64,000 bases of DNA from an uncultured Myxococcales bacterium (GTDB lineage: Bacteria; Myxococcota_A; UBA9042). This document shows, piece after piece, positions 1 through 64,000 of this stretch. The translations under genes were made by a program, and so were the position numbers. The stretch covers positions 17,364 to 81,363 of the forward strand of contig CAIYBN010000145.1 in NCBI GenBank assembly GCA_903924465.1. Direction: 5' to 3'. Position 1 is the stretch's first letter. Each line of letters begins with the position of its first letter. The notes under the pieces were generated by a model, which worked only from the letters and a program-made list of their open reading frames with translations, was not told the origin of the DNA and searched no databases.

Positions 1-726
<726 letters not shown>

Positions 727-893
727 TCAGACAAGAACGCCTGAACCGGGCGAGATAACGCGGCAATTTCTGGGAAGTTCCGAGTCGAGCGCGCGCATCA
801 CATGCGGCGAGCGCCAATCAGAGCCCGGGCGCAAAGGCTAAGCCAGGCGAGGCGATCTCGTCAAGGTGAACAGGTGACGATTGGGCTACGACA

Positions 894-3800
894 TCACTTG
901 CCGACGTAGACGAGCAGGGAGCGCTTGTGGGTCAGGTTGGGCGTCGAGTAGTTGTCCCAGAGCGCCAAACCGAAGCAATTCGCTGCCTCCCACGGGCTGC
1001 CGGGGTTGTTGACGATCAAGCTCGGGTGGGTTTCGTCGAAGCCGGTCTGATCGCCAATCCAACTGTAGTTGTAATCGAGGGAGTGGTTGCCGGTGTCGCC
1101 GCTTCCCATGACGATTTGCAGCAGGTTGTTCTGCAAGATGGTCGCCGCCTTGTCGGCCGGGAAACCATGGGTGCTGACGATCGCACCGGCCTTGAGACCC
1201 TGAACAAGCGCTCCAGGCAAGAAGACGTTCTGGTTCAGGTCAATCGCGCGCAAGAGCGGCCAGGGCGCACCGGGCGCGCCAGCTGCTGGCTGCTGCCCAC
1301 ACGCGATGCGGATACGTTTCCACTGGGTTGCCGCGCAGTTGGCGGCCCAGCCGCTGTCCGGGATGTCGCTGCTGTAGGGCAGGTCCTGATAGCCGGCGCA
1401 CTGGAAATAGCCCTCGCCTGAGTAGTCCGGACCGATCGCGTTGGGATCGATTCCGCCAGGATTGTTGACCGAGGCCAGCGGGAAATACCAATTGCAGTTC
1501 TCGTCGATGCTGCCGTTGCAGTTGTTGTCGATGCTATCGAAGCATGTCTCAGGTTCGCCCGGGTTGATCAGCACGCCACCCGATTTGGGGTCATCGTTGC
1601 AGTCGTTACCGCCCATCGGGCAAACGGTCGGCTTGCCGATGACAATCAAGTTCGCGTCGCAATACCCGTCGTTGTCCTTGTCACAACCTTCATCGATGTT
1701 GCCGTTGCAGTTGTTGTCCTTGTTGTCGCAGATCTCCGTGTTGCCGGGGAAATCTGCCGCGTTGTTGTCATCGCAGTCGTTGACGTGGGTGATGACAAAA
1801 CCGGTGTAGGGATCCTTGGTTGAGCACACCGCCGGCGCGCCGACGATCTTCTTGGCGGCGCTGCAAAAGCCGTCGCCGTCCGCGTCGCAACCCTCATCGG
1901 TCGCGCCGTTGCAGTCGTTGTCCATGTTGTCGCAGCTCTCCACCGTGCTGTAGAAGATGTTCCACGCTTGGTACTGCGAAGTATCGCATTTGGCCCAAAC
2001 GCCCGCCTTGCACATCGTCGGGGACTTCTTGGTGCCGGCGCACACGCCTTTCTGGGTCTCGCATTGCTGCGGATCGTCGTTGATCATGTCGCCGTCGTCC
2101 GCATCGGTTTTGTCGTCGCAATCGTTGTCGATATTGTCGCAAACTTCCTTCGCGCCGGGGTGCACGTCCGGATCCTCGTCGTTGCAGTCGCCGGGGCCCG
2201 CCAGACACGCGTAGGGGTGGCCGATCGCGCCCATGTTGGCATCGCAGTACCCGTCCAGGTCGTCGTCGCAGCCCTCATCCGTCAGGCCGTTGCAGTCATT
2301 GTCCAGGTTGTCGCAGATTTCCGTTTGCGGCGGACCCGGCTGGACGCTGCACGTCGAGCTGCTGAGATCCGCTTTGCAGACCTTGATGCCTTTGGCGACA
2401 CATTGGCCCTTGCCACCGGCGCAGGGTAGGCCCAAGTCGGGCCAGGTCTCGTCGGTGAGGCCGTTGCAGTCGTCGTCGACGGCATTGCACTTTTCTTTCG
2501 CGTCCGGGCGAATGTCCGGGTTGCCGTCGTTGCAGTCGCCGCCGCCGCCTGGGCACACGTTGGGGCCGCCGAACGTCATCATGTTGGCATCGCACCAACC
2601 GTCCTTGTCCTTGTCGCAGCCTTCATCGGTCACGCCGTTGCAGTTCTCGTCCAAGTTGTCGCAAAGTTCCGGCGCGCCGGGGTACGTCTTGCTGTTGGTA
2701 TCGTCGCAGTCGCCGCCACCTTTGGGGCAGGAGAGCGGAAAGCCGATGGTCGAGAAGCCGGAGTCGCAGTAGCCGTCCTTGTCATCGTCACAGCCCTCGT
2801 CGACCACGCCGTTGCAGTTGTTGTCCTTGTCGTCGCAAACCTCCGCGTTGCTGAAGCTGCTGTCGTATTTCTTGTAGTCGGTCGGGCTGCACGCCTGCCA
2901 AATGCCCCCGGAACAGAGCGAGATGGTCTTGGGCGCGCCAGAGCAGACGCCCAACTGGTTCGCGCAGAATTGCGGGTCGGTGAGCGGCAGGCCGGGATCG
3001 AGCGCATCGACGAAGCCATTGCAGTCGTTGTCCAACCCGTCGCAAATCTCAGGTGCTTTCGGGTGAATCTCATTCTTGGTGTCGTCGCAGTCGCCGCCGC
3101 CCTTGGTGCAGGTCAGCGTGCCTGGCTCGTAACCCATCGTCGCGTCGCAGTAACTGTCCCCGTCGTCGTCGCAGCCTTCGTCGGTCTTGCCATTGCAGTC
3201 GTCGTCAAAGCCATTGCAGGATTCGGTCTGGGGCGCTTGGCCGACGCACGTCTCGATGCCACCCGCGCAAAACGGCTTGCCCGGACATTTCAGCTTGCCG
3301 TTGTTGGACAACACGGAACACGTCGCGCCGGGCACAGCCTCGTCGGTCTGGCCATTGCAATTGTCGTCGATATTATTGCAGATTTCCGCCGTCGGCGTCG
3401 CGGCATCACACTTGGTCAGCACGCCCGTGTCGCAGTGGCGTTTGCCCGCGCAGCGGTCCTTGCCGACCGTGTTGTAGCAAAGCGTCTCGTCGCCTTCGGC
3501 TTCGTAGCGCTTGGTGCAATTCTGATCCAGGCTCGCCTTGTCGGTCACGCACTGCTGGACCAGCTTGCTGTCGGACAACCGCTTGACCTGTTGGCAGGTG
3601 AAATGGGTCGGGCAAAGCTGGCCACTGTCACACGCGCCGCCACAGAACGCGCCGGCATCGCCGAAACTCACACAGTAGTCGCCCAAACCGCCGATGGTCG
3701 CGCCCACGGCGCTTTTGCAGTCGGTGTCGGCCTGACACGGCTTGCCCAGATTGGGCGATCGCGGCACGCAGCCATATTGGACGTCCGGTGGCTCAGCGAG

Positions 3801-4223
3801 CTGGATGCATTGCCAGCCGAGCGGGCATTGCGTGTCATTGCCGCCACAGTCCTTGCTGCACACGTTGTTGTCTGGCGTGCTGATACAGTACGGGAACGCG
3901 CACAACTTTTCCGTGCTGCACGGCGAACCGCAATCGCCGGGTTGGTAGCCTTTGGCGTTGATGGTGCAAAGGTTGGGATCAACGGAAACATCCGTATTTT
4001 TGACGTCTTGCGTGTCGATCACGTCAATGTCCTGACCAACGTCCTCCGCCACGAAGTCTGGACTCGCGTCCTTGCTGTCCTTGCCGACGTCCATGCCGAC
4101 ATCGTCGACCAAGGCCGCGGAATCCGGTGAAGCCGCCGTCGATCCGCAGGCCGCCAAGGTCAAAAGCGTTGTCAGGCAACAGCCCCACCGCAGCATCATC
4201 CGGTTGTGTTCGCTTACCCGCAT
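894..4223 (-). CDS. Large lipoprotein with about 11 tandem MopE-type Cys-rich putative metal-binding repeats (CDxxDNDCNGxxDEGCDxDxDGYCD) and an uncharacterised C-terminal domain of about 200 aa
   Basis: Single 1109-aa ORF. N-terminal signal/lipobox (LTLAAC). D/V-rich linker. Repeated CxDNxDNDCNGxTDE motifs resembling the Pfam putative metal-binding (MopE) repeat common in Myxococcota. C-terminal domain with conserved Cys/His (NCFGLALW, GDTGNHS) of unknown fold. Confidence 0.8.
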   Translation of the reverse strand: MRVSEHNRMMLRWGCCLTTLLTLAACGSTAASPDSAALVDDVGMDVGKDSKDASPDFVAEDVGQDIDVIDTQDVKNTDVSVDPNLCTINAKGYQPGDCGSPCSTEKLCAFPYCISTPDNNVCSKDCGGNDTQCPLGWQCIQLAEPPDVQYGCVPRSPNLGKPCQADTDCKSAVGATIGGLGDYCVSFGDAGAFCGGACDSGQLCPTHFTCQQVKRLSDSKLVQQCVTDKASLDQNCTKRYEAEGDETLCYNTVGKDRCAGKRHCDTGVLTKCDAATPTAEICNNIDDNCNGQTDEAVPGATCSVLSNNGKLKCPGKPFCAGGIETCVGQAPQTESCNGFDDDCNGKTDEGCDDDGDSYCDATMGYEPGTLTCTKGGGDCDDTKNEIHPKAPEICDGLDNDCNGFVDALDPGLPLTDPQFCANQLGVCSGAPKTISLCSGGIWQACSPTDYKKYDSSFSNAEVCDDKDNNCNGVVDEGCDDDKDGYCDSGFSTIGFPLSCPKGGGDCDDTNSKTYPGAPELCDNLDENCNGVTDEGCDKDKDGWCDANMMTFGGPNVCPGGGGDCNDGNPDIRPDAKEKCNAVDDDCNGLTDETWPDLGLPCAGGKGQCVAKGIKVCKADLSSSTCSVQPGPPQTEICDNLDNDCNGLTDEGCDDDLDGYCDANMGAIGHPYACLAGPGDCNDEDPDVHPGAKEVCDNIDNDCDDKTDADDGDMINDDPQQCETQKGVCAGTKKSPTMCKAGVWAKCDTSQYQAWNIFYSTVESCDNMDNDCNGATDEGCDADGDGFCSAAKKIVGAPAVCSTKDPYTGFVITHVNDCDDNNAADFPGNTEICDNKDNNCNGNIDEGCDKDNDGYCDANLIVIGKPTVCPMGGNDCNDDPKSGGVLINPGEPETCFDSIDNNCNGSIDENCNWYFPLASVNNPGGIDPNAIGPDYSGEGYFQCAGYQDLPYSSDIPDSGWAANCAATQWKRIRIACGQQPAAGAPGAPWPLLRAIDLNQNVFLPGALVQGLKAGAIVSTHGFPADKAATILQNNLLQIVMGSGDTGNHSLDYNYSWIGDQTGFDETHPSLIVNNPGSPWEAANCFGLALWDNYSTPNLTHKRSLLVYVGK

Positions 4224-4347
4224 CGCTTCCCCGCCTTCTATCCGGCGCTACCGCCCGTTTTTCCGCAACGCCCCGACAACAAGCTTATCGGGAGTGGGTT
4301 GGCTTCTCAAGTTGTCGGCTGAAATGGTGGTCGAGCCCGCGATTCGG

Positions 4348-5226
4348 CTATTTTCCGCCAGCGCAGGTCTCGCCCGGCGTGAGGCACTGCATGCCGCCCG
4401 ATGCGCAGTCCACGCACGTGTGGCCGCTCGTGCACGCGGGAGTGCAGCCGGTGCCAAGGCAAGGCGCGGAATACGCAGCGATCGCTTGGCCGGCTTTTTG
4501 CGCGTGGCAAGCGCTGTCGTAGCTGTGGGTGTCGCAGCCGCAGACGGGCGCATAGAGCCCGGCGCAATTCGTCGGTTTGGGGAGACATTGGCCTTCGGTG
4601 AAGCCGCAACCCGTGTAGCTGCACCACTTGTCGGCGGCGCAGTCGGCCTGGCTGCTGCAGACGGTGTTTTCGGCGGGGATCTCGGCGGCGACGTCGAGGA
4701 TGTCGGGCGCGGCGTCGGGGACAACGTCCGCTGCAATCGGCGCGTCGCTGGCGTCGGCAGTGGTCAGGTCGGCGCTACTCGTGGCATCCGCGACCGATGC
4801 GCAGAGGTTCTGGCCATCGATGAAGAGACCATAACCGGGCGAGGGCAGCCGGCACCCGGCCGCATCGCCATAGATTCGGGTGTTGCAGCCGTCGGATGCC
4901 CCCTGCTTGAACCAGGTGTAGGCAAGCAAGTGGCCAGCGGCGTCAAAACGCCACGATTCAGCGTCTGATCGGCTCACCAGGTTGCCGCCATCGGCACAAG
5001 GCCAAAGCATGGCGCCCGAAGCGTAACTCAGGCCCTTGCAAGAGGTCCGCGCCTTCGCTTCGGCTTCGTCCAGGGTGATGGCGCGCAGCGAGTCGGCGAG
5101 CGCGTCCAAAGGAAATGCACAGTTCGCCGCGACCGGGCGTTCGTCCAGGGTGGAGCGACCCACGCACGCGGACTCCGCGACCGCCAGGATTCCGAGCCAC
5201 AGCCAGCATGACGTCTTCATGCCCAT
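4348..5226 (-). CDS. Secreted Cys-rich protein with C-terminal Kazal-type inhibitor-like module
   Basis: Signal peptide MGMKTSCWLWLGILAVAESA. C-terminus CAGLYAPVCGCDTHSYDSACHAQKAG matches the Kazal signature C..PVCG.D..TY.N.C. Many paired cysteines. Confidence 0.65.
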   Translation of the reverse strand: MGMKTSCWLWLGILAVAESACVGRSTLDERPVAANCAFPLDALADSLRAITLDEAEAKARTSCKGLSYASGAMLWPCADGGNLVSRSDAESWRFDAAGHLLAYTWFKQGASDGCNTRIYGDAAGCRLPSPGYGLFIDGQNLCASVADATSSADLTTADASDAPIAADVVPDAAPDILDVAAEIPAENTVCSSQADCAADKWCSYTGCGFTEGQCLPKPTNCAGLYAPVCGCDTHSYDSACHAQKAGQAIAAYSAPCLGTGCTPACTSGHTCVDCASGGMQCLTPGETCAGGK

Positions 5227-5251
5227 ACCATCGGCGTTTCACCGCGGGAAT

Positions 5252-6487
5252 TCAAGGCAAAAAAATACCAGAAAGGCCGCCCCACTCGCGTGAGAACGGC
5301 CTCCCTGAACTTCTCCCAAGCTGGAAGCTCACGATCGCTGAAAGCAATCCAAACTGCGAAGCCATGAATGAGCGATTTTGAATCAAAGGATACATGTAGA
5401 AAGGAAGCCCGAGCATAGTGCCGATGATCAATAGTCCAGGAATCGTTTGACTGTCCCATTCCAGAACTTCGCGCAGGCGAATCGCAACTTTGACGGCGAA
5501 CACGGCTAGAACAACCGCCGCCAGGGTCCAAATCACAGAAAGATTGGCAGTTGGCATCCAGTCATCCACGACCACGACGAATCGTCGCAGAGCCCCAGAC
5601 CGCAAGAATTCAAAGCCAGCTGCAGTGCCGACAACGGTTGCTGCGAGAATGGCCATTTCGTCGGCGACAAGTCGAGCATCCCAGCGGGCGCCTCGACCCA
5701 GTGGGCTCCACCATCCCACCCGACGCGCATGAGCGAGTGACGCAACGTCTGCCGCGCGAAAGTCGGCGTCACGAATCCGCGCCCATCGAAGGTCGCAATT
5801 CCGCAACCGCGCCTTCCAAAAATAGCTCCACCGAAGGTCCGAACCACGGAAGTCGACGTCAAGCAGACACGCTTCAGCGAACTCGCAATTCCGAAAGGCG
5901 GCAGACCTCGCGATGAAATCCGAGAGAAACGTGCCGCCGAACCAGCAGTACTCGCAGTCGGCCCCCCGAAAATCGGCGCCCCGAAGGTCGACCGCCCGCC
6001 ACGACGTGCGCGTTGCGCGCATGTAACTGGCCCGGACAGCCGCCATGTTGCTTCCCTCGAAGACGACGTCCTCCATTTCAGCCTTCTCGAAGCAAGCGGA
6101 GCGCAACGCGCAATCCGAGAACTGGCAGCGGAGCAGGTACGCTCCTTCGAACGTCGCCCGGTCCAACCTGGCGCGCGTGAAGTCGACGTCGACCAAGTAC
6201 GCTCGGCAGAAATTTGCGCCGCGAAGGTCGGCGGATACGAACCTACTGCCAGACAGATCCCAGCCGCCGAAATCCGCGCCGCAGAGAATCCTGTTGTTGT
6301 TCTCCAGCTGGCGACCAGCCAAATCCAGCGGCTCTAGCCTATCGCGCGCGGTTGGCTTTGGCTTTTCAGGATTGAAAAATGTGTCGGTGAATAAATCCCG
6401 CCGCCGCATTCTGGGATCGGGACCAAACCGCGCAACATGGCCTGAGGTGTCCCAGTCGCGCCTCGCATCGTAACGTCCTTGCCACAT
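5252..6487 (-). CDS. Pentapeptide-repeat protein with C-terminal 3-4 transmembrane helices
   Basis: Tandem A(D/N)LxxAxF-type pentapeptide repeats (ADLRGANFCRAYLVDVDFTRARLDRATFEGAYL...). C-terminal hydrophobic segments (MAILAATVVGTAAGF, LSVIWTLAAVVLAVFAV, IPGLLIIGTMLGLPFYMY). Start taken at ATG 6487 (GAGG RBS) rather than the TTG at 6526. Confidence 0.75.
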   Translation of the reverse strand: MWQGRYDARRDWDTSGHVARFGPDPRMRRRDLFTDTFFNPEKPKPTARDRLEPLDLAGRQLENNNRILCGADFGGWDLSGSRFVSADLRGANFCRAYLVDVDFTRARLDRATFEGAYLLRCQFSDCALRSACFEKAEMEDVVFEGSNMAAVRASYMRATRTSWRAVDLRGADFRGADCEYCWFGGTFLSDFIARSAAFRNCEFAEACLLDVDFRGSDLRWSYFWKARLRNCDLRWARIRDADFRAADVASLAHARRVGWWSPLGRGARWDARLVADEMAILAATVVGTAAGFEFLRSGALRRFVVVVDDWMPTANLSVIWTLAAVVLAVFAVKVAIRLREVLEWDSQTIPGLLIIGTMLGLPFYMYPLIQNRSFMASQFGLLSAIVSFQLGRSSGRPFSREWGGLSGIFLP

Positions 6488-6552
6488 GACGACCTCGGCG
6501 CGTTTCCCGTGAACGGCCCAAAGCAAGTGTCGAGCAAACCGGCTTCACCGGC

Positions 6553-6798
6553 TTACGCCGCCCGTGCGCCCACGACTCTCTCGTGCAGCGAATCCGGCGC
6601 CAAATCCAGACCATTCGGCCACAAAGGCGCACCGTAATCGGACAGCACCACCAGCGCAAAGTACGCCGGGTCCTTGAGTGGCTCGAACATCGGCCCGCGC
6701 AAACGGTCCGCCAGGTCGACCTCGCCCTCGACGCCGTCGTCGAAGCGCACCATCAGACGATACGGTGGACGGACTTCGAGGTAGATCAGCCGTTCCAT
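6553..6798 (-). CDS. DUF2442-family small protein
   Basis: 81-aa ORF, MERLIYLEVRPPYRLMVRFDDGVEGEVDL..., typical of DUF2442. Lies 4 nt downstream of the DUF4160 gene. Confidence 0.7.
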   Translation of the reverse strand: MERLIYLEVRPPYRLMVRFDDGVEGEVDLADRLRGPMFEPLKDPAYFALVVLSDYGAPLWPNGLDLAPDSLHERVVGARAA

Positions 6799-6801
6799 TG
6801 C

Positions 6802-7062
6802 CTACTCCAGCGGCTCAACCGGCGACAGTGGCTCGCCGCGCTCAGACCGCGCCCAGTTTTCTTGCAGCTCGGCGCGGTGCAGGAGCGTCCATTCGGCCAA
6901 GAGCGCCATAGCACGGCGCGGCAAATGGCCCTTCACGACCTCCAACGTGTCGATCCGGACCACCGCCTGCTCCCCGGCGTATTCTACATGAAAATGCGGG
7001 GGCGGATGCTCGTCCCAATACATGCGGATGACCATCCCCAAGAATCGGCTGATCTCCGGCAT
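6802..7062 (-). CDS. DUF4160-family small protein
   Basis: 86-aa ORF MPEISRFLGMVIRMYWDEHPPPHFHVEY..., typical DUF4160. GGAGG RBS 6 nt upstream. Only 24 bp downstream of the rpoC stop. Confidence 0.7.
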   Translation of the reverse strand: MPEISRFLGMVIRMYWDEHPPPHFHVEYAGEQAVVRIDTLEVVKGHLPRRAMALLAEWTLLHRAELQENWARSERGEPLSPVEPLE

Positions 7063-7086
7063 CGCTCGCCTCCGAACCTGGCCCGC

Positions 7087-11625
<4,539 letters not shown>

Positions 11626-11854
11626 AGAAACCTCACGGGAAAAATGGGGACAGGGGGCACAGTGGCGTCAGTTCTGACTGTTTGGGCGAATCCCCGCTAC
11701 CGCGGGGACCGGGCCCTAGTCCGGCCGGATGGCCGGACCGGAGCCTCGCAAGCGAGTCTCCGCCCATTCGGGTAACGGTCCCTTTCGCACTGGCACTCGA
11801 ACACTCTCAACTCGCTCCCGCTCGACGCGCAGTCTTGCGGGGGTGCAGAACCGG

Positions 11855-16750
<4,896 letters not shown>

Positions 16751-16823
16751 CGTATCACTTCTCCTTCCAGCCTCTTTCCAGCGAAATCTGGAGCGGCGGA
16801 CTTCTGGGGACGGGAACTGGCAA

Positions 16824-16860
16824 ACCCCCGGGCGGCGGAATCGATTCCGTCCGCCCAGGG
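16824..16860 (-). terminator. GC-rich hairpin in the rplL-rpoB intergenic region (candidate partial terminator/attenuator)
   Basis: GGCGGCGGA-ATCGAT-TCCG(T)CCGCC inverted repeat, extended by CCCGGG/CCCAGGG, followed on the transcript by GUUUGCC. Position is analogous to the known rplL-rpoB attenuator in other bacteria. Confidence 0.3.
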
Positions 16861-16945
16861 GTGCCTTCTGAACCTTGCCGGGAACCCGCACGGTCACGCG
16901 CAGTGACCGAAGCTTCCCGGTGAAACAAACCAGACCTTGGCGAAA

Positions 16946-17329
16946 TTACTTGATTTCGACCTTGGCGCCGGCTTCTTCCAACTTCTTCTTGTAACCTTCG
17001 GCATCGGCCTTGGAGACCGCTTCCTTGACCGCGGAACCCGGCTTCTCCGACAGCTCCTTGGCTTCGCGCAGACCCAGGTTGGTCAGTTCGCGGATCACTT
17101 TGATGACGTTGATCTTGTTCGCGCCGGCGTCCAACAGGACGACGTCGAACTCGGTCTTCTCTTCCACGGCCGGAGCCGCGGCAGCAGCCGGACCAGCAGC
17201 CGCAGCAGCGGCGACCGGAGCGGCGGCGGAGACGCCCCACTTCTCTTCAAGGGCCTTGACGATCTCGGACAGTTCGAGAACGGTCAGGCCGGACAGGTGA
17301 CTAATCAGATCTTCACGGGAAATCGACAT
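16946..17329 (-). CDS. rplL: 50S ribosomal protein L7/L12
   Basis: 127 aa. [33 protein letters not shown], Ala-rich hinge, C-terminal [11 protein letters not shown]...[10 protein letters not shown]. Confidence 0.96.
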
Positions 17330-17415
17330 GGGAAACTCCTGGATTGTCTGGGCATCGTGGCGTCGTGCCGGATGCGCTGTGCACTCAATTCAATCGACGC
17401 AGAACCTGCTGACGC

Positions 17416-17946
17416 TTAGGCCGCTTCCGCTTTGGGTTCCAACTGCTCGATACGCGCGGTGAGCACGTTGAGGATGGAACGCGGAGCAGCCGCGAGGGTA
17501 CCGACGAACTTGGCTGGAACGGCATTCAAGGTGCCGAGCAGCATCGCCCGCAGTTGATCGCGTCCCGGCAGTTCCGACAGGGCCTTGACTTGCGCGGCGC
17601 TGAGCGCTTTGCCAGACAGGGCACCACCGGTAATCACGAGGTTCGGGACGTCCTTGGCAATCTTGACGATCGCCTTGGCCGGACCGACCACGTCGGGACC
17701 GAAGGTCATCAGCACAGGCCCCACCAGCTTGTCAGAGAGCGCCTCAAGCGAGGTGCCTTTGACCGACAAGCGAGCAAGGGTGTTCTTCACCACTACAACT
17801 TTGCCTTCCGCGCTACGCACCGCAGTGCGCAGGCTTTGCATCTGTTCCACCGTCATGCCGCGGTATTCCGCGACAATCACAGCGTCGATGCCGGCAAGTT
17901 GCTGGCGAAGCGCGTCGACCCGATCCTGTTTTTCAGCCTTGTTCAT
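17416..17946 (-). CDS. rplJ: 50S ribosomal protein L10
   Basis: 176 aa. MNKAEKQDRVDALRQQL...VAEYRGMTVEQMQSLR, typical L10. Confidence 0.95.
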   Translation of the reverse strand: MNKAEKQDRVDALRQQLAGIDAVIVAEYRGMTVEQMQSLRTAVRSAEGKVVVVKNTLARLSVKGTSLEALSDKLVGPVLMTFGPDVVGPAKAIVKIAKDVPNLVITGGALSGKALSAAQVKALSELPGRDQLRAMLLGTLNAVPAKFVGTLAAAPRSILNVLTARIEQLEPKAEAA

Positions 17947-18348
17947 GCTGAGCTCCTGTGCCTGCCTTGCGGCAAGCCATCTCGGGTCAAACTACCTTGC
18001 AGCCTGAGTGGAGTTCCGGAACGAGGCTTCTGTCTGCCTCTTTCCAGACACCGTGGTGCATGCCGGGCACCGTTGCCAGGCAATGCGTGACGAGGTCCAA
18101 GACCTCATCGCATCCAGGAGATTCGACCGGCAGATGTCGCCATCTGGGGCCTTCCCTTTCTGCTCACCACACGTCTCCGTCGGACTTAGCGCTGGGATTG
18201 CTCGCAGCAGCCGACTTCTCAGACGCAGTTCCGGTCTTGGCCAGGACGAATCCTCCCGCAGAACCGGAACCTGGTGGTCCATCGCCGCAGCTTGCAACGA
18301 CGGACCGATTTCCCACAAAGCGCGCAGCCTTGCAGGATCCGGCTGGCG
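17947..18348 (-). promoter_or_regulatory. Long leader upstream of rplJ (candidate L10-leader autoregulatory RNA)
   Basis: 402-bp non-coding gap between rplA and rplJ. Position is equivalent to the L10(L12)4-binding leader of rplJL operons. Small track ORFs here lack support. Confidence 0.35.
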
Positions 18349-19059
18349 TTACGCCAGTCGGAATTCCGCGGCCATCGCAACCGGATCCACGCGCACGCCC
18401 GGGGCATGCGTGGTCGTCACGGTCAGGGCCTTCAAATAGGTGCCTTTCGCCGTCGCCGGCTTGGCTTTCACCAGCGCTTCGACGAGCGCCGCGATGTTCT
18501 CGCGGATCTTGACGGCTTCAAACGAGCGCTTGCCCACGGCAGCGTGAATGATACCGGCCTTCTCCGCGCGGAACTCGATCTTACCGGCCTTCGCCGCCGA
18601 AACCGCCGCCGCCACGTCAAACGTGACCGTGCCGACCTTGGGATTGGGCATCAAACCGCGCGGACCGAGGGCCTTACCGATCTTACCGACCGCGACCATC
18701 ATGTTCGGCGTGGCGATGCAGGTGTCGAATTCGAACCAGCCGCCTTTGACCTTTTCGATCAGCTCGTCGTCGCCCACGAAGTCGGCGCCAGCGGCTTCCG
18801 CCTCCGCAGCCTTTTCGCCCTTGGCGAACACGAGCACGCGGTTCACTTTGCCCGTGCCATTGGGCAGCACCACCGCGCCACGCACCATCTGGTCCGCGTG
18901 CTTGGGGTTGACGCCCAGGTTGATGGCGACTTCAAAGGCCTCGTCGTACTTGGAGAACGAGTTGTCTTTGGCGATCTGGATCGCTTCGTCGAGGGAGTAG
19001 CGCTTCTGCCGGTCGAAACGGGCGAGCGCGGCGTTGTACTTGCGCGAATGCTTAGCCAT
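18349..19059 (-). CDS. rplA: 50S ribosomal protein L1
   Basis: 236 aa. [27 protein letters not shown]...[17 protein letters not shown], typical L1. Confidence 0.96.
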
Positions 19060-19119
19060 GGTGTCCTCAGGGACAGGCCGGCTCCTTTGCAGAGCTCAGC
19101 CTGAAAAAGTCAGGGGTTG

Positions 19120-19545
19120 TTAACCAATCACGTCAATACCCATCGAACGGGCGGTGCCGGCGATGGTGCTGCGTGCGGTGTCCAAGTTGGTGGCGTACAG
19201 GTCCGGCATCTTGATCTTGGCGATTTCCTCGACCAACGCCTTCGTGACCTTGCCCACTTTGTCCCGGTTCGGCACCGACGAGCCCTTTTCAATCTTCGCG
19301 TACTTCAGCAGCAAGCGGGACGCGGGCGGCGTCTTGGTGATGAAGGTGAACGAACGGTCCGAATAGACCGTGATCACCACCGGGATGACCATGCCAGCCT
19401 GGGCCTGCGTTTCCGCGTTGTAGGCCTTGCAGAACTGCATGATGTTCACGCCATGCTGGCCAAGCGCCGGGCCGACGGGCGGCGACGGCGTTGCCTTGCC
19501 AGCCGGCAACTGCAACTTGATGTAACCTGTGATCTTCTTTGCCAT
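19120..19545 (-). CDS. rplK: 50S ribosomal protein L11
   Basis: 141 aa. [44 protein letters not shown], typical L11. Confidence 0.96.
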
Positions 19546-19695
19546 GACACTTCTCCAGCCGGCGCGGCACTTGAACCCGCTCCGGTGCGATTGCCTGTTG
19601 TGTGCGCTGCGTGAATCTCACCCAGCGTCGCGCTTCAACCGGCCAGCAACCTTGGCCTCGCGCTCAACCGTCCTTACGGACAGCGTTTTTGTGGG

Positions 19696-20304
19696 CTACT
19701 GCCCGGCGATCTTCTCCACCTGCATGAAGCCCAGCTCCACCGGCGTGGCGCGACCGAAGATCGATACCAGCACTTTGAGCTTCTGCTTGTCGGCGCTGAC
19801 TTCCGCCACGGTTCCGGCGAAATTGGCAAACGGGCCATCGATGACGCGCACTTCCGTGCCCTCGTCAAAGCTGACCACCGGCTTGGCCGCGACTTCGCTC
19901 GTCTCCAACTGACCGAGGATGCGCTGGATCTCCAGATCCGGCACCGGGCTCGGGCGCTTGGCCTTGTCTTTTTCCGTGCCCAAGAAGCCGATGATCTTCT
20001 GGGTGTTCTTGACCAGGTGCCAGCTCTCGTCGGTGAGAATCATCTGCACCAGCAGGTAGCCCGGGAAGAACTTGCGCTTGGACTCGCGACGCACGCCCGC
20101 GCGCACCTCCGCGACCTTCTCGGTCGGCACCAGCACTTCGCCAAAATACTGTTCCAGGCCTTCCTGCTTGATCCGCTCGACCAGGCTGGCACGGGCCACG
20201 TTTTCCGAGCCGGTGTACGTGTTGACGATGAACCAGCGCTTGCGCGGCACACGGCCCACGGTCGCGGGGGCTTCAGTCGTCATCTCTTGGAGCTGCTCAG
20301 TCAT
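19696..20304 (-). CDS. nusG: Transcription termination/antitermination factor NusG
   Basis: [15 protein letters not shown]... NGN domain and C-terminal KOW ([18 protein letters not shown]). Start set at MTEQ (AGGGA 7 nt upstream). The track's upstream ATG at 20322 has no spacing for an RBS. Confidence 0.93.
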
Positions 20305-20399
20305 GTTGATTCCCTGCCTCATTCCCTGTCAGGTTCGCCTGTCGCGTCCGAATCCGTCGCCGCGACCGCTTCCAGTCGTCCCGCCACGCATCCGCGTCA

Positions 20400-20783
20400 C
20401 TAAATGCGGTAGATGAACCGCGTGACCACGCTGATCAACGAATCAAACACCCACAGGCACAGCGACACGAGCACCGTCGTCACCATCACCACCGTCGTCA
20501 GCAGACGCGTTTCGGCGATCGACGGCCACGTCACTTTGCGCAATTCTCCAGCCACTTCGTGGGCGAACTGGAACAGCTTCTCGTTGCGCCACAGCGCGAT
20601 ACCACCGATGATCCCAGCCGACACGCCGAGCAAATTCGACAGGCGGAACTCGCGGCCAATGATGCCGGCGTCCCATTCCGGACGAACCAGATCGAACACG
20701 CCTGCGAACAGGTGCGCGCTCAGGAACCACACGAGCAACGCCGCGGCAACGAACGCCAGATTGACCATGCGCTCTTGGCTCAT
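20400..20783 (-). CDS. secE: Preprotein translocase subunit SecE
   Basis: 127 aa. Hydrophobic segments, conserved C-terminal TM with KVTWPS motif. Canonical position between tRNA-Trp and nusG. Confidence 0.9.
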   Translation of the reverse strand: MSQERMVNLAFVAAALLVWFLSAHLFAGVFDLVRPEWDAGIIGREFRLSNLLGVSAGIIGGIALWRNEKLFQFAHEVAGELRKVTWPSIAETRLLTTVVMVTTVLVSLCLWVFDSLISVVTRFIYRI

Positions 20784-20851
20784 CTCGCTTTCTCCTTCCG
20801 ATTCAACTTCTCACGCGCCAATCGGTAGCAGACCGGTGGTTGTGAGCGGGG

Positions 20852-20925
20852 CAGGCCAGGCGGGATTCGAACCCACAACCCGCAGATTTGGAGTCTGCCG
20901 CTCTACCGTTAGAGCTACTGGCCTC
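20852..20925 (-). tRNA. tRNA-Trp (anticodon CCA)
   Basis: Reverse complement AGGCCAGTAGCTCTAACGGTAGAGCGGCAGACTCCAAATCTGCGGGTTGTGGGTTCGAATCCCGCCTGGCCTG folds as a cloverleaf with anticodon loop CUCCAAA. Canonical location between rpmG and secE. Confidence 0.85.
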
Positions 20926-21095
20926 TCGATCCGTCGATACGGACCCATCTGCGGCGTTGTCGCTGCGGAAGGCCGGCTTGACGTACCCAAGTACGCCTGC
21001 GCCGTCCTTCCTTGCTCCGCCTTGCATCTGGGCCCGTCTCGACGGCCGAGACGAAGACAGGGAGCAGAGGGCAGGAACAGGCGACAAAGCCCGAT

Positions 21096-21275
21096 TTACT
21101 TGGTCTCCTTGTGTTCCGTGTGCTTCCGCTCATAGCGGCAGTACTTCTTGAGCGTCAAGCGACCGGGCGTGGTCTTCTTGTTCTTCGTGGTCGTGTAACG
21201 CGAAACGCCCGGGATGCCGGCGGTGCGGCAGGTCTGGCACTCCAGATGGATGATGCTGCGGTTGCTGGCGGCCAT
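21096..21275 (-). CDS. rpmG: 50S ribosomal protein L33
   Basis: [59 protein letters not shown] with CxxC...C zinc ribbon. ATG at 21275 with GGAG RBS. The track's extra M is a GTG. Confidence 0.9.
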
Positions 21276-21364
21276 CACGGACTCCTTCTAGCAAATATCC
21301 CGAGCGCGAACGCTGGGACTCGAACGGTGAGGCAAATGCGCCTCAAGATAACCCTGCAAGCAGG

Positions 21365-21422
21365 CGATCCGCCGGGGCCGCAACTCCTGTTGAGGGAGCT
21401 TTGGACAAGCCCGGCGGATCGC
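21365..21422 (-). terminator. Perfect 13-bp inverted repeat stem-loop downstream of tuf (candidate terminator/attenuator or processing signal)
   Basis: GCGATCCGCCGGG ...(32 nt, itself containing a CTCC/GGAG stem)... CCCGGCGGATCGC, between the tuf stop and rpmG start. Confidence 0.35.
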
Positions 21423-21446
21423 ACATTCGCTTGCGCGACGCGACAA

Positions 21447-22649
21447 TTACTTGTCGATCGACGCCACCAGACCCGCGCCGACGGTCTTGCCGCCTTCACG
21501 AATCGCGAACCGCATACCGGTTTCCATGGCGACCGGCACGATGAGCTTGACGATCAGGTCCACGCGGTCGCCCGGCTTGACCATCTCGACGCCCGGCTGC
21601 AGATCGATATCGCCGGTGATGTCCGCCGTACCGAAGTAGAACTGCGGACGGTAGCCCTTGAAGAACGGCTTGGAACGGCCGCCTTCGTCTTTGCTCAGCA
21701 CGTAGACCGAAGCCACGAACTGCGTGTGCGGGGTCACAGAACCCGGCTTGCACAGCGTCTGGCCACGCTCCACGTCGTCACGTTTCAGACCACGGAGCAG
21801 CGCGCCGAGGTTGTCGCCCGCTTGGCCCTGATCCACGGTCTTGTGGAACATTTCAATGCCGGTGATCGTCGTCTTCTGCGTCGGGCGAATGCCCACCACT
21901 TCGACTTCGTCGCCAACCTTGACCGTGCCGCGATCCACGCGACCGGTGACCACGGTGCCACGGCCCGAGATCGTCATCGTGTCTTCGACGGCCATCATGA
22001 ACGGCTTGTCGAGTTCGCGAATCGGATCCGGGATGAAGTTGTCCAGGGCGTCCATCAGCTTGTCGATCGACGGTGTGCCAAATTCCGTGGTCTCACCCTG
22101 CAGAGCCTGCAGCGCGGAACCGCGGATGATCGGCGCGTTGTCGCCGTCGAACTCGTACTTGGCCAGCAGCTCGCGCAGCTCCATGTCGACGAGGTCAACG
22201 AGCTCGCCCGCGGGGTCATCCGCATAGGCGATGTCGCACTTGTTCAGGTACACCACGATCGAGGGCACGCCCACCTGACGAGCGAGCAGCACGTGCTCCT
22301 TCGTCTGTGGCATCGGGCCGTCCGTCGCCGCGCAAACGACGATCGCGCCGTCCATCTGCGCCGCGCCAGTGATCATGTTCTTGATGTAGTCGGCGTGACC
22401 CGGACAGTCCACGTGCGCATAGTGGCGCTTCGCGGTCTCGTATTCCACGTGAGCGGTCGAGATCGTGATGCCACGCGCCTTTTCTTCGGGGGTCTTGTCG
22501 ATCTCATCGAACGACTTGGCCTTGCCGAAGCCTTTGGCTGCTTGGTGTTTGGTAATGGCTGCCGTCAACGTGGTCTTGCCGTGGTCGACGTGGCCGATGG
22601 TTCCCACGTTCACGTGGGGCTTGTTGCGCTCAAACTTGGCCTTGGCCAT
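21447..22649 (-). CDS. tuf: Elongation factor Tu
   Basis: [32 protein letters not shown]..., full EF-Tu. GGGAGG RBS upstream of ATG 22649. The track's ORF adds 8 N-terminal aa. Confidence 0.97.
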
Positions 22650-22969
22650 TGTCAGGGTCCTCCCGCCACACATGCGGCGTCTGGTTCATCAAACAGGCAC
22701 CCGCCTGTTGGTTGCCTTTCGGCGTGCTGCCTCACGACCCGAAAGTCGTGTGGCGTCTTTGCCTTCGGGCGCATGCCGTCTGGCGGTTTGTGCCCGTTGC
22801 CAGGCACGTGGGTTCGCGACACGTGGCTGTCGTGAAGGCGAGCCTTCGTCGAGCGGTGTCACATGGATTTGTCTCGACGCGTCTCTCTCCCGGTCTTCTG
22901 CGCTGTCTCGGTCCGCGGCGTTTCCGCCCAAACCTCTCCAGACCAGACTTCCCGAGTCAGCGCGGCGCC

Positions 22970-23045
<76 letters not shown>

Positions 23046-23100
23046 GCTTTCGCCGTTTCCCAAGCTGCGTAGGCCTGTCAGGCAGAGAACGGTCGGTCAG

Positions 23101-23173
23101 AGCGGGAAACGGGATTCGAACCCGCGACATTCAGCTTGGAAGGCTGACGCTCTACCAGCTGAGCTATTCCCGC
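23101..23173 (-). tRNA. tRNA-Gly (anticodon TCC)
   Basis: Reverse complement GCGGGAATAGCTCAGCTGGTAGAGCGTCAGCCTTCCAAGCTGAATGTCGCGGGTTCGAATCCCGTTTCCCGCT. Anticodon loop CUUCCAA. Confidence 0.85.
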
Positions 23174-23283
23174 GTGCGCCTCAAGTGGTGTCCAAGTCGA
23201 CGATGGCCGCGCGACGCCGCCCAGAGGCGCGTTGTCGCAGTACGCATGCGCCAGCGGGTTCGGTTTGTGCAGCGGATTCACGG

Positions 23284-23366
23284 TGGAAGCTGGTGGATTC
23301 GAACCACCGTAGGCGTTAGCCAGCAGATTTACAGTCTGCCCCCATTAGCCACTCGGGCAAGCTTCC
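23284..23366 (-). tRNA. tRNA-Tyr (anticodon GTA), long variable arm
   Basis: Reverse complement GGAAGCTTGCCCGAGTGGCTAATGGGGGCAGACTGTAAATCTGCTGGCTAACGCCTACGGTGGTTCGAATCCACCAGCTTCCA. Anticodon loop ACUGUAAA. Confidence 0.85.
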
Positions 23367-23428
23367 GTTTGGCTGATCTTCCGTCTGACCGATGTGACCC
23401 GCTGAGCCGCGTAACCTCGCAACCACAG

Positions 23429-23501
23429 AGCTGGCGAAGGGACTTGAACCCGCAACCTGCTGATTACAAATCAGCTGCTCTGCCAATTGAGCTACGCCAG
23501 C
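23429..23501 (-). tRNA. tRNA-Thr (anticodon TGT)
   Basis: Reverse complement GCTGGCGTAGCTCAATTGGCAGAGCAGCTGATTTGTAATCAGCAGGTTGCGGGTTCAAGTCCCTTCGCCAGCT. Anticodon loop UUUGUAA. Confidence 0.85.
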
Positions 23502-23684
23502 GGCAAGGGAAGCCTCCCATTTCCGATCCATTCCGAGAGCCCGCGCACTGACAAAACAGCGCCACGCGATCAGCGAAAAAAGCCGAAAACAGCAGGAATT
23601 GACTTCCAAGTCGCTGTTTCAACACCACTTTTTGCTACAACCAGAGGGGCGGACCGCGCGCAACGGACCCCTTTGGGGGCCGTC

Positions 23685-23713
23685 TGTATACCCGACACGG
23701 TGCTTTGTGTCAA
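23685..23713 (-). promoter_or_regulatory. Sigma70-like promoter TTGACA-N17-TATACA, candidate promoter of the tRNA-tuf operon
   Basis: On the minus strand: cTTGACAcaaagcaccgtgtcgggTATACAgacgg, about 180 bp upstream of the first tRNA. Followed by a GGCCCC-CAAA-GGGGTCC hairpin. Confidence 0.4.
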
Positions 23714-23743
23714 GGCTTTCGATCGGTTCCAGACGCGGAAACG

Positions 23744-24853
23744 TCACCTCGGAGCCGGCTGACTGCCGCGCACCATCGCCATCGTGAGCGTGGCAAAGGC
23801 CGAGACGTTGAGCGACGGCATCTGCTCCGGACCCGGCAGCGTGATCAACTGATCGCAGTTCTTGCGCACCAACGGCCGGATGCCGCTGCCCTCCGCACCG
23901 AGCACCAACGCGGTAGCCTTGGCCCATTTGTACGTGCGCAAATCGCCCGTTGCGCCGTCCAGCGCCGTACCGACCACTTCCACACCGCGATCGCGCAAGC
24001 TGCCCAGCGTGCGCGCCAGATTGACGACCTGGACGACGGGCACGGACGCCGCGCCGCCTTCCGCGATGCGCTCCACCAAGGGCGTCACTTCCGCCGATCG
24101 GTCTTGCGGGATGATCACGGCCGTGGCGCGGAAGAACGCGGCACTGCGCAGGATTGCCCCTAGATTGCGCGGATCGGTGATGCTGTCGAGGCACACAATC
24201 AGCGTGCCATCGGCCGGTCCTTCCAGCGGCATGATGCGCTCGATATCGGCGTACTCAAACGGCGTCACGCGGACCGCGACGCCCTGCGGATTGGCCAATT
24301 CGTGTTCAAAACCACGCGGCGGCTCCTTTTCGACGCGAACCTTGGCGGTTTGCGCCAGTTCCTCGAGGCGAGCCCGCACCCGCGCATCGCTCGCCCACAG
24401 GTACAAAGCCTGCACGCGCTTGGGCTGCCAACGCAGCAGCGCCTCGACGGCGTGCAGGCCGCTCACGACGTCAGGTGGCGGCGCCTGCCGTTCGTCGCGA
24501 CGCGGCCGGTCCTCGCGCCGTGGCAGCTGGCTGCGCGACGTCAGGGTCTGGCGATCCAGGTGCGGCCGTTCGCGCGATGGCGGCCGATCGCCGCGGGGCC
24601 GATCGTTGTATGGCCTGTCGCCCGAGGGTCGATCCTGACGCGGCCGATCCGGGTAAGGTCGGTCGCTCTGCGGGCGATCGCCCACCGGCTGTTCCTGACG
24701 TGGTGGCCGGTCCTCGGGACGACGGCGCACGGTGCCGGGATGTGCCTGATTGCTGGCCGGTCGCTGCGGCGGACGGGGCGGCGGACGCTCAAAGCGCGAC
24801 GGGCCGTCGTTGGGCGGGCGATCGTTGGGCGGCAGATCATCGCGTTGGGACAT
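23744..24853 (-). CDS. rlmB: SpoU/TrmH-family RNA 2'-O-methyltransferase (RlmB-like) with N-terminal Pro/Arg/Asp-rich repeat extension of about 110 aa
   Basis: C-terminal SpoU methylase motifs (LVLGAEGSGIRPLVRKNCDQLITLP) and substrate-binding domain. N-terminus consists of degenerate DRPxx repeats (DRPQSDRPYPDRPRQDRPSGDRPYNDRPRGDRPP). Confidence 0.8.
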   Translation of the reverse strand: MSQRDDLPPNDRPPNDGPSRFERPPPRPPQRPASNQAHPGTVRRRPEDRPPRQEQPVGDRPQSDRPYPDRPRQDRPSGDRPYNDRPRGDRPPSRERPHLDRQTLTSRSQLPRREDRPRRDERQAPPPDVVSGLHAVEALLRWQPKRVQALYLWASDARVRARLEELAQTAKVRVEKEPPRGFEHELANPQGVAVRVTPFEYADIERIMPLEGPADGTLIVCLDSITDPRNLGAILRSAAFFRATAVIIPQDRSAEVTPLVERIAEGGAASVPVVQVVNLARTLGSLRDRGVEVVGTALDGATGDLRTYKWAKATALVLGAEGSGIRPLVRKNCDQLITLPGPEQMPSLNVSAFATLTMAMVRGSQPAPR

Positions 24854-25550
24854 CGGATTCTCCAGAAGCAGCGATTTCTGCTAGTAATTTCTCGACAACA
24901 GCACGTGGATGGGCGGCCGAAAGGACCGGGCGGCCAACGACGAGTACCGTCGCACCCGCCGCCACAGCCTCACGGGCCGTCGCCGTGCGGGCCTGATCGT
25001 CGCCACCCGGTGTGGCGCGAATGCCCGGCACAACACGCACGAACGAAGGCGGGAATGCGCGGGTGAGGTGCAATTCCTGGGGTGACAGCACGGCGCCAGC
25101 CAGGCCGCAGTCGTGCGCCAAGTGCAGGCGCTTGGCTACGGTCGTCGGCACGTCGGCGTCGATGCCGGTCTGCGTCAGATCCGCGGCGTTCAGGCTCGTC
25201 AGCACCGACACCGCGACCACCCGCGTCCGGCCGCGGGCACTTTCTGCTGCCGCTTCCAGCATCGCGCGCCCACCCGCCGCGTGCACCGTCAACAGCGCCA
25301 CGTCCAGTTTCGCCGCCGCCGCCACCGCCAGGCCGACTTGATGGGGAATGTCGTGAAATTTCAGGTCGAGGAACACGTCAAAGCCGGCCATGCGCATGTG
25401 GTGCACAATCGATGGCCCGACCGCCGTGTACAGCGACAACCCGACCTTGGCCAGCACCGGCAGCCCATGCAGTTGGTCGAGAATGGGCTCCAGCGGCTCC
25501 ACGCTCAGCCCGTCGAAGGCAATCGCCAGCCGCGGCAAAGGTCGAATCAT
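24837..25550 (-). CDS. pyrF: Orotidine 5'-phosphate decarboxylase
   Basis: 237 aa with DLKFHDIP signature. 4-nt overlap with proS stop. 17-nt overlap with the rlmB-like start. Confidence 0.9.
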   Translation of the reverse strand: MIRPLPRLAIAFDGLSVEPLEPILDQLHGLPVLAKVGLSLYTAVGPSIVHHMRMAGFDVFLDLKFHDIPHQVGLAVAAAAKLDVALLTVHAAGGRAMLEAAAESARGRTRVVAVSVLTSLNAADLTQTGIDADVPTTVAKRLHLAHDCGLAGAVLSPQELHLTRAFPPSFVRVVPGIRATPGGDDQARTATAREAVAAGATVLVVGRPVLSAAHPRAVVEKLLAEIAASGESDVPTR

Positions 25551-27271
25551 GCCGCACCCAGCTCGATCGGTTTGCCGGTGCGGGCGAGTGCGATCGCTTT
25601 TTGCACGGTCGCCACCAGATTCGCGACCGGCAATTCCAACCGAACGCCGCTCTTGCGGATTTTGACTTCGACAATGCCCTCGGCTGCCTTGCGCCCGACG
25701 ATGATCTGCAGCGGGTAGCCGATCAGATCCGCGTCGTTGAATTTCACGCCCGGCCGCTCGTCGCGATCGTCCAACAGCACGTCGATGTCGGCGTTCTGCA
25801 ACTCGGTGTAAAGCTGTTCCGCCAGCTCCGACGGGTCGACCGCCAGCACCGCCACTTCAAACGGCGCAATCGACACGGGCCACTGGATGCCGCGCGCGTC
25901 GTTGTTCTGCTCAATCGCCGCCGAGAGAATCCGCGACACGCCGATGCCGTAGCAGCCCATCTCGAACGGCTTTTCCGTGCGGTCCTGATCGAGGAAGGTC
26001 GCGTTCATGGCTTTGGAATATTTCTGGCCCAGATAGAACACGTGGCCGACCTCAATGCCCTTGAACGCCCGCAGCTTGCCCGCGCATTTCGGGCACGGAT
26101 CGCCCGGCAGCGCCATGCGCAGGTCCGCGTAGGTGGCGTCCGCCAGATCACGTGCGGGCACGACGTCCACGGTGTGTTTCTGCTTCTCGTTGGCGCCGCA
26201 GACCGCTTTGGGCATCGCGCGGATTTCGGTGTCCAGCACGCATCGCAGCTTGCCGGTGCCGAGCGCGCCGATGTAGCCCGGCGGCAGACCCGTCGTCTTG
26301 GCAAACCACTCCGCTTCGGCCAGGAACAGCGTGCGGGCGCCCAGCGCCTGCTTGACCTTGACCTCGTTGACCTCGCGATCGCCGCGCACGAACGCCACCG
26401 CTGGCTGGTCATCCGCCATGTACAGCACGGCCTTGATTGTGTCCTGGGCGGTCACATTCAACAGCTTGCACAGCGATTCAATGGTCTTCGTTCCCGGCGT
26501 CTCGACCGCGTGAAAAGGCCCGACGCCCGCGTCAATCGGCGCGAAAGCGTTTTCCGGCAAGGGCGCTTTTTCCACGTTGGCAGCAAAATCACAGGTGTCG
26601 CACGAGACGATGTTGTCCTCGCCCGAGTCCGCCAATACTTGGAATTCATGGCTCATCGAGCCGCCGATGTTGCCGGTATCCGCTTCCACCGCGCGAAAAT
26701 CCAGGCCCAGCCGGGTGAAGATGCGCTGGTAGGCGTCGTACATCGCCTGGTAGCTCTTGTGCGCACCCTCGACGGTCGCGTCGAACGAATACGCGTCTTT
26801 CATGATGAATTCACGACCGCGCATCAGGCCCGCTCGCGGCCGCATCTCGTCGCGGAATTTCGTCTGGATTTGGTAGAAATTGACCGGAAGTTGCTTGTAG
26901 CTGCGCACGTCCTTGCGCGCCAAATCGACGACGACTTCTTCATGCGTCGGCCCGACGCAGAAATCCGCCTGCTTGCGGTCTTTGATCCGCAGCAGCTCCG
27001 GACCGTAGAAATCCCAACGCCCCGATTCCTGCCACAGTTCCGCGGGCACAATCGCCGGCATGAACACTTCCTGGGCGCCCGCGCGGTTCATTTCCTGCCG
27101 AACAATCGCCTTGACCTTCTCCAGCGCACGCACGCCCAGCGGCAGGAAACTGTAGACGCCCGCTGCCACACGACGGATGTAGCCGCCGCGCACAAGATAC
27201 TGATGGGAAATGACTTCTGCGTCCTTCGGCGCTTCGCGCAGAGTCGGCTGATGGAGTTGGCTGGCGCGCAT
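25547..27271 (-). CDS. proS: Proline--tRNA ligase
   Basis: 574 aa. Class II aaRS motifs, bacterial-type ProRS with editing domain (MRASQLHQPTLREAPKDAEVISHQYLVRGGYIRR...). Confidence 0.95.
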   Translation of the reverse strand: MRASQLHQPTLREAPKDAEVISHQYLVRGGYIRRVAAGVYSFLPLGVRALEKVKAIVRQEMNRAGAQEVFMPAIVPAELWQESGRWDFYGPELLRIKDRKQADFCVGPTHEEVVVDLARKDVRSYKQLPVNFYQIQTKFRDEMRPRAGLMRGREFIMKDAYSFDATVEGAHKSYQAMYDAYQRIFTRLGLDFRAVEADTGNIGGSMSHEFQVLADSGEDNIVSCDTCDFAANVEKAPLPENAFAPIDAGVGPFHAVETPGTKTIESLCKLLNVTAQDTIKAVLYMADDQPAVAFVRGDREVNEVKVKQALGARTLFLAEAEWFAKTTGLPPGYIGALGTGKLRCVLDTEIRAMPKAVCGANEKQKHTVDVVPARDLADATYADLRMALPGDPCPKCAGKLRAFKGIEVGHVFYLGQKYSKAMNATFLDQDRTEKPFEMGCYGIGVSRILSAAIEQNNDARGIQWPVSIAPFEVAVLAVDPSELAEQLYTELQNADIDVLLDDRDERPGVKFNDADLIGYPLQIIVGRKAAEGIVEVKIRKSGVRLELPVANLVATVQKAIALARTGKPIELGAA

Positions 27272-27359
27272 GAAAGGCCTCGTCGGCGGAGGGTGGCCGG
27301 GCGCGAAAGGCTAACGGTGCCGGGCGGTGCTGGCAAGCCTCCGGGGAAATCCGTTGGAA

Positions 27360-28211
27360 TTACGGGGCCAAACTCGCGACCGGGATGAGCCACTTGCCAT
27401 CGGCCGGGCCAAAGCCCACGGCCACACGGCCCAACGAGCCGACGTCAAACCACACCGTGCCTTGCAGCCGATAGGGAATCTCAAACTGCACCTGCTGTCC
27501 CACTTTGAGCTGTTGAATCGCCTGCTTGGCCACTTCCCGCAAGGTGGTCAGCAGGGCATCCGGGCCAAAGGAAAAGCGCGCGGTCAGTTGGATGTGGCCG
27601 TCGGAGACGACCTGCGGCATCACAAAGGATGGCTTTTGCCCAGCCAGCGCGTGAATGCCGCTCGAAATCAGGAAGTTGACCGCGGCGTTCTGGAAATCCT
27701 GCACCGAGTGGATGTCGTGACTCGAAGCCCGGCAGGAATTGGGCCCCGGATGGCCTGTGCAGCCGGGCTGATTTGCACCGCAGAAGACGACGCACGCGGC
27801 GCCCAACGCGGTGTTCGTGTGGGCTGGAAAGACGGTCGCCGCCGTGAGCATTTCCGCCACCGGAATCGGGAAGTGATTTGGGTTGTCGACGACGAAGCGC
27901 AAATCGAAGGCCACCGCCATTTGCTGCGGACTCGGCGGCGGACCAAAAGCCTGTCGGCACGCCAGCGCCGCCACACCTGGCACTCCAAACGGATCCGGCA
28001 CGACTTGCGGGCAGAAATACGCCGCCATCATCGGCCGCGACGGCGCTTGCACCAGCGTCGCGTCCTGGTACGTCACCTTGGGCAGCAGCGGCTTGACGCC
28101 CTGCGCGAGCTGACCGCCATTTTTCTCCAGCTGCGTCAGGAACTCGCACGCCGGCAGGGCGCAAAGCGCGAGGGCCACCAGCAGCGCTTCAACAAGTTTT
28201 CGCATGGTCAT
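27360..28211 (-). CDS. Hypothetical lipoprotein
   Basis: Real coding part of the 620-aa track ORF begins MTMRKLVEALLVALALCALPAC (lipobox), GGAG RBS. The upstream Arg-rich 340 aa of the track ORF are an out-of-gene frame artefact. Confidence 0.6.
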   Translation of the reverse strand: MTMRKLVEALLVALALCALPACEFLTQLEKNGGQLAQGVKPLLPKVTYQDATLVQAPSRPMMAAYFCPQVVPDPFGVPGVAALACRQAFGPPPSPQQMAVAFDLRFVVDNPNHFPIPVAEMLTAATVFPAHTNTALGAACVVFCGANQPGCTGHPGPNSCRASSHDIHSVQDFQNAAVNFLISSGIHALAGQKPSFVMPQVVSDGHIQLTARFSFGPDALLTTLREVAKQAIQQLKVGQQVQFEIPYRLQGTVWFDVGSLGRVAVGFGPADGKWLIPVASLAP

Positions 28212-28333
28212 GAAGAGCTCCGGCGCGGCTGTGCGCGGTTCCGCTGAGTAGCGGACCTGACCACACAACGCAAGCCGGGCCATTTGCTTCAGGAACGATC
28301 GGCGGAAAATGCCAAGAGGCGCGCGAACCTGGA

Positions 28334-29053
28334 CTACGGGACAGTCGGGGCGACGATCCGACCCGGCGCGCCTTGCAAGCCGTCCGGCGTGTGACAGGCG
28401 TTGCAGTCGCCGTTGGTCTGCGCCTTCATCATGCTGCGGGAATTGCCGGCGGCATCGAGAATCGTCGCCTTGTACGGCGGTGCGTAGCCGGTCAACGCCT
28501 TGCTGCTGAAGTGGAAATTGCCGGAAAGCGAAGACGTGGTCGTCTTGAAGACCTTGCCGTTGGCGTCCGTGATCTGCACGGTGTAAGTGGCGGGCGGCAC
28601 GAGGCTGCCGGCCTTGCCGCTGGCGTAGCAATCGGTTTGCGTGATCAGGTTGCGAAAGACCGTGCCGGCCAGCACATAGTTCGGACCTTCGCCTTGAGAG
28701 TGGCACTGGATGCAGGTATTGCCCGGCGCCATGTCGTTGCCGGAGCCGAAGCTGTACGTTTGGCCGGACGGGCACGGCATGTTGTCGATCGACGGACCGG
28801 TGTCCGTTGAGGTGTCGGGCGTCGTCGCGACGTCCGTGCCGGCAGTTGTGTCCGCAGCCACGGTCGTATCGTCGCCTGCCGACGCGTCGCTGCCCGTTGC
28901 GCTGTCGTCGCCGCTGATCGCGCCGTCGCCGTTGAGTGCGTCGCCGCCGGTGCCCTGGCCGCCGGAAGTAGCTGCCGTGGAGCCGCAGGCGCCCAAGGCA
29001 AGCAGGACGATGAAAACGGTTGCGGGGAAAAGCGAAAAGTGACGCAGGTTCAT
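28334..29053 (-). CDS. Putative di-heme c-type cytochrome lipoprotein
   Basis: Start at MNLRHFSLFPATVFIVLLALGAC (lipobox). D/T/G-rich linker. Two CxxCH motifs (CIQCH, CNACH). Confidence 0.65.
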   Translation of the reverse strand: MNLRHFSLFPATVFIVLLALGACGSTAATSGGQGTGGDALNGDGAISGDDSATGSDASAGDDTTVAADTTAGTDVATTPDTSTDTGPSIDNMPCPSGQTYSFGSGNDMAPGNTCIQCHSQGEGPNYVLAGTVFRNLITQTDCYASGKAGSLVPPATYTVQITDANGKVFKTTTSSLSGNFHFSSKALTGYAPPYKATILDAAGNSRSMMKAQTNGDCNACHTPDGLQGAPGRIVAPTVP

Positions 29054-29341
29054 GGGACTCCGGGTTCGGGTCGGGTTGGCAAGACCCGGTTGGGGGGATA
29101 GCCAGGAGCGAAGAGCGCCATGCCGGGACGAATCGCAGACACAGGAAAGCCACCGCAGGATCGTCGCGCAAAACGAAATGATCCCACGTTTTGTGAGGTT
29201 CCGCACCGCCAAAGGCAACCACGTCACCTCTCGCAAGCTAGCTACCACGCGGAGCGATCGCAAGCGCGGTTTTATATTTCTTCACAGTTGTACGAATTCG
29301 GCAAGCTGACAATGCAAGCGCCCTGTCCGGTGCAGGATGCC

Positions 29342-32300
29342 CTACTGGGCAAACTCGATGGTCGCCTTCAGGCCGTCCACGCGCTTCTGCAGCTCTTTCT
29401 GCATGCCCTTGGGAGGATTCTTCAGCGCTTCGTCGCAATAATTCAGCGCGCGCTGCAGTTCTTTCTTGCCCGTCGTCAGCACCGCTTGGGCAATGACGCA
29501 GCGGTTGAAGCGCCATTCCGGCTTGGTCTCGTTGGCAGGGTCGCCCGCAACTTCGTCAAAATAATCAAGGGATTTCTTCACTTCTACCGGGTCGTCGCTC
29601 ACGCGCCGCTTGGCCACCGGCAACGTCGTCAGCGCCCAATAGTTGAAGGAATCGCGGTTGCGCACTTCCTGCAACAGGGCCAAGGTCTTCTCAAAGCCCA
29701 AGTTGTGCACTGTCACCGACGCCGCATTCAGCAGCGGCTCAGTCGCCTTCGGGTCCGCTTCCGCCGCCTTGCCAAAGCGCTCCAGCGCCTTCTGCGTCTC
29801 GCCCAACCGCAAGTGAGCAAGACCCAAAGCATTTTGCAGCGTTGCCGACTGCTTCAGCTCCGGCGCCTTCGCCATACCGACCGCGCCGACCAAAATCGCG
29901 TTGCGGTCCTGACCCAGCGCGTGGTGCGCCAACGCCATCTTCTCGTAGGCCTGGGCCAGCGGCGTCGGGCCCGCGGGCGCGGCATCAGCCACCACATCGC
30001 CAGCCGCCGGCTCGACCGCGATCGACGCCTTGGCGTTCTCCGCATCCGCGCCCAGCTCGTACAGCTTCAACCGCGAGGTCAGGATCGCGTCCTGCGGCTT
30101 CTGCGCGTCCGTCCACTTGTACGGCGTCAGCTCAACCGTCAGTTCCTTGATGTCGGAAATTTCCGCGAACTTCGTGTCCAGCGTCTTCAGGTTGTCGCGC
30201 GCTTCCGCCCAATAGTTGTCAAACGCGTACACTTCCGCGGCTTTCTTCAACGCTTCGCGGTAACGCTCGGTCGCAATCACCTTCTGCGGCGCGGCCTTTT
30301 CTGCCAACTGGCTGGCCCATTCCGACTTCAGCTCCTCGCTCTTGGCAAACTGCGGCGGCGCCGGAAGTTCCGTGATCGAGGTTGCAATGTCCTGGTGAAT
30401 CCGGCCACGTCGGCTCGCAGCCGCCGCCACCCAGCGCGGATTCTTGGAGTCCTCGACTTGGATGTAGAAGCCGTCGGCGATCGTTGCCGCCTTCGCCTTG
30501 GTCGCCACCAAATCCGCCGCCGCTTTGACGTCCTTCGCCTTGGTCTTGATCGCCTTGACCTTGTCGAACTCCAGTTCGCCGAGCATGAACACCGCTTGCG
30601 CCACAGCGTCCTTGCCGATCGGGTCCAACGCGCCCATCTTGTTCGCTTCGGCCAGCGCCTTGGCGCGCGCCAGCACCTCGTCGAACAGCTTCTTGCCGCG
30701 GTCGCCCTGGTTGAGCTTGTACTGCGCAGCGCCGGTGTTGACCATCGCGGCAAAGACCAAATGATCCGGCACGTTCAGGCCGCGCTTCAAGAATTTCTCC
30801 GACGCGTGAATGACGCCCTTGTAGTCGCCCTTTTGCTGGTACTGCACCGTCAGCTTGTAGGCCACATCGGCGCGCGAAGCATCGTCGCAGCCCTTGTTCT
30901 TGGCGTCCTTGGCGCAGCGCGCGAGGAACAATTCGCCGGATTCAACGACCTTGTCATACGCGCCCAAGCTCTCGTGGATCGCCTGCGACTTGTCCAATGC
31001 TTCCGCCGTCGCCTTGTGCTCCGGATAGGCTTTGACAAACGCCTCGTACGCGTCCGCCGCCGCCTCGTAATCACCAGATTCACGATAGATTTCGCCGATT
31101 TCAAACGTCGACTGGCCCGCGCGTTCGTCCTTCGGGTAGGCCTTGGCAAAGCTCTGGTAGGTGGCGATTTCGTCCTCGCGATGCTTGGCCTGGCGGTAGA
31201 ACTTCGCCGCGCCAATCAGCGCACGCGGCGCCGAGACCGCGTCCGGGAACGTCTGCTGGTACTTGACCAGGCACTGCGCGGCCTGCACCGGCTGTTCCTT
31301 CAACTCGATGCACTTGTTGTACTCTTCGTTCGCCTTGATCTCCGTCAGGGTCACTGCGAGCTTGCCGGTATTGCACTTGCCGGCCAACAGCTTGTCGGTC
31401 CAGTAGATCAGCTTTTTGCCGTCCTGGTTCAGGTTGAACGACGAAAGTGCCAGCCGCGCCGCGTCGCAGGCCAATTCGTGCTCCGGATAGCGCTCGAGCA
31501 TCGTCGCCAGCAGATCACCCGACTTCTGGAAGTAGTTGTGCTGATACCAGAGGCGACCGGCGACAAACAACGCTTCCGGCACGTCTTCGGTCGAGTTGTG
31601 CTTGAGCGCGATGCCGATGTAGCGCTCGCACGCGCTCGTCACCCGCTGTTCCTTGCTGTTCAGCGCAACGGGCCGCAAATCGGCATCGTCCAGACTCTTG
31701 GACTGCACTTCCGAATTCAGCCGTTCCAGCTTGTAATACGCGATGAATGCCCGGTGCGCCGCCGCTTCCGCGTACTTGCCGTTCGCGTCCTTGTCGATGA
31801 CCTTCTCATACGCGCCCGCCGACAGTTCCCAATACTCGTTGGCACGCGCCTGCAGCGCCGCGGCCTGCGCGGTCTGATTGCCCTTGCGCGCCTTCTCGGT
31901 GTCGCGCGACGCCTTGTCCGCCAGCTGGAACAGCGCCAACGCGTGGTTGTACAGCATGTCATAGCCGTGCTCACCGCCGCTGAAGTGCTCGCTGTAGACG
32001 CGGTAGATCTTCTCGGCCGACTCCAACGTCGGCATATTCAACGTATTTTCGTATTCGGAGTGCAGTGTCGACGCGATCTCCGCCATCAGCAGTTCCAGAC
32101 GCGCGGGCGGCTCGGCGCCCTGACGAATCGCGTTGCCGATCATCGTCGCCGAGAACACCGTCGCATCCAGATCGTGCAGCTTGTACGAGTTGTCCAGCCG
32201 CAGAACCATGAAGGTAATCAGGCGCTTGTCGTCTTTGGCAACGTCGATCAAGTCGTCCAACACGATGTTCGACTTGGTGAATTCCGACACGTCGATGTAG

Positions 32301-33304
32301 TGGCGCGCCAGCGCTTCCATCAGCAGCACTTCCGAACCTTCGGCCACCTTGTGGAAAAACGCGTTCGCATTCTTGGGGTTACCGTACTCGGCCCACGACT
32401 TGACCAGGTACTTCGTCGCGTCTTCGGCAAAGGTCACGCGGCCGTTGGCCTCTTTCTTGGAATAGTCCAGCACGCGCAGGAACTTGTTGACCGCCGTCTC
32501 CCATTTTTGCTGGTTGTAGTACACCCAGGAAATGTAATAGAGGCCCCAGCCGTAGACGCTGGAGTCGGGGAATTCAATGACTTTGTTGTACCAGCGCAAG
32601 GCTTCATCGCCCTGGTTTTTGCCGTAGTAGTAGTTGCCAATGCCCAGGTACGCGTCCGGCAGGAACTTCGACTTCGGCGTCTTGCGCACCAGCCGCATGT
32701 ACGCGTCCACAGACTCGCCCGCGCGATCGATTTCCGCCAGGTGAAAGCCCAGTGAATACAGGACTTCGTCCAGGTTCGCATACCGCGGGAAATTGCGCTC
32801 AATCCGCTTCAGGTGGTTGATCACGTCCAGCTTGGCGGCGCGCGACTTTTCCAGCCACTGGTCCTGGGTCACTTTCAGGCGCCGGCACGTGGCTTTGTCG
32901 CCGTTGGCTTCGCACTGCGAAATCGCGATCTCGAGTTCTTCGTCGTGCGCGTCGATTTCGTAGGCCTCGGCGCGGTCCCAAAGCACGTAGCTCAGTTCCA
33001 GCAACGTATCCGCTTCCGTGTCCGAACCGCGTTCGATCTCCAGCAGTTCGCCGAGAATCGCCAGCTCATCCTCGATGTCCTGGATGGTCTTGTTCTCTTT
33101 GGCACGCCGCTGTTCCGGCGCGCCCGGGCCGGGAGCCTTCTTGTCGTCAACCTTGGCTTCTTCAGACTTGGGCTCAGCCACGCGCTTGAACGTCGTGACT
33201 TCGCCCTTGTTCACCGCCTTGCCGGGCGTTTGGGCCCAAGCGGGCAGAGCGAGTGCGCCAGCGAGAACGAAGCCGATGAGGCGGAAGCAGGTCTTGCGCA
33301 TCAC
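29342..33304 (-). CDS. Very large (1320 aa) secreted TPR-repeat protein
   Basis: Signal peptide MMRKTCFRLIGFVLAGALALPAWA. Numerous TPR-like helical repeats (AYLGIGNYYYGKNQGDEALRWYNKVIEF...). Start ATG overlaps the stop of the upstream TPR gene (ATGA). Confidence 0.85.
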   Translation of the reverse strand: MMRKTCFRLIGFVLAGALALPAWAQTPGKAVNKGEVTTFKRVAEPKSEEAKVDDKKAPGPGAPEQRRAKENKTIQDIEDELAILGELLEIERGSDTEADTLLELSYVLWDRAEAYEIDAHDEELEIAISQCEANGDKATCRRLKVTQDQWLEKSRAAKLDVINHLKRIERNFPRYANLDEVLYSLGFHLAEIDRAGESVDAYMRLVRKTPKSKFLPDAYLGIGNYYYGKNQGDEALRWYNKVIEFPDSSVYGWGLYYISWVYYNQQKWETAVNKFLRVLDYSKKEANGRVTFAEDATKYLVKSWAEYGNPKNANAFFHKVAEGSEVLLMEALARHYIDVSEFTKSNIVLDDLIDVAKDDKRLITFMVLRLDNSYKLHDLDATVFSATMIGNAIRQGAEPPARLELLMAEIASTLHSEYENTLNMPTLESAEKIYRVYSEHFSGGEHGYDMLYNHALALFQLADKASRDTEKARKGNQTAQAAALQARANEYWELSAGAYEKVIDKDANGKYAEAAAHRAFIAYYKLERLNSEVQSKSLDDADLRPVALNSKEQRVTSACERYIGIALKHNSTEDVPEALFVAGRLWYQHNYFQKSGDLLATMLERYPEHELACDAARLALSSFNLNQDGKKLIYWTDKLLAGKCNTGKLAVTLTEIKANEEYNKCIELKEQPVQAAQCLVKYQQTFPDAVSAPRALIGAAKFYRQAKHREDEIATYQSFAKAYPKDERAGQSTFEIGEIYRESGDYEAAADAYEAFVKAYPEHKATAEALDKSQAIHESLGAYDKVVESGELFLARCAKDAKNKGCDDASRADVAYKLTVQYQQKGDYKGVIHASEKFLKRGLNVPDHLVFAAMVNTGAAQYKLNQGDRGKKLFDEVLARAKALAEANKMGALDPIGKDAVAQAVFMLGELEFDKVKAIKTKAKDVKAAADLVATKAKAATIADGFYIQVEDSKNPRWVAAAASRRGRIHQDIATSITELPAPPQFAKSEELKSEWASQLAEKAAPQKVIATERYREALKKAAEVYAFDNYWAEARDNLKTLDTKFAEISDIKELTVELTPYKWTDAQKPQDAILTSRLKLYELGADAENAKASIAVEPAAGDVVADAAPAGPTPLAQAYEKMALAHHALGQDRNAILVGAVGMAKAPELKQSATLQNALGLAHLRLGETQKALERFGKAAEADPKATEPLLNAASVTVHNLGFEKTLALLQEVRNRDSFNYWALTTLPVAKRRVSDDPVEVKKSLDYFDEVAGDPANETKPEWRFNRCVIAQAVLTTGKKELQRALNYCDEALKNPPKGMQKELQKRVDGLKATIEFAQ

Positions 33305-35145
33305 GGACTCTCCGTTTTCGGGGCGGTGTCGGGCGTTACCGGTGCAGGATCAGGCGCTTTCGGCGCTTCATTCGCCTTGGGCGCGGGTTCGTCGCCCCAA
33401 TCCGCCTTCGCCGGTGCTTCCGTCTTGCCGGCTGCGGACGGCGCGGCCGCCGGTGCAGGTTCAGCCTTGTCAGCACCCGCCGCGCCTGCTTTCTTCAGCG
33501 CAGCTCCGCCTTTGCCTTTGAGCTTGGCAGCCTTCGAGTTGTCCTTCGGCATCTCATTGGATGAGCAACGCGACCGCGTGTCGTACGTATACCCGCCGAG
33601 TTCATCCTTCCAGTAGGTTCCGTCAAATGGCCACACCACGTGTTCGGTATCCTCTTCGCGCGCCTCGCTGACCGCCAACGCCGTGTCCGCCATGTCCTTG
33701 CGCACGCTCGCGCTGATCGAACCGCGCCCCGCCTTCATCGATTCATACTTGATGCGCAGACCCTGACGAATGATTTCCGTCAGATCCTCGCGCACCCGCG
33801 TCAGCCGCGCCCGCGCCAGACCGCCCGCCTCGGACACCATGACCGCGCGAATCCGGCCCATGTCCTCGTACAGCTGCTTGGCCGCTGCCGAGGCGGTCGT
33901 ATTGCGTTCCAGCTTCTCCAGCCCTTCCATTTCGGAATTCGCCAGTAGCACCGAGCCGAACGATCGCTGCAGGTGCTTGTCGTTCAGTGCGGCATTGAAG
34001 ATGCGCCGCAATTGCACGGAAAGTTTGGCCTTTTGGCCGGCAAGCGCCGCCAGATAGTCGTAGAATTCCGCGTCCGAGCGCTGGCCCGACAGCTGTGCGT
34101 CCAGCTCTTTCTTCAACGGCTTGTAATCGCGCAGGAAGCGCTGCACCGTCACCAGCGTTTCCTTGAACCGGCACGTACGGAAGAGAATCAGCGCCTCGAG
34201 CACCTGACCTTCCGGGTAGTAGCGATCCTCAAAATACGGCGAATTCAGCGTGTGCAAGGAGCCCAGCACGCGGTCGACGCGATTCAGTTGGAAATAGGTC
34301 CAGCCGAGCTCAAACAGCGAATCAAGCCACTGCGACGTGCCCTCTTCGACGCGATCGTAGTACTTGACCGCCGTATCGTACTGGCCGATCGAGTAGAACA
34401 ATCGTCCGAGCGACATCGACGCCAAGTCTCTGTATGTCTTGTAATATTTCGGATTGCCGACCTGCTCTTCAAAACGCAGCAGATCCTTGAAGGCTTCCAA
34501 CGCCGGCTGCGCCTGATTCAGGTACACAAACGTGACACCCAGCAGGTGCTTGGCCTTCAGGTAGGTCTCGCCCGCCGCCGGCCGCAGCGCGGTCAGCTGG
34601 CCGATCGCCTTGCCAAATGCGTCCTTACACTGCTCGTTGCATTGACCATGGGCCAGCGCGTAGCTCTGCTCGCCAATCGAAAAGTAGTAACGTCCGACGA
34701 GGAAGCGCACTTCATCCGCATCGTCCTTGCGCAGCGTGCCTTCCGGTGCGTCGATCAGCCGCTCCACGGTCGCCAGATCACCAGGCACGTTGCGTTGGAT
34801 TTGCAGGTAGTATCGCATCTTTTCGCGATACAGCGGGTGCTCGGGTGGCACCATCACCGCGTCAAACGCACGCAAGGCGGACTGGTACAGGTTCAGGCCA
34901 AAGAGGGCGCGAGCCAACAGAAATTGCCCCAGCGCCTTGTCCGGATCGTCCGGCGCCATCGTCGGAACGAGGTCGGCGAGCTTGGAGAACGCGTCGTAGT
35001 AGCGCTCATCGGTCACCAATTCTTTGGCGGCAGCGACATCCGAATTCTGGATCGCGGGTCCACGCGTGTTCTGTGCACCGGCCGGCGATGCCACAGCGGT
35101 GCCCAAGGCGACTGCCAGCAGCGACAGCACAGCCCGACGCAGCAT
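33301..35145 (-). CDS. Secreted TPR-repeat protein (about 614 aa) with Pro/Ala/Lys-rich C-terminal tail
   Basis: Start chosen at MLRRAVLSLLAVALGTAVASPAGA (signal peptide). TPR-like repeats. C-terminal low-complexity AKLKGKGGAALKKAGAAGADKAEPAPAAAP. Confidence 0.75.
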   Translation of the reverse strand: MLRRAVLSLLAVALGTAVASPAGAQNTRGPAIQNSDVAAAKELVTDERYYDAFSKLADLVPTMAPDDPDKALGQFLLARALFGLNLYQSALRAFDAVMVPPEHPLYREKMRYYLQIQRNVPGDLATVERLIDAPEGTLRKDDADEVRFLVGRYYFSIGEQSYALAHGQCNEQCKDAFGKAIGQLTALRPAAGETYLKAKHLLGVTFVYLNQAQPALEAFKDLLRFEEQVGNPKYYKTYRDLASMSLGRLFYSIGQYDTAVKYYDRVEEGTSQWLDSLFELGWTYFQLNRVDRVLGSLHTLNSPYFEDRYYPEGQVLEALILFRTCRFKETLVTVQRFLRDYKPLKKELDAQLSGQRSDAEFYDYLAALAGQKAKLSVQLRRIFNAALNDKHLQRSFGSVLLANSEMEGLEKLERNTTASAAAKQLYEDMGRIRAVMVSEAGGLARARLTRVREDLTEIIRQGLRIKYESMKAGRGSISASVRKDMADTALAVSEAREEDTEHVVWPFDGTYWKDELGGYTYDTRSRCSSNEMPKDNSKAAKLKGKGGAALKKAGAAGADKAEPAPAAAPSAAGKTEAPAKADWGDEPAPKANEAPKAPDPAPVTPDTAPKTESP

Positions 35146-35286
35146 GTGGCGGAGCGAATTCACAGGCTGGCTGGTCAGGTTCACAAGCTGGCTGGTCACG
35201 AACGGCACCTCGCGCGCGGTCTCAAACGCGGGAGTATAGCTTGGCTGTGCCTGCGGGGGAAGGGCGCGAAAAGGTCGGCGCCGCAT

Positions 35287-35598
35287 TCATTCCGACCGCG
35301 CGACCGCGACCACTTTGGCCAGCACCGACGCCAGATCCGCCGCGATGTCGACGCGCTTGTCCCGGGACGTTTCACCGGCACCCAAAGTGACGGCACGCTT
35401 GGGCACGTCGAGCCACTGCGCGACAAAGGCGCAGAGCGCTGCGTTGGCCTTGCCGTCAACGGGCGGCGCCTGGACCGCAATCTTCAAGCGATCGCCGTGC
35501 ATGCCGACGACCTGACTCACCTTGGCGCCCGGCTGCGCGCGCACGGCCAAGCGCACGGCGCCGTCCTTGCCACTGATTGCCGGATGCTGCGTTGCCAT
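35287..35598 (-). CDS. yggU: DUF167/YggU-family protein
   Basis: 103 aa. LKIAVQAPPVDGKANAALCAFVAQWL, typical DUF167. Start abuts the ruvB stop. Confidence 0.8.
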   Translation of the reverse strand: MATQHPAISGKDGAVRLAVRAQPGAKVSQVVGMHGDRLKIAVQAPPVDGKANAALCAFVAQWLDVPKRAVTLGAGETSRDKRVDIAADLASVLAKVVAVARSE

Positions 35599-36636
35599 TC
35601 AGAACAGGTTGCCTTGACCCGCGTCGTCGTCTTTTCGGGCGGGCACGGGCAGTCCCAGATGCAGCCATGCCGCCGCGAGCGCCACACGACCGCGCGGCGT
35701 TCGGGCGATGTAGCCCTGCTGCACCAGATACGGCTCGTAAACGTCCTCCAGCGTGTCGCGCTGTTCGCCCAGCGCCGCCGCCATTGTCTCCACACCCACC
35801 GGCCCGCCGCCAAACAGCTGCGTCAACTTCTGCAGGTAGGCGCGGTCCATCGGATCGAAGCCAGCCTCGTCAATCTCCAGCATTTTCAGCGCACGCGCGG
35901 CAACGGCTTGGGTAATCTTGGGCGTGTCGTTGACGTCCGCAAAGTCGCGCAAACGCCGCAACAGCCGATTGGCAATCCGCGGCGTGCCACGCGAACGCCG
36001 GGCAATTTCCGCAGCACCCGCCGGGTCCAACTGAATACCGAGCAACTGCGCGGATCGCTTCAGCACAGTCGCCAGCTCTTCGGGCGAATAGAAGTTCAGG
36101 CGCGCCACGTAGCCAAAGCGATCGCGCAGCGGACCCGTCAGCAGGCCGGTCCGCGTCGTCGCGCCGAGCAAGGTGAAACGCGGCAGCGGCAGCTTGACCG
36201 TGCGGGCGTGCGGACCGTCGCCGACGACGATGTCGAAGCGGAAATCCTCCATCGCCGGGTACAGGTTCTCTTCCACGACGGCGGACAAGCGGTGGATCTC
36301 GTCGATGAACAACACGTCGCCTTCTTGCAAGCCCGTGAGAATACCCGCCAGATCGCCCTTTTTCTCGACCGCCGGACCGGACGTCACCACCAGATTCGCA
36401 CGCATTTCGCTGGCAATGATGTTCGCCAGTGTCGTCTTGCCCAGCCCCGGCGGACCGGAGAACAGCATGTGGTCCAACGGCTCGCCGCGCATTTTCGCCG
36501 CTGCGAGGAAGACCTGCAGGTTGTCCAAGACGGGTTTTTGTCCCACGTAATCGGCAAAAGCCCGCGGCCGCAGCGCGCGATCGGCGGTGTCCGTCACGTG
36601 CGGCAAAGGGGTCAGAACGTCGTCATCGGGCCGCAT
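35599..36636 (-). CDS. ruvB: Holliday junction branch migration ATPase RuvB
   Basis: 345 aa. Walker [12 protein letters not shown]. RuvB signature LFIDEIHRL. Confidence 0.96.
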
Positions 36637-36654
36637 GGGCTGCCTTCCTCAAGT

Positions 36655-37263
36655 TCAGGTCACGGGCCGACGCAGCGACGCCAGCGCCACACGCAGCAAA
36701 GCGTCAAAGTTCGCGGCGGGCTGCAGCGCACGGGCCTGCGTGACCGCCTCCTGCGCCACGTTGGGCCGATAGCCCAGGTTCTGCAGCGCGCTGAGCACCT
36801 CGGCCGCCGCGGGATCGTCGCTCGCCCGGGGTCGGGCCGCAATCACGGCGATATCCTCCAACGCCACCGGCAACTTGTCCTTGAGTTTCAGCAGGATCAA
36901 GTCTGCGAGTTTCTTGCCGACACCTTTGGCCTTGGTGAGGTCCGCCGCATTCTGACGGTGGATGGCGCTCGCCAACTGCCCTGGCGTCCAGGTCGACAAC
37001 AGCGCCATGGCGGCTTTTGGACCCACGCCCGGAACGGCCGTCAGCGCGTCGTAGACGTCGCGATCGGCGGCGTTGCAAAAACCATAGAGTGTCAACGCAT
37101 CTTCGCGCACAGTCATGCGAACGTGCAGGACCATGGGCTCGTTCAGTTGCGCGCGCTCGGCGTCGCGTTCGTGGACAAAGACCTGATAGCCCACGCCATG
37201 CACGTCCAACACAAGGTGATCGCCGCCCTGCCAGCGGGTGATTCCAGAGAGCCAAGCAATCAT
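36655..37263 (-). CDS. ruvA: Holliday junction DNA helicase RuvA
   Basis: 202 aa. MIAWLSGITRWQGGDHLVLDVHGVGYQV..., HhH motifs (VPGVGPKAAMALL). Confidence 0.93.
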   Translation of the reverse strand: MIAWLSGITRWQGGDHLVLDVHGVGYQVFVHERDAERAQLNEPMVLHVRMTVREDALTLYGFCNAADRDVYDALTAVPGVGPKAAMALLSTWTPGQLASAIHRQNAADLTKAKGVGKKLADLILLKLKDKLPVALEDIAVIAARPRASDDPAAAEVLSALQNLGYRPNVAQEAVTQARALQPAANFDALLRVALASLRRPVT

Positions 37264-37820
37264 GCGGACTTCCGTTTGCTGGCAGCCGTTGCAGCCAGCC
37301 AGGCTTTCTGCGCTTCGGTCAGGTCGGACGCGGCCGCGACCGGCAACGGCTGCCGGTGGTACGTGATCGCAACCGCCAGCGCATCGGCTTCGTCTTCCTG
37401 CGGCAAGGTGGCCAACGCCAGCTGCAGCTTGACCATCTCCTGCATTTGCGACTTCTCCGCGCGACCCGAGCCGACGACCATCCGCTTCACCGTCGCGGGC
37501 GGGAACTCGGCGACCGGTAGACCGCGAGCCGCCGCGAGAGCAATCGGCAATCCGCGCGCTTGACCCAACACCAGCGCGGTGTGCGGATTTTCGTGGACAA
37601 ACGCCGCCTCAATCGCCAGCGCATCGGGCTGGTGCAATTCGAAAAGCTTCGTGAGTTCGGTCAAAATCACGCCAAGGCGCTCCGGCAAGGACGCCTTGAC
37701 GTCCAGCCGCAAGGTGCCGCTCGCCAGCCGCTCCAGCGTTTGACCGCGACGCAGCACGACCGCCCAGCCCAGCTTGCGCGAGCCCGGATCAATCGCCAGC
37801 ACTGTATGGGTCGTCGCCAC
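37260..37820 (-). CDS. ruvC: Crossover junction endodeoxyribonuclease RuvC
   Basis: 186 aa. VLAIDPGSRKLGWAV... RNase H-like fold with catalytic acidic residues. 4-nt overlap with ruvA. Confidence 0.93.
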   Translation of the reverse strand: MATTHTVLAIDPGSRKLGWAVVLRRGQTLERLASGTLRLDVKASLPERLGVILTELTKLFELHQPDALAIEAAFVHENPHTALVLGQARGLPIALAAARGLPVAEFPPATVKRMVVGSGRAEKSQMQEMVKLQLALATLPQEDEADALAVAITYHRQPLPVAAASDLTEAQKAWLAATAASKRKSA

Positions 37821-37895
37821 GTTGGCCTCCAGATGTCGAGCCTACACCGCGCCCGCCGCGTTGCACAGAATGGTCGCTGATCGTACCTTGGCGCC

Positions 37896-38921
37896 ATGAC
37901 CTACCGCATCGTGTTTTTGTCGATCGTGTGCTTGCTGGGCTGTCAGCGTTCCCCGCGACCGACCGTGCAGCCAGCCAGTTCGCCCCTGCCAGTGGCCGCG
38001 GCGCAAGTGGCGCTGCCGTGGACGGCGACCCAGACGGAGCCGCCTGCCGTGGAACCGCTGGGCCAGGTCGTTGCCTCACTTCGCGCACGTGCAACGCCAG
38101 AGGGCATGGCGCACATCGCGGAGCTGCTGACGCCAGCCTCGGTTGAACGGTTGCGCCAGCCCTCCGGCGTACTGGCGATCCTGCCGGTGACGCTCCAGTC
38201 GCAGTTGGCTGGGCCATTTGACCGGGTTTACCTGGACGGTGGTCGTGCCGCGCTGCACAGCCAACTCGTCGGCTTCGGCCGCACAGCGTGGTTCTACCTC
38301 CGCAATGGCCATTGGCTCCTGGATGCGGCCAACACGGCAAACTGGCGTCCGGCCGATCCGGGCCCGCCCGATCCACAGAACCAGCCGATTACCCTCGCGG
38401 AAGCGCTCATCGACGTGCAAGGTCAGGGCGCGCTTTACGCTGTGTTGCAAACGAGCCAAGGGACGGTGCGTTGCCTCTTGTTGGAAAAGGAAGTTCCCGA
38501 CTTGGTGGCGCATTTTGTCGGGCTCGCCCGCGGCAAACGGGCCTGGCGCGCTCCCGATGGCGTCTGGCAGCACACGCCGTTCTACGACGGACGCCAGTTC
38601 CACCGCGCCTTGGCCGGCATCTGGGCCGTCACGGGCGATCCCAGCCAGAAGGGCACGGGGCACGCCGGCTTTCACATCGCTGACGTGCTGCGTTTGGATC
38701 TCCGCCATGACAAGCCCGGCATGCTGTCGTTTGTCACGCTGGGCCAGGCCAACTCGGCGTCGTCGCAGATCGCGCTCTTTGCCAAGCCTGCCGCGTGGGC
38801 CGATGATCAGCATCTGCCGTTCGGCTTGTGTCAGGAAATCGACGTGATCGAGGCGCTCAGTCAACAACCGCCGCGTTCCCAGCTGCTGCAGCGGGTGACG
38901 ATCCAGCGGGGGCTGCAGTAG
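37896..38921 (+). CDS. Lipoprotein with C-terminal cyclophilin-type peptidyl-prolyl cis-trans isomerase domain
   Basis: Lipobox MTYRIVFLSIVCLLGC. C-terminal FHRALAGIWAVTGDPSQKGTGHAGFHIADV...GMLSFVTLGQANSASSQIALFAKP, matching cyclophilin motifs. Confidence 0.85.
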   Translation: MTYRIVFLSIVCLLGCQRSPRPTVQPASSPLPVAAAQVALPWTATQTEPPAVEPLGQVVASLRARATPEGMAHIAELLTPASVERLRQPSGVLAILPVTLQSQLAGPFDRVYLDGGRAALHSQLVGFGRTAWFYLRNGHWLLDAANTANWRPADPGPPDPQNQPITLAEALIDVQGQGALYAVLQTSQGTVRCLLLEKEVPDLVAHFVGLARGKRAWRAPDGVWQHTPFYDGRQFHRALAGIWAVTGDPSQKGTGHAGFHIADVLRLDLRHDKPGMLSFVTLGQANSASSQIALFAKPAAWADDQHLPFGLCQEIDVIEALSQQPPRSQLLQRVTIQRGLQ

Positions 38922-41532
38922 GCGCTTCCCCGTCATCGGGCTTGCGCCGCGCGGGCAGCATGGCAATGACCGCGCCCAACAGCATCGTGATCGCGCCCAA
39001 CCACAGGAACGACACGAACGGAAACACGACAGCCAGCAAGTGGATGAACTTCTGACCTTGGGCCGGGCGCATGGCCAGATACAGGTCGTGCGAAAAACTC
39101 GACTGAATGGCGACTTCCGTCGTCGGCGAGGCGTGTTTCTTATAGAACCGCACTTCCGGCGTGAGCAATTCGCCGACGCCCACTGGCACGCAATCGACCC
39201 GCACGCCACCCGGCACCGCGACGTGCGTGTTGACCCCCACATAGCGCATGCCCGGCCACGGCCCAGCGCGCCAATCCGCCAGAAAGGCCCGTAGACCATC
39301 TGGCGTCGCAAAGGCCAAGTCAAAGTCGATCTGGCCTTTTTCCGCCCGAACTTCCACCGGCTCCGGCGCTTCATCGTGCGCCCAATCGCGCATCTCGCCG
39401 AGAAACGCCATCACCACCTGCGGCGTGATCGCGGCGACGTCGAGCAGGTTCTGGCCGAGGCGCAGGTGCAACACGCGCGGATCGACCTTGTCCGCGCCGC
39501 GGATGCCGATCGCCTGGCCCAGCGCGCCGACAAATTGCCGCGATGCGAATTTCTTGCCGGCCAGCCCATCGGCGAAGGTCACCGCCACGCGAGGCTGGCC
39601 TGGGAAGGTCTCCACCCGCGTGCCTGGGCCGAGCAGCGCTTCGACCGCGCGGATCGCCGGCTCCGGCACGGGCTCATCGCGGGTCATCACCAGGATCGTC
39701 GCACGGTGGGCGGCGTAGGCCCCGTCGGGCTCGTAGACATCACTGGCGGCCGCAAACGTCAGCGTGTAGTCGCCCACTTCCGCCTTGTCACCGGGATGCA
39801 GCGCAATTTCAGGTTGATAGGTGCGAAACGCATTGCCGGCGAAGGCCAAAAAGCAGAAGACGACGCCCAGATGGACGATGTAGCCGCCGTAGCGCCGTTG
39901 GTTGCGCAGCGTCAGGAGCACGAGCGCGATGCCGTAGCTTTGGCCATGCAGCCGCTGGCGAGCGCGGGTGCCCACGTGGAATTCCATAGCGATAGCCCAA
40001 AACACGAAGGCCGCGAACCAGATCGTGGCCGCGCCGTACCATTCCCGCGTGCCGAGATCGTCCACGACTTCACGCACCGCGGTGGCGACATCCAGATGCC
40101 GCGCGCCCATCGCAATCCACAGCGCGCGGCCGAGATACCAGAGCGCGACGCCGAGCGTCAGCAGCGCCGACACCACGAGCGGACGCGCCATGTTCTTCTG
40201 AAAGTTCTTGCGCGTCGCCCGCCGCCAGGAAATCAGCGGCCCCACGCCTGTCAGCAGCAGAATCATCAGACCGAGCGGGGTCATCACCTGGTTGAACCAG
40301 GGTTCGCCCAGCTGCACTTTTTGCGTCAGCGGCTGAAGGTGAATGCCGATGTGCGCCACGGCGCCGGCGAACGCGTTGTAGAGCTGCTGCACCGGTTTGG
40401 CGTCGGAAATCTGCCCGAACAGCGTGCCCCACAGCACCACGAACGCGCAGCCGACCAGCAACACGTTGTTGAAGACGAAGAACGCCTCGCGGCTGATCAC
40501 CGAATCCAACTGCGCGTCGGCGCGCAGCGCTTTCCAGCGGAAGCCAATCGCGAGGGCAGAAATCAGCGCGATCACGGCCATGTACCAGAGGAAATAGCCG
40601 GCCAAGGTCGAGTCAGCGAACGCGTGGACGGAGTCGATCAGCTGGCTGCGGGTCAGAAACGTGCCAAAGATCGTGAGCAGGAACGTCAGACAAACGAGGA
40701 CCGCATTCCAGCGCTTCAGCATGTTGCGGCGTTCCTGAATCATCACGCTGTGCAGGAAGGCGGTCGCCGTGAACCACGGAATGAGCCCGGCGTTTTCCAC
40801 GGGGTCCCACATCCAGAAGCCGCCCCAGCCAAGTTCCTCATACGCCCAGGCGCCGCCGAGAATCAGCCCGAGCGACAGGAACAGCCACGACACGAGCGTC
40901 CATTTGCGGGTGTCGCGCAGCCACTGGCTGTCCAGCTGACCGGTGATGAGCGCGGCAAGGCCAAAAGCGAACGGCACGGTGAACGAGATGTAGCCCGTCA
41001 GCAGGCTCGGCGGATGGATCGCCATCAGCGGATTCTGCAGCAGCGGGTTCATGCCCTTGCCGTCGTCCGGGCCGCTACCTGCCTGGAAGATCTCAAACGG
41101 GTTGGACTCGAACACCATCAACACGGCGAAGAACAGGATGGATGTCGCGAGGATACCGGTCACCCAGCCGAGAAAGACCTGCGATTGCGTGCGATTGCGC
41201 AGGACGGACAGGACGGAAAACGTCGTGAGCGCAATCGTCCAAAAGAGCAGCGCGCCCTTCTCGCCGCCCCAGAAGCCGGCCAACAAATACGCGAGCGGCA
41301 TGTCGTGATCGGTATAGGCGGCGATGTACTTGTTGGAGAAGTCATGGCTCAGCAGGCCGTAGAACAGGCACGCGCCCATCGCCAGCCAGAGGAGCCACGT
41401 GGTCAGCAGGCCATGACGGCTGGCGGAGAGCCAACCAGGCGAGCGCAACACCGCGCCGCCAAATGCCAGCACGCCCGTGGTGAGCGTTGCCAGAAAGGCG
41501 CAGTAGAGAAGCGCGGTGCCTAGGTCGTGCAT
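38857..41532 (-). CDS. CcmF/NrfE-family cytochrome c heme lyase-like membrane protein (891 aa) with extended periplasmic domain
   Basis: N-terminal DFSNKYIAAYTDHDMPLAYLLAGFWGGEKGALLFW. WWD motif WGGFWMWDPVENAGL. Many TM helices. About 330-aa soluble insert before the last TM. No other ccm genes in the window. 65-nt convergent overlap with the cyclophilin gene. Confidence 0.85.
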   Translation of the reverse strand: MHDLGTALLYCAFLATLTTGVLAFGGAVLRSPGWLSASRHGLLTTWLLWLAMGACLFYGLLSHDFSNKYIAAYTDHDMPLAYLLAGFWGGEKGALLFWTIALTTFSVLSVLRNRTQSQVFLGWVTGILATSILFFAVLMVFESNPFEIFQAGSGPDDGKGMNPLLQNPLMAIHPPSLLTGYISFTVPFAFGLAALITGQLDSQWLRDTRKWTLVSWLFLSLGLILGGAWAYEELGWGGFWMWDPVENAGLIPWFTATAFLHSVMIQERRNMLKRWNAVLVCLTFLLTIFGTFLTRSQLIDSVHAFADSTLAGYFLWYMAVIALISALAIGFRWKALRADAQLDSVISREAFFVFNNVLLVGCAFVVLWGTLFGQISDAKPVQQLYNAFAGAVAHIGIHLQPLTQKVQLGEPWFNQVMTPLGLMILLLTGVGPLISWRRATRKNFQKNMARPLVVSALLTLGVALWYLGRALWIAMGARHLDVATAVREVVDDLGTREWYGAATIWFAAFVFWAIAMEFHVGTRARQRLHGQSYGIALVLLTLRNQRRYGGYIVHLGVVFCFLAFAGNAFRTYQPEIALHPGDKAEVGDYTLTFAAASDVYEPDGAYAAHRATILVMTRDEPVPEPAIRAVEALLGPGTRVETFPGQPRVAVTFADGLAGKKFASRQFVGALGQAIGIRGADKVDPRVLHLRLGQNLLDVAAITPQVVMAFLGEMRDWAHDEAPEPVEVRAEKGQIDFDLAFATPDGLRAFLADWRAGPWPGMRYVGVNTHVAVPGGVRVDCVPVGVGELLTPEVRFYKKHASPTTEVAIQSSFSHDLYLAMRPAQGQKFIHLLAVVFPFVSFLWLGAITMLLGAVIAMLPARRKPDDGEAPTAAPAGSSPAAAAGNAAVVD

Positions 41533-41638
41533 GCCGATCCGGGGGCGGGATTCGCCGGTCGTGCAGTCTAAGGGTTCCGCACGTTGCGGTCACGAGTCGG
41601 CAGTCAACGCATCAGAATCGTGCGTGTGTGGCCAACCG

Positions 41639-43960
41639 TCACAGGCCCTTTTGGCACGCCTGAGCCTTGGTCTTGAGGGCCTCGGGCATGTCCGCAGAAT
41701 CGATGGCGTCTTTCAGGTACGTGCGCTTGGCTTTCGCCGACTCGCCTGGATCGATGCCGCAGAGCGCATCGATCGCCTTCTCGCGCACCGTCATGTCGTT
41801 GTCCGAAAAGAAATTGGCAATCGGATCCATGGCTTCCGGACGCTTCGTCGACAGCAGCGCCGCGATCGCCGCGATCTTCACGTCCTTGGATGGATCGAAC
41901 GCCGCTTGGCGCAGCGCCTCGATATCGTCCAGCGTCACCTTGTCCGACAACGCGTGCACGCACGTCGCGCGAACCTGCGAGTCCTTGAATTCCATGCCCT
42001 TGCGGAACAGCGGCCGCATCTTGTCGGCATTGCCCGTGTCGCGCAGGTTCAGCAGCGCATTGAACACCGCGCGTTTTACCTCTGGATCCGGCTGTTGCAC
42101 GAGGCCCATCAGACCCGGCACCGCCGCCGCAGCTTTGCGCTTCGACAAGCCGTTGATCGCCTCGATGCGCACCTTCTTGTCCGTGTCCTTGACCATCTCG
42201 GCCAGCACATCGTCGGCTTCCGGGTACTTGCTGCTCGCCGCGCCCAGCGCCAGCGCCACTTGCAAGCGCACTTCCACGTCCGGATCCTTCTTCATCTCCG
42301 CCAGATCACGGGCGATGCCGTCGTCCTGGAGCCGCGCGAGGGCATAAACCGCCGAGCGCTTGATGTTCAAATCCGAATCCTTGCGCGCAGTCTGCAGGAT
42401 CGCCACGACGTCCGGCTTGGGCCGGCTGCCCTTGGCAAAATCCGCCAGCGCGCGAATCGCCATCTGCCGCACGTCGGTGTTCTTGCTGTCCGCGAGCTGT
42501 TTGACCTGATCGAGACGCAGGCTGGCGAGAATCTCCACCGCCGCCTTCATCATCACTTCCTTGTCGCGCGGCCGCGCCGACGCTGCATCCGCCAACGGCA
42601 CGATCGCCCGCTCTTCCTTCAAGGTCGCCAGTGCCTGAGCTGCCGTCCCCCGCACTTCCGCAGAATCGTGTTTGAGGGCATCGATCAACTGCGGCGACGC
42701 CGTCTTCGCACCGCGCTTGCCATACGTTTCCGCCGCCAGGATCGCGCCATCCGCGCTGCCCTTGGTGATCAGATAGACCAGCGAGGCGTCCTGCGCCGCC
42801 GGCGAGCCGTTGTCGACCAACACCTTGGCAATCTGTTCGCGCATTTTGGCCGACAGTTGATCGCCGTCCATCGCGCCAAACAGCAGATCATACTGCTTCA
42901 TCTCGACCAGACCGGCAAACGCGGCGTCGCGCACCACGGCATCCGAATGCGACAGTGCGCCCACGAGCGCCGGCGCCGCAATCTTGATCTGCGTCGACTT
43001 GCTCAGCTTGTGCACGGCATCCAACGCTTCCTGCGCCGTGCCGGTCTTCAGCTTCTCCGATTCCAGCAAATCCGCGTACTTGGTCGCGCCACTCTTGGAC
43101 AGCGCCTTGACCGCGCGCAATTTCAGCTCCACGTCCGTGTCGTTTTCTACCAGCGTTTCGAGCGCCGTGACGACCGTCTTCTGGCCGGCGAAACCAGCGG
43201 CAATCACCGCGTCCAGCGCTGCACCACGGACTTGCACCGAACGATCCTTGAGCGCAGCCGCGGCGTCTTCCGCTTTCAGCTTGAAGGCTGTTCGGGTCGC
43301 GCCATCGGCAATCGCTTCCAGAATCGCGAGCTTGGGGCGCATCGCTTGACCTTCGACCGCAACCGTCAAGTCCCGGCGCGCGGAGGGATCGCCGCGCTGG
43401 AGCCGCTTGAGCGCCTCAACCGCCGGCATCGCCTGACCGCCGACCAACGCCATCGCGAACTGCAGCGACGCGGGCGACTCGTGAAAGCGCAGCAGGTCCC
43501 ACGGATAGATCACCGGAGCCGCTGAACCGTAGCTGAGCTTGTCCGCGGTCACTGGTCCTTGGACATCGGGCGGCGCCGTCAGATCGGAAAAGCCCTGTGC
43601 GCCCAGCGTCCAGAACGCTTCCGCCAGTACCTGGTCCGCGTCGGCCACCTTGTCGAGCACGATCGTCGCGGACGTCGCGGAATTGATGCGCAAACTCGTC
43701 GCACCATACGCCTTGGGCGAACGGCTCCGCAGCATTTCAAAGGCTTTTTGCGGCCGGTTGGCCATGCCCGAATCGGTCAACTGCTTCTGCGGTTCCGGCA
43801 CAATCAGCGGCACGGTCACGCCGCCGAGATCCACCTGCATGAGCACATAGAGCAGCGCCTCGGCGCGATCTGCCGCGTGGACCGGCTGCGCCACGAGGCA
43901 GCACAGCAGAATCGCCATCGAAGCAAGAAGGTGCTTTGCCAGTCGCTCATGAACCACCAT
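41639..43960 (-). CDS. Secreted HEAT-repeat (PBS-lyase-like) protein, about 773 aa
   Basis: Start chosen at MVVHERLAKHLLASMAILLCCLVAQPVHAAD (signal peptide, GGAGG RBS). Repeated DxxVRxxAxxALxxL HEAT-like units throughout. Confidence 0.78.
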   Translation of the reverse strand: MVVHERLAKHLLASMAILLCCLVAQPVHAADRAEALLYVLMQVDLGGVTVPLIVPEPQKQLTDSGMANRPQKAFEMLRSRSPKAYGATSLRINSATSATIVLDKVADADQVLAEAFWTLGAQGFSDLTAPPDVQGPVTADKLSYGSAAPVIYPWDLLRFHESPASLQFAMALVGGQAMPAVEALKRLQRGDPSARRDLTVAVEGQAMRPKLAILEAIADGATRTAFKLKAEDAAAALKDRSVQVRGAALDAVIAAGFAGQKTVVTALETLVENDTDVELKLRAVKALSKSGATKYADLLESEKLKTGTAQEALDAVHKLSKSTQIKIAAPALVGALSHSDAVVRDAAFAGLVEMKQYDLLFGAMDGDQLSAKMREQIAKVLVDNGSPAAQDASLVYLITKGSADGAILAAETYGKRGAKTASPQLIDALKHDSAEVRGTAAQALATLKEERAIVPLADAASARPRDKEVMMKAAVEILASLRLDQVKQLADSKNTDVRQMAIRALADFAKGSRPKPDVVAILQTARKDSDLNIKRSAVYALARLQDDGIARDLAEMKKDPDVEVRLQVALALGAASSKYPEADDVLAEMVKDTDKKVRIEAINGLSKRKAAAAVPGLMGLVQQPDPEVKRAVFNALLNLRDTGNADKMRPLFRKGMEFKDSQVRATCVHALSDKVTLDDIEALRQAAFDPSKDVKIAAIAALLSTKRPEAMDPIANFFSDNDMTVREKAIDALCGIDPGESAKAKRTYLKDAIDSADMPEALKTKAQACQKGL

Positions 43961-44137
43961 TTCCAGACCTCCAGGACCAAATTTTGCCCGATTTTGCCGA
44001 ACACCGGGCGCAGAAGCATCCGCGATCGCCCGCCAGCGATCAAGCCCAGACATCAAGCCCCCCAGCGTGCCTGTTCTGACGCACTGCGTCAAACCGGGAT
44101 ACTGCTGTTGCAACAACGCCAGGCATGGCGGCGTAAT

Positions 44138-45451
44138 TCACAACTTCCATTCCAGGCGCGCTGCCCCGAACAGCTCGCGCCGCGCCAGATAGCCGTCGTC
44201 TTTCGCCTGCCAGCGCGTGCCCGCTTGCAGCACGGCCGACAGCGCCGCGCCGATGCGGTAGCGCACTTCTGCCAGCGCTGACGTCCGCTCGATCGCGCCC
44301 ATGTCGGCCGCTGACTGCAAGTGTTGCTGGCCCCAGTGGGCACGCACCGTGAGCCCGGCCATTTCCGGCGTCGCCAGCCACAGCTGCGTGCTCAGCCCGT
44401 CCTGCCCCAACCACGCCAACAGCGCGGTCAGGCGCAGGCTCTTTTCTGACACCACATCGATCTGCGCGCGAACGCCCAGTGGTCCCGAATTCTGCGCCGC
44501 CCACGCCACCTTGGTGCGCTGGCCCGAATTCTGCGCCGCCTGAGCTTCGAACCGCTCGACTTCATAGAGGTTGTCAAAGTAACCCGGTAGGTAGCCTGCG
44601 CCCATGTAGACGCCCTCCAACTTCAGGGTCAGGTCCGTTGTCGGCGTCAACGAAGGCATTTGCAAACGCACGCCCAAGTGCCAGCCACCGGTATTTTGGC
44701 CTGGCGCCTCGGCGAACGCCGGACTGTGATGCAGCGCCACCACATCCGTGTACAGCAGCAATTGCCGCTGCGTGCCGCGCCAGAGGGGAATGTCGGCATC
44801 GACGCCGTAGACCCACACCGGCGCGCGCAGAACGATCGGCTGGTTCGTCTCGTCCACACCGGCGGAAGAACCGGTGGGCGCCGCGCGATCGACCGCCATC
44901 GTCACCGCCACCTGGAGATCGCGGATCCAGGAGGTCGAATCGCCCATCGGCTTGTAGCTGGCGCGGGCCGCCAGGATTTCCCAGCGTGTGACGTCGTTGT
45001 TGAACACGTCCACGCCAAAACGCGGGCTTTGCCAGCTGAAACGCAGCGACGTCTTGTAGTGGTCGAGATCGGTCGCGTTGTAGAAATGGTCGACGATCGC
45101 GCCGTGTCCCAGCGTCACCGCCGTGGGCTCGCCCAAGCGCAGGTGGCTCTCGGCATTGGGCCGCCAATCGAGGTAGCGCAGCAGGCGCGTGAAGTCGGAC
45201 GCCTCGTCCCAGTCCTGTTTGCGGATCCGCACGCCCTGGTCGCCGGTCAGCATCAGCCGCAGCGGCAGTTGCGCGCCCAACTGGAGCGTTTCGGCCCGGT
45301 AGGAAAAGTACGCGTTCGCCGCGGTGTAGAAGTCGCTGTCGATGACGCCCAGTCCGAGGTCGAAACCGCCCGCCACGTCACTGGTCGCGGGCTCCGCAAA
45401 CGCGGAGGAAGCGGCAAGAAGCAGCAGCATGCAACCGGGAAGCCACTTCAC
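44138..45451 (-). CDS. Secreted hypothetical protein (437 aa), beta-rich, possibly outer-membrane associated
   Basis: Signal peptide MKWLPGCMLLLLAASSAFA. Alternating hydrophobic pattern. Internal 20-bp direct DNA repeat duplicating AAQNSG. Start overlaps the xerC/D stop by 4 nt. Confidence 0.7.
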   Translation of the reverse strand: MKWLPGCMLLLLAASSAFAEPATSDVAGGFDLGLGVIDSDFYTAANAYFSYRAETLQLGAQLPLRLMLTGDQGVRIRKQDWDEASDFTRLLRYLDWRPNAESHLRLGEPTAVTLGHGAIVDHFYNATDLDHYKTSLRFSWQSPRFGVDVFNNDVTRWEILAARASYKPMGDSTSWIRDLQVAVTMAVDRAAPTGSSAGVDETNQPIVLRAPVWVYGVDADIPLWRGTQRQLLLYTDVVALHHSPAFAEAPGQNTGGWHLGVRLQMPSLTPTTDLTLKLEGVYMGAGYLPGYFDNLYEVERFEAQAAQNSGQRTKVAWAAQNSGPLGVRAQIDVVSEKSLRLTALLAWLGQDGLSTQLWLATPEMAGLTVRAHWGQQHLQSAADMGAIERTSALAEVRYRIGAALSAVLQAGTRWQAKDDGYLARRELFGAARLEWKL

Positions 45452-46404
45452 GGCAGCGCCTCCTCGACGGCGCTTGGCGTACCGTGATGGGCGACGGCCC
45501 GCGGGTGGGCGCGATCATAGGTGCGCATGAGCTGACCCATCGAAGCGTGGGTATAGCGCTGCGTGGTGGACAGCCGCGCATGGCCCAGCAGTTCCTGAAT
45601 CTCGCGGATGTCGCCGCCCGCGTCCAGCAGGTGAGTGGCAAACGAATGACGCAGCGCGTGCGGATGCGTGGTCTTGTGCAACCCAGCTTGCAGACAGCGT
45701 TTTTCCAACATGCGCGCGACACTGCGAGCGGTCAGCCGACTGCCCCGCCAGTTCAGGAACAGCGCCTTCTCCGCATCGGCGCGCAGGCCCAGCGGGCAGC
45801 GGTCCAGCAGCTTCTGGCGCGCCGGCAAGTACGTTTGCGTCGCTCCCTGTGCTTTTGTGCCAAACGGCACGATGCGGGTCTTTTTGCCCTTGCCGCGCAC
45901 CCGAACCAGCCGCTCGGTCAGCTGCACGTGCACGACGTCGAGCCCGGTCAGTTCCGAGACGCGCAGCCCGGCGCCATACAACATTTCCAGGATGGCCAGA
46001 TCGCGCATTTGCAGCAGCGGATCGCCTTCCTGACCATCGAGAGGCGGCGACAGCAGCGCAATCATTTCGTCCACGCTCAGCATTTTCGGCAAGAGCTTGG
46101 CTTGCTTGGGACCGTGCAGGCCATCGGCCGGACTGGCGTCCAAGCGGTTGCAGCGAATCAGGAATTTGTAGTAGCTCTTCAGCGCCGACAGCCGCCGCGC
46201 CACCGATGCCGGCGCCAGCTTGTCGTGCAAATCCATCACGTATTCGCGGACATGTTCGCGCGTCGCCATGCGGGTCGACGTGTCAGCGACGGTGCACCAG
46301 TCGTAATAGTTTTCCAAATCAAGGGTATAGGCGCGCAACGAATGGACCGAGAGACGGCGTTCGGTCTGGATGTAGCGGAGGAAGGCGTGGATGTCTGCGT
46401 CCAT
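45448..46404 (-). CDS. Tyrosine site-specific recombinase, XerC/XerD family
   Basis: Start at MDADIHAFLRYIQTERRLSVHSLRAYTLDLENYY. Catalytic motifs ...HALRHSFATHLL...LGHARLSTTQRYTH. No adjacent phage genes. Confidence 0.9.
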   Translation of the reverse strand: MDADIHAFLRYIQTERRLSVHSLRAYTLDLENYYDWCTVADTSTRMATREHVREYVMDLHDKLAPASVARRLSALKSYYKFLIRCNRLDASPADGLHGPKQAKLLPKMLSVDEMIALLSPPLDGQEGDPLLQMRDLAILEMLYGAGLRVSELTGLDVVHVQLTERLVRVRGKGKKTRIVPFGTKAQGATQTYLPARQKLLDRCPLGLRADAEKALFLNWRGSRLTARSVARMLEKRCLQAGLHKTTHPHALRHSFATHLLDAGGDIREIQELLGHARLSTTQRYTHASMGQLMRTYDRAHPRAVAHHGTPSAVEEALP

Positions 46405-46459
46405 GGCCAAAGTGTGCCGCGGACTGCTGGAGTGTCGAGTTATTGGTACACTTTTTGCC

Positions 46460-48352
46460 TCAAACCGCGACCGCAACCCGCAGGCCCTCACCCACGTACC
46501 GCAAATCCACGGCGCTCTCTGGGTCCAGACCGCCCAATTCGTCGGCCAGTCGATCCAGCGTCGTTTCCAGGAAAGCCGTCAGCGCAACCACGTCTTCGTC
46601 GCTGAGATCCGGTCGCGTCAGCAGCGCGCGGATCAGCGCCCGCCGCAGGTCCGTGTTGACCTGCCGCCCGCCCAACTGACCTTCGAATCCACGCTGCAGG
46701 AATGCCTGGAAGGTGGCGCGATCCAGCGGCGCAAGTTTCGGCTCGCCGGTGACCAATTGCCAGGCAATCGCCGTGCCCACCAGCGCGCGAAGCGGCAACG
46801 GCGCAGTCGCGGTCAGATCACCGGCCGAAAGCGTCTGACCCATTAGCACAACCGCGGCAATCGCCGACAGCCGCTGGCGGATGACCGCGAGTTCGTCCAG
46901 CGTCGCCACCGGCTCGCTCTTGTCGTCGTGACCGTACTGCGGAAAAGCCAGGGTCAGACCGCGCACCAGTTGGGCGTCCACCGTCTCCAGGCGATCCAGA
47001 CCCGCAGTGCCCCCCAGCTGGTGGCGCAGCTTGCGCGCGCGCTGCGCTTCCACGAGCACAAGACTGTGGCCCGCGGTAAACAGCTCGCGCAGCGGCAGGA
47101 CGTTGAGCAGCAGGCCGGCGTAGGTCACGTCGGCGTCGCTCAGGAATTCCAGGCCCATGGACGCGGTCATGAGCGCGTGCATGCTCCACCGGCTCAGTTC
47201 ATCCACGGCAGAAGGCCGTTCGGCGCGGGCCGACTGCAGCGTGTAGCCGAGCCGCACCAGCGCGAGGCGCAACCGCACCACATCGCCTTCCGGGAGATGC
47301 GCCATCACGCGGCCGAGGAAGCCGCCGTCGCGCACTTCGCGCAGCGCCAGACCCAGCCTTACCGGGACGTCCTCGGGCAGATACGGCTGCAGCGTCTCCG
47401 GTTCTGACGCGGCCGTTCCACGATATCGAGCGTGTAGCTCGCGTTTCCAGGCGTGGGCGTCGCGGTAGCTGTAGACCTGCAACGCTTCTTCGCGATCCAG
47501 GAAGCCGATTTCCTCCAGCCGCGCGTTGCGCAGCTGCAAGACGTCTTCCTCCAGCTGGGCCGGCAACTCCCAGCGCGTGGCCAGCAGCAGCGCGCGACCT
47601 CGCGCCGCCGACTGCCGCCACACCGACGCAAGCACTTGGCGCACCGCCGTCAGGTTGGGATCGTCGGCGTTGCCGATCAGCTGAAAGGCATTGTCCGGCG
47701 AGGTAAACACCTCCGCGTCATCGGGAATGTCGCCTTCCATGTCGTCTTCCGTGAGGATGACGACCTTGAGCGACTGGCCCAGATAGAAACTCAGCAGGCC
47801 GTCATCTTGCGCCGCGACGAAGCGATCGATGACGTCCTTGCCGGCGTCCTCCGCGGTCAGCAGCCATTCGGACACCGCTTGGGTGTCCAGTTCCCCCGCC
47901 AACCATGCGTCCAGATCCAGCGAGGCCTGCAATTGTCGGGGCGAAGCCAGCGACAGCAAGTCGCCGGCGTCGTTCAGACCGATCTCCTTGATCAGCAGAA
48001 CAAATTCTTCCGGCGCCATGGCTTGAACGGCGCGAGCCGGATCGGGCAGCGACAAGATGAGATCGAGCTTTTCATCGCCGGTGCCGCGCAAGAACCGCAG
48101 CGACGACCAGGTCAAATTGCGGCCACCGCGATCCAACAGCGGCGCCAAAGCCTGCTGTCGGGCGTCGGGTTGATCCGCGAACGGATCCGGCGCATCGCCG
48201 GCCTGCGGCACCCACGGTTCCAGATCTTCCGCCGGCGCAGAGGGCTCGGCCAACGCGTCGTCTTCGTCCTCCGCCCAATCGTCCTCCAGATCGAGGTCGT
48301 CGCCGTCGTCGAGATCGTCTTCGTCCAGGAGGTCGTCGTCGTAGTGCGCCAT
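46460..48352 (-). CDS. Hypothetical protein (630 aa) with extremely acidic N-terminus
   Basis: MAHYDDDLLDEDDLDDGDDLDLEDDWAEDEDD... followed by a long helical region without recognisable motifs. Directly upstream of the xerC/D gene. Confidence 0.65.
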   Translation of the reverse strand: MAHYDDDLLDEDDLDDGDDLDLEDDWAEDEDDALAEPSAPAEDLEPWVPQAGDAPDPFADQPDARQQALAPLLDRGGRNLTWSSLRFLRGTGDEKLDLILSLPDPARAVQAMAPEEFVLLIKEIGLNDAGDLLSLASPRQLQASLDLDAWLAGELDTQAVSEWLLTAEDAGKDVIDRFVAAQDDGLLSFYLGQSLKVVILTEDDMEGDIPDDAEVFTSPDNAFQLIGNADDPNLTAVRQVLASVWRQSAARGRALLLATRWELPAQLEEDVLQLRNARLEEIGFLDREEALQVYSYRDAHAWKRELHARYRGTAASEPETLQPYLPEDVPVRLGLALREVRDGGFLGRVMAHLPEGDVVRLRLALVRLGYTLQSARAERPSAVDELSRWSMHALMTASMGLEFLSDADVTYAGLLLNVLPLRELFTAGHSLVLVEAQRARKLRHQLGGTAGLDRLETVDAQLVRGLTLAFPQYGHDDKSEPVATLDELAVIRQRLSAIAAVVLMGQTLSAGDLTATAPLPLRALVGTAIAWQLVTGEPKLAPLDRATFQAFLQRGFEGQLGGRQVNTDLRRALIRALLTRPDLSDEDVVALTAFLETTLDRLADELGGLDPESAVDLRYVGEGLRVAVAV

Positions 48353-48469
48353 GTCAGAATCCAGCGCAGTCCGCGGCTGCGGGCCTCAAGTAAGCACGAC
48401 GTCCCGCGCTTGTCGAGACTTCGCCAGCGGAACTTGACCGCGGATCGGCGGCCGCACAAACTGCCGCGC

Positions 48470-49288
48470 ATGGTAACCCTCCCCCAGCGGCGACGCATCG
48501 CGGTTTTTGACTCTGGCGTCGGCGGTCTGACCGTCCTGGGCGCGGTGCATGCCGCCCTGCCGTGGGTCGATCTGCGCTTCCTGGGCGACACGGCGCGGCT
48601 GCCCTACGGCACCAAAAGCGCGGCGACCGTGGAACGCTACGCGCTGCAGGCGTCCAAGAAATTGGTGGAAGTGCCGGTCGACGCGCTGGTCGTCGCGTGC
48701 AATACCGCGTCATCGTGTGCGATTCCTGCGTTGCGCGACGCCTATCCATTTCCGGTCCTCGGCGTGATCGACCCCGGCGCGGAGGCGGCGGTGCGCGCGA
48801 GTCGAACGGGGCACATCGGCGTGTTGGGCACGGAACGCACGATCGCGTCTGGCGCCTATCCGGCAGCAATCGCGATGTTGGACGGCAACGCCCGGGTGCA
48901 TTCGCTGGCCACGCCGCTGTTGGTGAGTCTGGCGGAAGAAGGCTGGTTCGATCACCCGGCGACCGAGGCGACGCTGCTCGCTTACCTCGCGCCGTGGTTG
49001 GCCGATGCCGGCGCGCGCAAAATCGATACGCTCGTGCTGGGTTGCACGCACTATCCCGTCTTCAAGCCGATGCTGAAAAGGGTGCTGGGACGTTTGCTCG
49101 ACCGCGACGTGGCGCTGGTGGATTCAGCTGAACCGATCGCACAGGCGCTCACGCGGATGCTCGGACCCGCGCAGCAGGCGGAAGGCCGCATTGACCTGCT
49201 GGCCACCGACGCCGTGGAGCGGTTCGTGCGGGTGGGTGGCCTGTTCTTTCCGGTGGGCAAGGCCGCCGTCGAACTGGTCGACCTGTAG
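48470..49288 (+). CDS. murI: Glutamate racemase
   Basis: MVTLPQRRRIAVFDSGVGGLTVL...VVACNTASS...LGCTHYP motifs. The preceding 339 aa of the track ORF are antisense to the acidic-protein gene. Confidence 0.9.
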   Translation: MVTLPQRRRIAVFDSGVGGLTVLGAVHAALPWVDLRFLGDTARLPYGTKSAATVERYALQASKKLVEVPVDALVVACNTASSCAIPALRDAYPFPVLGVIDPGAEAAVRASRTGHIGVLGTERTIASGAYPAAIAMLDGNARVHSLATPLLVSLAEEGWFDHPATEATLLAYLAPWLADAGARKIDTLVLGCTHYPVFKPMLKRVLGRLLDRDVALVDSAEPIAQALTRMLGPAQQAEGRIDLLATDAVERFVRVGGLFFPVGKAAVELVDL

Positions 49289-49324
49289 ACTGCTGACAAA
49301 AAGATCAGGTGCGTGACGGGCGTG

Positions 49325-50287
49325 TCAGTGAGCGAGCTTGCCGTCGCTGGCGTATTGCTCAATCAGCTTCTCCGCATCCAGCGCCGCCATGCAGCCCATA
49401 CCAGCCGCGGAAATCGCTTGCCGATAGCGGCTATCCGCCACATCGCCCGCGGCGAAGACGCCTGGGACGCTGGTTTGCGTCAGGCCGTGCAGCTTGACGT
49501 AGCCATTTTCGAACAACTCGATCTGGCCCTGAAAGACGCTTGTGTTGGGCGAATGGCCGATCGCCACGAACACGCCCTGGCAGGCCACTTCGCGCGTCGA
49601 TCCGTCGACCGTTGACTTCAGGCGCGCACCGGTGACGAACTTGCCGTCGCCGTAGACTTCGTCCACCGCGGCGTTCCATTCCACCTTGATCTGTGGGTTG
49701 TTCAAAGCGCGTTCTGACATGATGCGGCTCGCGCGGAAGCTGTCGCGGCGGTGGACGATGGTCACGGTCGGGCAGAAGCGCGTGAGAAAATTGGCTTCTT
49801 CCATCGCGGTGTCGCCGCCGCCGACCACGAGCACATTTTTGCCGCGAAAGAACGCACCGTCGCACGTCGCGCACGCGGAGACACCGCGGTTGAGGTACAC
49901 CTGCTCGCTGGGGATGCCCAACCAGCGGGCGTTGGCGCCGGTGGCGATGATAACCGTCGCCGTTTCCAGCCAGCCGGAATCCGTGCGCAGGCGCAGCGGA
50001 AAACCGGAGAAATCGACTTCCTGAATGACTTCGTCGCGGTGTTCCGAGCCGAATTTTTGCGCCTGAGCCCGGCAACGCTCGACCAATTCCGGGCCGGTGA
50101 CGCCTTCCGGGAAGCCGGGGAAATTCTCGACTTCCGTGGTAATCATCAGTTGGCCGCCGGCCATCATCAGTTCGCCAGAAGGGAGAAATCCGCCTTCGAA
50201 CACGATCGGTTTCAGATCAGCGCGGGCGGTATAAATGGCAGCGGTGAGACCAGCGGGGCCGCCGCCGATGATGACAACTTTGTGCAT
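49325..50287 (-). CDS. trxB: Thioredoxin reductase
   Basis: Start at MHKVVIIGGGPAGLTAAIY. Redox-active CATCDGAFF. NADPH motif VVGGGDTAMEEA. Confidence 0.93.
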   Translation of the reverse strand: MHKVVIIGGGPAGLTAAIYTARADLKPIVFEGGFLPSGELMMAGGQLMITTEVENFPGFPEGVTGPELVERCRAQAQKFGSEHRDEVIQEVDFSGFPLRLRTDSGWLETATVIIATGANARWLGIPSEQVYLNRGVSACATCDGAFFRGKNVLVVGGGDTAMEEANFLTRFCPTVTIVHRRDSFRASRIMSERALNNPQIKVEWNAAVDEVYGDGKFVTGARLKSTVDGSTREVACQGVFVAIGHSPNTSVFQGQIELFENGYVKLHGLTQTSVPGVFAAGDVADSRYRQAISAAGMGCMAALDAEKLIEQYASDGKLAH

Positions 50288-50410
50288 GAAGACCTCGGGA
50301 AACGGCGCGGCAACTGTGGCGCGCGACCGGCTTTCTGGCATGGCAACGCGCACCCGTCAACGACGGCGCGGAATGTCCACGAAAGGACGACAGGTTGCCG
50401 CAGGCAAGGC

Positions 50411-52132
50411 CTACTCAGATGCGACCTGACCCGGAGCCAGCAGGACTTCAAAACGACCGTCGATCGCCGAGAGTGCCGAGCCGAGCAAGTGGCTGTCGAG
50501 CAACACGGTGTCTGACGGGCTGTTGCCGAGCTGGTTGTCGCCACCCGTGCCCGTGCCCAACGGCGTCTGGACCTTGACCGCCAATACGTCGATCTGCACG
50601 CCGAGCAAGGGCAGGCCGGATTGCGTCAGGATTTCGCCGACGAGCACCATCGGCGGCGGCAACACCAGGTGCCACGGATTCGCGGCGGTATCAGCCGTCA
50701 CTTCGTCGATCCGCGCCATCACCCGCGCCAAGGACGTCCCGGGGGACGGTTCCACCCACACCGCGTATTTGCCGGGATCGACCCACACGGCAAAGTTGCC
50801 ATCTGCGTCCGGGCTCGTGGAGAACGTCGCTTCGTCGCCGTCCGTGTCTGAAGGCTCGCCGTCGGATTCCACTTCGCGCAACGTAACCTGGGCATCCGGC
50901 ACACTGCGCGAGGCAAAATCCTTGACCGTCCCTGTCACGCGCACCCGCGACTGCAGGTCGATCTCCTGATCGCCTGGCACGAGCGTCGTCGCGATGAGTT
51001 GCATGCGCGCAGCGATCGCTTTGGGCGGCGGGGTGATGGTCAGGTCGCCCAGAAGCGGCGGCGCGACTACCTGCGCGGAGCCCGTCGCGTCAGTCATGGT
51101 GTTCCAGATGAGATTCAGCCGGGCGAGCGTCACGTCGTCAGGCAAGTCCGTCACCTTCATCACATACCGCACTGCGGCACCCGCGAGCGGTTGCCCGTCG
51201 GGACCGCGAACGTGCAAAACAGTGGTCGCGGCGGGCGGCAACTGTGTCAGATGGATCACCGGCAATTCACTGGCCACGGTCGTCACATCCAGCGGTGCCG
51301 CAACTTCCCCAGACGGCAGGCTCCCCGCCTGATCGGCCGACACCGTCGAATCGGGGCCAAAGACCAACCGGGCGGGCGGCGCGGTCGGATCGACCTTGAA
51401 GCTGTACTGGCCGGTCGCATCAGTCGTGCCGCGCGTCGACCACGCCTGACCCGCATCGTCGCGCAACCACACGCGCAGGCCGACGATCGGCTTGTTGGCG
51501 CCGGCCACGATGCGCCCGGTGAGCGTCTTCAACTCCGACTCGGCCGGCAGGACCAGATTCCACTGGTCGATCGAATCGCCGGCCGTCAGGCTCGAATAGT
51601 GCGGCGGAATATCTTCTGACTGCGGCCAGAACGCCAGCGCGTAGCTCTGCCCCTTTTGCACGCGCAGCTCGTAGCCCTGCGGCGCGTCGGTGCCCGGAAA
51701 CCGCTTCAGCGCGGAGTAGGAGGTCGCCTGGAACATCAAGTCACGGCCCGCCACGGCGCCGGGCGCTGTGACCAACAGGGTGCCGGGGATCGACGCAGAC
51801 AGCAGGTTGCCCTTTTGCGTCACCGTACCGTGAATCACTGCCGGCTCCGTCAGGACCAGCTTGCGCGGCTCGTTCTGGCTGGCACCGGTTAGCGTCACAT
51901 CGAACTGCTCCACGACAAATCCGCTGTCCGCTGGCGGCGAAACGCGAATGATGACGGGCGTATCCGTGACCGTGGCGGCGACGCAAAAACGCGCCTGGTA
52001 GCATCGCAATCCCGCAACGCAGTCGCTGTCCACAAGGCATTCGCCTGCCGGTGCATCGGCTGCGGTACAGCCGCTTACCAGCAGGCCAAACGCGCACGGG
52101 AGCACGCGCGTCAGGAGCCAGATTGGATGCAT
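50411..52132 (-). CDS. Hypothetical lipoprotein with repeated beta-sandwich-like modules
   Basis: Start near MHPIWLLTRVLPCAFGLLVSGC (lipobox). No catalytic motifs recognised. My manual indexing is off by 1 nt relative to the track here. Confidence 0.6.
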   Translation of the reverse strand: MHPIWLLTRVLPCAFGLLVSGCTAADAPAGECLVDSDCVAGLRCYQARFCVAATVTDTPVIIRVSPPADSGFVVEQFDVTLTGASQNEPRKLVLTEPAVIHGTVTQKGNLLSASIPGTLLVTAPGAVAGRDLMFQATSYSALKRFPGTDAPQGYELRVQKGQSYALAFWPQSEDIPPHYSSLTAGDSIDQWNLVLPAESELKTLTGRIVAGANKPIVGLRVWLRDDAGQAWSTRGTTDATGQYSFKVDPTAPPARLVFGPDSTVSADQAGSLPSGEVAAPLDVTTVASELPVIHLTQLPPAATTVLHVRGPDGQPLAGAAVRYVMKVTDLPDDVTLARLNLIWNTMTDATGSAQVVAPPLLGDLTITPPPKAIAARMQLIATTLVPGDQEIDLQSRVRVTGTVKDFASRSVPDAQVTLREVESDGEPSDTDGDEATFSTSPDADGNFAVWVDPGKYAVWVEPSPGTSLARVMARIDEVTADTAANPWHLVLPPPMVLVGEILTQSGLPLLGVQIDVLAVKVQTPLGTGTGGDNQLGNSPSDTVLLDSHLLGSALSAIDGRFEVLLAPGQVASE

Positions 52133-52231
52133 CGACGAATTCACGCGTTCACTTCCTCTCGCCGTCTTGCGCCATCAGGCCATCGGCACCCTACTCATCC
52201 CCGCGCGGCGATCCAGTCCCACCGCACGCCG

Positions 52232-52759
52232 CTACTGCACACAAATGTTCCCCGTGACCTGGATCCGCCATTCGACGGAGTCCCAGACAACGCCGGGCGG
52301 AAAATCGGTGGGCGTCACCGCGCCGCCCAGCTGCACCGCCGAACTGACAACCGCCAGCAGCGTGTGTTCCTTCGCACCCGGATTCCTGAACGTGCACACC
52401 AGGACATCGCAGCTATTCTTGTCCCGGCAGACCGCGGCGATATCGAGAACGGTCTGCGACGCATCCCAGTCATAATACCAGGAATAATGCAGTGTTGACG
52501 GGTCAACGCCTTGGGTGAAAACGCTGTTGACCCGGAACTGGGAGTCAGTGCCCTGGGTCGGGTTGATGACGAGAAACGGCGTGAACTGCTCTGGCGACAC
52601 CTGTTTGATCTGCAAAATGGGCGGCACGGCGGCGGGGGGATCCGCAGTTGGGGGGAGCACAACGCAGCTTGTCATGAACATTGCGGACACCACGTTCAAC
52701 CACCAGCCACGCAGCGACTGCCGCTGCCGAGCACCAGTTGGTGGCTGTGCATGATCCAT
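52232..52759 (-). CDS. Small hypothetical lipoprotein
   Basis: Start chosen at MDHAQPPTGARQRQSLRGWWLNVVSAMFMTSC (n-region, h-region, Cys). Confidence 0.5.
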   Translation of the reverse strand: MDHAQPPTGARQRQSLRGWWLNVVSAMFMTSCVVLPPTADPPAAVPPILQIKQVSPEQFTPFLVINPTQGTDSQFRVNSVFTQGVDPSTLHYSWYYDWDASQTVLDIAAVCRDKNSCDVLVCTFRNPGAKEHTLLAVVSSAVQLGGAVTPTDFPPGVVWDSVEWRIQVTGNICVQ

Positions 52760-52975
52760 GCCAAACGCGTCCGAATTCGCAGTCAGGCAATAGTCAACCC
52801 GCTGACATTTCAGCGCTTGTTCTTGTCTGACGCGAGGTCGATCAGCCATCCAGACCCGTCCGCCATGACGCTTGCCCGTTGCCACGCCTGACACGGTTGT
52901 CACGGCGCGACCGCCTTGCTGGTGAACATCGCCCGCGGTGGTTGCAAGCAGGCTCACGGCCGGAGCGAAAAACGT

Positions 52976-55621
52976 CTACGGTCCTTCAGTCTTGAGTTGT
53001 TCTTCCGCAGCTTTGAGCTGGGCCTTGTAGCCCGCATTGGCCGGATCCAGTTTGATCGCCTTTTGCAGGTACAAGACTTTCAACTTGGCCTTGCTGGCCT
53101 TCTGCGCCAGTGCCGCAAATTTGCTGGCTTCCTGGATCGCCGAACTGCCTTCGTCGGCCGGCTTTTCCACGGGCCGCGCGTCGGGACGAACCGGACGGAC
53201 AACAGGTTCCTTTTCAACCTTCTTGGCGGCCGCCTCCTTGTCCGCCTTCTTGGCAGCGGCGCGCTCCTTGGCGGCGCGCGCTTTGGCCGTTGCGGCCTCC
53301 TTGGCTGCAGCCGCGCGTTCCGCTTTCGCTGCCTGCGCATGCTTGGCCGCGACTTTTTGCGCTTCCTTCCTGTTCTGGGCTTTTTCCTCGCGCTCAGCCG
53401 CAGCGTCCGCTTGTGCCTTGGCCGCTGCCGTCTTGGCTTCGGCGGCCTTGGTCTCCGCGATCGCCGCGTCCACCGCGCGCTGCGCCTGTTCTTTCAGCAA
53501 CAAGGCTGGCGCGTGCCCGGCGTTCAACTTGAGCGCTTCTTGCGCTTTGGCCAGCGCGGTCACCGGGTCTTTCGTCGCCAGCGCAGAATTGCCCTCTGCC
53601 ACCAAGCGTTGCGCTTCCGTTTGCCGCGCAGCATCGACGGGAGGTGGCGACGCAGCGGCCACATCGCCCGTTCGTCCCGCATCCGGCGAAGGTGCGGCAA
53701 GAGCTGGCTGTAGAACCGGAACTGCCACAACAGGCGGAGGTGTCGGAACTGGAATCGCCGCGGGCTCCGGTGCAACATTCGGTGTCGGCGCCGCCGCGGC
53801 AACGACCGGAGTCGGTTCCGCAGCGACAGGTTCCGCCACAGCGGTGGCGTCGGCGGCTGGCGCAACAACCGCTTCCTCAGGTGCGGACGGCGCAGCGGGC
53901 GGGGCGGGCAGATCGGGAAGCGCGGAACGCTGCGACATCCACACCGAGACGCCGATCATGAGTGCGGCAAAGGTGCCAATCGCCAACAAGGCCTTGCGAT
54001 TGAGCTTTTCTTTGGGTGGCGTCGGCGGGACTTGGTCACCCAGATCCGCGACCGAGCTGGGCGAGATCGCATCCTCGTCAAAGAAGGCGCCCTCGGCCAA
54101 TTGCACGGTCAACGATCGCCCGGTGCGTTCCCCGGCTGCTTTCGACGGCTCCGCCGCCGGCTGGTTCACAATGACACGCGGACTGCCCTGGGAGACCGGA
54201 CGCTTCGGCGGTGCTGTGTTGGCGCGCGGCGGACCTGGCGAAAGCGGTGAAAGTGGGCTCAAGGCAACCGGTGCGTCATCCACGGCCTGAGCTGCAGGCG
54301 GCGAAAGGTTGGACACCGGACGCGGCACACCAAGCAAGGTCGGCAGGCTATTCGGCGTCAGCCCGGCGAGCGCTGAACCACCCGTCTTCTGATCCGCGAG
54401 ATTGGCTTCCGCCAGCGCCGCGGCAATGCCAATGCCGGCCACCGTCTGCCGTTCGCGACGTTCCCGGCGCCGGCGCCCCTGTCGCGCCGCTCCGCCTTCT
54501 GCACCGTCCGCGCCCTCATCGTCTTCTTCCGACTCGCCATCCGACGGCACGGGGCCATCCGGCAACGAAGCCAGCGCCGCTGCGTCCGTCGGTGCCTCAC
54601 CTGAGCCAGCACTGGCTGTGGAAGCGACCGCGGCTGCCAGCGCTGCCGCAACGTCGGTGCCCTCAAACTTCATGGTCTCGCGCAGATCGGCCGCATCATT
54701 CGCCGGTGCTGTCGGCGCTTGAACCGGTGTCGGCTGGACGATCGGCGCTGCGGCGACGGCCGCGGACTGCTCCAGCACATCGGGCGCCTTCTGCGCCGCC
54801 AGCGCTTCGACGGCAGTGCGCCAGGACGCGGGCGCCGGGCGCTTGGCCGGATCCTTGTCGAGCGCCTCTGCGAGAGCCGCCTGGAGGTCCTTGACGCCTT
54901 GCAGAGCGGGCTTGACCAGATCCAAGCGCAGTGGCTTTTCGACCGCCTGACGCTTCAGCGCCATCAGGGGTTGGTTCGACGGAAACGGCGGTTTGCCGGC
55001 CGCCAGCGCCCAAACCGTGGTGGCTGCGCCATAGACGTCGGCCGTCTCGCTCGCTGGCTGGCCTTTGCACAGCTCGGCGGCCAGGTATTCCGGATTGCCA
55101 TAGAACAGGTCGGCGCTCGCGCTGGTCTGGTACGCGGGCAGCAACCGCCACCAGCCCACACCAAAGAGTTGGGGCGCACCTGTCGCCAAGGCGCCCGTCG
55201 CGAGCCACACGCGGTTGGGCGAGATGTCAAGATGCTGTTTGCCTTGCGCACCCAGCGCGTCGACGGCACGTGTCAACGCCACGGCCAAGCGCAGCAGCTG
55301 CGGCAAGTCCAAGCGATCACGACGCTTCAGGACAACTTCCAGCGTCGCTGCCTCAGCCGTCAGCCCTGCGGCATCGGTGGCAAGCCAGGCACCTTCCGCA
55401 CCGCGGCCGAACGCGTAGGTCGCCAGCACGTGGGGTCCGGGCTGCTGATCCGCCACGATCGCCTGCAGCGTCGCGTCGTCCGCCCGCGTCCCCGAGGCGA
55501 GCAAAAGCAGCAATGCTGGCGCACCGCGTTCGTCGTCGCGGGTCCAAAACAAGGTGCCAAGCTTGCCCTCTTCGAGAGTGGCATGCACTGTGAATCGTTG
55601 GGCAATCTGCCGATCTGTCAT
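52976..55621 (-). CDS. Membrane-anchored Ser/Thr-kinase-like pseudokinase with Pro/Ala-rich linkers and C-terminal TPR domain (881 aa)
   Basis: N-terminal kinase-like fold (LEEGKLGTLFWTRDDERG; HLDISPNRVWL; QLFGVGWW) lacks the VAIK lysine, the HRD arginine/lysine and the DFG aspartate. Central TM helix (ALLAIGTFAALMIGVSVWM). C-terminal TPR-like repeats and Ala/Lys-rich coiled region. GGAGG RBS. Confidence 0.75.
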   Translation of the reverse strand: MTDRQIAQRFTVHATLEEGKLGTLFWTRDDERGAPALLLLLASGTRADDATLQAIVADQQPGPHVLATYAFGRGAEGAWLATDAAGLTAEAATLEVVLKRRDRLDLPQLLRLAVALTRAVDALGAQGKQHLDISPNRVWLATGALATGAPQLFGVGWWRLLPAYQTSASADLFYGNPEYLAAELCKGQPASETADVYGAATTVWALAAGKPPFPSNQPLMALKRQAVEKPLRLDLVKPALQGVKDLQAALAEALDKDPAKRPAPASWRTAVEALAAQKAPDVLEQSAAVAAAPIVQPTPVQAPTAPANDAADLRETMKFEGTDVAAALAAAVASTASAGSGEAPTDAAALASLPDGPVPSDGESEEDDEGADGAEGGAARQGRRRRERRERQTVAGIGIAAALAEANLADQKTGGSALAGLTPNSLPTLLGVPRPVSNLSPPAAQAVDDAPVALSPLSPLSPGPPRANTAPPKRPVSQGSPRVIVNQPAAEPSKAAGERTGRSLTVQLAEGAFFDEDAISPSSVADLGDQVPPTPPKEKLNRKALLAIGTFAALMIGVSVWMSQRSALPDLPAPPAAPSAPEEAVVAPAADATAVAEPVAAEPTPVVAAAAPTPNVAPEPAAIPVPTPPPVVAVPVLQPALAAPSPDAGRTGDVAAASPPPVDAARQTEAQRLVAEGNSALATKDPVTALAKAQEALKLNAGHAPALLLKEQAQRAVDAAIAETKAAEAKTAAAKAQADAAAEREEKAQNRKEAQKVAAKHAQAAKAERAAAAKEAATAKARAAKERAAAKKADKEAAAKKVEKEPVVRPVRPDARPVEKPADEGSSAIQEASKFAALAQKASKAKLKVLYLQKAIKLDPANAGYKAQLKAAEEQLKTEGP

Positions 55622-55726
55622 GCGACAGGTCCTCCAGAAGTAACCGGCGCCGGGCCAATCAGTGGCTCGGGCACGCTATCATAGGGGCGCACTGCAAGAA
55701 ACGGCAAGCAAACGCGCAGTTCTTGA

Positions 55727-56146
55727 TTAGGCAGTCCGTTGACCATCCGCCGTGAACGGAAAATGCGAGAGGCCGACACGGTTGCCTTCCGGATCGTGAA
55801 CGTAGATCGTCCAAGCCGATTCGAATACTACCGGAACTTCCTGATGCGTCAGCCATTTGAGCCACGTGTCGCGATTTTGCCACGCAATTTCCAGCGCCAG
55901 CAGGTGCAAACCCGGCTCGTCGGACTGCCATTCGTCCGGGACCGGCGTCAGTGCACACCGCTCCAGGGCAATCACGGAGTTGCCCGATCGCAGCCAAACC
56001 GAACGATCGGTTCCGTCCTCAGCGGGCCAGCGGCGCTCCACGTGCAAGCGCAGCACCTTCTCGTAGAAACGCGCCATGGCCGGCAGGTCAAAGCACTGGA
56101 CGGCGAGATGGTGAATGCCAAATGGAGAAATCGGCGGAACGGCCAT
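55727..56146 (-). CDS. VOC (glyoxalase/bleomycin-resistance fold) family protein
   Basis: Start at MAVPPISPFGIHHLAVQCFDLPAMARFYEKVL (AGGAG RBS). The track's 289-aa ORF has an unsupported N-terminal extension. Confidence 0.7.
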   Translation of the reverse strand: MAVPPISPFGIHHLAVQCFDLPAMARFYEKVLRLHVERRWPAEDGTDRSVWLRSGNSVIALERCALTPVPDEWQSDEPGLHLLALEIAWQNRDTWLKWLTHQEVPVVFESAWTIYVHDPEGNRVGLSHFPFTADGQRTA

Positions 56147-56284
56147 GGGCGGACTCCTGAAGGACAGCGGGGTAACGCGCAGGAAGCGCGGGAAACGGTG
56201 AGCTTGCTCGACACGGAAGCGGTGCTGGGCTAAGGTAACTTGGACCTTGGGCGGGCGCAAACGCAAGTCCGCGCGGATGACAAC

Positions 56285-56788
56285 ATGCAAAATCGCACTT
56301 TTTCGATCAGTCGGCTTGCACGACGCGGCCTGTTGGCGGTGTTCACCCTCGGTTTGCTCTCGGTCGCGGCCTGTGGCAGCCACGAGTTCGACGACGTGCG
56401 CCAGTATAAGCTGTTCCTGGAGGGTGCCAAGCCGGCGCTGACCGGGATGAACAAGGCACGCGAAGACCTGTACCAAGTCAACGACCCCGAGCAGATGCTG
56501 CCGCTCTTTCGCGACAGCCTGTTGCCGCGTGTGGAAGAGTTGAGCAAGGCCGCCAACGAAGAGAAAGTGCCCAACGGCAAGCTGGGCGACATCCACCAGG
56601 GCCTGCAGACGACACTCAGTCGCTATGCCGAGAGCACCAAGAAGCTGGTGGAACGCCTGAAATCGGCCAAGGAAGATGAGCGCGAACAGGCGATCGTCGC
56701 TTGGGGCGAAGACGACCAGAAGTTTGGCAAGTCCATGAGCGGATTGGTGAACGATCTGTCGACGTATCTCAGCGAACTGAAGAAATAG
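56285..56788 (+). CDS. Hypothetical lipoprotein
   Basis: MQNRTFSISRLARRGLLAVFTLGLLSVAAC (lipobox), helical, 168 aa. Confidence 0.6.
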   Translation: MQNRTFSISRLARRGLLAVFTLGLLSVAACGSHEFDDVRQYKLFLEGAKPALTGMNKAREDLYQVNDPEQMLPLFRDSLLPRVEELSKAANEEKVPNGKLGDIHQGLQTTLSRYAESTKKLVERLKSAKEDEREQAIVAWGEDDQKFGKSMSGLVNDLSTYLSELKK

Positions 56789-56802
56789 CGCCGCTTTCCG
56801 CG

Positions 56803-57444
56803 CTAGCGACGACGACGACGGCGACGATGGCCGTTGCCGCCTTGTCCCTGCCCGTCTTCCGCGCCATTCTCCTGATCCCGCACCGTCTCCGCGACGATCG
56901 CCTTGGGCGCAATCACCAGCCGCCGCCGCTCTGGCGCCCCGTGGTGCAACAGCGTCAGCCCCGGCGTGCGCGAAAGCTGCGCTGTCAGGAACCGCAAATC
57001 GCCCTGACCCAGCGGGCCGATCGCCAGCGATTTGCCCAGCAACTTGCTCTTCTCCGCCAGCGCTTGCGCAACCTTGTCCAGGCCTTCCGGACGGCGGCGA
57101 CGGAACCCATCGGTATCCAGCGACAGCCGCGTGCGGTCCAGTGAAGTCCGGTTGATCGCCTTGTTCAGGATGAACTGCATCGATTCCAGCACCCGCGTGT
57201 CGCCCTGCGGCTGCAACGCCGGATCCAGATCGGATAGCTGCACGATGACCTGATCCTCATCCGCGCGACATTCCACGGTGGGCATCTTGGCGCCGAGCAA
57301 CTCAAAAAGCCGCTGCGCAGTCGCCTGGGCGATCGCGACCTTCTCGGTCAGTGACACGTGTTGCTTGGGCGTGCTGCTTTCCTCGGACGCATCGTCTTCG
57401 GCAACAGCGGGCGCTTCAGTCGCAGTCAATTCCTGCTCGGACAT
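56803..57444 (-). CDS. jag: Jag/KhpB-type RNA-binding protein (Jag-N, KH, R3H)
   Basis: 213 aa downstream of yidC. C-terminal R3H-like region and Arg-rich tail. Canonical position. Confidence 0.8.
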   Translation of the reverse strand: MSEQELTATEAPAVAEDDASEESSTPKQHVSLTEKVAIAQATAQRLFELLGAKMPTVECRADEDQVIVQLSDLDPALQPQGDTRVLESMQFILNKAINRTSLDRTRLSLDTDGFRRRRPEGLDKVAQALAEKSKLLGKSLAIGPLGQGDLRFLTAQLSRTPGLTLLHHGAPERRRLVIAPKAIVAETVRDQENGAEDGQGQGGNGHRRRRRRR

Positions 57445-57458
57445 GTTTTCCTCTTTCT

Positions 57459-59294
57459 CTACAGCGATTTGGCGGAACGATTGACGTACAGCGTCTGCAG
57501 CACACTCAGCACCGTGTTGGCCAGAATGTACAGGGTCAGGCCAGAAGGCAACTGCAGCATCATCGCCGTGAACAAGATGGGCATGAAATACAGCATCATC
57601 TTTTGCTGCGTCGGATCGCCACCGGCTTGCGGCGTCACTTTCTGCTGGGCAAACATCACGCCGCCGAGCAGCAGCGGCAGCACGTAGTACGGATCCTTGG
57701 CGGTCAGATCCGTCACCCAGCCGAACAGCGGCTGGTTGAACAACTCGACCGAGCTGTTGATCGTCCGGTACAATGCAATGTACACTGGCATTTGCAGCAG
57801 CATCGGCAAGCAGCCGCCCAGCGGATTGACGTCGTGCTTCTTGTACAGGTCAAACGTCGCGCGGTTCAGCTCCTGCGGATCCGCCTTCTCCTGACCGAGC
57901 TTCTTGGCCCGCGCTTCCAGATCCGCGCGCACCTTGTCCATCTCAGGCTTCAGCTGCTGCATCTTCTTCATCGACTTCATGCTGCGCGCCGTCACCGGCC
58001 ACAGGAGCACTTTGACGAGCAGCGTAAGGATGAGAATCGCCAGCGGCCACAGCCCGGTGACGTCGTGCGCCCAGCGCAACACCCAGATCATCGGCTTGGC
58101 GATGACGGTGAACCAGCCAAAGTCGACGCTGCCAACCAGTTCGTGGCCGACTTCCTTGAGCGCGTCCAGCTGTTTGGGACCGGCAAACGTCAGGTAGGTC
58201 CACGTCTTGCCGGCGCCTTTGTCATCGCCACACGCCACGCCGCCCCAGGTCTTCTGATACCAGCTGGGCATGCACGTGGCGGCCGGAATCGTCGTCGCAC
58301 CGGTCGTCAGTTGCGCCTGCACGCCGCCTGAGCCACGCGGTACGAGCAGCGTCGCGGTCTTGTCGTCGTAGCCGGTCAGCGGCACTTCAGCGAGCAGGAA
58401 GTAGCGGGAATCCACGCCAAACCAGTCTGGCTTGCCCATCCGCTGACGATCGGGCAAATCGGCCTTGGCCAAACCCGCCAGATCCTGGTGCAGCAGCGCG
58501 CCCGCCTGCCAGAGTCCCGCGCCCTTGTTGTCCGGCGGCGCAGAAAACATCGCGAGCATCCCGCCAGAGCCCGCCGTCGGGTCCTGAAAACTGCTCACCT
58601 GCGACTGCAACGTGACCTGAACCGCCTGTCCGCTCAGGTTCCACGCCGCGAGCTCCACGTCCAGCGACAGCGGCTGTTCGCTGCCAGCCGCCGTCTTGCC
58701 CGCTGGCTTCCAGGTCTTGACCAGGTAAATCGGCGACTGCACTTTCTGCGGATCCGGCCAGATCATCGCCACATGCGCAGCATCGTGACTGAGCACCGCC
58801 CACTGCGGTTCCGCTTTTTGCAACGCCGCCAAGCTCGGCACCGTCTGCGTCATCGTCGAGGCGCCCGCGCGCCGTTGAATCTTCACCGATGGCTGACCCG
58901 CGACGAGCGCCTGGATCAGGTTGTCCTGGAACGGGTCCCAAGGGGCGTCCCACGTCGGCACCAAATCCAGCTGTCCATCTGCATACTTCGCCTTGGCCCA
59001 TCCCGGCAGACCGGCCGGCTCGTGGCGCGCCGTCACGCGAAACTGCGGATCGGTCAAGTGAACGGACTCCAGCGCGCCGGAGCATGGCGACAAGGTCCAG
59101 ATCGCCTGACCGCTGTTCAGCGTCACGCCGGCAACGCCAGGACGGCACGGACCGGCGGGTTTCGCGGCCACTTCCGGTCTGGCCATGCCCGCGGTGGGCG
59201 TCACGGTTGTGGGCAGATCGGCGCGCGCGGGTTTTGCCGGCAAGATGGCCAACAACGCGAAAAGTGTAAGAAAAGTCGAACGGATGACAGTCAT
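57459..59294 (-). CDS. yidC: Membrane protein insertase YidC
   Basis: 611 aa. Large periplasmic domain. Conserved C-terminal TM core (LPMLLQMPVYIALYRTINSSVELFNQPLFGWVTDL). Confidence 0.93.
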   Translation of the reverse strand: MTVIRSTFLTLFALLAILPAKPARADLPTTVTPTAGMARPEVAAKPAGPCRPGVAGVTLNSGQAIWTLSPCSGALESVHLTDPQFRVTARHEPAGLPGWAKAKYADGQLDLVPTWDAPWDPFQDNLIQALVAGQPSVKIQRRAGASTMTQTVPSLAALQKAEPQWAVLSHDAAHVAMIWPDPQKVQSPIYLVKTWKPAGKTAAGSEQPLSLDVELAAWNLSGQAVQVTLQSQVSSFQDPTAGSGGMLAMFSAPPDNKGAGLWQAGALLHQDLAGLAKADLPDRQRMGKPDWFGVDSRYFLLAEVPLTGYDDKTATLLVPRGSGGVQAQLTTGATTIPAATCMPSWYQKTWGGVACGDDKGAGKTWTYLTFAGPKQLDALKEVGHELVGSVDFGWFTVIAKPMIWVLRWAHDVTGLWPLAILILTLLVKVLLWPVTARSMKSMKKMQQLKPEMDKVRADLEARAKKLGQEKADPQELNRATFDLYKKHDVNPLGGCLPMLLQMPVYIALYRTINSSVELFNQPLFGWVTDLTAKDPYYVLPLLLGGVMFAQQKVTPQAGGDPTQQKMMLYFMPILFTAMMLQLPSGLTLYILANTVLSVLQTLYVNRSAKSL

Positions 59295-59680
59295 TGCTGG
59301 GTCTCACAGGGCGAACTGGTGGAAATCGCGACAGGGGCGGCGGCACGCCACCGGCCATTCCAGGGACCGGGCGGCACCGGATCGTGACCGCCGACACACA
59401 TCGGTTGGCAACGCAGCAGGCGCCAGGCCGTCAACACCAGCGCGCGCGGGACGCGGTGCTGCTGGAACGCTTGCGCGGCGTAGTGCGAGCACGTCGGCTC
59501 AAACCGGCAGGCGGGCGGCAAAAGTCGAGACAGCGTGCGCTGATACAGACGAATCAAAGCCAACAGCGGCAACGCCAGCCAGTAGTCGAGGCGAGCGGCC
59601 GGCGGATCGGACGGTGTCGGTGCGTGCGCGAGCGTCAAGGTGGCCGACTCCGGATAGGGCGTACGACAAATTGCGTCCAT
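59291..59680 (-). CDS. yidD: Membrane protein insertion efficiency factor YidD (start uncertain)
   Basis: LIRLYQRTLSRLLPPACRFEPTCSHYAAQAF...CQPMCVGGHDPVPPGP matches the YidD signature. Stop overlaps the yidC ATG (ATGA). True start probably an internal/alternative codon closer to LDYWLALPLLA. Confidence 0.7.
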   Translation of the reverse strand: MDAICRTPYPESATLTLAHAPTPSDPPAARLDYWLALPLLALIRLYQRTLSRLLPPACRFEPTCSHYAAQAFQQHRVPRALVLTAWRLLRCQPMCVGGHDPVPPGPWNGRWRAAAPVAISTSSPCETQQ

Positions 59681-59751
59681 CACCTGCCAACTCGTATCGC
59701 CGTGCGCATGGCTGGCAGCGGCGCTCAAGACAGTGATTCTGCCGTGAGCCC

Positions 59752-60165
59752 CTAGTCGATCAATCGCAGCTTCTTGCCAAGAAGCATCATTTCCTCAAGC
59801 ACGTCAACCAGTTGCGCATTCGGCCACGGAAGTCGCGCGCTGACGACCAGATCCACGGGGCGCCGCAACGCGGGCCGCAGCACCCGAAAGGCTTCCCGCG
59901 TCAGGCGGCGCAACCGGGCCCTCGCGGGCGCATGGCCAACACCCTTCGCCACCGCGAGGCCCAGCCGTGGCGGGGCGTCTTGCTCGCGCGGCGGGCTGGC
60001 AATCAGGTGGATGTGGTGCCCGTGAGCCCGTCGTCCACGCTGGAAAACGCGGTCAAAGTCGCGCTTGTACTGCAGCCGACTTCCGCGCCCCAACGATCCG
60101 TGTGGCGCCGGAATTTCGCCCGGAGACGCCGGATCAGCCGACGCAGCAGGCGGCGGCGCGATCAC
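59752..60165 (-). CDS. rnpA: Ribonuclease P protein component
   Basis: [26 protein letters not shown]...[27 protein letters not shown], typical RnpA. GTG start overlapping the rpmH stop (GTGA). Confidence 0.85.
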
Positions 60166-60308
60166 TTCGTCGAGACCGACATGCGCAGGCGGCCCTTGGC
60201 GCGACGGCGGTTCAACACTGCGCGGCCATTCTTGGTGGCCATGCGTGCACGAAAGCCGTGGGTACGGAGCTTGGAGATTTTGCTGGGATTGCCTAGACCT
60301 TTCTTCAC
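60162..60308 (-). CDS. rpmH: 50S ribosomal protein L34
   Basis: Reverse complement translates (GTG start) to [48 protein letters not shown]. Canonical rpmH-rnpA-yidD-yidC-jag order. Not in the ORF track (under 60 aa). Confidence 0.85.
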
Positions 60309-61041
60309 GTTACGTTCCTCGGTTCATGGGTTGGCGCGGCGATTGCCCAAACGAAACAGCGCAGTCTGCTCACTTTGGAAGATCAACCGGACGCCCGTTC
60401 AACACACACCTGCAAAAGCAGCGGGGGCGGAAGTGTACACCAACCTGCGGAAAATGCGAGTCCCTTCGCGCATCGCCGGCTGGGCGTGCGCGGTCGCCGC
60501 TGAGACCGCGGCGATCGCGAAACCGTCGTCATCCGCAGTCCGTGCGGCAACTGGTTGATTCTGCTTGGGTCTGGCAAGCACGCGTAAATTCGCATGGTTA
60601 GAAGGAACGACGGCAATCTCGCTGTGCATCATAGGGTTACCCCCGTCCGCACCGGCAATCGTGTCAACGGCGTACGGTGCAAAATGTCAACCTCGTCACG
60701 ATACTGCCATTTGGTTCAATGGGTTGCGCTCCTTTCCAGTCAGGTAATCGAGGCAAATTTGCGGCCCCCCCTTGTCGACGTTCGGGCGCCGCGGTACCAA
60801 TGGACTGGCCAGCCACTTCACCCGGCGCCGTCCCTGCAAAGGGCCGTTCGTGCGTTGGTGAAGAACTGGACGAAACGATTTGGACAATCTGACGAGACGT
60901 CACCGACAACTCCGCGTGGATGCTGTGCTGCAAAGCATGTGGTCCGTGCTGTTTTCCGGGACACGACAAATGCATCGCACGCTTGGACCGCAACACCGAA
61001 TTCTTCCCTAACACCGAACCTTTCCGCATCGATGGACATGC

Positions 61042-61086
61042 TGCCCAACTCGCCCAACTCGCCCAACTCGCCCAACTCGCCCAACT
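61042..61086 (+). repeat. Tandem 9-bp repeat (CGCCCAACT) x5, first copy TGCCCAACT, 45 bp upstream of the preferred dnaA start
   Basis: Direct reading: tgcccaact cgcccaact cgcccaact cgcccaact cgcccaact tgacc. It would encode (PNS)n only if dnaA started at the upstream ATG 61032. Confidence 0.9.
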
Positions 61087-61130
61087 TGACCGAGTCTTCC
61101 GAAACGCCGCGCCATGCGCGTTCCGCAGGC

Positions 61131-62639
61131 ATGGGCGAGGGCGTCACGGGGGGCGAAACGCCGGACGAAATCCGCGCCGTTTGGCAGCAGACCTTGGCGC
61201 GACTGCGGACCCTCACGCGACGCTCGGTCGTTGACGCGTGGTTTGACAAGGTCATCGTCCACGCCGCCGGTCCAGCCGGTTTCGTTCTGGAAGTGCCCGA
61301 TGAGCACTTTCGCGACGTGATTGCCCAGCAACATTTGGCGCCGTTGCGCAGGGCCATCGAGGCCAATGGCCACGGACAGCCCGCGATCGAGTTGCGCGTG
61401 ACCGATGATGGGTCATCGCAGGAATCCGGTCCCGAGGCCGCAATGGCCGACCACCTCGCCGTTCACGGCACGTACGCCGCAGATCCGCTGTTTGCCGCCG
61501 ATCCTCGCTTTGCCAACGCCACGGCGCGCGACACGCTGGATGTTGCCAATACCTTGGAGGCCAGTAGCTCGCTGGTGCCGCGCTTCACGTTTGGCAACTT
61601 TGTCGAAGGTGAATCGAACCAGTTGGCACTTTCCGCAGCGCGCACCGTGGCCGAGCATCCCGGCGAGACGGTCAATCCGGTGTTCCTGTACGGCGGCGTC
61701 GGTTTGGGCAAGACGCATCTGCTGCATGCGATTGGCAACGCCGTGACCGCGCGTCACCCGCACTTGCGCGTGCGCTACGTGCCCGCGGAGACGTTCGCCG
61801 ACGACACGATTTCCGCCATGCGGTCCCGCGACGCGTCCGTGCGTGTCGATGTTCGTGCGTTCTACCGCAACGTGGACGTGCTGCTGTTGGACGATGTGCA
61901 GTTCCTGCAAGGCAAGGAAAAGACTCAAGAAGAGTTTTTCCACACGTTCAACGCGCTGTTTCTGGCCGGCAAGCAAATCGTGCTGACCTGCGACCGCTTT
62001 CCGTCTGAGCTGCACGACTTCCACGAGCGGCTGCGGTCGCGTTTTGAGAACGGGCTGACCGCGGGCATTTCACCGCCGGACCGCGATCTGCGCGTGGCCA
62101 TCCTTCGGCAACGTGCGGCGCAACACACCGCGGCGCGTCTGGCGGGCGAAGCGGGCCCTTCGACCGACCTGGCAAATCAGCACGTGCCTTTGGACGTCAT
62201 CTACTATCTTGCCGACCACTTGCGCAATAATGTGCGAGAGTTGGAAGGCGCGCTGCACAAGCTGTTTGCCCACGCGAAGCTTGGAAAGCGGCCGATCGAC
62301 TTGGCCCTGGCGCGCGCGGCGCTTGGGCCCATCATCGAATTGCCGTCGCGCCATCTCACCGTGGAAGTGATTCAGCGTGTCACGGCGCAGCACTATGGTC
62401 TGCGGGTGACGGATTTGAAGGGAGCCAAGCGCCACCGTGGCGTCGTGGTGCCGCGCATGGTTGCCGTATGGCTCACGCGCAAGCACACCCAGGCTTCGTT
62501 TCCGGAAATTGGCCGGTCGTTTGGCGGCCGGGATCACTCGACCGCGATCCACGCGTGCCAGAAGATCGACTGGCTTGTGCAAACCGATCCGGCCGTTCAG
62601 TCGGCCGTCCAGGCGATCGAGACGACGCTGGGCAAGTAG
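61131..62639 (+). CDS. dnaA: Chromosomal replication initiator protein DnaA
   Basis: N-terminal IRAVWQQTLARLRTL..., AAA+ Walker A GGVGLGKTHLLHAIG, Walker B LLLDDVQFL, C-terminal DNA-binding helix-turn-helix domain (RSFGGRDHSTAIHACQKI). Alternative start ATG 61032 would add 33 aa including the PNS repeat. Confidence 0.9.
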   Translation: MGEGVTGGETPDEIRAVWQQTLARLRTLTRRSVVDAWFDKVIVHAAGPAGFVLEVPDEHFRDVIAQQHLAPLRRAIEANGHGQPAIELRVTDDGSSQESGPEAAMADHLAVHGTYAADPLFAADPRFANATARDTLDVANTLEASSSLVPRFTFGNFVEGESNQLALSAARTVAEHPGETVNPVFLYGGVGLGKTHLLHAIGNAVTARHPHLRVRYVPAETFADDTISAMRSRDASVRVDVRAFYRNVDVLLLDDVQFLQGKEKTQEEFFHTFNALFLAGKQIVLTCDRFPSELHDFHERLRSRFENGLTAGISPPDRDLRVAILRQRAAQHTAARLAGEAGPSTDLANQHVPLDVIYYLADHLRNNVRELEGALHKLFAHAKLGKRPIDLALARAALGPIIELPSRHLTVEVIQRVTAQHYGLRVTDLKGAKRHRGVVVPRMVAVWLTRKHTQASFPEIGRSFGGRDHSTAIHACQKIDWLVQTDPAVQSAVQAIETTLGK

Positions 62640-62669
62640 CCAGCGACCGAGTTGGCCACACGATCGGGT

Positions 62670-63071
62670 TCAGAGGGCCGGAATCGACGCGCGCGGAGCC
62701 ATCGCTCCATGCACTGCGGACCGCAACTCTTCTGCCAGAAATGGCTTTTCCACGCAGGGGTTGGGCACGCGCGCCAGGAACTCGCCGGCTTTGCCGACAA
62801 AAGCCCCGCCCGTCAGAAAGACCATCGTCGCCGCATGAGGTGATTGCCGGGCTTCCAGCGCTGCGTGCACATCCATCCCGGTCAGTTCCGGCATCATGAG
62901 ATCGCACAACAGCAGGTCAAAGTCGTCCTGTGCGAGCAACAGGTCCAGACCGACCTGACCGCGCGTGACGGACACCACGTCGAAGCGCGCGCCGAGGAGC
63001 CGAGCGATGAGGCTGCCGATGAGCGGTTCATCGTCGATCACCAGAATGCGCGGGCGTTTGGGATGCGGCAT
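62670..63071 (-). CDS. Single-domain response regulator (CheY-like receiver)
   Basis: RILVIDDEPLIGSLIARLL...DLLLCDLMMPELTGMD...VFLTG: receiver fold with phospho-acceptor Asp, no output domain. Confidence 0.85.
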   Translation of the reverse strand: MPHPKRPRILVIDDEPLIGSLIARLLGARFDVVSVTRGQVGLDLLLAQDDFDLLLCDLMMPELTGMDVHAALEARQSPHAATMVFLTGGAFVGKAGEFLARVPNPCVEKPFLAEELRSAVHGAMAPRASIPAL

Positions 63072-63215
63072 GAATGGGTGAACGAGCGCGCGAGCAAGCG
63101 CCTGATCATGCTACGCCAAGGATTTTGCCCTCGCAACGCAGCCATTTCGCGGTGTCGTTTGTGACGTCGGCCAACATGCGGCACGATAGCGCTCGGGCAC
63201 GTCCGGGAGCCGTCG

Positions 63216-63944
63216 ATGAATCCACCGCCAGATCACCCCGCCCGCGGTCGCCACTACCGTTTCTATGACCTGCTGATGGCTGGATTCGTGACGGTGCTCT
63301 TGTGCTCCAACATGATTGGTCCAGGCAAGTCGTGTGTCATCGATCTCCTTGGATACAAATTGGTTTTTGGCGCCGGTAACGTATTCTTCCCGATTTCCTA
63401 CGTCTTCGGCGACGTGCTGACCGAAGTGTATGGCTATGCCCGGGCGCGCAAGGTCATCTGGGCCGGCTTTGCCGCGATGATCTTTGCCGCACTGATGAGT
63501 TGGGGGATCATCCACCTGCCCGTGAACCCAGCAGAACCGTACAACAAGGTGATCCAACCGGGCCTGGAAACGGTGTTCGGTAACACCGCGCGGGTCGTCA
63601 TGGCGTCCATGATCGCGTTTTGGGCCGGCGACTTCGTCAACAGCCTGGTCCTGGCAAAAATGAAGGTGGCCACGCGGGGAAAGTGGCTTTGGACGCGGAC
63701 CATCGGCTCGACTGTGGCAGGTCAGGGCGTGGACAGCCTCTTGTTCTACCCCATTGCCTTTGCCACGTTGTGGTCGACAGACACTTTGCTGCAAGTGATT
63801 CTATTCAATTGGCTTTTCAAGGTTGGCGTCGAGGTCATCATGACGCCATTTACCTACGCATTGGTAGGATTTTTGAAACGCGCGGAGAAAGAGGACTTTT
63901 TCGATACCGACACGCAATTTTCGCCATTTTCCCTGAAGGATTAA
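63216..63944 (+). CDS. yhhQ: YhhQ/Vut-family queuosine-precursor transporter (DUF165)
   Basis: 242-aa multi-TM protein. LLCSNMIGPGKSCVIDLLGYKLVFGAGNVFFPISYVFGDVLTEVYGY is typical of the YhhQ family. Confidence 0.78.
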   Translation: MNPPPDHPARGRHYRFYDLLMAGFVTVLLCSNMIGPGKSCVIDLLGYKLVFGAGNVFFPISYVFGDVLTEVYGYARARKVIWAGFAAMIFAALMSWGIIHLPVNPAEPYNKVIQPGLETVFGNTARVVMASMIAFWAGDFVNSLVLAKMKVATRGKWLWTRTIGSTVAGQGVDSLLFYPIAFATLWSTDTLLQVILFNWLFKVGVEVIMTPFTYALVGFLKRAEKEDFFDTDTQFSPFSLKD

Positions 63945-64000
63945 GCTGATGCGCAGCCCGTTTGTGATCCTGTGCGGCTCTCTGATTTGCCTTGCCGCTT

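Follow-up and report, generated by a model that had tools for sequence, protein, structure and literature searches.

Layout of the rpoC 3′ Flank

Two small genes, whose products belong to the DUF4160 and DUF2442 families, stand directly behind rpoC in a stretch of 64,000 nt of DNA from an uncultured Myxococcales bacterium (the window, by which we mean the whole stretch that was analysed). What is this pair, how did it come to lie at the end of the RNA polymerase operon, and is it transcribed as part of it? The setting upstream is familiar, as nusG-rplKAJL-rpoB-rpoC forms a conventional block with rpoC at its end. The features at issue are the following.

19696..20322: nusG (NCBIfam)
18349..19059: rplA, ribosomal protein L1 (NCBIfam)
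17416..17946: rplJ, ribosomal protein L10 (NCBIfam)
11855..16897: rpoB (NCBIfam)
7087..11625, minus strand: rpoC, 1512 aa, Rpb1 domains 1-5 all present (Pfam)
7063..7086, minus strand: leader from the rpoC stop to the ATG of the putative toxin gene, 24 nt, sequence gcgggccaggttcGGAGGcgagcg
6802..7062, minus strand: DUF4160 gene (putative DhiT-like toxin), 86 aa, PF13711
6799..6801, minus strand: spacer from the toxin stop to the antitoxin ATG, 3 nt, gca
6553..6798, minus strand: DUF2442 gene (putative short-form DhiA-like antitoxin), 81 aa, PF10387
6534..6556, minus strand: weak 10-bp hairpin overlapping the antitoxin stop, no U-run after it, fold z = −1.09
5252..6487, minus strand: pentapeptide-repeat gene (Pfam Pentapeptide, E = 2e-27), 65 nt after the cassette

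An earlier note on this DNA had placed the two small genes on the strand of rpoC without saying which; all three are on the minus strand. The distance that it gave from the rpoC stop (TAA, 7087..7089) to the DUF4160 ATG is exactly 24 nt, and the GGAGG ribosome-binding site that it had seen lies at 7069..7073, 6 nt ahead of that ATG. Both the GGTTCGGAGG-6nt-ATG arrangement and the length of the leader are also kept in a sister contig, L086, to which we return below. The gap between the two genes had been put at 4 nt and has to be corrected to 3 (TAG-gca-ATG, the toxin stop being 6802..6804); it is 4 nt in L086. A GGAG at 6805..6808, inside the final codons of the toxin gene, precedes the antitoxin ATG, and together with the 3-nt spacer it makes a layout that would fit translational coupling.

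The hairpin at 6534..6556 is not convincing as a terminator. The pentapeptide-repeat gene beyond it, whose start is adopted from the gene call in L001, would likewise receive any read-through from rpoC. It has no homology at the matching position in L086, and therefore represents variable flank, outside the cassette; other genes replace it there. From 894 to 6487 the genes on the rpoC strand include the pentapeptide-repeat gene, a Kazal-like gene, and a gene for a 1,109-aa protein with 11 MopE-type metal-binding repeats; they are separated by gaps of 25–124 nt with no strong terminator. Upstream of the nusG-ribosomal protein block, a five-tRNA gene cluster occupies 20852-23501 of the minus strand. 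Both large polymerase subunits look long for bacteria (rpoC at 1512 aa, rpoB at up to 1680 aa by ORF and 1632 aa in a relative), which suggests lineage-specific insertions.

Family Assignment of the Two Proteins

HMM searches uphold both domain assignments, which had been proposed from the letters alone. The DUF4160 protein matches PF13711 at E = 1.2e-21 (77.1 bits, cut-off 23; profile positions 1-64 of 65) and, over nearly its full length, the NCBIfam model NF048015 toxin_DhiT (74.2 bits, E = 9.2e-21, under the equivalog cut-off of 100). The residues that are invariant in 107 sequences (F7, G9, H19, P21, H25, G45, W58, H62, L66, W70, P84, and L85) are all found in the window protein. Also present is H23, nearly invariant in the family, and the motif reads H-P-P-P-H-F-H. 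These conserved histidines hint at a catalytic or metal-binding site, perhaps that of a metal-dependent enzyme. An AF2 model of the protein is confident (pLDDT 95.4). A sequence search of the PDB returned no significant match, and the fold is one without a solved relative.

The DUF2442 protein passes the gathering threshold of PF10387 (E = 9e-11, 42 bits, cut-off 23.9) and has the fold of a solved representative; its AlphaFold model reaches a pLDDT of 95.1. Against NF048016 DhiA it scores 25.9 bits, the equivalog cut-off being 200, and aligns to profile positions 1-73 of 160. It thus appears to be a short form without the C-terminal half of DhiA. Compared with NE0471 of Nitrosomonas europaea (PDB 2AUW, deposited as a putative DNA-binding protein), which is ~170 aa long and has an extra C-terminal domain, the window protein corresponds to the N-domain only. 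The other DUF2442 partners found here are mostly 80–93 aa.

By its sequence, then, the pair can be classed as a type II toxin-antitoxin cassette of two genes, belonging to the DhiT/DhiA (DUF4160/DUF2442) family. Since both proteins fall under the NCBIfam equivalog cut-offs (74 versus 100 bits and 26 versus 200 bits), it would be a family relative of DhiT/DhiA and no orthologue. The description of such pairs as functionally uncharacterised is out of date: DhiT/DhiA has been tested (PMC8198452), so has a Thermus plasmid module (PMC12724237), and NCBIfam models exist. In Dickeya dadantii 3937, dhiTA is a DUF4160/DUF2442 pair with the toxin gene first; DhiT inhibits growth of Dickeya and of Escherichia coli, and co-expression of the second gene relieves the inhibition (PMC8198452). 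The dhiTA promoter lies no more than 100 bp ahead of the toxin gene; the antitoxin represses it, and the toxin-antitoxin complex does so more strongly (PMC8198452). The window pair resembles dhiTA in its two Pfam families, in the unusual toxin-antitoxin order (seen in every homologous locus that we fetched), and in the abutting genes. It differs from that locus, which has an autoregulated promoter of its own, in that its toxin gene lies only 24 nt from rpoC, and from DhiA, with a profile of 160 positions, in that its antitoxin of 81 aa has no C-terminal half.

The closest experimentally tested relative is the Persistence-Enhancing Module of pTthSNM3-3d/pIOK9 (PMC12724237), with the same short antitoxin and the same gene order. 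In Thermus thermophilus this pair (87 and 92 aa) makes its plasmid more persistent, and deletion of the second ORF prevents transformation, so that the plasmid fails to become established; the pair has no effect in E. coli (PMC12724237). In a tblastn search of plasmids, 47 of which carry a homologue of the pair, the best match was pTthSNM3-3d, the source of vector pIOK9. Its toxin is 57% identical to that of the window over 86/86 residues, and its antitoxin 43% identical over 75 residues. Both window proteins have the dimensions of this short form (toxin ~86–87 aa, antitoxin ~80–92 aa) and can be aligned to it over their full length. The Thermus module is carried on a plasmid behind a rep gene and serves plasmid maintenance, whereas the window pair is chromosomal and stands at the end of the rpoBC operon. 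A conjugative plasmid of Legionella pneumophila (NZ_CP021285) has the same pair as the cargo of a mobile element, a compact unit of two genes flanked by a Tn3 transposase and its resolvase. In contrast, no transposase, resolvase, integrase, or terminal repeat was seen beside the window cassette or inside the L086 insert described below.

The pair therefore reveals no new kind of system: the DhiT/DhiA family is already known, and a relative of the short form has been tested. The novelty lies in where the pair sits and how it came there. The window adds a putative myxobacterial short-form member to a barely studied family, and its practical value is modest.

The Pair Occupies the Terminator Site of Relatives

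Within the GTDB species set, the Myxococcota MAG Deming_bin.407 (locus L006) is the closest genome. Its rpoC is 1512 aa, as in the window, and 86%–88% identical to it in the amino acids of the C-terminus; the remaining matches in the species set reach at most 64%. About 45 nt past the L006 rpoC stop there is a 17-bp GC-rich hairpin with a T-rich tail (z = −3.8), and no DUF4160 ORF occurs in the remaining 350 nt after rpoC. Two further relatives, L177 (85%) and L179 (87%), were found through protein fragments from a search with the rpoC C-terminus (mostly short matches; the useful ones were P0216 and P0217), and both have canonical terminators directly behind rpoC. A further contig, L180 (via P0220), is ridden with frameshifts, probably from long reads, and was left out. 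In total, four relatives or rpoC copies that have no pair show a strong intrinsic terminator shortly past the rpoC stop, and window position 7063..7086 corresponds to this terminator site; the relatives compared within the lineage number four or five, a thin sampling.

The earlier note had called the placement unusual, and the wider survey agrees with it. A DUF4160 ORF occurred at 0/160 other rpoC loci, drawn from genomes and metagenomes, when these were searched with an HMM from 120 relatives; 153 of the 160 had at least 400 nt downstream of rpoC. A scan of JGI metagenomes with the rpoC C-terminus yielded no close relative (the best match was 73%) and serves only as background for this count. 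That a gene follows closely on rpoC is in itself nothing remarkable: rpsL is often next, as seen in a survey of following ORFs that was crude and swamped by spurious high-GC ORFs. A toxin-antitoxin pair directly behind rpoC, as predicted here, does appear to be unusual, and our literature search found no report of one downstream of rpoC.

The tight linkage, with a junction that is conserved between the window and L086, might be taken to mean that the pair serves RNA polymerase or rpoBC expression as a dedicated accessory, such as a regulator of β′, and is functionally tied to rpoC. We find this scarcely credible. The pair is missing behind rpoC in all other relatives and in the 160 diverse rpoC loci, the family is scattered across unrelated contexts and 47 plasmids, and the homologues that have been tested act as toxin and antitoxin. 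This distribution also answers whether the pair is universal in the clade: it is not, and hence the arrangement is no conserved core feature.

The next closest homologues carry toxins 71%–77% identical to that of the window. They are always paired with DUF2442 and lie in unrelated contexts: beside a PhdYefM antitoxin gene, in a HepT/MNT island, after pilS, next to gcpE, and after an 812-aa gene. A 73% homologue is present in the MAG of L006 itself, on a different contig, beside a Mur ligase gene. Judged by these comparisons with relatives and with other contexts, the pair was acquired and is no part of a conserved core, as the earlier note had proposed. The reason offered there, a GC content lower than that of the flanks, does not hold: the cassette has a GC content of 0.644 against a window mean of 0.633, at the 65th percentile among equal-sized windows, and its GC3 (0.77–0.81) lies inside the range of neighbouring host genes (0.72–0.86). 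We accordingly rejected any argument for acquisition from composition, as GC and GC3 match the window and the host genes.

Two of the homologous loci have peculiarities of their own. In L088, a 7.3-kb metagenome contig, positions 700-6450 form a toxin-antitoxin island around a 77%-identical DUF4160/DUF2442 pair, with three DUF2442 genes, a second, degraded DUF4160 ORF, two HepT/MNT pairs, and an HTH gene. In L174 (5953-6003) a DUF4160 frame, 73% identical over the 73 aa called, runs in frame directly past the TGA of the 812-aa gene, and no canonical start codon occurs in it before the internal Met10. A truncated toxin could account for this, as could a non-canonical start or read-through of the stop codon.

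Such islands raise the possibility that the pair is chiefly an anti-phage defence acting by abortive infection and not by addiction, the rpoC flank being one slot in a variable hotspot of defence and toxin-antitoxin genes. In the Menshen anti-phage system, DUF4160 is found as an effector domain of NsnC-like proteins (PMC12065111); hipBA-like genes and GmrSD occupy the rpoC 3′ flank in another relative; and the L088 pair sits within an island of HepT/MNT modules. The window toxin differs from the Menshen effector in being a stand-alone protein of 86 aa with a DUF2442 partner and no NsnA, NsnB, or NsnC genes. No PADLOC model matched either protein or their neighbours, and the literature search found no phage-defence test of a stand-alone DUF4160/DUF2442 pair. 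The flank in the window consists of genes for secreted proteins (pentapeptide, Kazal-like, and MopE-repeat), not defence genes. We consider defence as the main role possible though unlikely, and favour the reading of the pair as a DhiT/DhiA-family toxin-antitoxin cassette, for which phage protection could still be one benefit. A search of Rfam at the locus returned nothing.

A Sister Contig and the History of the Insertion

Seven metagenome contigs encode an identical DUF4160 protein and share the rpoC-pair layout of the window. The version on L086 is 94% identical to that of the window, and the two sequences share 91.5% nucleotide identity over rpoC, the 24-nt leader, and the pair, with the same junction. 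Homology by blastn breaks off at L086 position 5015, which equals window position 6551, 2 nt past the DUF2442 stop; this breakpoint evidently marks the downstream edge of the shared cassette.

In L086 the last 182 codons of rpoC occur a second time (7007..7555), about 2.5 kb downstream of the rpoC-pair junction and ~2 kb past the pair, as assembled in this single metagenome scaffold, which contains no Ns. The two rpoC 3′ copies are 95% identical and make up a 554-nt direct repeat (3930-4483 and 7007-7560). Their C-terminal tails differ: the second copy ends in ..ANGVA*, and rpoC of the type linked to the cassette ends in ..AGGMV* (..SYAGGMV* in the window). Behind the second copy lies a very strong terminator (AGAACGGCCGCC...GGCGGCCGTTCTGGTTTTT, z = −5.7). 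The window has a single rpoC 3′ end and no second copy. On its minus strand, crude and noisy scans from the pair to the start of the window found no terminator comparable to those of the relatives.

These observations show an insertion. The cassette most probably entered in the common ancestor of the window and L086, a few nucleotides downstream of the rpoC stop and ahead of the strong intrinsic terminator with which the rpoBC operon of relatives closes. The incoming DNA, comprising an rpoC 3′ end and the pair, would have recombined within rpoC, displacing the native 3′ end and its terminator downstream. The native terminator is gone from behind the window rpoC, and in L086 it survives ~2.5 kb on, after the duplicated rpoC 3′ end. 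The second rpoC copy in L086 looks like a remnant of this event, and the contig would thus preserve an intermediate state, with a duplicated rpoC 3′ end and the old terminator behind it. Loss of the pair in the relatives, in place of gain here, is less parsimonious, and only the L086 remnant excludes it.

An integrase-driven island at the 3′ end of a gene was considered and rejected: the direct repeat exists in L086, yet no integrase or recombinase accompanies it. Pfam searches of ORF489 and ORF76 in the 3.1-kb L086 insert found no recombinase, and none was found in the window flank. An origin from an integron, a transposon, or an integrase was likewise rejected, with no attC-like site, transposase, or recombinase recognised beside the cassette.

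The rpoC 3′ copies of L086 are mosaic. Their central ~200 nt are almost identical and both ends differ, and in the 5′ part of the repeat the downstream copy resembles the window more closely than the functional copy does. This pattern suggests gene conversion between the copies.

Expression and Selection

No terminator-like or promoter-like site was found between rpoC and the pair, and the predicted fold of the junction is no stronger than that of shuffled sequence (z = −0.26), which bears out the earlier remark that neither a hairpin nor a T-tract intervenes. Read-through is favoured by the 24-nt gap, the lack of a hairpin, the missing native terminator, the lack of a promoter-like site, and the conservation of the leader in L086. 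Because the pair lies where relatives have their terminator, it is probably transcribed with the polymerase genes; on the evidence of the sequence, co-transcription with rpoBC is likely. A polymerase finishing rpoC would continue through the 24-nt leader, and the pair would form the tail of the rpoBC transcript. The toxin and antitoxin genes each have what would be a Shine-Dalgarno sequence of their own, and the 3-nt spacing would let their translation be coupled. The DUF2442 protein would then bind the DUF4160 toxin directly and neutralise it, as shown genetically for homologues, and the module would persist through addiction (its loss being harmful), through phage protection, or both. Its physiological role could thus lie in addiction, in keeping the locus stable, or in defence against phage. 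Overall, the explanation that we think probably correct is that of a DhiT/DhiA-family cassette inserted behind rpoC and read through as the tail of rpoBC, its toxin neutralised by its antitoxin.

A pair transcribed mainly from a promoter of its own, within the last 100–200 nt of rpoC, would be an ordinary free-standing operon whose adjacency to rpoC is incidental. It would then be like Dickeya dhiTA, whose autoregulated promoter is noted above (PMC8198452), and like most close homologues, which have 130–435 nt of non-coding DNA upstream. We rate this as rather unlikely. No sigma-70-like site was found in 4000..8000, a scan to be read with the caution that the sigma-70 consensus captures myxobacterial promoters poorly; the DNA upstream is constrained rpoC coding sequence; and the antitoxin is without the C-terminal half of DhiA, so that it may be missing the part that usually binds the operator. 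Were there such a promoter, rpoC transcripts would still meet nothing to stop them reading through into the pair.

Transcription as the tail of rpoBC thus remains our preferred reading. With only 24 nt of non-coding DNA ahead of its toxin gene, and with the C-terminal half of DhiA missing from its antitoxin, the pair may not be autoregulated in the classical way. Taken further, a cassette with neither promoter nor autoregulation of its own, fully dependent on rpoBC transcription, might act as a sensor of the output of the RNA polymerase operon: if rpoBC transcription collapsed in starvation, the stringent response, or phage takeover, a labile antitoxin would not be replenished and the toxin would be freed. 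We regard this extension as improbable.

Comparison of the window with L086 allows selection on the pair to be estimated. The toxin gene shows 23 synonymous and six non-synonymous differences (dN/dS 0.06), the antitoxin gene 31 and 15 (dN/dS 0.105), and rpoC itself has a dN/dS of 0.06. These low values indicate that both genes have been kept by selection at their position behind rpoC. They bear on the view that the cassette is an inactive remnant, a passive passenger whose toxin is no longer toxic. Chromosomal toxin-antitoxin modules often decay, and the Thermus pair, as mentioned, has no effect in E. coli (PMC12724237). Set against this are the strong purifying selection on both genes since the split of the window and L086 (23 versus 6 and 31 versus 15) and the intact state of the two reading frames, their ribosome-binding sites, and every invariant residue, and we hold a dead cassette to be very improbable.

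If the read-through is real, the terminator of an essential and highly conserved operon has been displaced by a selfish two-gene module. The module would be expressed in step with the subunits of RNA polymerase and would be very hard to lose, and the locus would offer a clean natural example of how addiction modules embed themselves beside core genes.

The rpoC 3′ End as a Variable Site

The rpoC 3′ flank is flagged as variable in this clade. The conserved 3′ end of the gene may serve as a homology anchor, a recurrent point of entry for toxin-antitoxin and defence cargo in these Myxococcota, though we regard this reading, too, as improbable. In L177 the rpoC gene is itself split, by a net insertion of 17 nt, into ORFs of 1316 aa and 187 aa; downstream of it come a strong terminator and then, on the opposite strand, hipA/HTH genes and GmrSD. 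The split recurs in three independent assemblies (L177 1-330, L178, and a 98-kb contig of ERZ1426706) and may reflect a tolerated division of β′ and mark a recombination-prone spot. In L177 it falls ~20 codons upstream of the point at which the duplicated rpoC 3′ copy of L086 begins.

Follow-up and report, generated by a model that had tools for sequence, protein, structure and literature searches.

The gene at positions 52976..55621 (stop codon included) of the window, the 64,000-nucleotide stretch of DNA that was analysed, encodes an 881-aa protein that, judged from its sequence, is a Hanks-type pseudokinase by classical criteria, and which on balance we take to be a non-catalytic, bitopic scaffold spanning the envelope and not an enzyme. 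That it would couple cytoplasmic and periplasmic interactions, as the initial annotation proposed, is suggested by its architecture. The reading frame, which like all features given here except one flanking lipoprotein gene lies on the reverse (-) strand, was taken from the list of open reading frames and is real, as annotated; an identical protein (P0001) is carried by four contigs, and 25 orthologues share 38-79% identity with it. Its start codon is ATG, with the Shine-Dalgarno sequence GGAGGA (55630..55635) read 8 nt 5' of it, and a consensus scan places a weak sigma-70-like promoter match, TTGCCG-18-TATGAT (55678..55707), in the 105-nt gap 5' of the start codon. Rfam families were not found within positions 49000-64000. 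All members of the family come from metagenome bins of organisms not in culture; the source organisms are uncultured freshwater myxobacteria.

Residues 1-270 (54812..55621) form a complete bilobal kinase fold, and the likeness of this N-terminal domain to protein kinases, already recognised in the initial annotation, is far above chance. Pfam PF00069 (Pkinase) matches residues 93-264 with 33.2 bits against a cutoff of 31.7 (E=4.7e-8), the PknA sequence from the PDB matches the family profile at E=1.7e-15, the AF2 model of residues 1-285 reaches a pTM of 0.85, and Foldseek with the kinase-like domain retrieves PknI, PknA and PknB of M. tuberculosis at E about 1e-12. A further profile search of the PDB with the threshold relaxed to E<=10 brought no additional matches. 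With the gathering score passed and the bilobal fold present, the protein belongs to the protein kinase superfamily (Hanks-type, PF00069).

By alignment, this fold has lost its ligands of ATP and Mg2+ (residues were counted over 52 members of the family and 72 of the wider superfamily). Aligned with PknA and PknB, the glycine-rich loop is degenerate (E-E-G-K-L-G, residues 17-22, 55556..55573); it follows the pattern E17-x-(G/S)-K20-L-G22, in which E17, K20 and G22 are invariant in the family, and departs from GxGxxG by the invariant Glu at the first Gly position. The beta3 (VAIK) Lys position is occupied by L39 (55505..55507), with Leu in 52/52 family members and Lys in 0/72 of the superfamily, leaving any acidic residue of alphaC with no beta3 Lys to pair with; HMMER places D58 on the alphaC Glu of PknA, while MAFFT gives a gap there and an Asp/Glu two columns later. 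The catalytic loop persists as the remnant H-L-D-I-S-P-N-R (residues 130-137, 55211..55234), in the family H-L-D-x-x-P-x-R, in which the HRD Arg is replaced by L131 (Arg in 0/52), the Lys by S134 and the Asn by R137 (52/52), whereas the HxD Asp, D132, is retained in 48/52 family and 65/72 superfamily members. In the sister branch of the superfamily R137 varies, with N, T, S, A or C in its place. The DFG Asp is replaced by G154 in 52/52 family members and is found in 1/72 of the superfamily. Further along, the segment A-A-E-L-C (residues 181-185, 55067..55081) keeps the Glu of APE (72/72 in the superfamily) and bears a Cys at APE+2 (71/72), and in the activation segment no Ser/Thr is conserved across the family alignment. 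Under the definition that a pseudokinase has lost at least one of the VAIK Lys, HRD Asp and DFG Asp (10.1101/2025.01.12.632604), two of the three are lost, and invariantly so. The kinase-domain alignment thus bears out the loss of the beta3 Lys, HRD Arg, loop Lys and DFG Asp that had been read from the window protein and extends it across the family, but the HRD Asp, also listed as lost, is kept (H130-L-D132), and the DFG equivalent is not 'LFG' but G154-V-G156, one residue further downstream. Since the HxD Asp and the glycine-loop Lys (K20, 63/72 in the superfamily) are kept, residual nucleotide binding is possible, and their retention speaks against a purely structural domain.

The family has also gained invariant blocks of its own, FGxGWWRLLP at the start of the DFG/activation loop and KRQxxEKPLxLxLVKP in alphaG. 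In the window protein the former reads F-G-V-G-W-W-R-L-L-P (residues 153-162, 55136..55165; placed by alignment, with low AF2 pLDDT), its WWRLLP part following the DFG position directly and being invariant in the family; the latter is the superfamily signature KRQAVEKPLRLDLVKP in the alphaG region (residues 223-238, 54908..54955), whose consensus is present in all 76 fetched members, over which it was counted, from both branches. Among generic kinase matches this signature occurs in P0214 only, at about the same position. A wider superfamily in Myxococcota shares both KRQxxEKPLxLxLVKP and the layout of the window protein. The most highly conserved blocks of the kinase domain are those that AF2 was unable to place (pLDDT 49-70), which makes them possible interaction segments, as would be expected if they fold on a partner. 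The literature searched holds no description of the family, in keeping with the annotators' remark that such proteins are largely uncharacterised in bacteria, and the superfamily appears to be an undescribed group of bacterial pseudokinases.

The kinase-like domain is followed by a variable linker on the cytoplasmic side (residues 271-542, 53996..54811; delimited by composition and segment conservation) that has an acidic patch as well as a basic one (RRRRERRER, 383-391) and, ahead of the membrane, the conserved motif T500-x-R502...F513-F514. The single transmembrane helix (residues about 543-565, 53927..53995) is the sole 19-residue window with a mean hydropathy above 1.6, has a constant length of 23 residues in all orthologues and shows a positive-inside bias, with K+R counts of 2.2 before and 0.6 after it. 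A signal peptide and further hydrophobic segments were not found in the protein, so that the predicted topology, supported by these features of the sequence, is bitopic, with the N-terminus and the kinase-like domain in the cytoplasm. Beyond the membrane lies an extended Pro/Ala/Val-rich segment (residues 566-661, 53639..53926; A 30%, P 27%, V 15%; 60-139 aa in orthologues); hydropathy and composition thus agree with the annotated single helix between Pro/Ala- and Pro/Ala/Val-rich segments. It leads into TPR unit 1, two helices at residues 662-699 (53525..53638) with AF2 pLDDT above 90 and TPR profile matches (Pfam TPR_2 on the isolated unit, E=0.055). An A/K/E-rich helix of 94 residues (704-797, 53231..53512; A 39%, K 16%, E 12%; 85-161 aa in orthologues) and a disordered Pro/Lys/Glu/Val-rich spacer (798-823, 53153..53230; AF2 pLDDT below 50; 21-65 aa in orthologues) connect it to the C-terminal TPR unit 2 with its capping helix (824-881, 52979..53152), whose helix-turn-helix is modelled at residues 824-858 and which is better conserved than any other part of the protein (mean pairwise identity 0.67). 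KPVE-type repeats occur in some orthologues. Tandem repeats in the DNA were considered as the source of the low-complexity regions and dropped, the scan having returned three short, weak arrays only.

The family profile matches consensus TPR proteins at E=1.9e-8 and the TPR of SGTA at a whole-sequence E=2.6e-7, with the best stretch of the SGTA match falling on unit 2, and local superposition of the units on TPR structures gives a fit of about 1 A over 47-60 columns. The full-length window protein has no Pfam TPR match at E<=1, while the sister-branch proteins do have such matches, and Foldseek with the periplasmic part gives local TPR matches only, none at E<1e-3. Topology and profile matches support the annotated placing of TPR-type units across the membrane from the kinase-like domain. 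What was called a 'TPR domain', however, is modelled as two separate single units (662-699 and 824-879) divided by helix and spacer, and the three or more tandem 34-residue repeats of a TPR superhelix are absent. Likewise, the 'Ala/Lys-rich coiled regions' are Ala/Lys-rich, but AF2 gives one long helix without a hydrophobic heptad core.

Taken as a scaffold, the protein would bind a cytoplasmic partner in place of a substrate through the remodelled surfaces of its C-lobe, and its single transmembrane helix would join the kinase-like domain to a long tether in the periplasm, longer in some orthologues than in others. This tether would run from the Pro/Ala/Val-rich stretch through TPR unit 1, the helix of roughly 14 nm and the Pro-rich spacer, and may hold out the highly conserved TPR unit at its end to a partner well away from the inner membrane. 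As the TPR units are single ones, a binding groove would probably arise by pairing or oligomerisation of the pseudokinase, and coupling across the membrane would then proceed by assembly rather than phosphotransfer. The conservation of the C-lobe (mean pairwise identity among orthologues 0.65) and of TPR unit 2, against linkers at 0.15-0.22, points to purifying selection on a non-enzymatic design.

The gene is present in one syntenic copy in each of 33 genomes of uncultured Myxococcota species, in a housekeeping context with yidC and with dnaA about 5 kb away, and the order glyoxalase, pseudokinase, lipoprotein, CarboxypepD_reg lipoprotein, trxB is kept. The two lipoproteins encoded just downstream would be the candidates for a distal partner in the periplasm. 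The first, a predicted lipoprotein of 205 aa (52232..52849; lipobox in the translation) with no Pfam or NCBIfam match, is encoded directly 3' of the pseudokinase in nearly all window-type loci of sufficient length; the second, of 577 aa (50411..52144), carries CarboxypepD_reg/Ig-like domains (Pfam PF13620, E=1.9e-13) and is placed by synteny as well. The intergenic gaps around the pseudokinase gene measure 87-126 nt without overlap, which leaves an operon as a possibility. In the sister branch, whose genes lie mostly upstream of gyrA, both lipoprotein neighbours are absent, so that the synteny may reflect inherited gene order and not functional linkage. Genes of the window and sister types did not occur together in any of the fetched loci. 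The idea that nearby trxB and the invariant Cys185 point to a redox connection was dropped; the next gene in the window is murI and not a peroxiredoxin, and redox neighbours are absent from the sister branch.

The position of the gene beside dnaA, yidC and jag, and beside gyrA, dnaN and recF in the sister branch, is the basis for a proposed link to the replication-origin cluster. An extension of the scaffold reading, by which the C-lobe and the distal TPR unit couple an origin-cluster-linked cytoplasmic process to the outer envelope, is speculative and we give it little credence; the same small probability attaches to its further part, that the family is the long-tether branch of a Myxococcota-restricted, envelope-spanning superfamily acting as a device for cell-cycle/envelope coordination.

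A search for a partner active STPK or FHA protein, proposed in the initial annotation, came back empty: genes for an active STPK, an FHA protein or a PP2C were found neither in the window (gene sketch and Pfam on open reading frames) nor within +/-10 kb of related loci. The lack of a kinase, FHA or phosphatase gene nearby counts against the scaffold reading. It also bears on an account that is possible but unlikely, in which an active Hanks kinase from another locus has the protein as its regulatory partner, be it allosteric activator, decoy or substrate, the two working through kinase-pseudokinase dimerisation with the periplasmic part of the pseudokinase as sensor. The fold is nearest to PknA, PknB and PknI, receptor kinases that signal by dimerisation, and R9, which we take to be the equivalent of R10 in the N-lobe dimer interface of PknB, is invariant in the family, but the position matching PknB L33 is unconserved and conservation is strongest in the C-lobe rather than at the dimer face of the N-lobe. 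Myxobacterial genomes are rich in STPKs, M. xanthus having 99, of which 11 are pseudokinases (PMC6791715). An active-type membrane STPK of 441 aa is encoded within a few kb in 3/6 sister-branch loci, but no active-type kinase is found in the window or any window-type locus, where tblastn with this STPK returned nothing.

The retained residues allow a further reading, rather improbable in our view, as an atypical active kinase or nucleotide-binding switch, in which K20 would stand in for the beta3 Lys, R137 for the metal, and the HxD Asp would act as base. WNK kinases supply the catalytic Lys from the glycine loop, and CASK is a Mg-independent kinase with G-F-G at DFG. The invariance of K20 and R137 within the family and the frequent retention of both K20 and the HxD Asp in the superfamily fit this reading, but K20 occupies the fourth position of GxGxxG and the WNK Lys the sixth, and the invariant Glu at the first loop Gly would bring negative charge to the phosphate site. 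The beta3 Lys is missing along with both metal ligands, the activation segment has no conserved Ser/Thr, and since R137 is unconserved in the sister branch there would be no common catalytic solution across the superfamily.

The periplasmic part also invites comparison with a TolA/TonB-type envelope tether, which would hold the inner membrane to outer-membrane lipoproteins with the kinase-like domain as an anchor only. Its spacers (the 94-residue helix and 96 Pro/Ala/Val-rich residues) are long enough to cross the periplasm, the KPVE-type repeats are in keeping with such a role, and three lipoprotein genes flank the pseudokinase gene, the third lying at 56285-56788 on the forward strand, but an anchor would not need a C-lobe at 65% identity, and we judge this reading doubtful. 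Membership of TolA/TonB itself is rejected, as TolA, TonB or Tol-Pal family matches (Pfam, NCBIfam) and ExbB/TolQ-type genes nearby are both absent, and the likeness of the tether is one of composition. An anti-phage defence kinase of PD-T4-6 type, whose PADLOC models match residues 3-284 at E=4e-18, is rejected as extremely improbable on gene context and lost catalytic residues, since the match spans the generic kinase domain only, the ATP/Mg-binding residues are missing, PADLOC matches are absent among the neighbours, and the gene, instead of sitting in a variable island, occurs once per genome in a syntenic place among housekeeping genes in 33 species.

Few Hanks-type pseudokinases are known from bacteria, most of them little studied, and the only well-understood membrane examples, YukC/EssB and MviN, belong to monoderm or mycobacterial envelopes. 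The locus adds a clearly delimited and strongly conserved diderm family, recognisable by FGxGWWRLLP, KRQxxEKPLxLxLVKP and the Cys at APE+2. Its architecture is fixed, and the surfaces that are candidates for interaction stand out clearly. Should the protein act as a scaffold, the family would offer an accessible example of how a dead kinase couples the two sides of a membrane in Gram-negative-type cells, and might count as the eighth pseudokinase family in bacteria; a WNK- or CASK-like mechanism would amount to a new catalytic solution, and coupling of origin and envelope to a coordination device without a described bacterial counterpart.

Compared with known systems, the window protein shares only 17-23% identity with the mycobacterial PknA, PknB and PknI, which are active enzymes with an intact beta3 Lys, HRD, Asn and DFG, and whose outer module is a PASTA or other sensor and not TPR units on a long tether. 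Both of its TPR units match consensus and SGTA TPRs, but there are just these two, each standing singly with over 110 residues in between, where a TPR domain has at least three in tandem. FhaA is the partner of the MviN(MurJ)-fused pseudokinase of M. tuberculosis, which is, like the scaffold envisaged here, a membrane-associated Hanks-type pseudokinase that recruits a partner, although it is a multi-pass flippase fusion with a shortened activation loop, whereas the window protein crosses the membrane by one helix, its activation segment is of full length and its gene has no FHA gene in the vicinity. The MviN fusion belongs to ActPs3, which with CP1, DYD, ActPs1, ActPs2, DLHK and GLW makes up the pseudokinase families of the bSTK atlas (10.1101/2025.01.12.632604). 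These have lost the VAIK Lys, as has the window protein, and none of the seven is described as Myxococcota-specific; DLHK also resembles it in keeping the HRD Asp and losing the DFG Asp and the Asn, but bears four further domains (10.1101/2025.01.12.632604). Myxo1 kinases have C-terminal TPRs and Myxo2 kinases a carboxypeptidase-regulatory-like domain, a type that recurs in the lipoprotein two genes downstream of the pseudokinase, but both are listed as canonical kinases (10.1101/2025.01.12.632604). The window protein has no match to the Pfam YukC family at E<=1, and T7SS core genes (FtsK-like ATPase with FHA, WXG100, YukD) are found neither in the window nor within +/-10 kb of related loci. 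Its predicted layout resembles that of YukC/EssB, in which a cytoplasmic N-terminal pseudokinase is joined by a membrane span to a C-terminal domain outside the cell. YukC/EssB of T7SSb works as a dimer, a scaffold in which the kinase-like domain engages domains of its partners, and is a precedent for membrane pseudokinase scaffolds (10.1101/2025.01.24.634720).

The pseudokinase gene (52976–55621, minus strand) is an ORF of 881 codons that starts with ATG, 8 nt downstream of the sequence GGAGGA, and its product is found unchanged on four contigs on record (the longest of 167.8 kb) and is related over its full length to 25 further clusters with 38–79% identity, which bears out the ORF called in the initial annotation. 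The ORF is a true gene, subject to selection and not a product of chance, and the conservation pattern rules out a decaying gene. The N-terminal domain, which had been described as kinase-like, indeed has a complete Hanks-type kinase fold by several independent tests: the Pfam Pkinase model matches residues 93–264 just above its cutoff (33.2 bits against a gathering score of 31.7, E = 4.7e-8), a 20-member family profile aligns with M. tuberculosis PknA over residues 7–228 (E = 1.7e-15), residues 1–285 are modelled by AlphaFold2 with a mean pLDDT of 83 and a pTM of 0.85, and the top-ranked Foldseek matches are the kinase domains of PknI, PknA and PknB (E ~1e-12).

The catalytic residues were mapped by HMMER alignment to a PDB PknA chain and by a MAFFT alignment in which PknB was set against 52 distinct family sequences. 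The two alignments give the same map, and the PknB reference sequence used shows its motifs correctly. The G-loop GxGxxG corresponds to E17-x-(G/S)-K20-L-G22, with the Glu, Lys and Gly each present in 52/52 sequences, and the β3 Lys is replaced by Leu39 in all 52, as the initial annotation had proposed from the sequence. HRDxKxxN reads H130-L-D132-x-x-P135-x-R137, such that the loop Lys is lost as claimed, the Arg occurs in none of the 52 and the Asn is always an Arg, but the catalytic Asp, also thought to be missing, survives in 48. The DFG Asp is likewise lost (G154-x-G156, Gly in 52/52, followed by an invariant W-W-R-L-L-P), although the place of DFG is taken by GVG, which lies one position further downstream than the LFG originally assigned. 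APE is represented by A-A-E183 (52/52), and the subdomain XI Arg is retained as R261. Across the superfamily, which also includes the sister branch (n = 72), the β3 Lys is present in none, the DFG Asp in one, the HxD Asp in 65 and the G-loop Lys in 63; judged by sequence, the whole superfamily is pseudokinase under the usual definition. The APE+2 position is a Cys in 71 of the 72 members (Cys185, window 55067–55069), and PknA and PknB have no conserved Cys at this position; a redox link to the nearby trxB was weighed and is unsupported.

Only one segment exceeds a mean hydropathy of 1.6 in 19-residue windows, namely the single TM helix of the initial annotation (residues ~543–565), the length of which is constant at 23 residues in all orthologues. 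Since there is a single TM helix, K+R amount to 2.2 in the 15 residues before it versus 0.6 after it, and a signal peptide is absent, the kinase-like domain is predicted to be cytoplasmic and the last 315 residues periplasmic. The linker between domain and TM helix is variable (identity 0.15–0.20, lengths 103–201 plus 27–127 aa) and contains an acidic patch, a basic one (RRRRERRER) and, ahead of the TM helix, a conserved motif in which T500, R502, F513 and F514 are invariant. The periplasmic region opens with the expected Pro/Ala/Val-rich segment, 96 residues with 30% Ala, 27% Pro and 15% Val. In the AlphaFold2 model of residues 655–881, two helices (662–682 and 686–699) precede one continuous helix (704–797; 39% Ala, 16% Lys, 12% Glu), a disordered Pro-rich spacer (800–823) and three further helices (824–841, 845–858 and 863–879). 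The Ala/Lys-rich regions noted earlier are thus recovered as helix 704–797, but not as a classical coiled coil, because this helix holds just three large hydrophobic residues. The evidence for TPRs is mixed. The full window protein gives no Pfam TPR match at E ≤ 1, the isolated segment of TPR unit 1 reaches E = 0.055 against TPR_2, and Foldseek TPR matches are local only (~1 Å over 47–60 columns, none at E < 1e-3). The family profile matches consensus TPR proteins (E = 1.9e-8) and the SGTA TPR domain (E = 2.6e-7), where the best stretch is VLYLQKAVKLDPxNxxYKxLLKxAExEL against SGTA 100–129. The TPR domain of the initial annotation is best read as two genuine, isolated units and not as an array; no other part of the protein is as well conserved as unit 2 (0.67), and the periplasmic spacers vary widely (60–139, 85–161 and 21–65 aa).

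Among genomes scanned at one per GTDB species, 33 carry the gene, one copy each, with a weak 29% match at a 34th locus (L039) left out of this count. Every one of the 33 carriers is an uncultured MAG, with lakes, groundwater and comparable sites as sources; the records bear the titles Myxococcales, Myxococcota or Deltaproteobacteria, and a few are evidently mislabelled as Enterobacteriaceae or Klebsiella. Loci L013, L014, L016, L024 and L032, titled "uncultured Enterobacteriaceae" or "Klebsiella pneumoniae," carry this Myxococcota-type locus with unchanged gene order, and their titles are almost certainly in error. When 1.84 billion representatives were searched exhaustively with a profile, 15 scored above 340 bits, and a second group followed near 150 bits. 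This second group is the sister branch, ~40 clusters of 640–730 aa from Myxococcota-type MAGs only, whose annotations go no further than "protein kinase" or "TPR repeat protein." It has the window-type layout of pseudokinase, linker, one TM helix, Pro-rich stretch, TPR unit, spacer and terminal TPR unit; its TPRs are detected by Pfam, and the C-lobes of the two branches are 35–36% identical (E 1e-30 to 1e-32). The motif KRQxxE[KR]PLxLxx[VAL][KR]P near residue 220 occurs in 76 of 250 fetched proteins, including every member of both branches, and among generic kinase matches in the protein P0214 only, at a similar position. Behind the family, the next-best scores in the profile search belong to P0037, P0038 and P0040, proteins of 911–2592 aa that each have three to six kinase-like domains in tandem; P0037 has a canonical-looking first copy (VALK, HRD, DFG) and degenerate later ones (HQD, VFS, VFG).

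On the minus strand of the window the order is yidD (59291–59728), yidC, jag, a VOC/glyoxalase-fold gene (55727–56146), the pseudokinase gene, a 205-aa lipoprotein (52232–52849), a 577-aa lipoprotein with CarboxypepD_reg/Ig-like repeats (50411–52144) and trxB, followed by the convergent murI. A further lipoprotein is encoded on the plus strand between jag and the VOC/glyoxalase-fold gene (56285–56788). All three are predicted from a lipobox in the translation, and those at 56285–56788 and 52232–52849 have no family match in Pfam or NCBIfam. Wherever a window-type locus is long enough for the comparison, the block that runs from the plus-strand lipoprotein to trxB is found again, with lipoprotein identities down to 28–38%. 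The intergenic gaps are 87–126 nt and a sigma-70-like match lies 5' of the pseudokinase gene, which speaks against taking co-transcription of the block for granted. The right-hand end of the window probably holds the replication origin, ~5 kb away from the pseudokinase gene, since dnaA (60594–62639, plus strand) adjoins yidD, yidC and jag and the GC skew, cumulated over the whole window, has its minimum at this place (~60–62 kb). At the six sister-branch loci none of the window-type neighbors recurs. Here gyrA lies directly 3' of the sister-branch gene on the same strand in 5/6 (loci L040–L043 and L045, gene at 8001–10190), and 3/6 have dnaN-recF in the vicinity together with a membrane-anchored Ser/Thr kinase of active type (441 aa). 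Both branches sit in an origin-proximal gene cluster. Elsewhere, the minus strand of the window encodes a 1109-aa predicted lipoprotein with nine MopE-type putative metal-binding motifs (894–4223; PF11617, E = 6e-72) and, among housekeeping genes, two adjacent large TPR proteins of 1320 and 661 aa (29342–35286), an 825-aa HEAT-repeat protein (41639–44116) and a 630-aa DUF6178 protein (46460–48352).

Read jointly, these features lead us to favor, with moderate confidence, a non-phosphorylating protein that holds partners across the membrane. This reading builds on the intact fold, the invariant loss of ATP and metal ligands, the invariant blocks gained in the activation segment and the αG region, the predicted bitopic layout, the long, length-variable tether ending in a conserved TPR unit, and the core-gene behavior. 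Of the earlier interpretation, the pseudokinase and its topology hold, and the scaffold function is one that we likewise infer. The protein would phosphorylate nothing; its remodeled C-lobe may hold a cytoplasmic partner, and the terminal TPR unit may hold one far from the inner membrane, for which the two downstream lipoproteins are candidates. Since a binding groove is rarely formed by a single TPR unit alone, the pseudokinase probably works as a dimer or oligomer. The most conserved blocks (153–162 and 210–238) coincide with the lowest AlphaFold2 confidence (pLDDT 49–70), consistent with segments that may fold on a partner. A rather unlikely alternative is that the pseudokinase is a regulatory partner of an active STPK encoded elsewhere; its kinship in fold with PknA and PknB is compatible with this, as is the STPK close to sister loci, but no active STPK gene was found near window-type loci. 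An atypical active or nucleotide-binding kinase using K20, D132 and R137 is improbable, given the Glu in the G-loop, a G-loop Lys position unlike that of WNK and the absence of R137 from the sister branch. A structural tether like TolA or TonB is quite doubtful, the likeness being in composition only, and a defense kinase of the PD-T4-6 type can be dismissed on genomic context.

In sequence and fold, the pseudokinase stands closest to the receptor kinases of mycobacteria, and its closest functional analogue is YukC/EssB, the membrane pseudokinase scaffold of T7SSb (10.1101/2025.01.24.634720); membership of YukC/EssB fails on sequence and on context. Pseudokinases are a known category in the phylum, since 11 were reported among the 99 STPKs of M. 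xanthus (PMC6791715); a literature search found no description of this family. Of the seven pseudokinase families in a 2025 survey of bacterial Ser/Thr kinases, none is described as Myxococcota-specific; the survey also has two canonical families from Myxococcota, Myxo1 and Myxo2 (10.1101/2025.01.12.632604). By description, the pseudokinase family DLHK resembles the window protein in that the HRD Asp is kept and the DFG Asp and the Asn are lost, but differs in its four extra domains. As described there, Myxo1 kinases carry TPRs and Myxo2 kinases a carboxypeptidase-regulatory-like domain, the domain type of the second lipoprotein downstream of the pseudokinase gene, which is a weak hint that kinase-like and CarboxypepD_reg modules may be functionally linked in Myxococcota. 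The two branches, whose hosts are all uncultured, appear to form a sharply delimited superfamily of membrane pseudokinases from diderm bacteria, of which the literature searched holds no description.

Follow-up and report, generated by a model that had tools for sequence, protein, structure and literature searches.

A perfect 9-bp tandem array, probably within the dnaA reading frame, and the divergent rpmH-dnaA region of an uncultured Myxococcales bacterium

In an uncultured Myxococcales bacterium, a perfect tandem array of a 9-bp unit is found where dnaA begins. We consider it fairly likely that this array arose recently, within one lineage, as an in-frame tandem duplication in the 5' end of the gene, and that the spacer separating dnaA from the divergently oriented rpmH is a promoter region and not oriC. 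The analysis was carried out on a stretch of 64 kb (hereafter the window, from whose first base all coordinates are counted unless another record is named). The window has a GC content of 62-63%, and the nearest relatives among public records are bins from lake metagenomes that carry the label uncultured Myxococcales.

According to the proposed course of events, a single ancestral stretch of P-N/S-L-T-E codons would have given rise to a duplicated CCC-AAC-TCG unit of 9 bp. The resulting array would grow and shrink by replication slippage, and its copies would add (Pro-Asn-Ser)n to a disordered leader ahead of DnaA domain I. Since the length of the unit is a multiple of three, changes in copy number never shift the frame, and, because the leader is already variable in length, such changes are probably tolerated and would be neutral or nearly so. 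The spacer itself would serve as a divergent rpmH/dnaA regulatory region, with conserved islands in the rpmH-proximal 500 bp and a fast-evolving, duplication-prone stretch of 200 bp near dnaA.

Gene order and structure of the array

An earlier interpretation, made from the sequence alone (the sequence-only reading), had proposed that rpmH, rnpA, yidD and yidC diverge from dnaA, and this order was borne out by Pfam (Table 1). The ORF that had been named jag (56803-57444) does match the NCBIfam Jag/EloR model, but with 56 bits it stays below the cutoff of 145. The start region of rpmH (60290-60326) showed no differences across four relatives. Window DnaA could be assigned to its family by a full-length match to TIGR00362 above the curated cutoff (464.5 bits, cutoff 343.9; residues 51-533, model position 1 corresponding to residue 51) and by the presence of both the AAA+ and the helix-turn-helix domain. 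On the 3' side of dnaA (62640-63944), a convergent response regulator gene comes first, 30 bp away, and a Vut_1 transporter gene next. The dnaN gene is absent from the 64-kb window and does not adjoin dnaA in this lineage.

Table 1. Coordinates of genes, candidate regulatory elements and repeats in the window
Feature	Position	Strand	Basis or remark
yidC	57459-59294	-	Pfam
yidD	59291-59728	-	Pfam
rnpA	59752-60165	-	Pfam
rpmH (ribosomal protein L34), GTG start 60308	60162-60308	-	Pfam Ribosomal_L34, E 1.5e-17
rpmH-dnaA spacer	60309-61031	.	non-coding, 723 bp if dnaA starts at 61032
Island 1, candidate rpmH promoter, contains GGAAAATGCGAGTCCCTT	60410-60466	-	alignment
Palindromic island GCGATCGCG	60511-60519	.	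identical in four lineages; CGATCG core in six
TGTCAAC pair	60662-60668, 60685-60691	.	direct repeat, 23 bp apart; minus strand reads TTGACA
Island CCCCCTTGTCG, 17 nt, TACCAA; candidate dnaA promoter	60767-60800	+	alignment
Hypervariable zone before dnaA	60840-61031	.	four-way identity
Lone DnaA-box-like 9-mer TTGTCCAAA	60879-60887	-	one in the 723-bp spacer, background rate
dnaA, long form, probable start ATG 61038 or 61032	61032-62639	+	TIGR00362, Pfam Bac_DnaA and Bac_DnaA_C
Perfect period-9 array	61043-61086	+	TRF: 4.9 copies, 100% match
Alternative in-frame ATG, dnaA start of the sequence-only reading	61131-61133	+	14 codons before the RAVWQQ anchor

The array had been described as five perfect 9-bp repeats. 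It is real, as the TRF result confirms, but the description is one base too generous: in the phase used there, TGCCCAACT (61042-61050) precedes four perfect copies of CGCCCAACT (61051-61086). Read in codon phase, the array consists of four copies of CCCAACTCG (61044-61079) and a final CCCAACTTG (61080-61088), that is CCC-AAC-TCG four times and then CCC-AAC-TTG in the frame of dnaA, encoding (PNS)4-PNL. A perfect periodic run of 44 nt cannot be explained by chance, and outside the array the window has the 9-mer only singly, at scattered places.

Copy number, start codon and probable translation of the array

An independent ENA assembly of 7,420 bp (L081) was aligned to window positions 57575-64000. 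Over 6,417 bp, the two assemblies differ by one SNP (59753) and by one 9-bp unit, the array having five units in the window and four in L081. The corresponding DnaA proteins read MDMLPNSPNSPNSPNSPNLTES in the window and MDMLPNSPNSPNSPNLTES in L081 (P0001). A comparison of copy number, as suggested in the sequence-only reading, thus revealed a difference between otherwise near-identical assemblies. It also backs the alternative offered there, a slippage-prone repeat that would vary a PNS motif if dnaA started at 61032, the term slippage-prone being based on this single four-versus-five difference between the only two alleles known.

In L001, L002 and L082, whose DnaA proteins are 82-85% identical to that of the window, a single unit is found at the homologous place (PSLTE/ANLPE). 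For example, GCCCAGCTTGACCGAGACT of L002 (PSLTET) aligns with GCCCAACTTGACCGAGTCT of the window (PNLTES). When a 27-nt probe of three units was compared with 95 loci, L081 was the sole match. Since the relatives carry a single unit, the array is lineage-specific and not a conserved binding array; absence from close relatives had been named beforehand as the finding that would speak against binding sites. Together, these comparisons point to a recent expansion of one ancestral unit. A scan of JGI metagenomes for the ATG followed by two units gave two unrelated chance matches and no further allele. Likewise, exact look-ups of hypothetical proteins with 0, 1, 2, 5 or 6 PNS units and with three alternative starts returned no matches in a collection from which the window's own DnaA protein is absent.

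A difference of one unit between two assemblies, both of them metagenomic, could also arise as an artefact of assembly or consensus calling, the length of the array being in truth fixed. We regard this as very unlikely. The array (44-45 bp) is shorter than the k of 141 suggested by the contig name of L081 (k141_594281) and probably shorter than the reads too (read length is not known here), which makes a collapse of the repeat unlikely. Moreover, window and L081 agree at all but one of the 6,417 positions.

Three in-frame ATG codons are candidates for the start of dnaA in the window, at 61032, 61038 and 61131 (the last had been given as 61132). L082, L002, L001 and L083 each have exactly one in-frame upstream ATG, whose distance to the RAVWQ anchor of domain I is 35, 29, 32 and 32 codons, respectively. 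These ATGs align (CCCATGCC / CTGATGCC / CCCATGTC) amid a nearly unalignable zone. The window ATGs 61032 and 61038 lie 47 and 45 codons before the anchor, or 35 and 33 codons when the four extra units are subtracted, and in all lineages the distance from ATG to anchor is divisible by three despite many indels. Furthermore, ATG-CTG-CCC of the window (MLP; MLPN...) matches the ATG-CTC-CCC (MLPT) at the dnaA start of L084, and at the protein level the lineages have a leader motif in common, (N/S)L(T/P)E(T/S)..R, whose codons differ synonymously. Composition points in the same direction in the window, where GC3 of the leader (array collapsed) is 0.80 versus 0.46 just upstream; in L082 and L001 the support from GC3 is nil. 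A C-rich, G-poor zone extends 45 nt to either side of the conserved ATG (window 60987-61076) in six lineages, namely the window, L082, L002, L001, L083 and L084, with C at 0.36-0.49 and G at 0.11-0.27 as compared with about 0.33 each in the gene body. The ATG at 61131 has no homologous ATG in the relatives, in which only scattered, non-homologous GTGs occur at this place.

Since an upstream ATG matching 61038/61032 is conserved and 61131 is without counterpart, the array is probably translated. On this comparative evidence we hold it quite likely that the array forms part of dnaA, with translation probably beginning at ATG 61038 or 61032. Consequently, the array would not lie immediately upstream of dnaA, as had been stated, but probably inside its reading frame, and the conserved ATG and preserved frame of the relatives argue for the PNS-repeat interpretation that had been mentioned as the alternative.

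If, on the other hand, dnaA started at ATG 61131 or elsewhere near domain I, the array would belong to the 5' untranslated leader of the mRNA, either as a neutral simple repeat or as a C/A-rich unstructured tract that tunes translation or mRNA stability by its length. ATG 61131 is in frame and close to the anchor, an ATG or GTG is found within 1-14 codons of domain I in every lineage, and the start called in L084 lies 9 codons before it. In addition, the upstream ATGs 61032 and 61038 lack a convincing Shine-Dalgarno sequence, as does 61131, and the RNA around the start folds no more stably than shuffled sequences (z = -0.24), as expected of an unstructured region. However, the proximal candidates are non-homologous and differ in position and codon, whereas the upstream ATG aligns in L082, L002, L001, L083 and L084 although the surrounding zone does not. 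The frame preserved through many indels, the motif common at the protein level and the rise of GC3 at 61032 likewise disagree with an untranslated leader, which we therefore consider unlikely.

In a translated array, (PNS)n would probably be part of a disordered leader of about 45 residues preceding domain I. An AlphaFold2 model based on a 21-sequence alignment assigned residues 1-41 a pLDDT below 50 and no secondary structure, and predicted the first helix of domain I at residues 44-61. Domain I thus begins near residue 44-51 of the long form. The leader is rich in Pro, Ser and Thr, poorly conserved, and variable among relatives both in sequence and in length (13-50 residues).

Further downstream, the linker of DnaA domain II contains an imperfect in-frame duplication of 18 bp (61476-61514; TRF 2.2 copies, 80% match). 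It encodes AADPLF/AADPRF and is kept in P0002-P0006, and hence is older than the clade. A sub-threshold match to the Rfam family AsdA was also observed inside dnaA, on the minus strand at 61689-61765 (35.7 bits, gathering score 52, E 8.8e-05). AsdA is the antisense RNA of Salmonella dnaA; rather than an RNA gene, the match probably mirrors the conserved coding sequence of dnaA.

The rpmH-dnaA spacer as promoter region or replication origin

The spacer is without codon-position GC periodicity. A permissive Rfam search of 59500-63500 gave nothing in the spacer, its sole match being the one inside dnaA, and a strict scan for sigma-70 and terminator consensus sequences returned no promoter and one terminator-like site at chance level. 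Alignment of seven lineages revealed short invariant islands between variable sequence. Within island 1, positions 60432-60437 read TACACT on the reverse complement, a -10-like hexamer, with a GC-rich discriminator after it; positions 60449-60466 do not differ among four lineages, and L083 and L084 also have the GCGGGGGC..AGTNTACAC core. The island closest to dnaA comprises a -35-like hexamer (60772-60777) and a -10-like hexamer (60795-60800), and its TTG(T/C)C(G/C)-N17-TA pattern, which fails the strict consensus scan, is retained in six lineages. Based on conservation and these resemblances, promoter roles for 60410-60466 and 60767-60800 are plausible, with candidate transcription starts at about 60425 (minus strand, rpmH) and about 60807 (plus strand, dnaA). 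Between them, the TGTCAAC pair is identical in four lineages and its first copy in six; a regulator site or a set of -35 elements is possible. DnaA boxes (3 mismatches), MrpC-like sites and sigma-54 elements were considered for this pair, and none fits. The palindromic island is located in the right arm of an inverted repeat (60489-60500 / 60508-60519). This repeat, spanning 60489-60519, has arms of 12 nt that are 92% complementary and a loop of 7 nt. The conserved islands in the rpmH-proximal 500 bp are probably promoter and operator elements.

Closer to dnaA, four-way identity amounts to 0-8% over 60840-61039 and to 10% over 61040-61089, the segment that holds the array. Other lineages have duplications of their own in this hypervariable zone. 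L083 contains two perfect 16-bp duplications (2.1 copies at 9745-9778 and 2.5 copies at 9872-9911 of that record), and L003 a perfect 20-bp duplication (2.1 copies at 3715-3756). Tandem duplication is therefore a recurrent mode of change in this zone, and the 9-bp array of the window is one more such duplication, happening to fall in the reading frame.

Bacterial origins located next to dnaA, either between rpmH and dnaA or between dnaA and dnaN, combine a cluster of DnaA boxes with an AT-rich unwinding element. The main claim of the sequence-only reading was that the spacer is a candidate oriC with an iteron-like array. On this explanation, the 9-bp units would be binding sites for DnaA or another initiator-associated factor. 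The gene neighborhood is indeed the classical origin-proximal one, and the absence of dnaN downstream means that the usual dnaA-dnaN spacer is not on offer in the window. DnaA boxes were searched as 9-mers that deviate from TTATCCACA or TTGTCCACA by no more than one base. In the entire 64-kb window there are 10 such sites versus 10.4 expected, and nowhere do they form a cluster. The near-consensus box reported in the spacer is present as a 9-mer (TTGTCCAAA), but such 9-mers are no more frequent than expected by chance, and relatives do not retain this one, which lies in a zone of 0% four-way identity that is the least conserved part of the spacer. No DnaA box was found in the homologous spacers of L001, L002 and L082, and in the window and seven relatives the number of boxes between rpmH and dnaA is 0-1. 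With up to two mismatches, the spacer shows a mild excess of box-like 9-mers (6 versus 2.2 +/- 1.4 per tile), so that DnaA may bind there weakly in autoregulation, but no 9-mer is kept as a box across lineages.

In contrast, the clusters known from relatives comprise 3-7 boxes in 200-600 bp and are located upstream of dnaN. In five related lineages in which dnaA-dnaN-recF is intact, they occupy the dnaA-dnaN spacer, with seven boxes in L083 (one a perfect TTATCCACA), four each in L085/86, L087/88 and L092/93, and three in L090. A cluster in this place, combined with a GC-skew minimum elsewhere, had been named in advance as an observation that would count against an origin in the rpmH-dnaA spacer; the relatives provide the cluster and thus speak only indirectly for the lineage of the window. 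Two further related lineages (L100-L102; L098) have dnaN-recF without dnaA upstream, and neither could be tied to the lineage of the window. Within about 190 bp before dnaN, L101 and L102 contain five boxes (at most one mismatch), while L100, in which the contig ends within the spacer, has three; no box cluster precedes dnaN in L098. The stretches compared for dnaN linkage and boxes were 11627-12220 of L083, 5039-5558 of L101 and 5660-6000 of L098. Since the DNA-binding signature of DnaA (GGRDHSTAIHAC, KRHRGVVVPRM) is identical in the window and in P0011, the DnaA of L083, whose origin has canonical boxes, a changed specificity of DnaA does not explain the lack of boxes in the spacer.

The relatively AT-richer stretch noted earlier at about 60660-60770 exists, with a lowest 100-bp GC of 0.49 (60661-60760) that falls into the lowest 0.6% of windows. 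However, it is mild: the longest run of A and T in the spacer is 6 nt, and a real AT-rich unwinding element was not found in it. GC skew is -0.041 over the left 60 kb and +0.011 over the mere 1.4 kb to the right, and its cumulative minimum is located near 62 kb, in a window that reaches only 1.4 kb past dnaA. Beyond dnaA, L001 and L002 keep a skew of -0.02 over the next 4 kb, and in L083 it flips at dnaA/dnaN from -0.047 to +0.085.

Thus, negative skew on the left with a minimum near dnaA, low local GC and the mild excess of two-mismatch sites would suit an origin. Against them stand the single chance-level box, the position of the clusters in relatives, the unchanged DNA-binding domain, short A/T runs and a skew that in L001 and L002 is still negative 4 kb beyond dnaA, as well as an array that is missing in relatives, variable in copy number, contiguous and in the dnaA frame, and whose 9-mer otherwise occurs as scattered single copies. 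In sequence, nothing in 60309-61031 resembles the origins seen in related lineages. An oriC with iteron-like sites is the least probable of the explanations considered, its likelihood being very small, and the rpmH-dnaA spacer is most likely an ordinary promoter region.

Relation to known systems and possible significance

In-frame repeat variants are known from the pe/ppe genes of Mycobacterium tuberculosis, and such variation is well documented in bacteria (PMC12817950). In its behavior, the array described here is most likely an ordinary coding tandem repeat that keeps the reading frame. In common with coding VNTR or minisatellite arrays, it consists of short, perfect head-to-tail units (4.9 copies, 100% match) whose length of 9 bp is a multiple of three, in frame with dnaA, translation being probable on sequence evidence. 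As in such arrays, copy number differs between nearly identical genomes, with slippage as the presumed cause, and the repeat falls in a low-complexity, disordered protein segment. Unlike the pe/ppe repeats, its host is no surface or antigen gene; it is located in the N-terminal leader of DnaA, the essential replication initiator. A further difference is that only two alleles have been seen. The array is slightly unusual for its host gene and for its position directly after the start codon.

Other systems resemble the region in part. The phase-variable contingency loci of Neisseria and Haemophilus likewise have a repeat tract at the 5' end that changes length by slippage. In those loci, a frameshift or an altered promoter spacing turns the gene on or off, whereas a 9-bp unit cannot shift the frame, dnaA is essential, and the array lies downstream of both the candidate dnaA promoter and the upstream ATG. 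Iterons of plasmid and secondary-chromosome origins are also direct tandem repeats near a replication initiator gene. They are about 17-22 bp long, spaced in helical register and conserved, and the cognate Rep protein that binds them has its gene close by. In contrast, the array has contiguous units of 9 bp that lie in a reading frame, vary in number and are confined to one lineage, and no Rep gene is found beside it, the neighbors being rpmH, dnaA, and then the response regulator and Vut_1 transporter genes. With an oriC beside dnaA the spacer has in common its position between rpmH and dnaA, the negative skew to its left and a slightly AT-richer stretch, but it differs in having no DnaA-box cluster, no DUE-like AT tract and no conserved box-like site. 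In Escherichia coli, rpmH and dnaA share a divergent promoter region in which dnaAp1 and dnaAp2 are subject to autoregulation by DnaA. The region studied here is similar in its divergent genes and in a long spacer with conserved short islands; it differs in that no conserved consensus DnaA box is found between the candidate promoters, whose hexamers are weak matches and unmapped. Within the collection of literature searched, no description of dnaA-leader repeats or of a myxobacterial oriC layout was found.

The C/A-rich tract after the dnaA start could in principle be a tunable element, in which the number of units alters initiation efficiency or the behavior of the N-terminal tail. If so, slippage would create heritable, reversible variation in initiator dosage and in the frequency of replication initiation, and an essential cell-cycle gene would thereby have a dial of the contingency-like kind. 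Such a dosage-tuning role finds no support here, and we consider it highly improbable. The array would be of biological importance only if copy number altered the level or activity of DnaA, and practical consequences are limited.

For annotation, the comparison suggests that dnaA of this clade probably begins some 45 codons ahead of domain I, and that gene order alone is no basis for taking an rpmH-dnaA spacer as oriC. In the lake Myxococcota compared here, the DnaA-box cluster, wherever seen, accompanies dnaN, and in the lineage of the window dnaN has moved away from dnaA. The array itself could be used as a strain marker.

Some records of relatives deserve mention in this context. At the SNP position 59753 (2179 in L081), the TAG stop codon of rnpA is TCG in L081, leading to read-through of rnpA there. 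Gene callers then overlooked both rnpA and rpmH in that assembly and predicted a spurious ORF in antisense orientation. Two bins, L003 (CAMDBH010000088.1) and L066 (CAMDGF010000017.1), are both titled 'Klebsiella pneumoniae' MAG. The DnaA of L003 is 70% identical to that of the myxobacterial window, and the rnpA-rpmH-dnaA order is shared; judged by sequence, the taxon label of these bins looks wrong.
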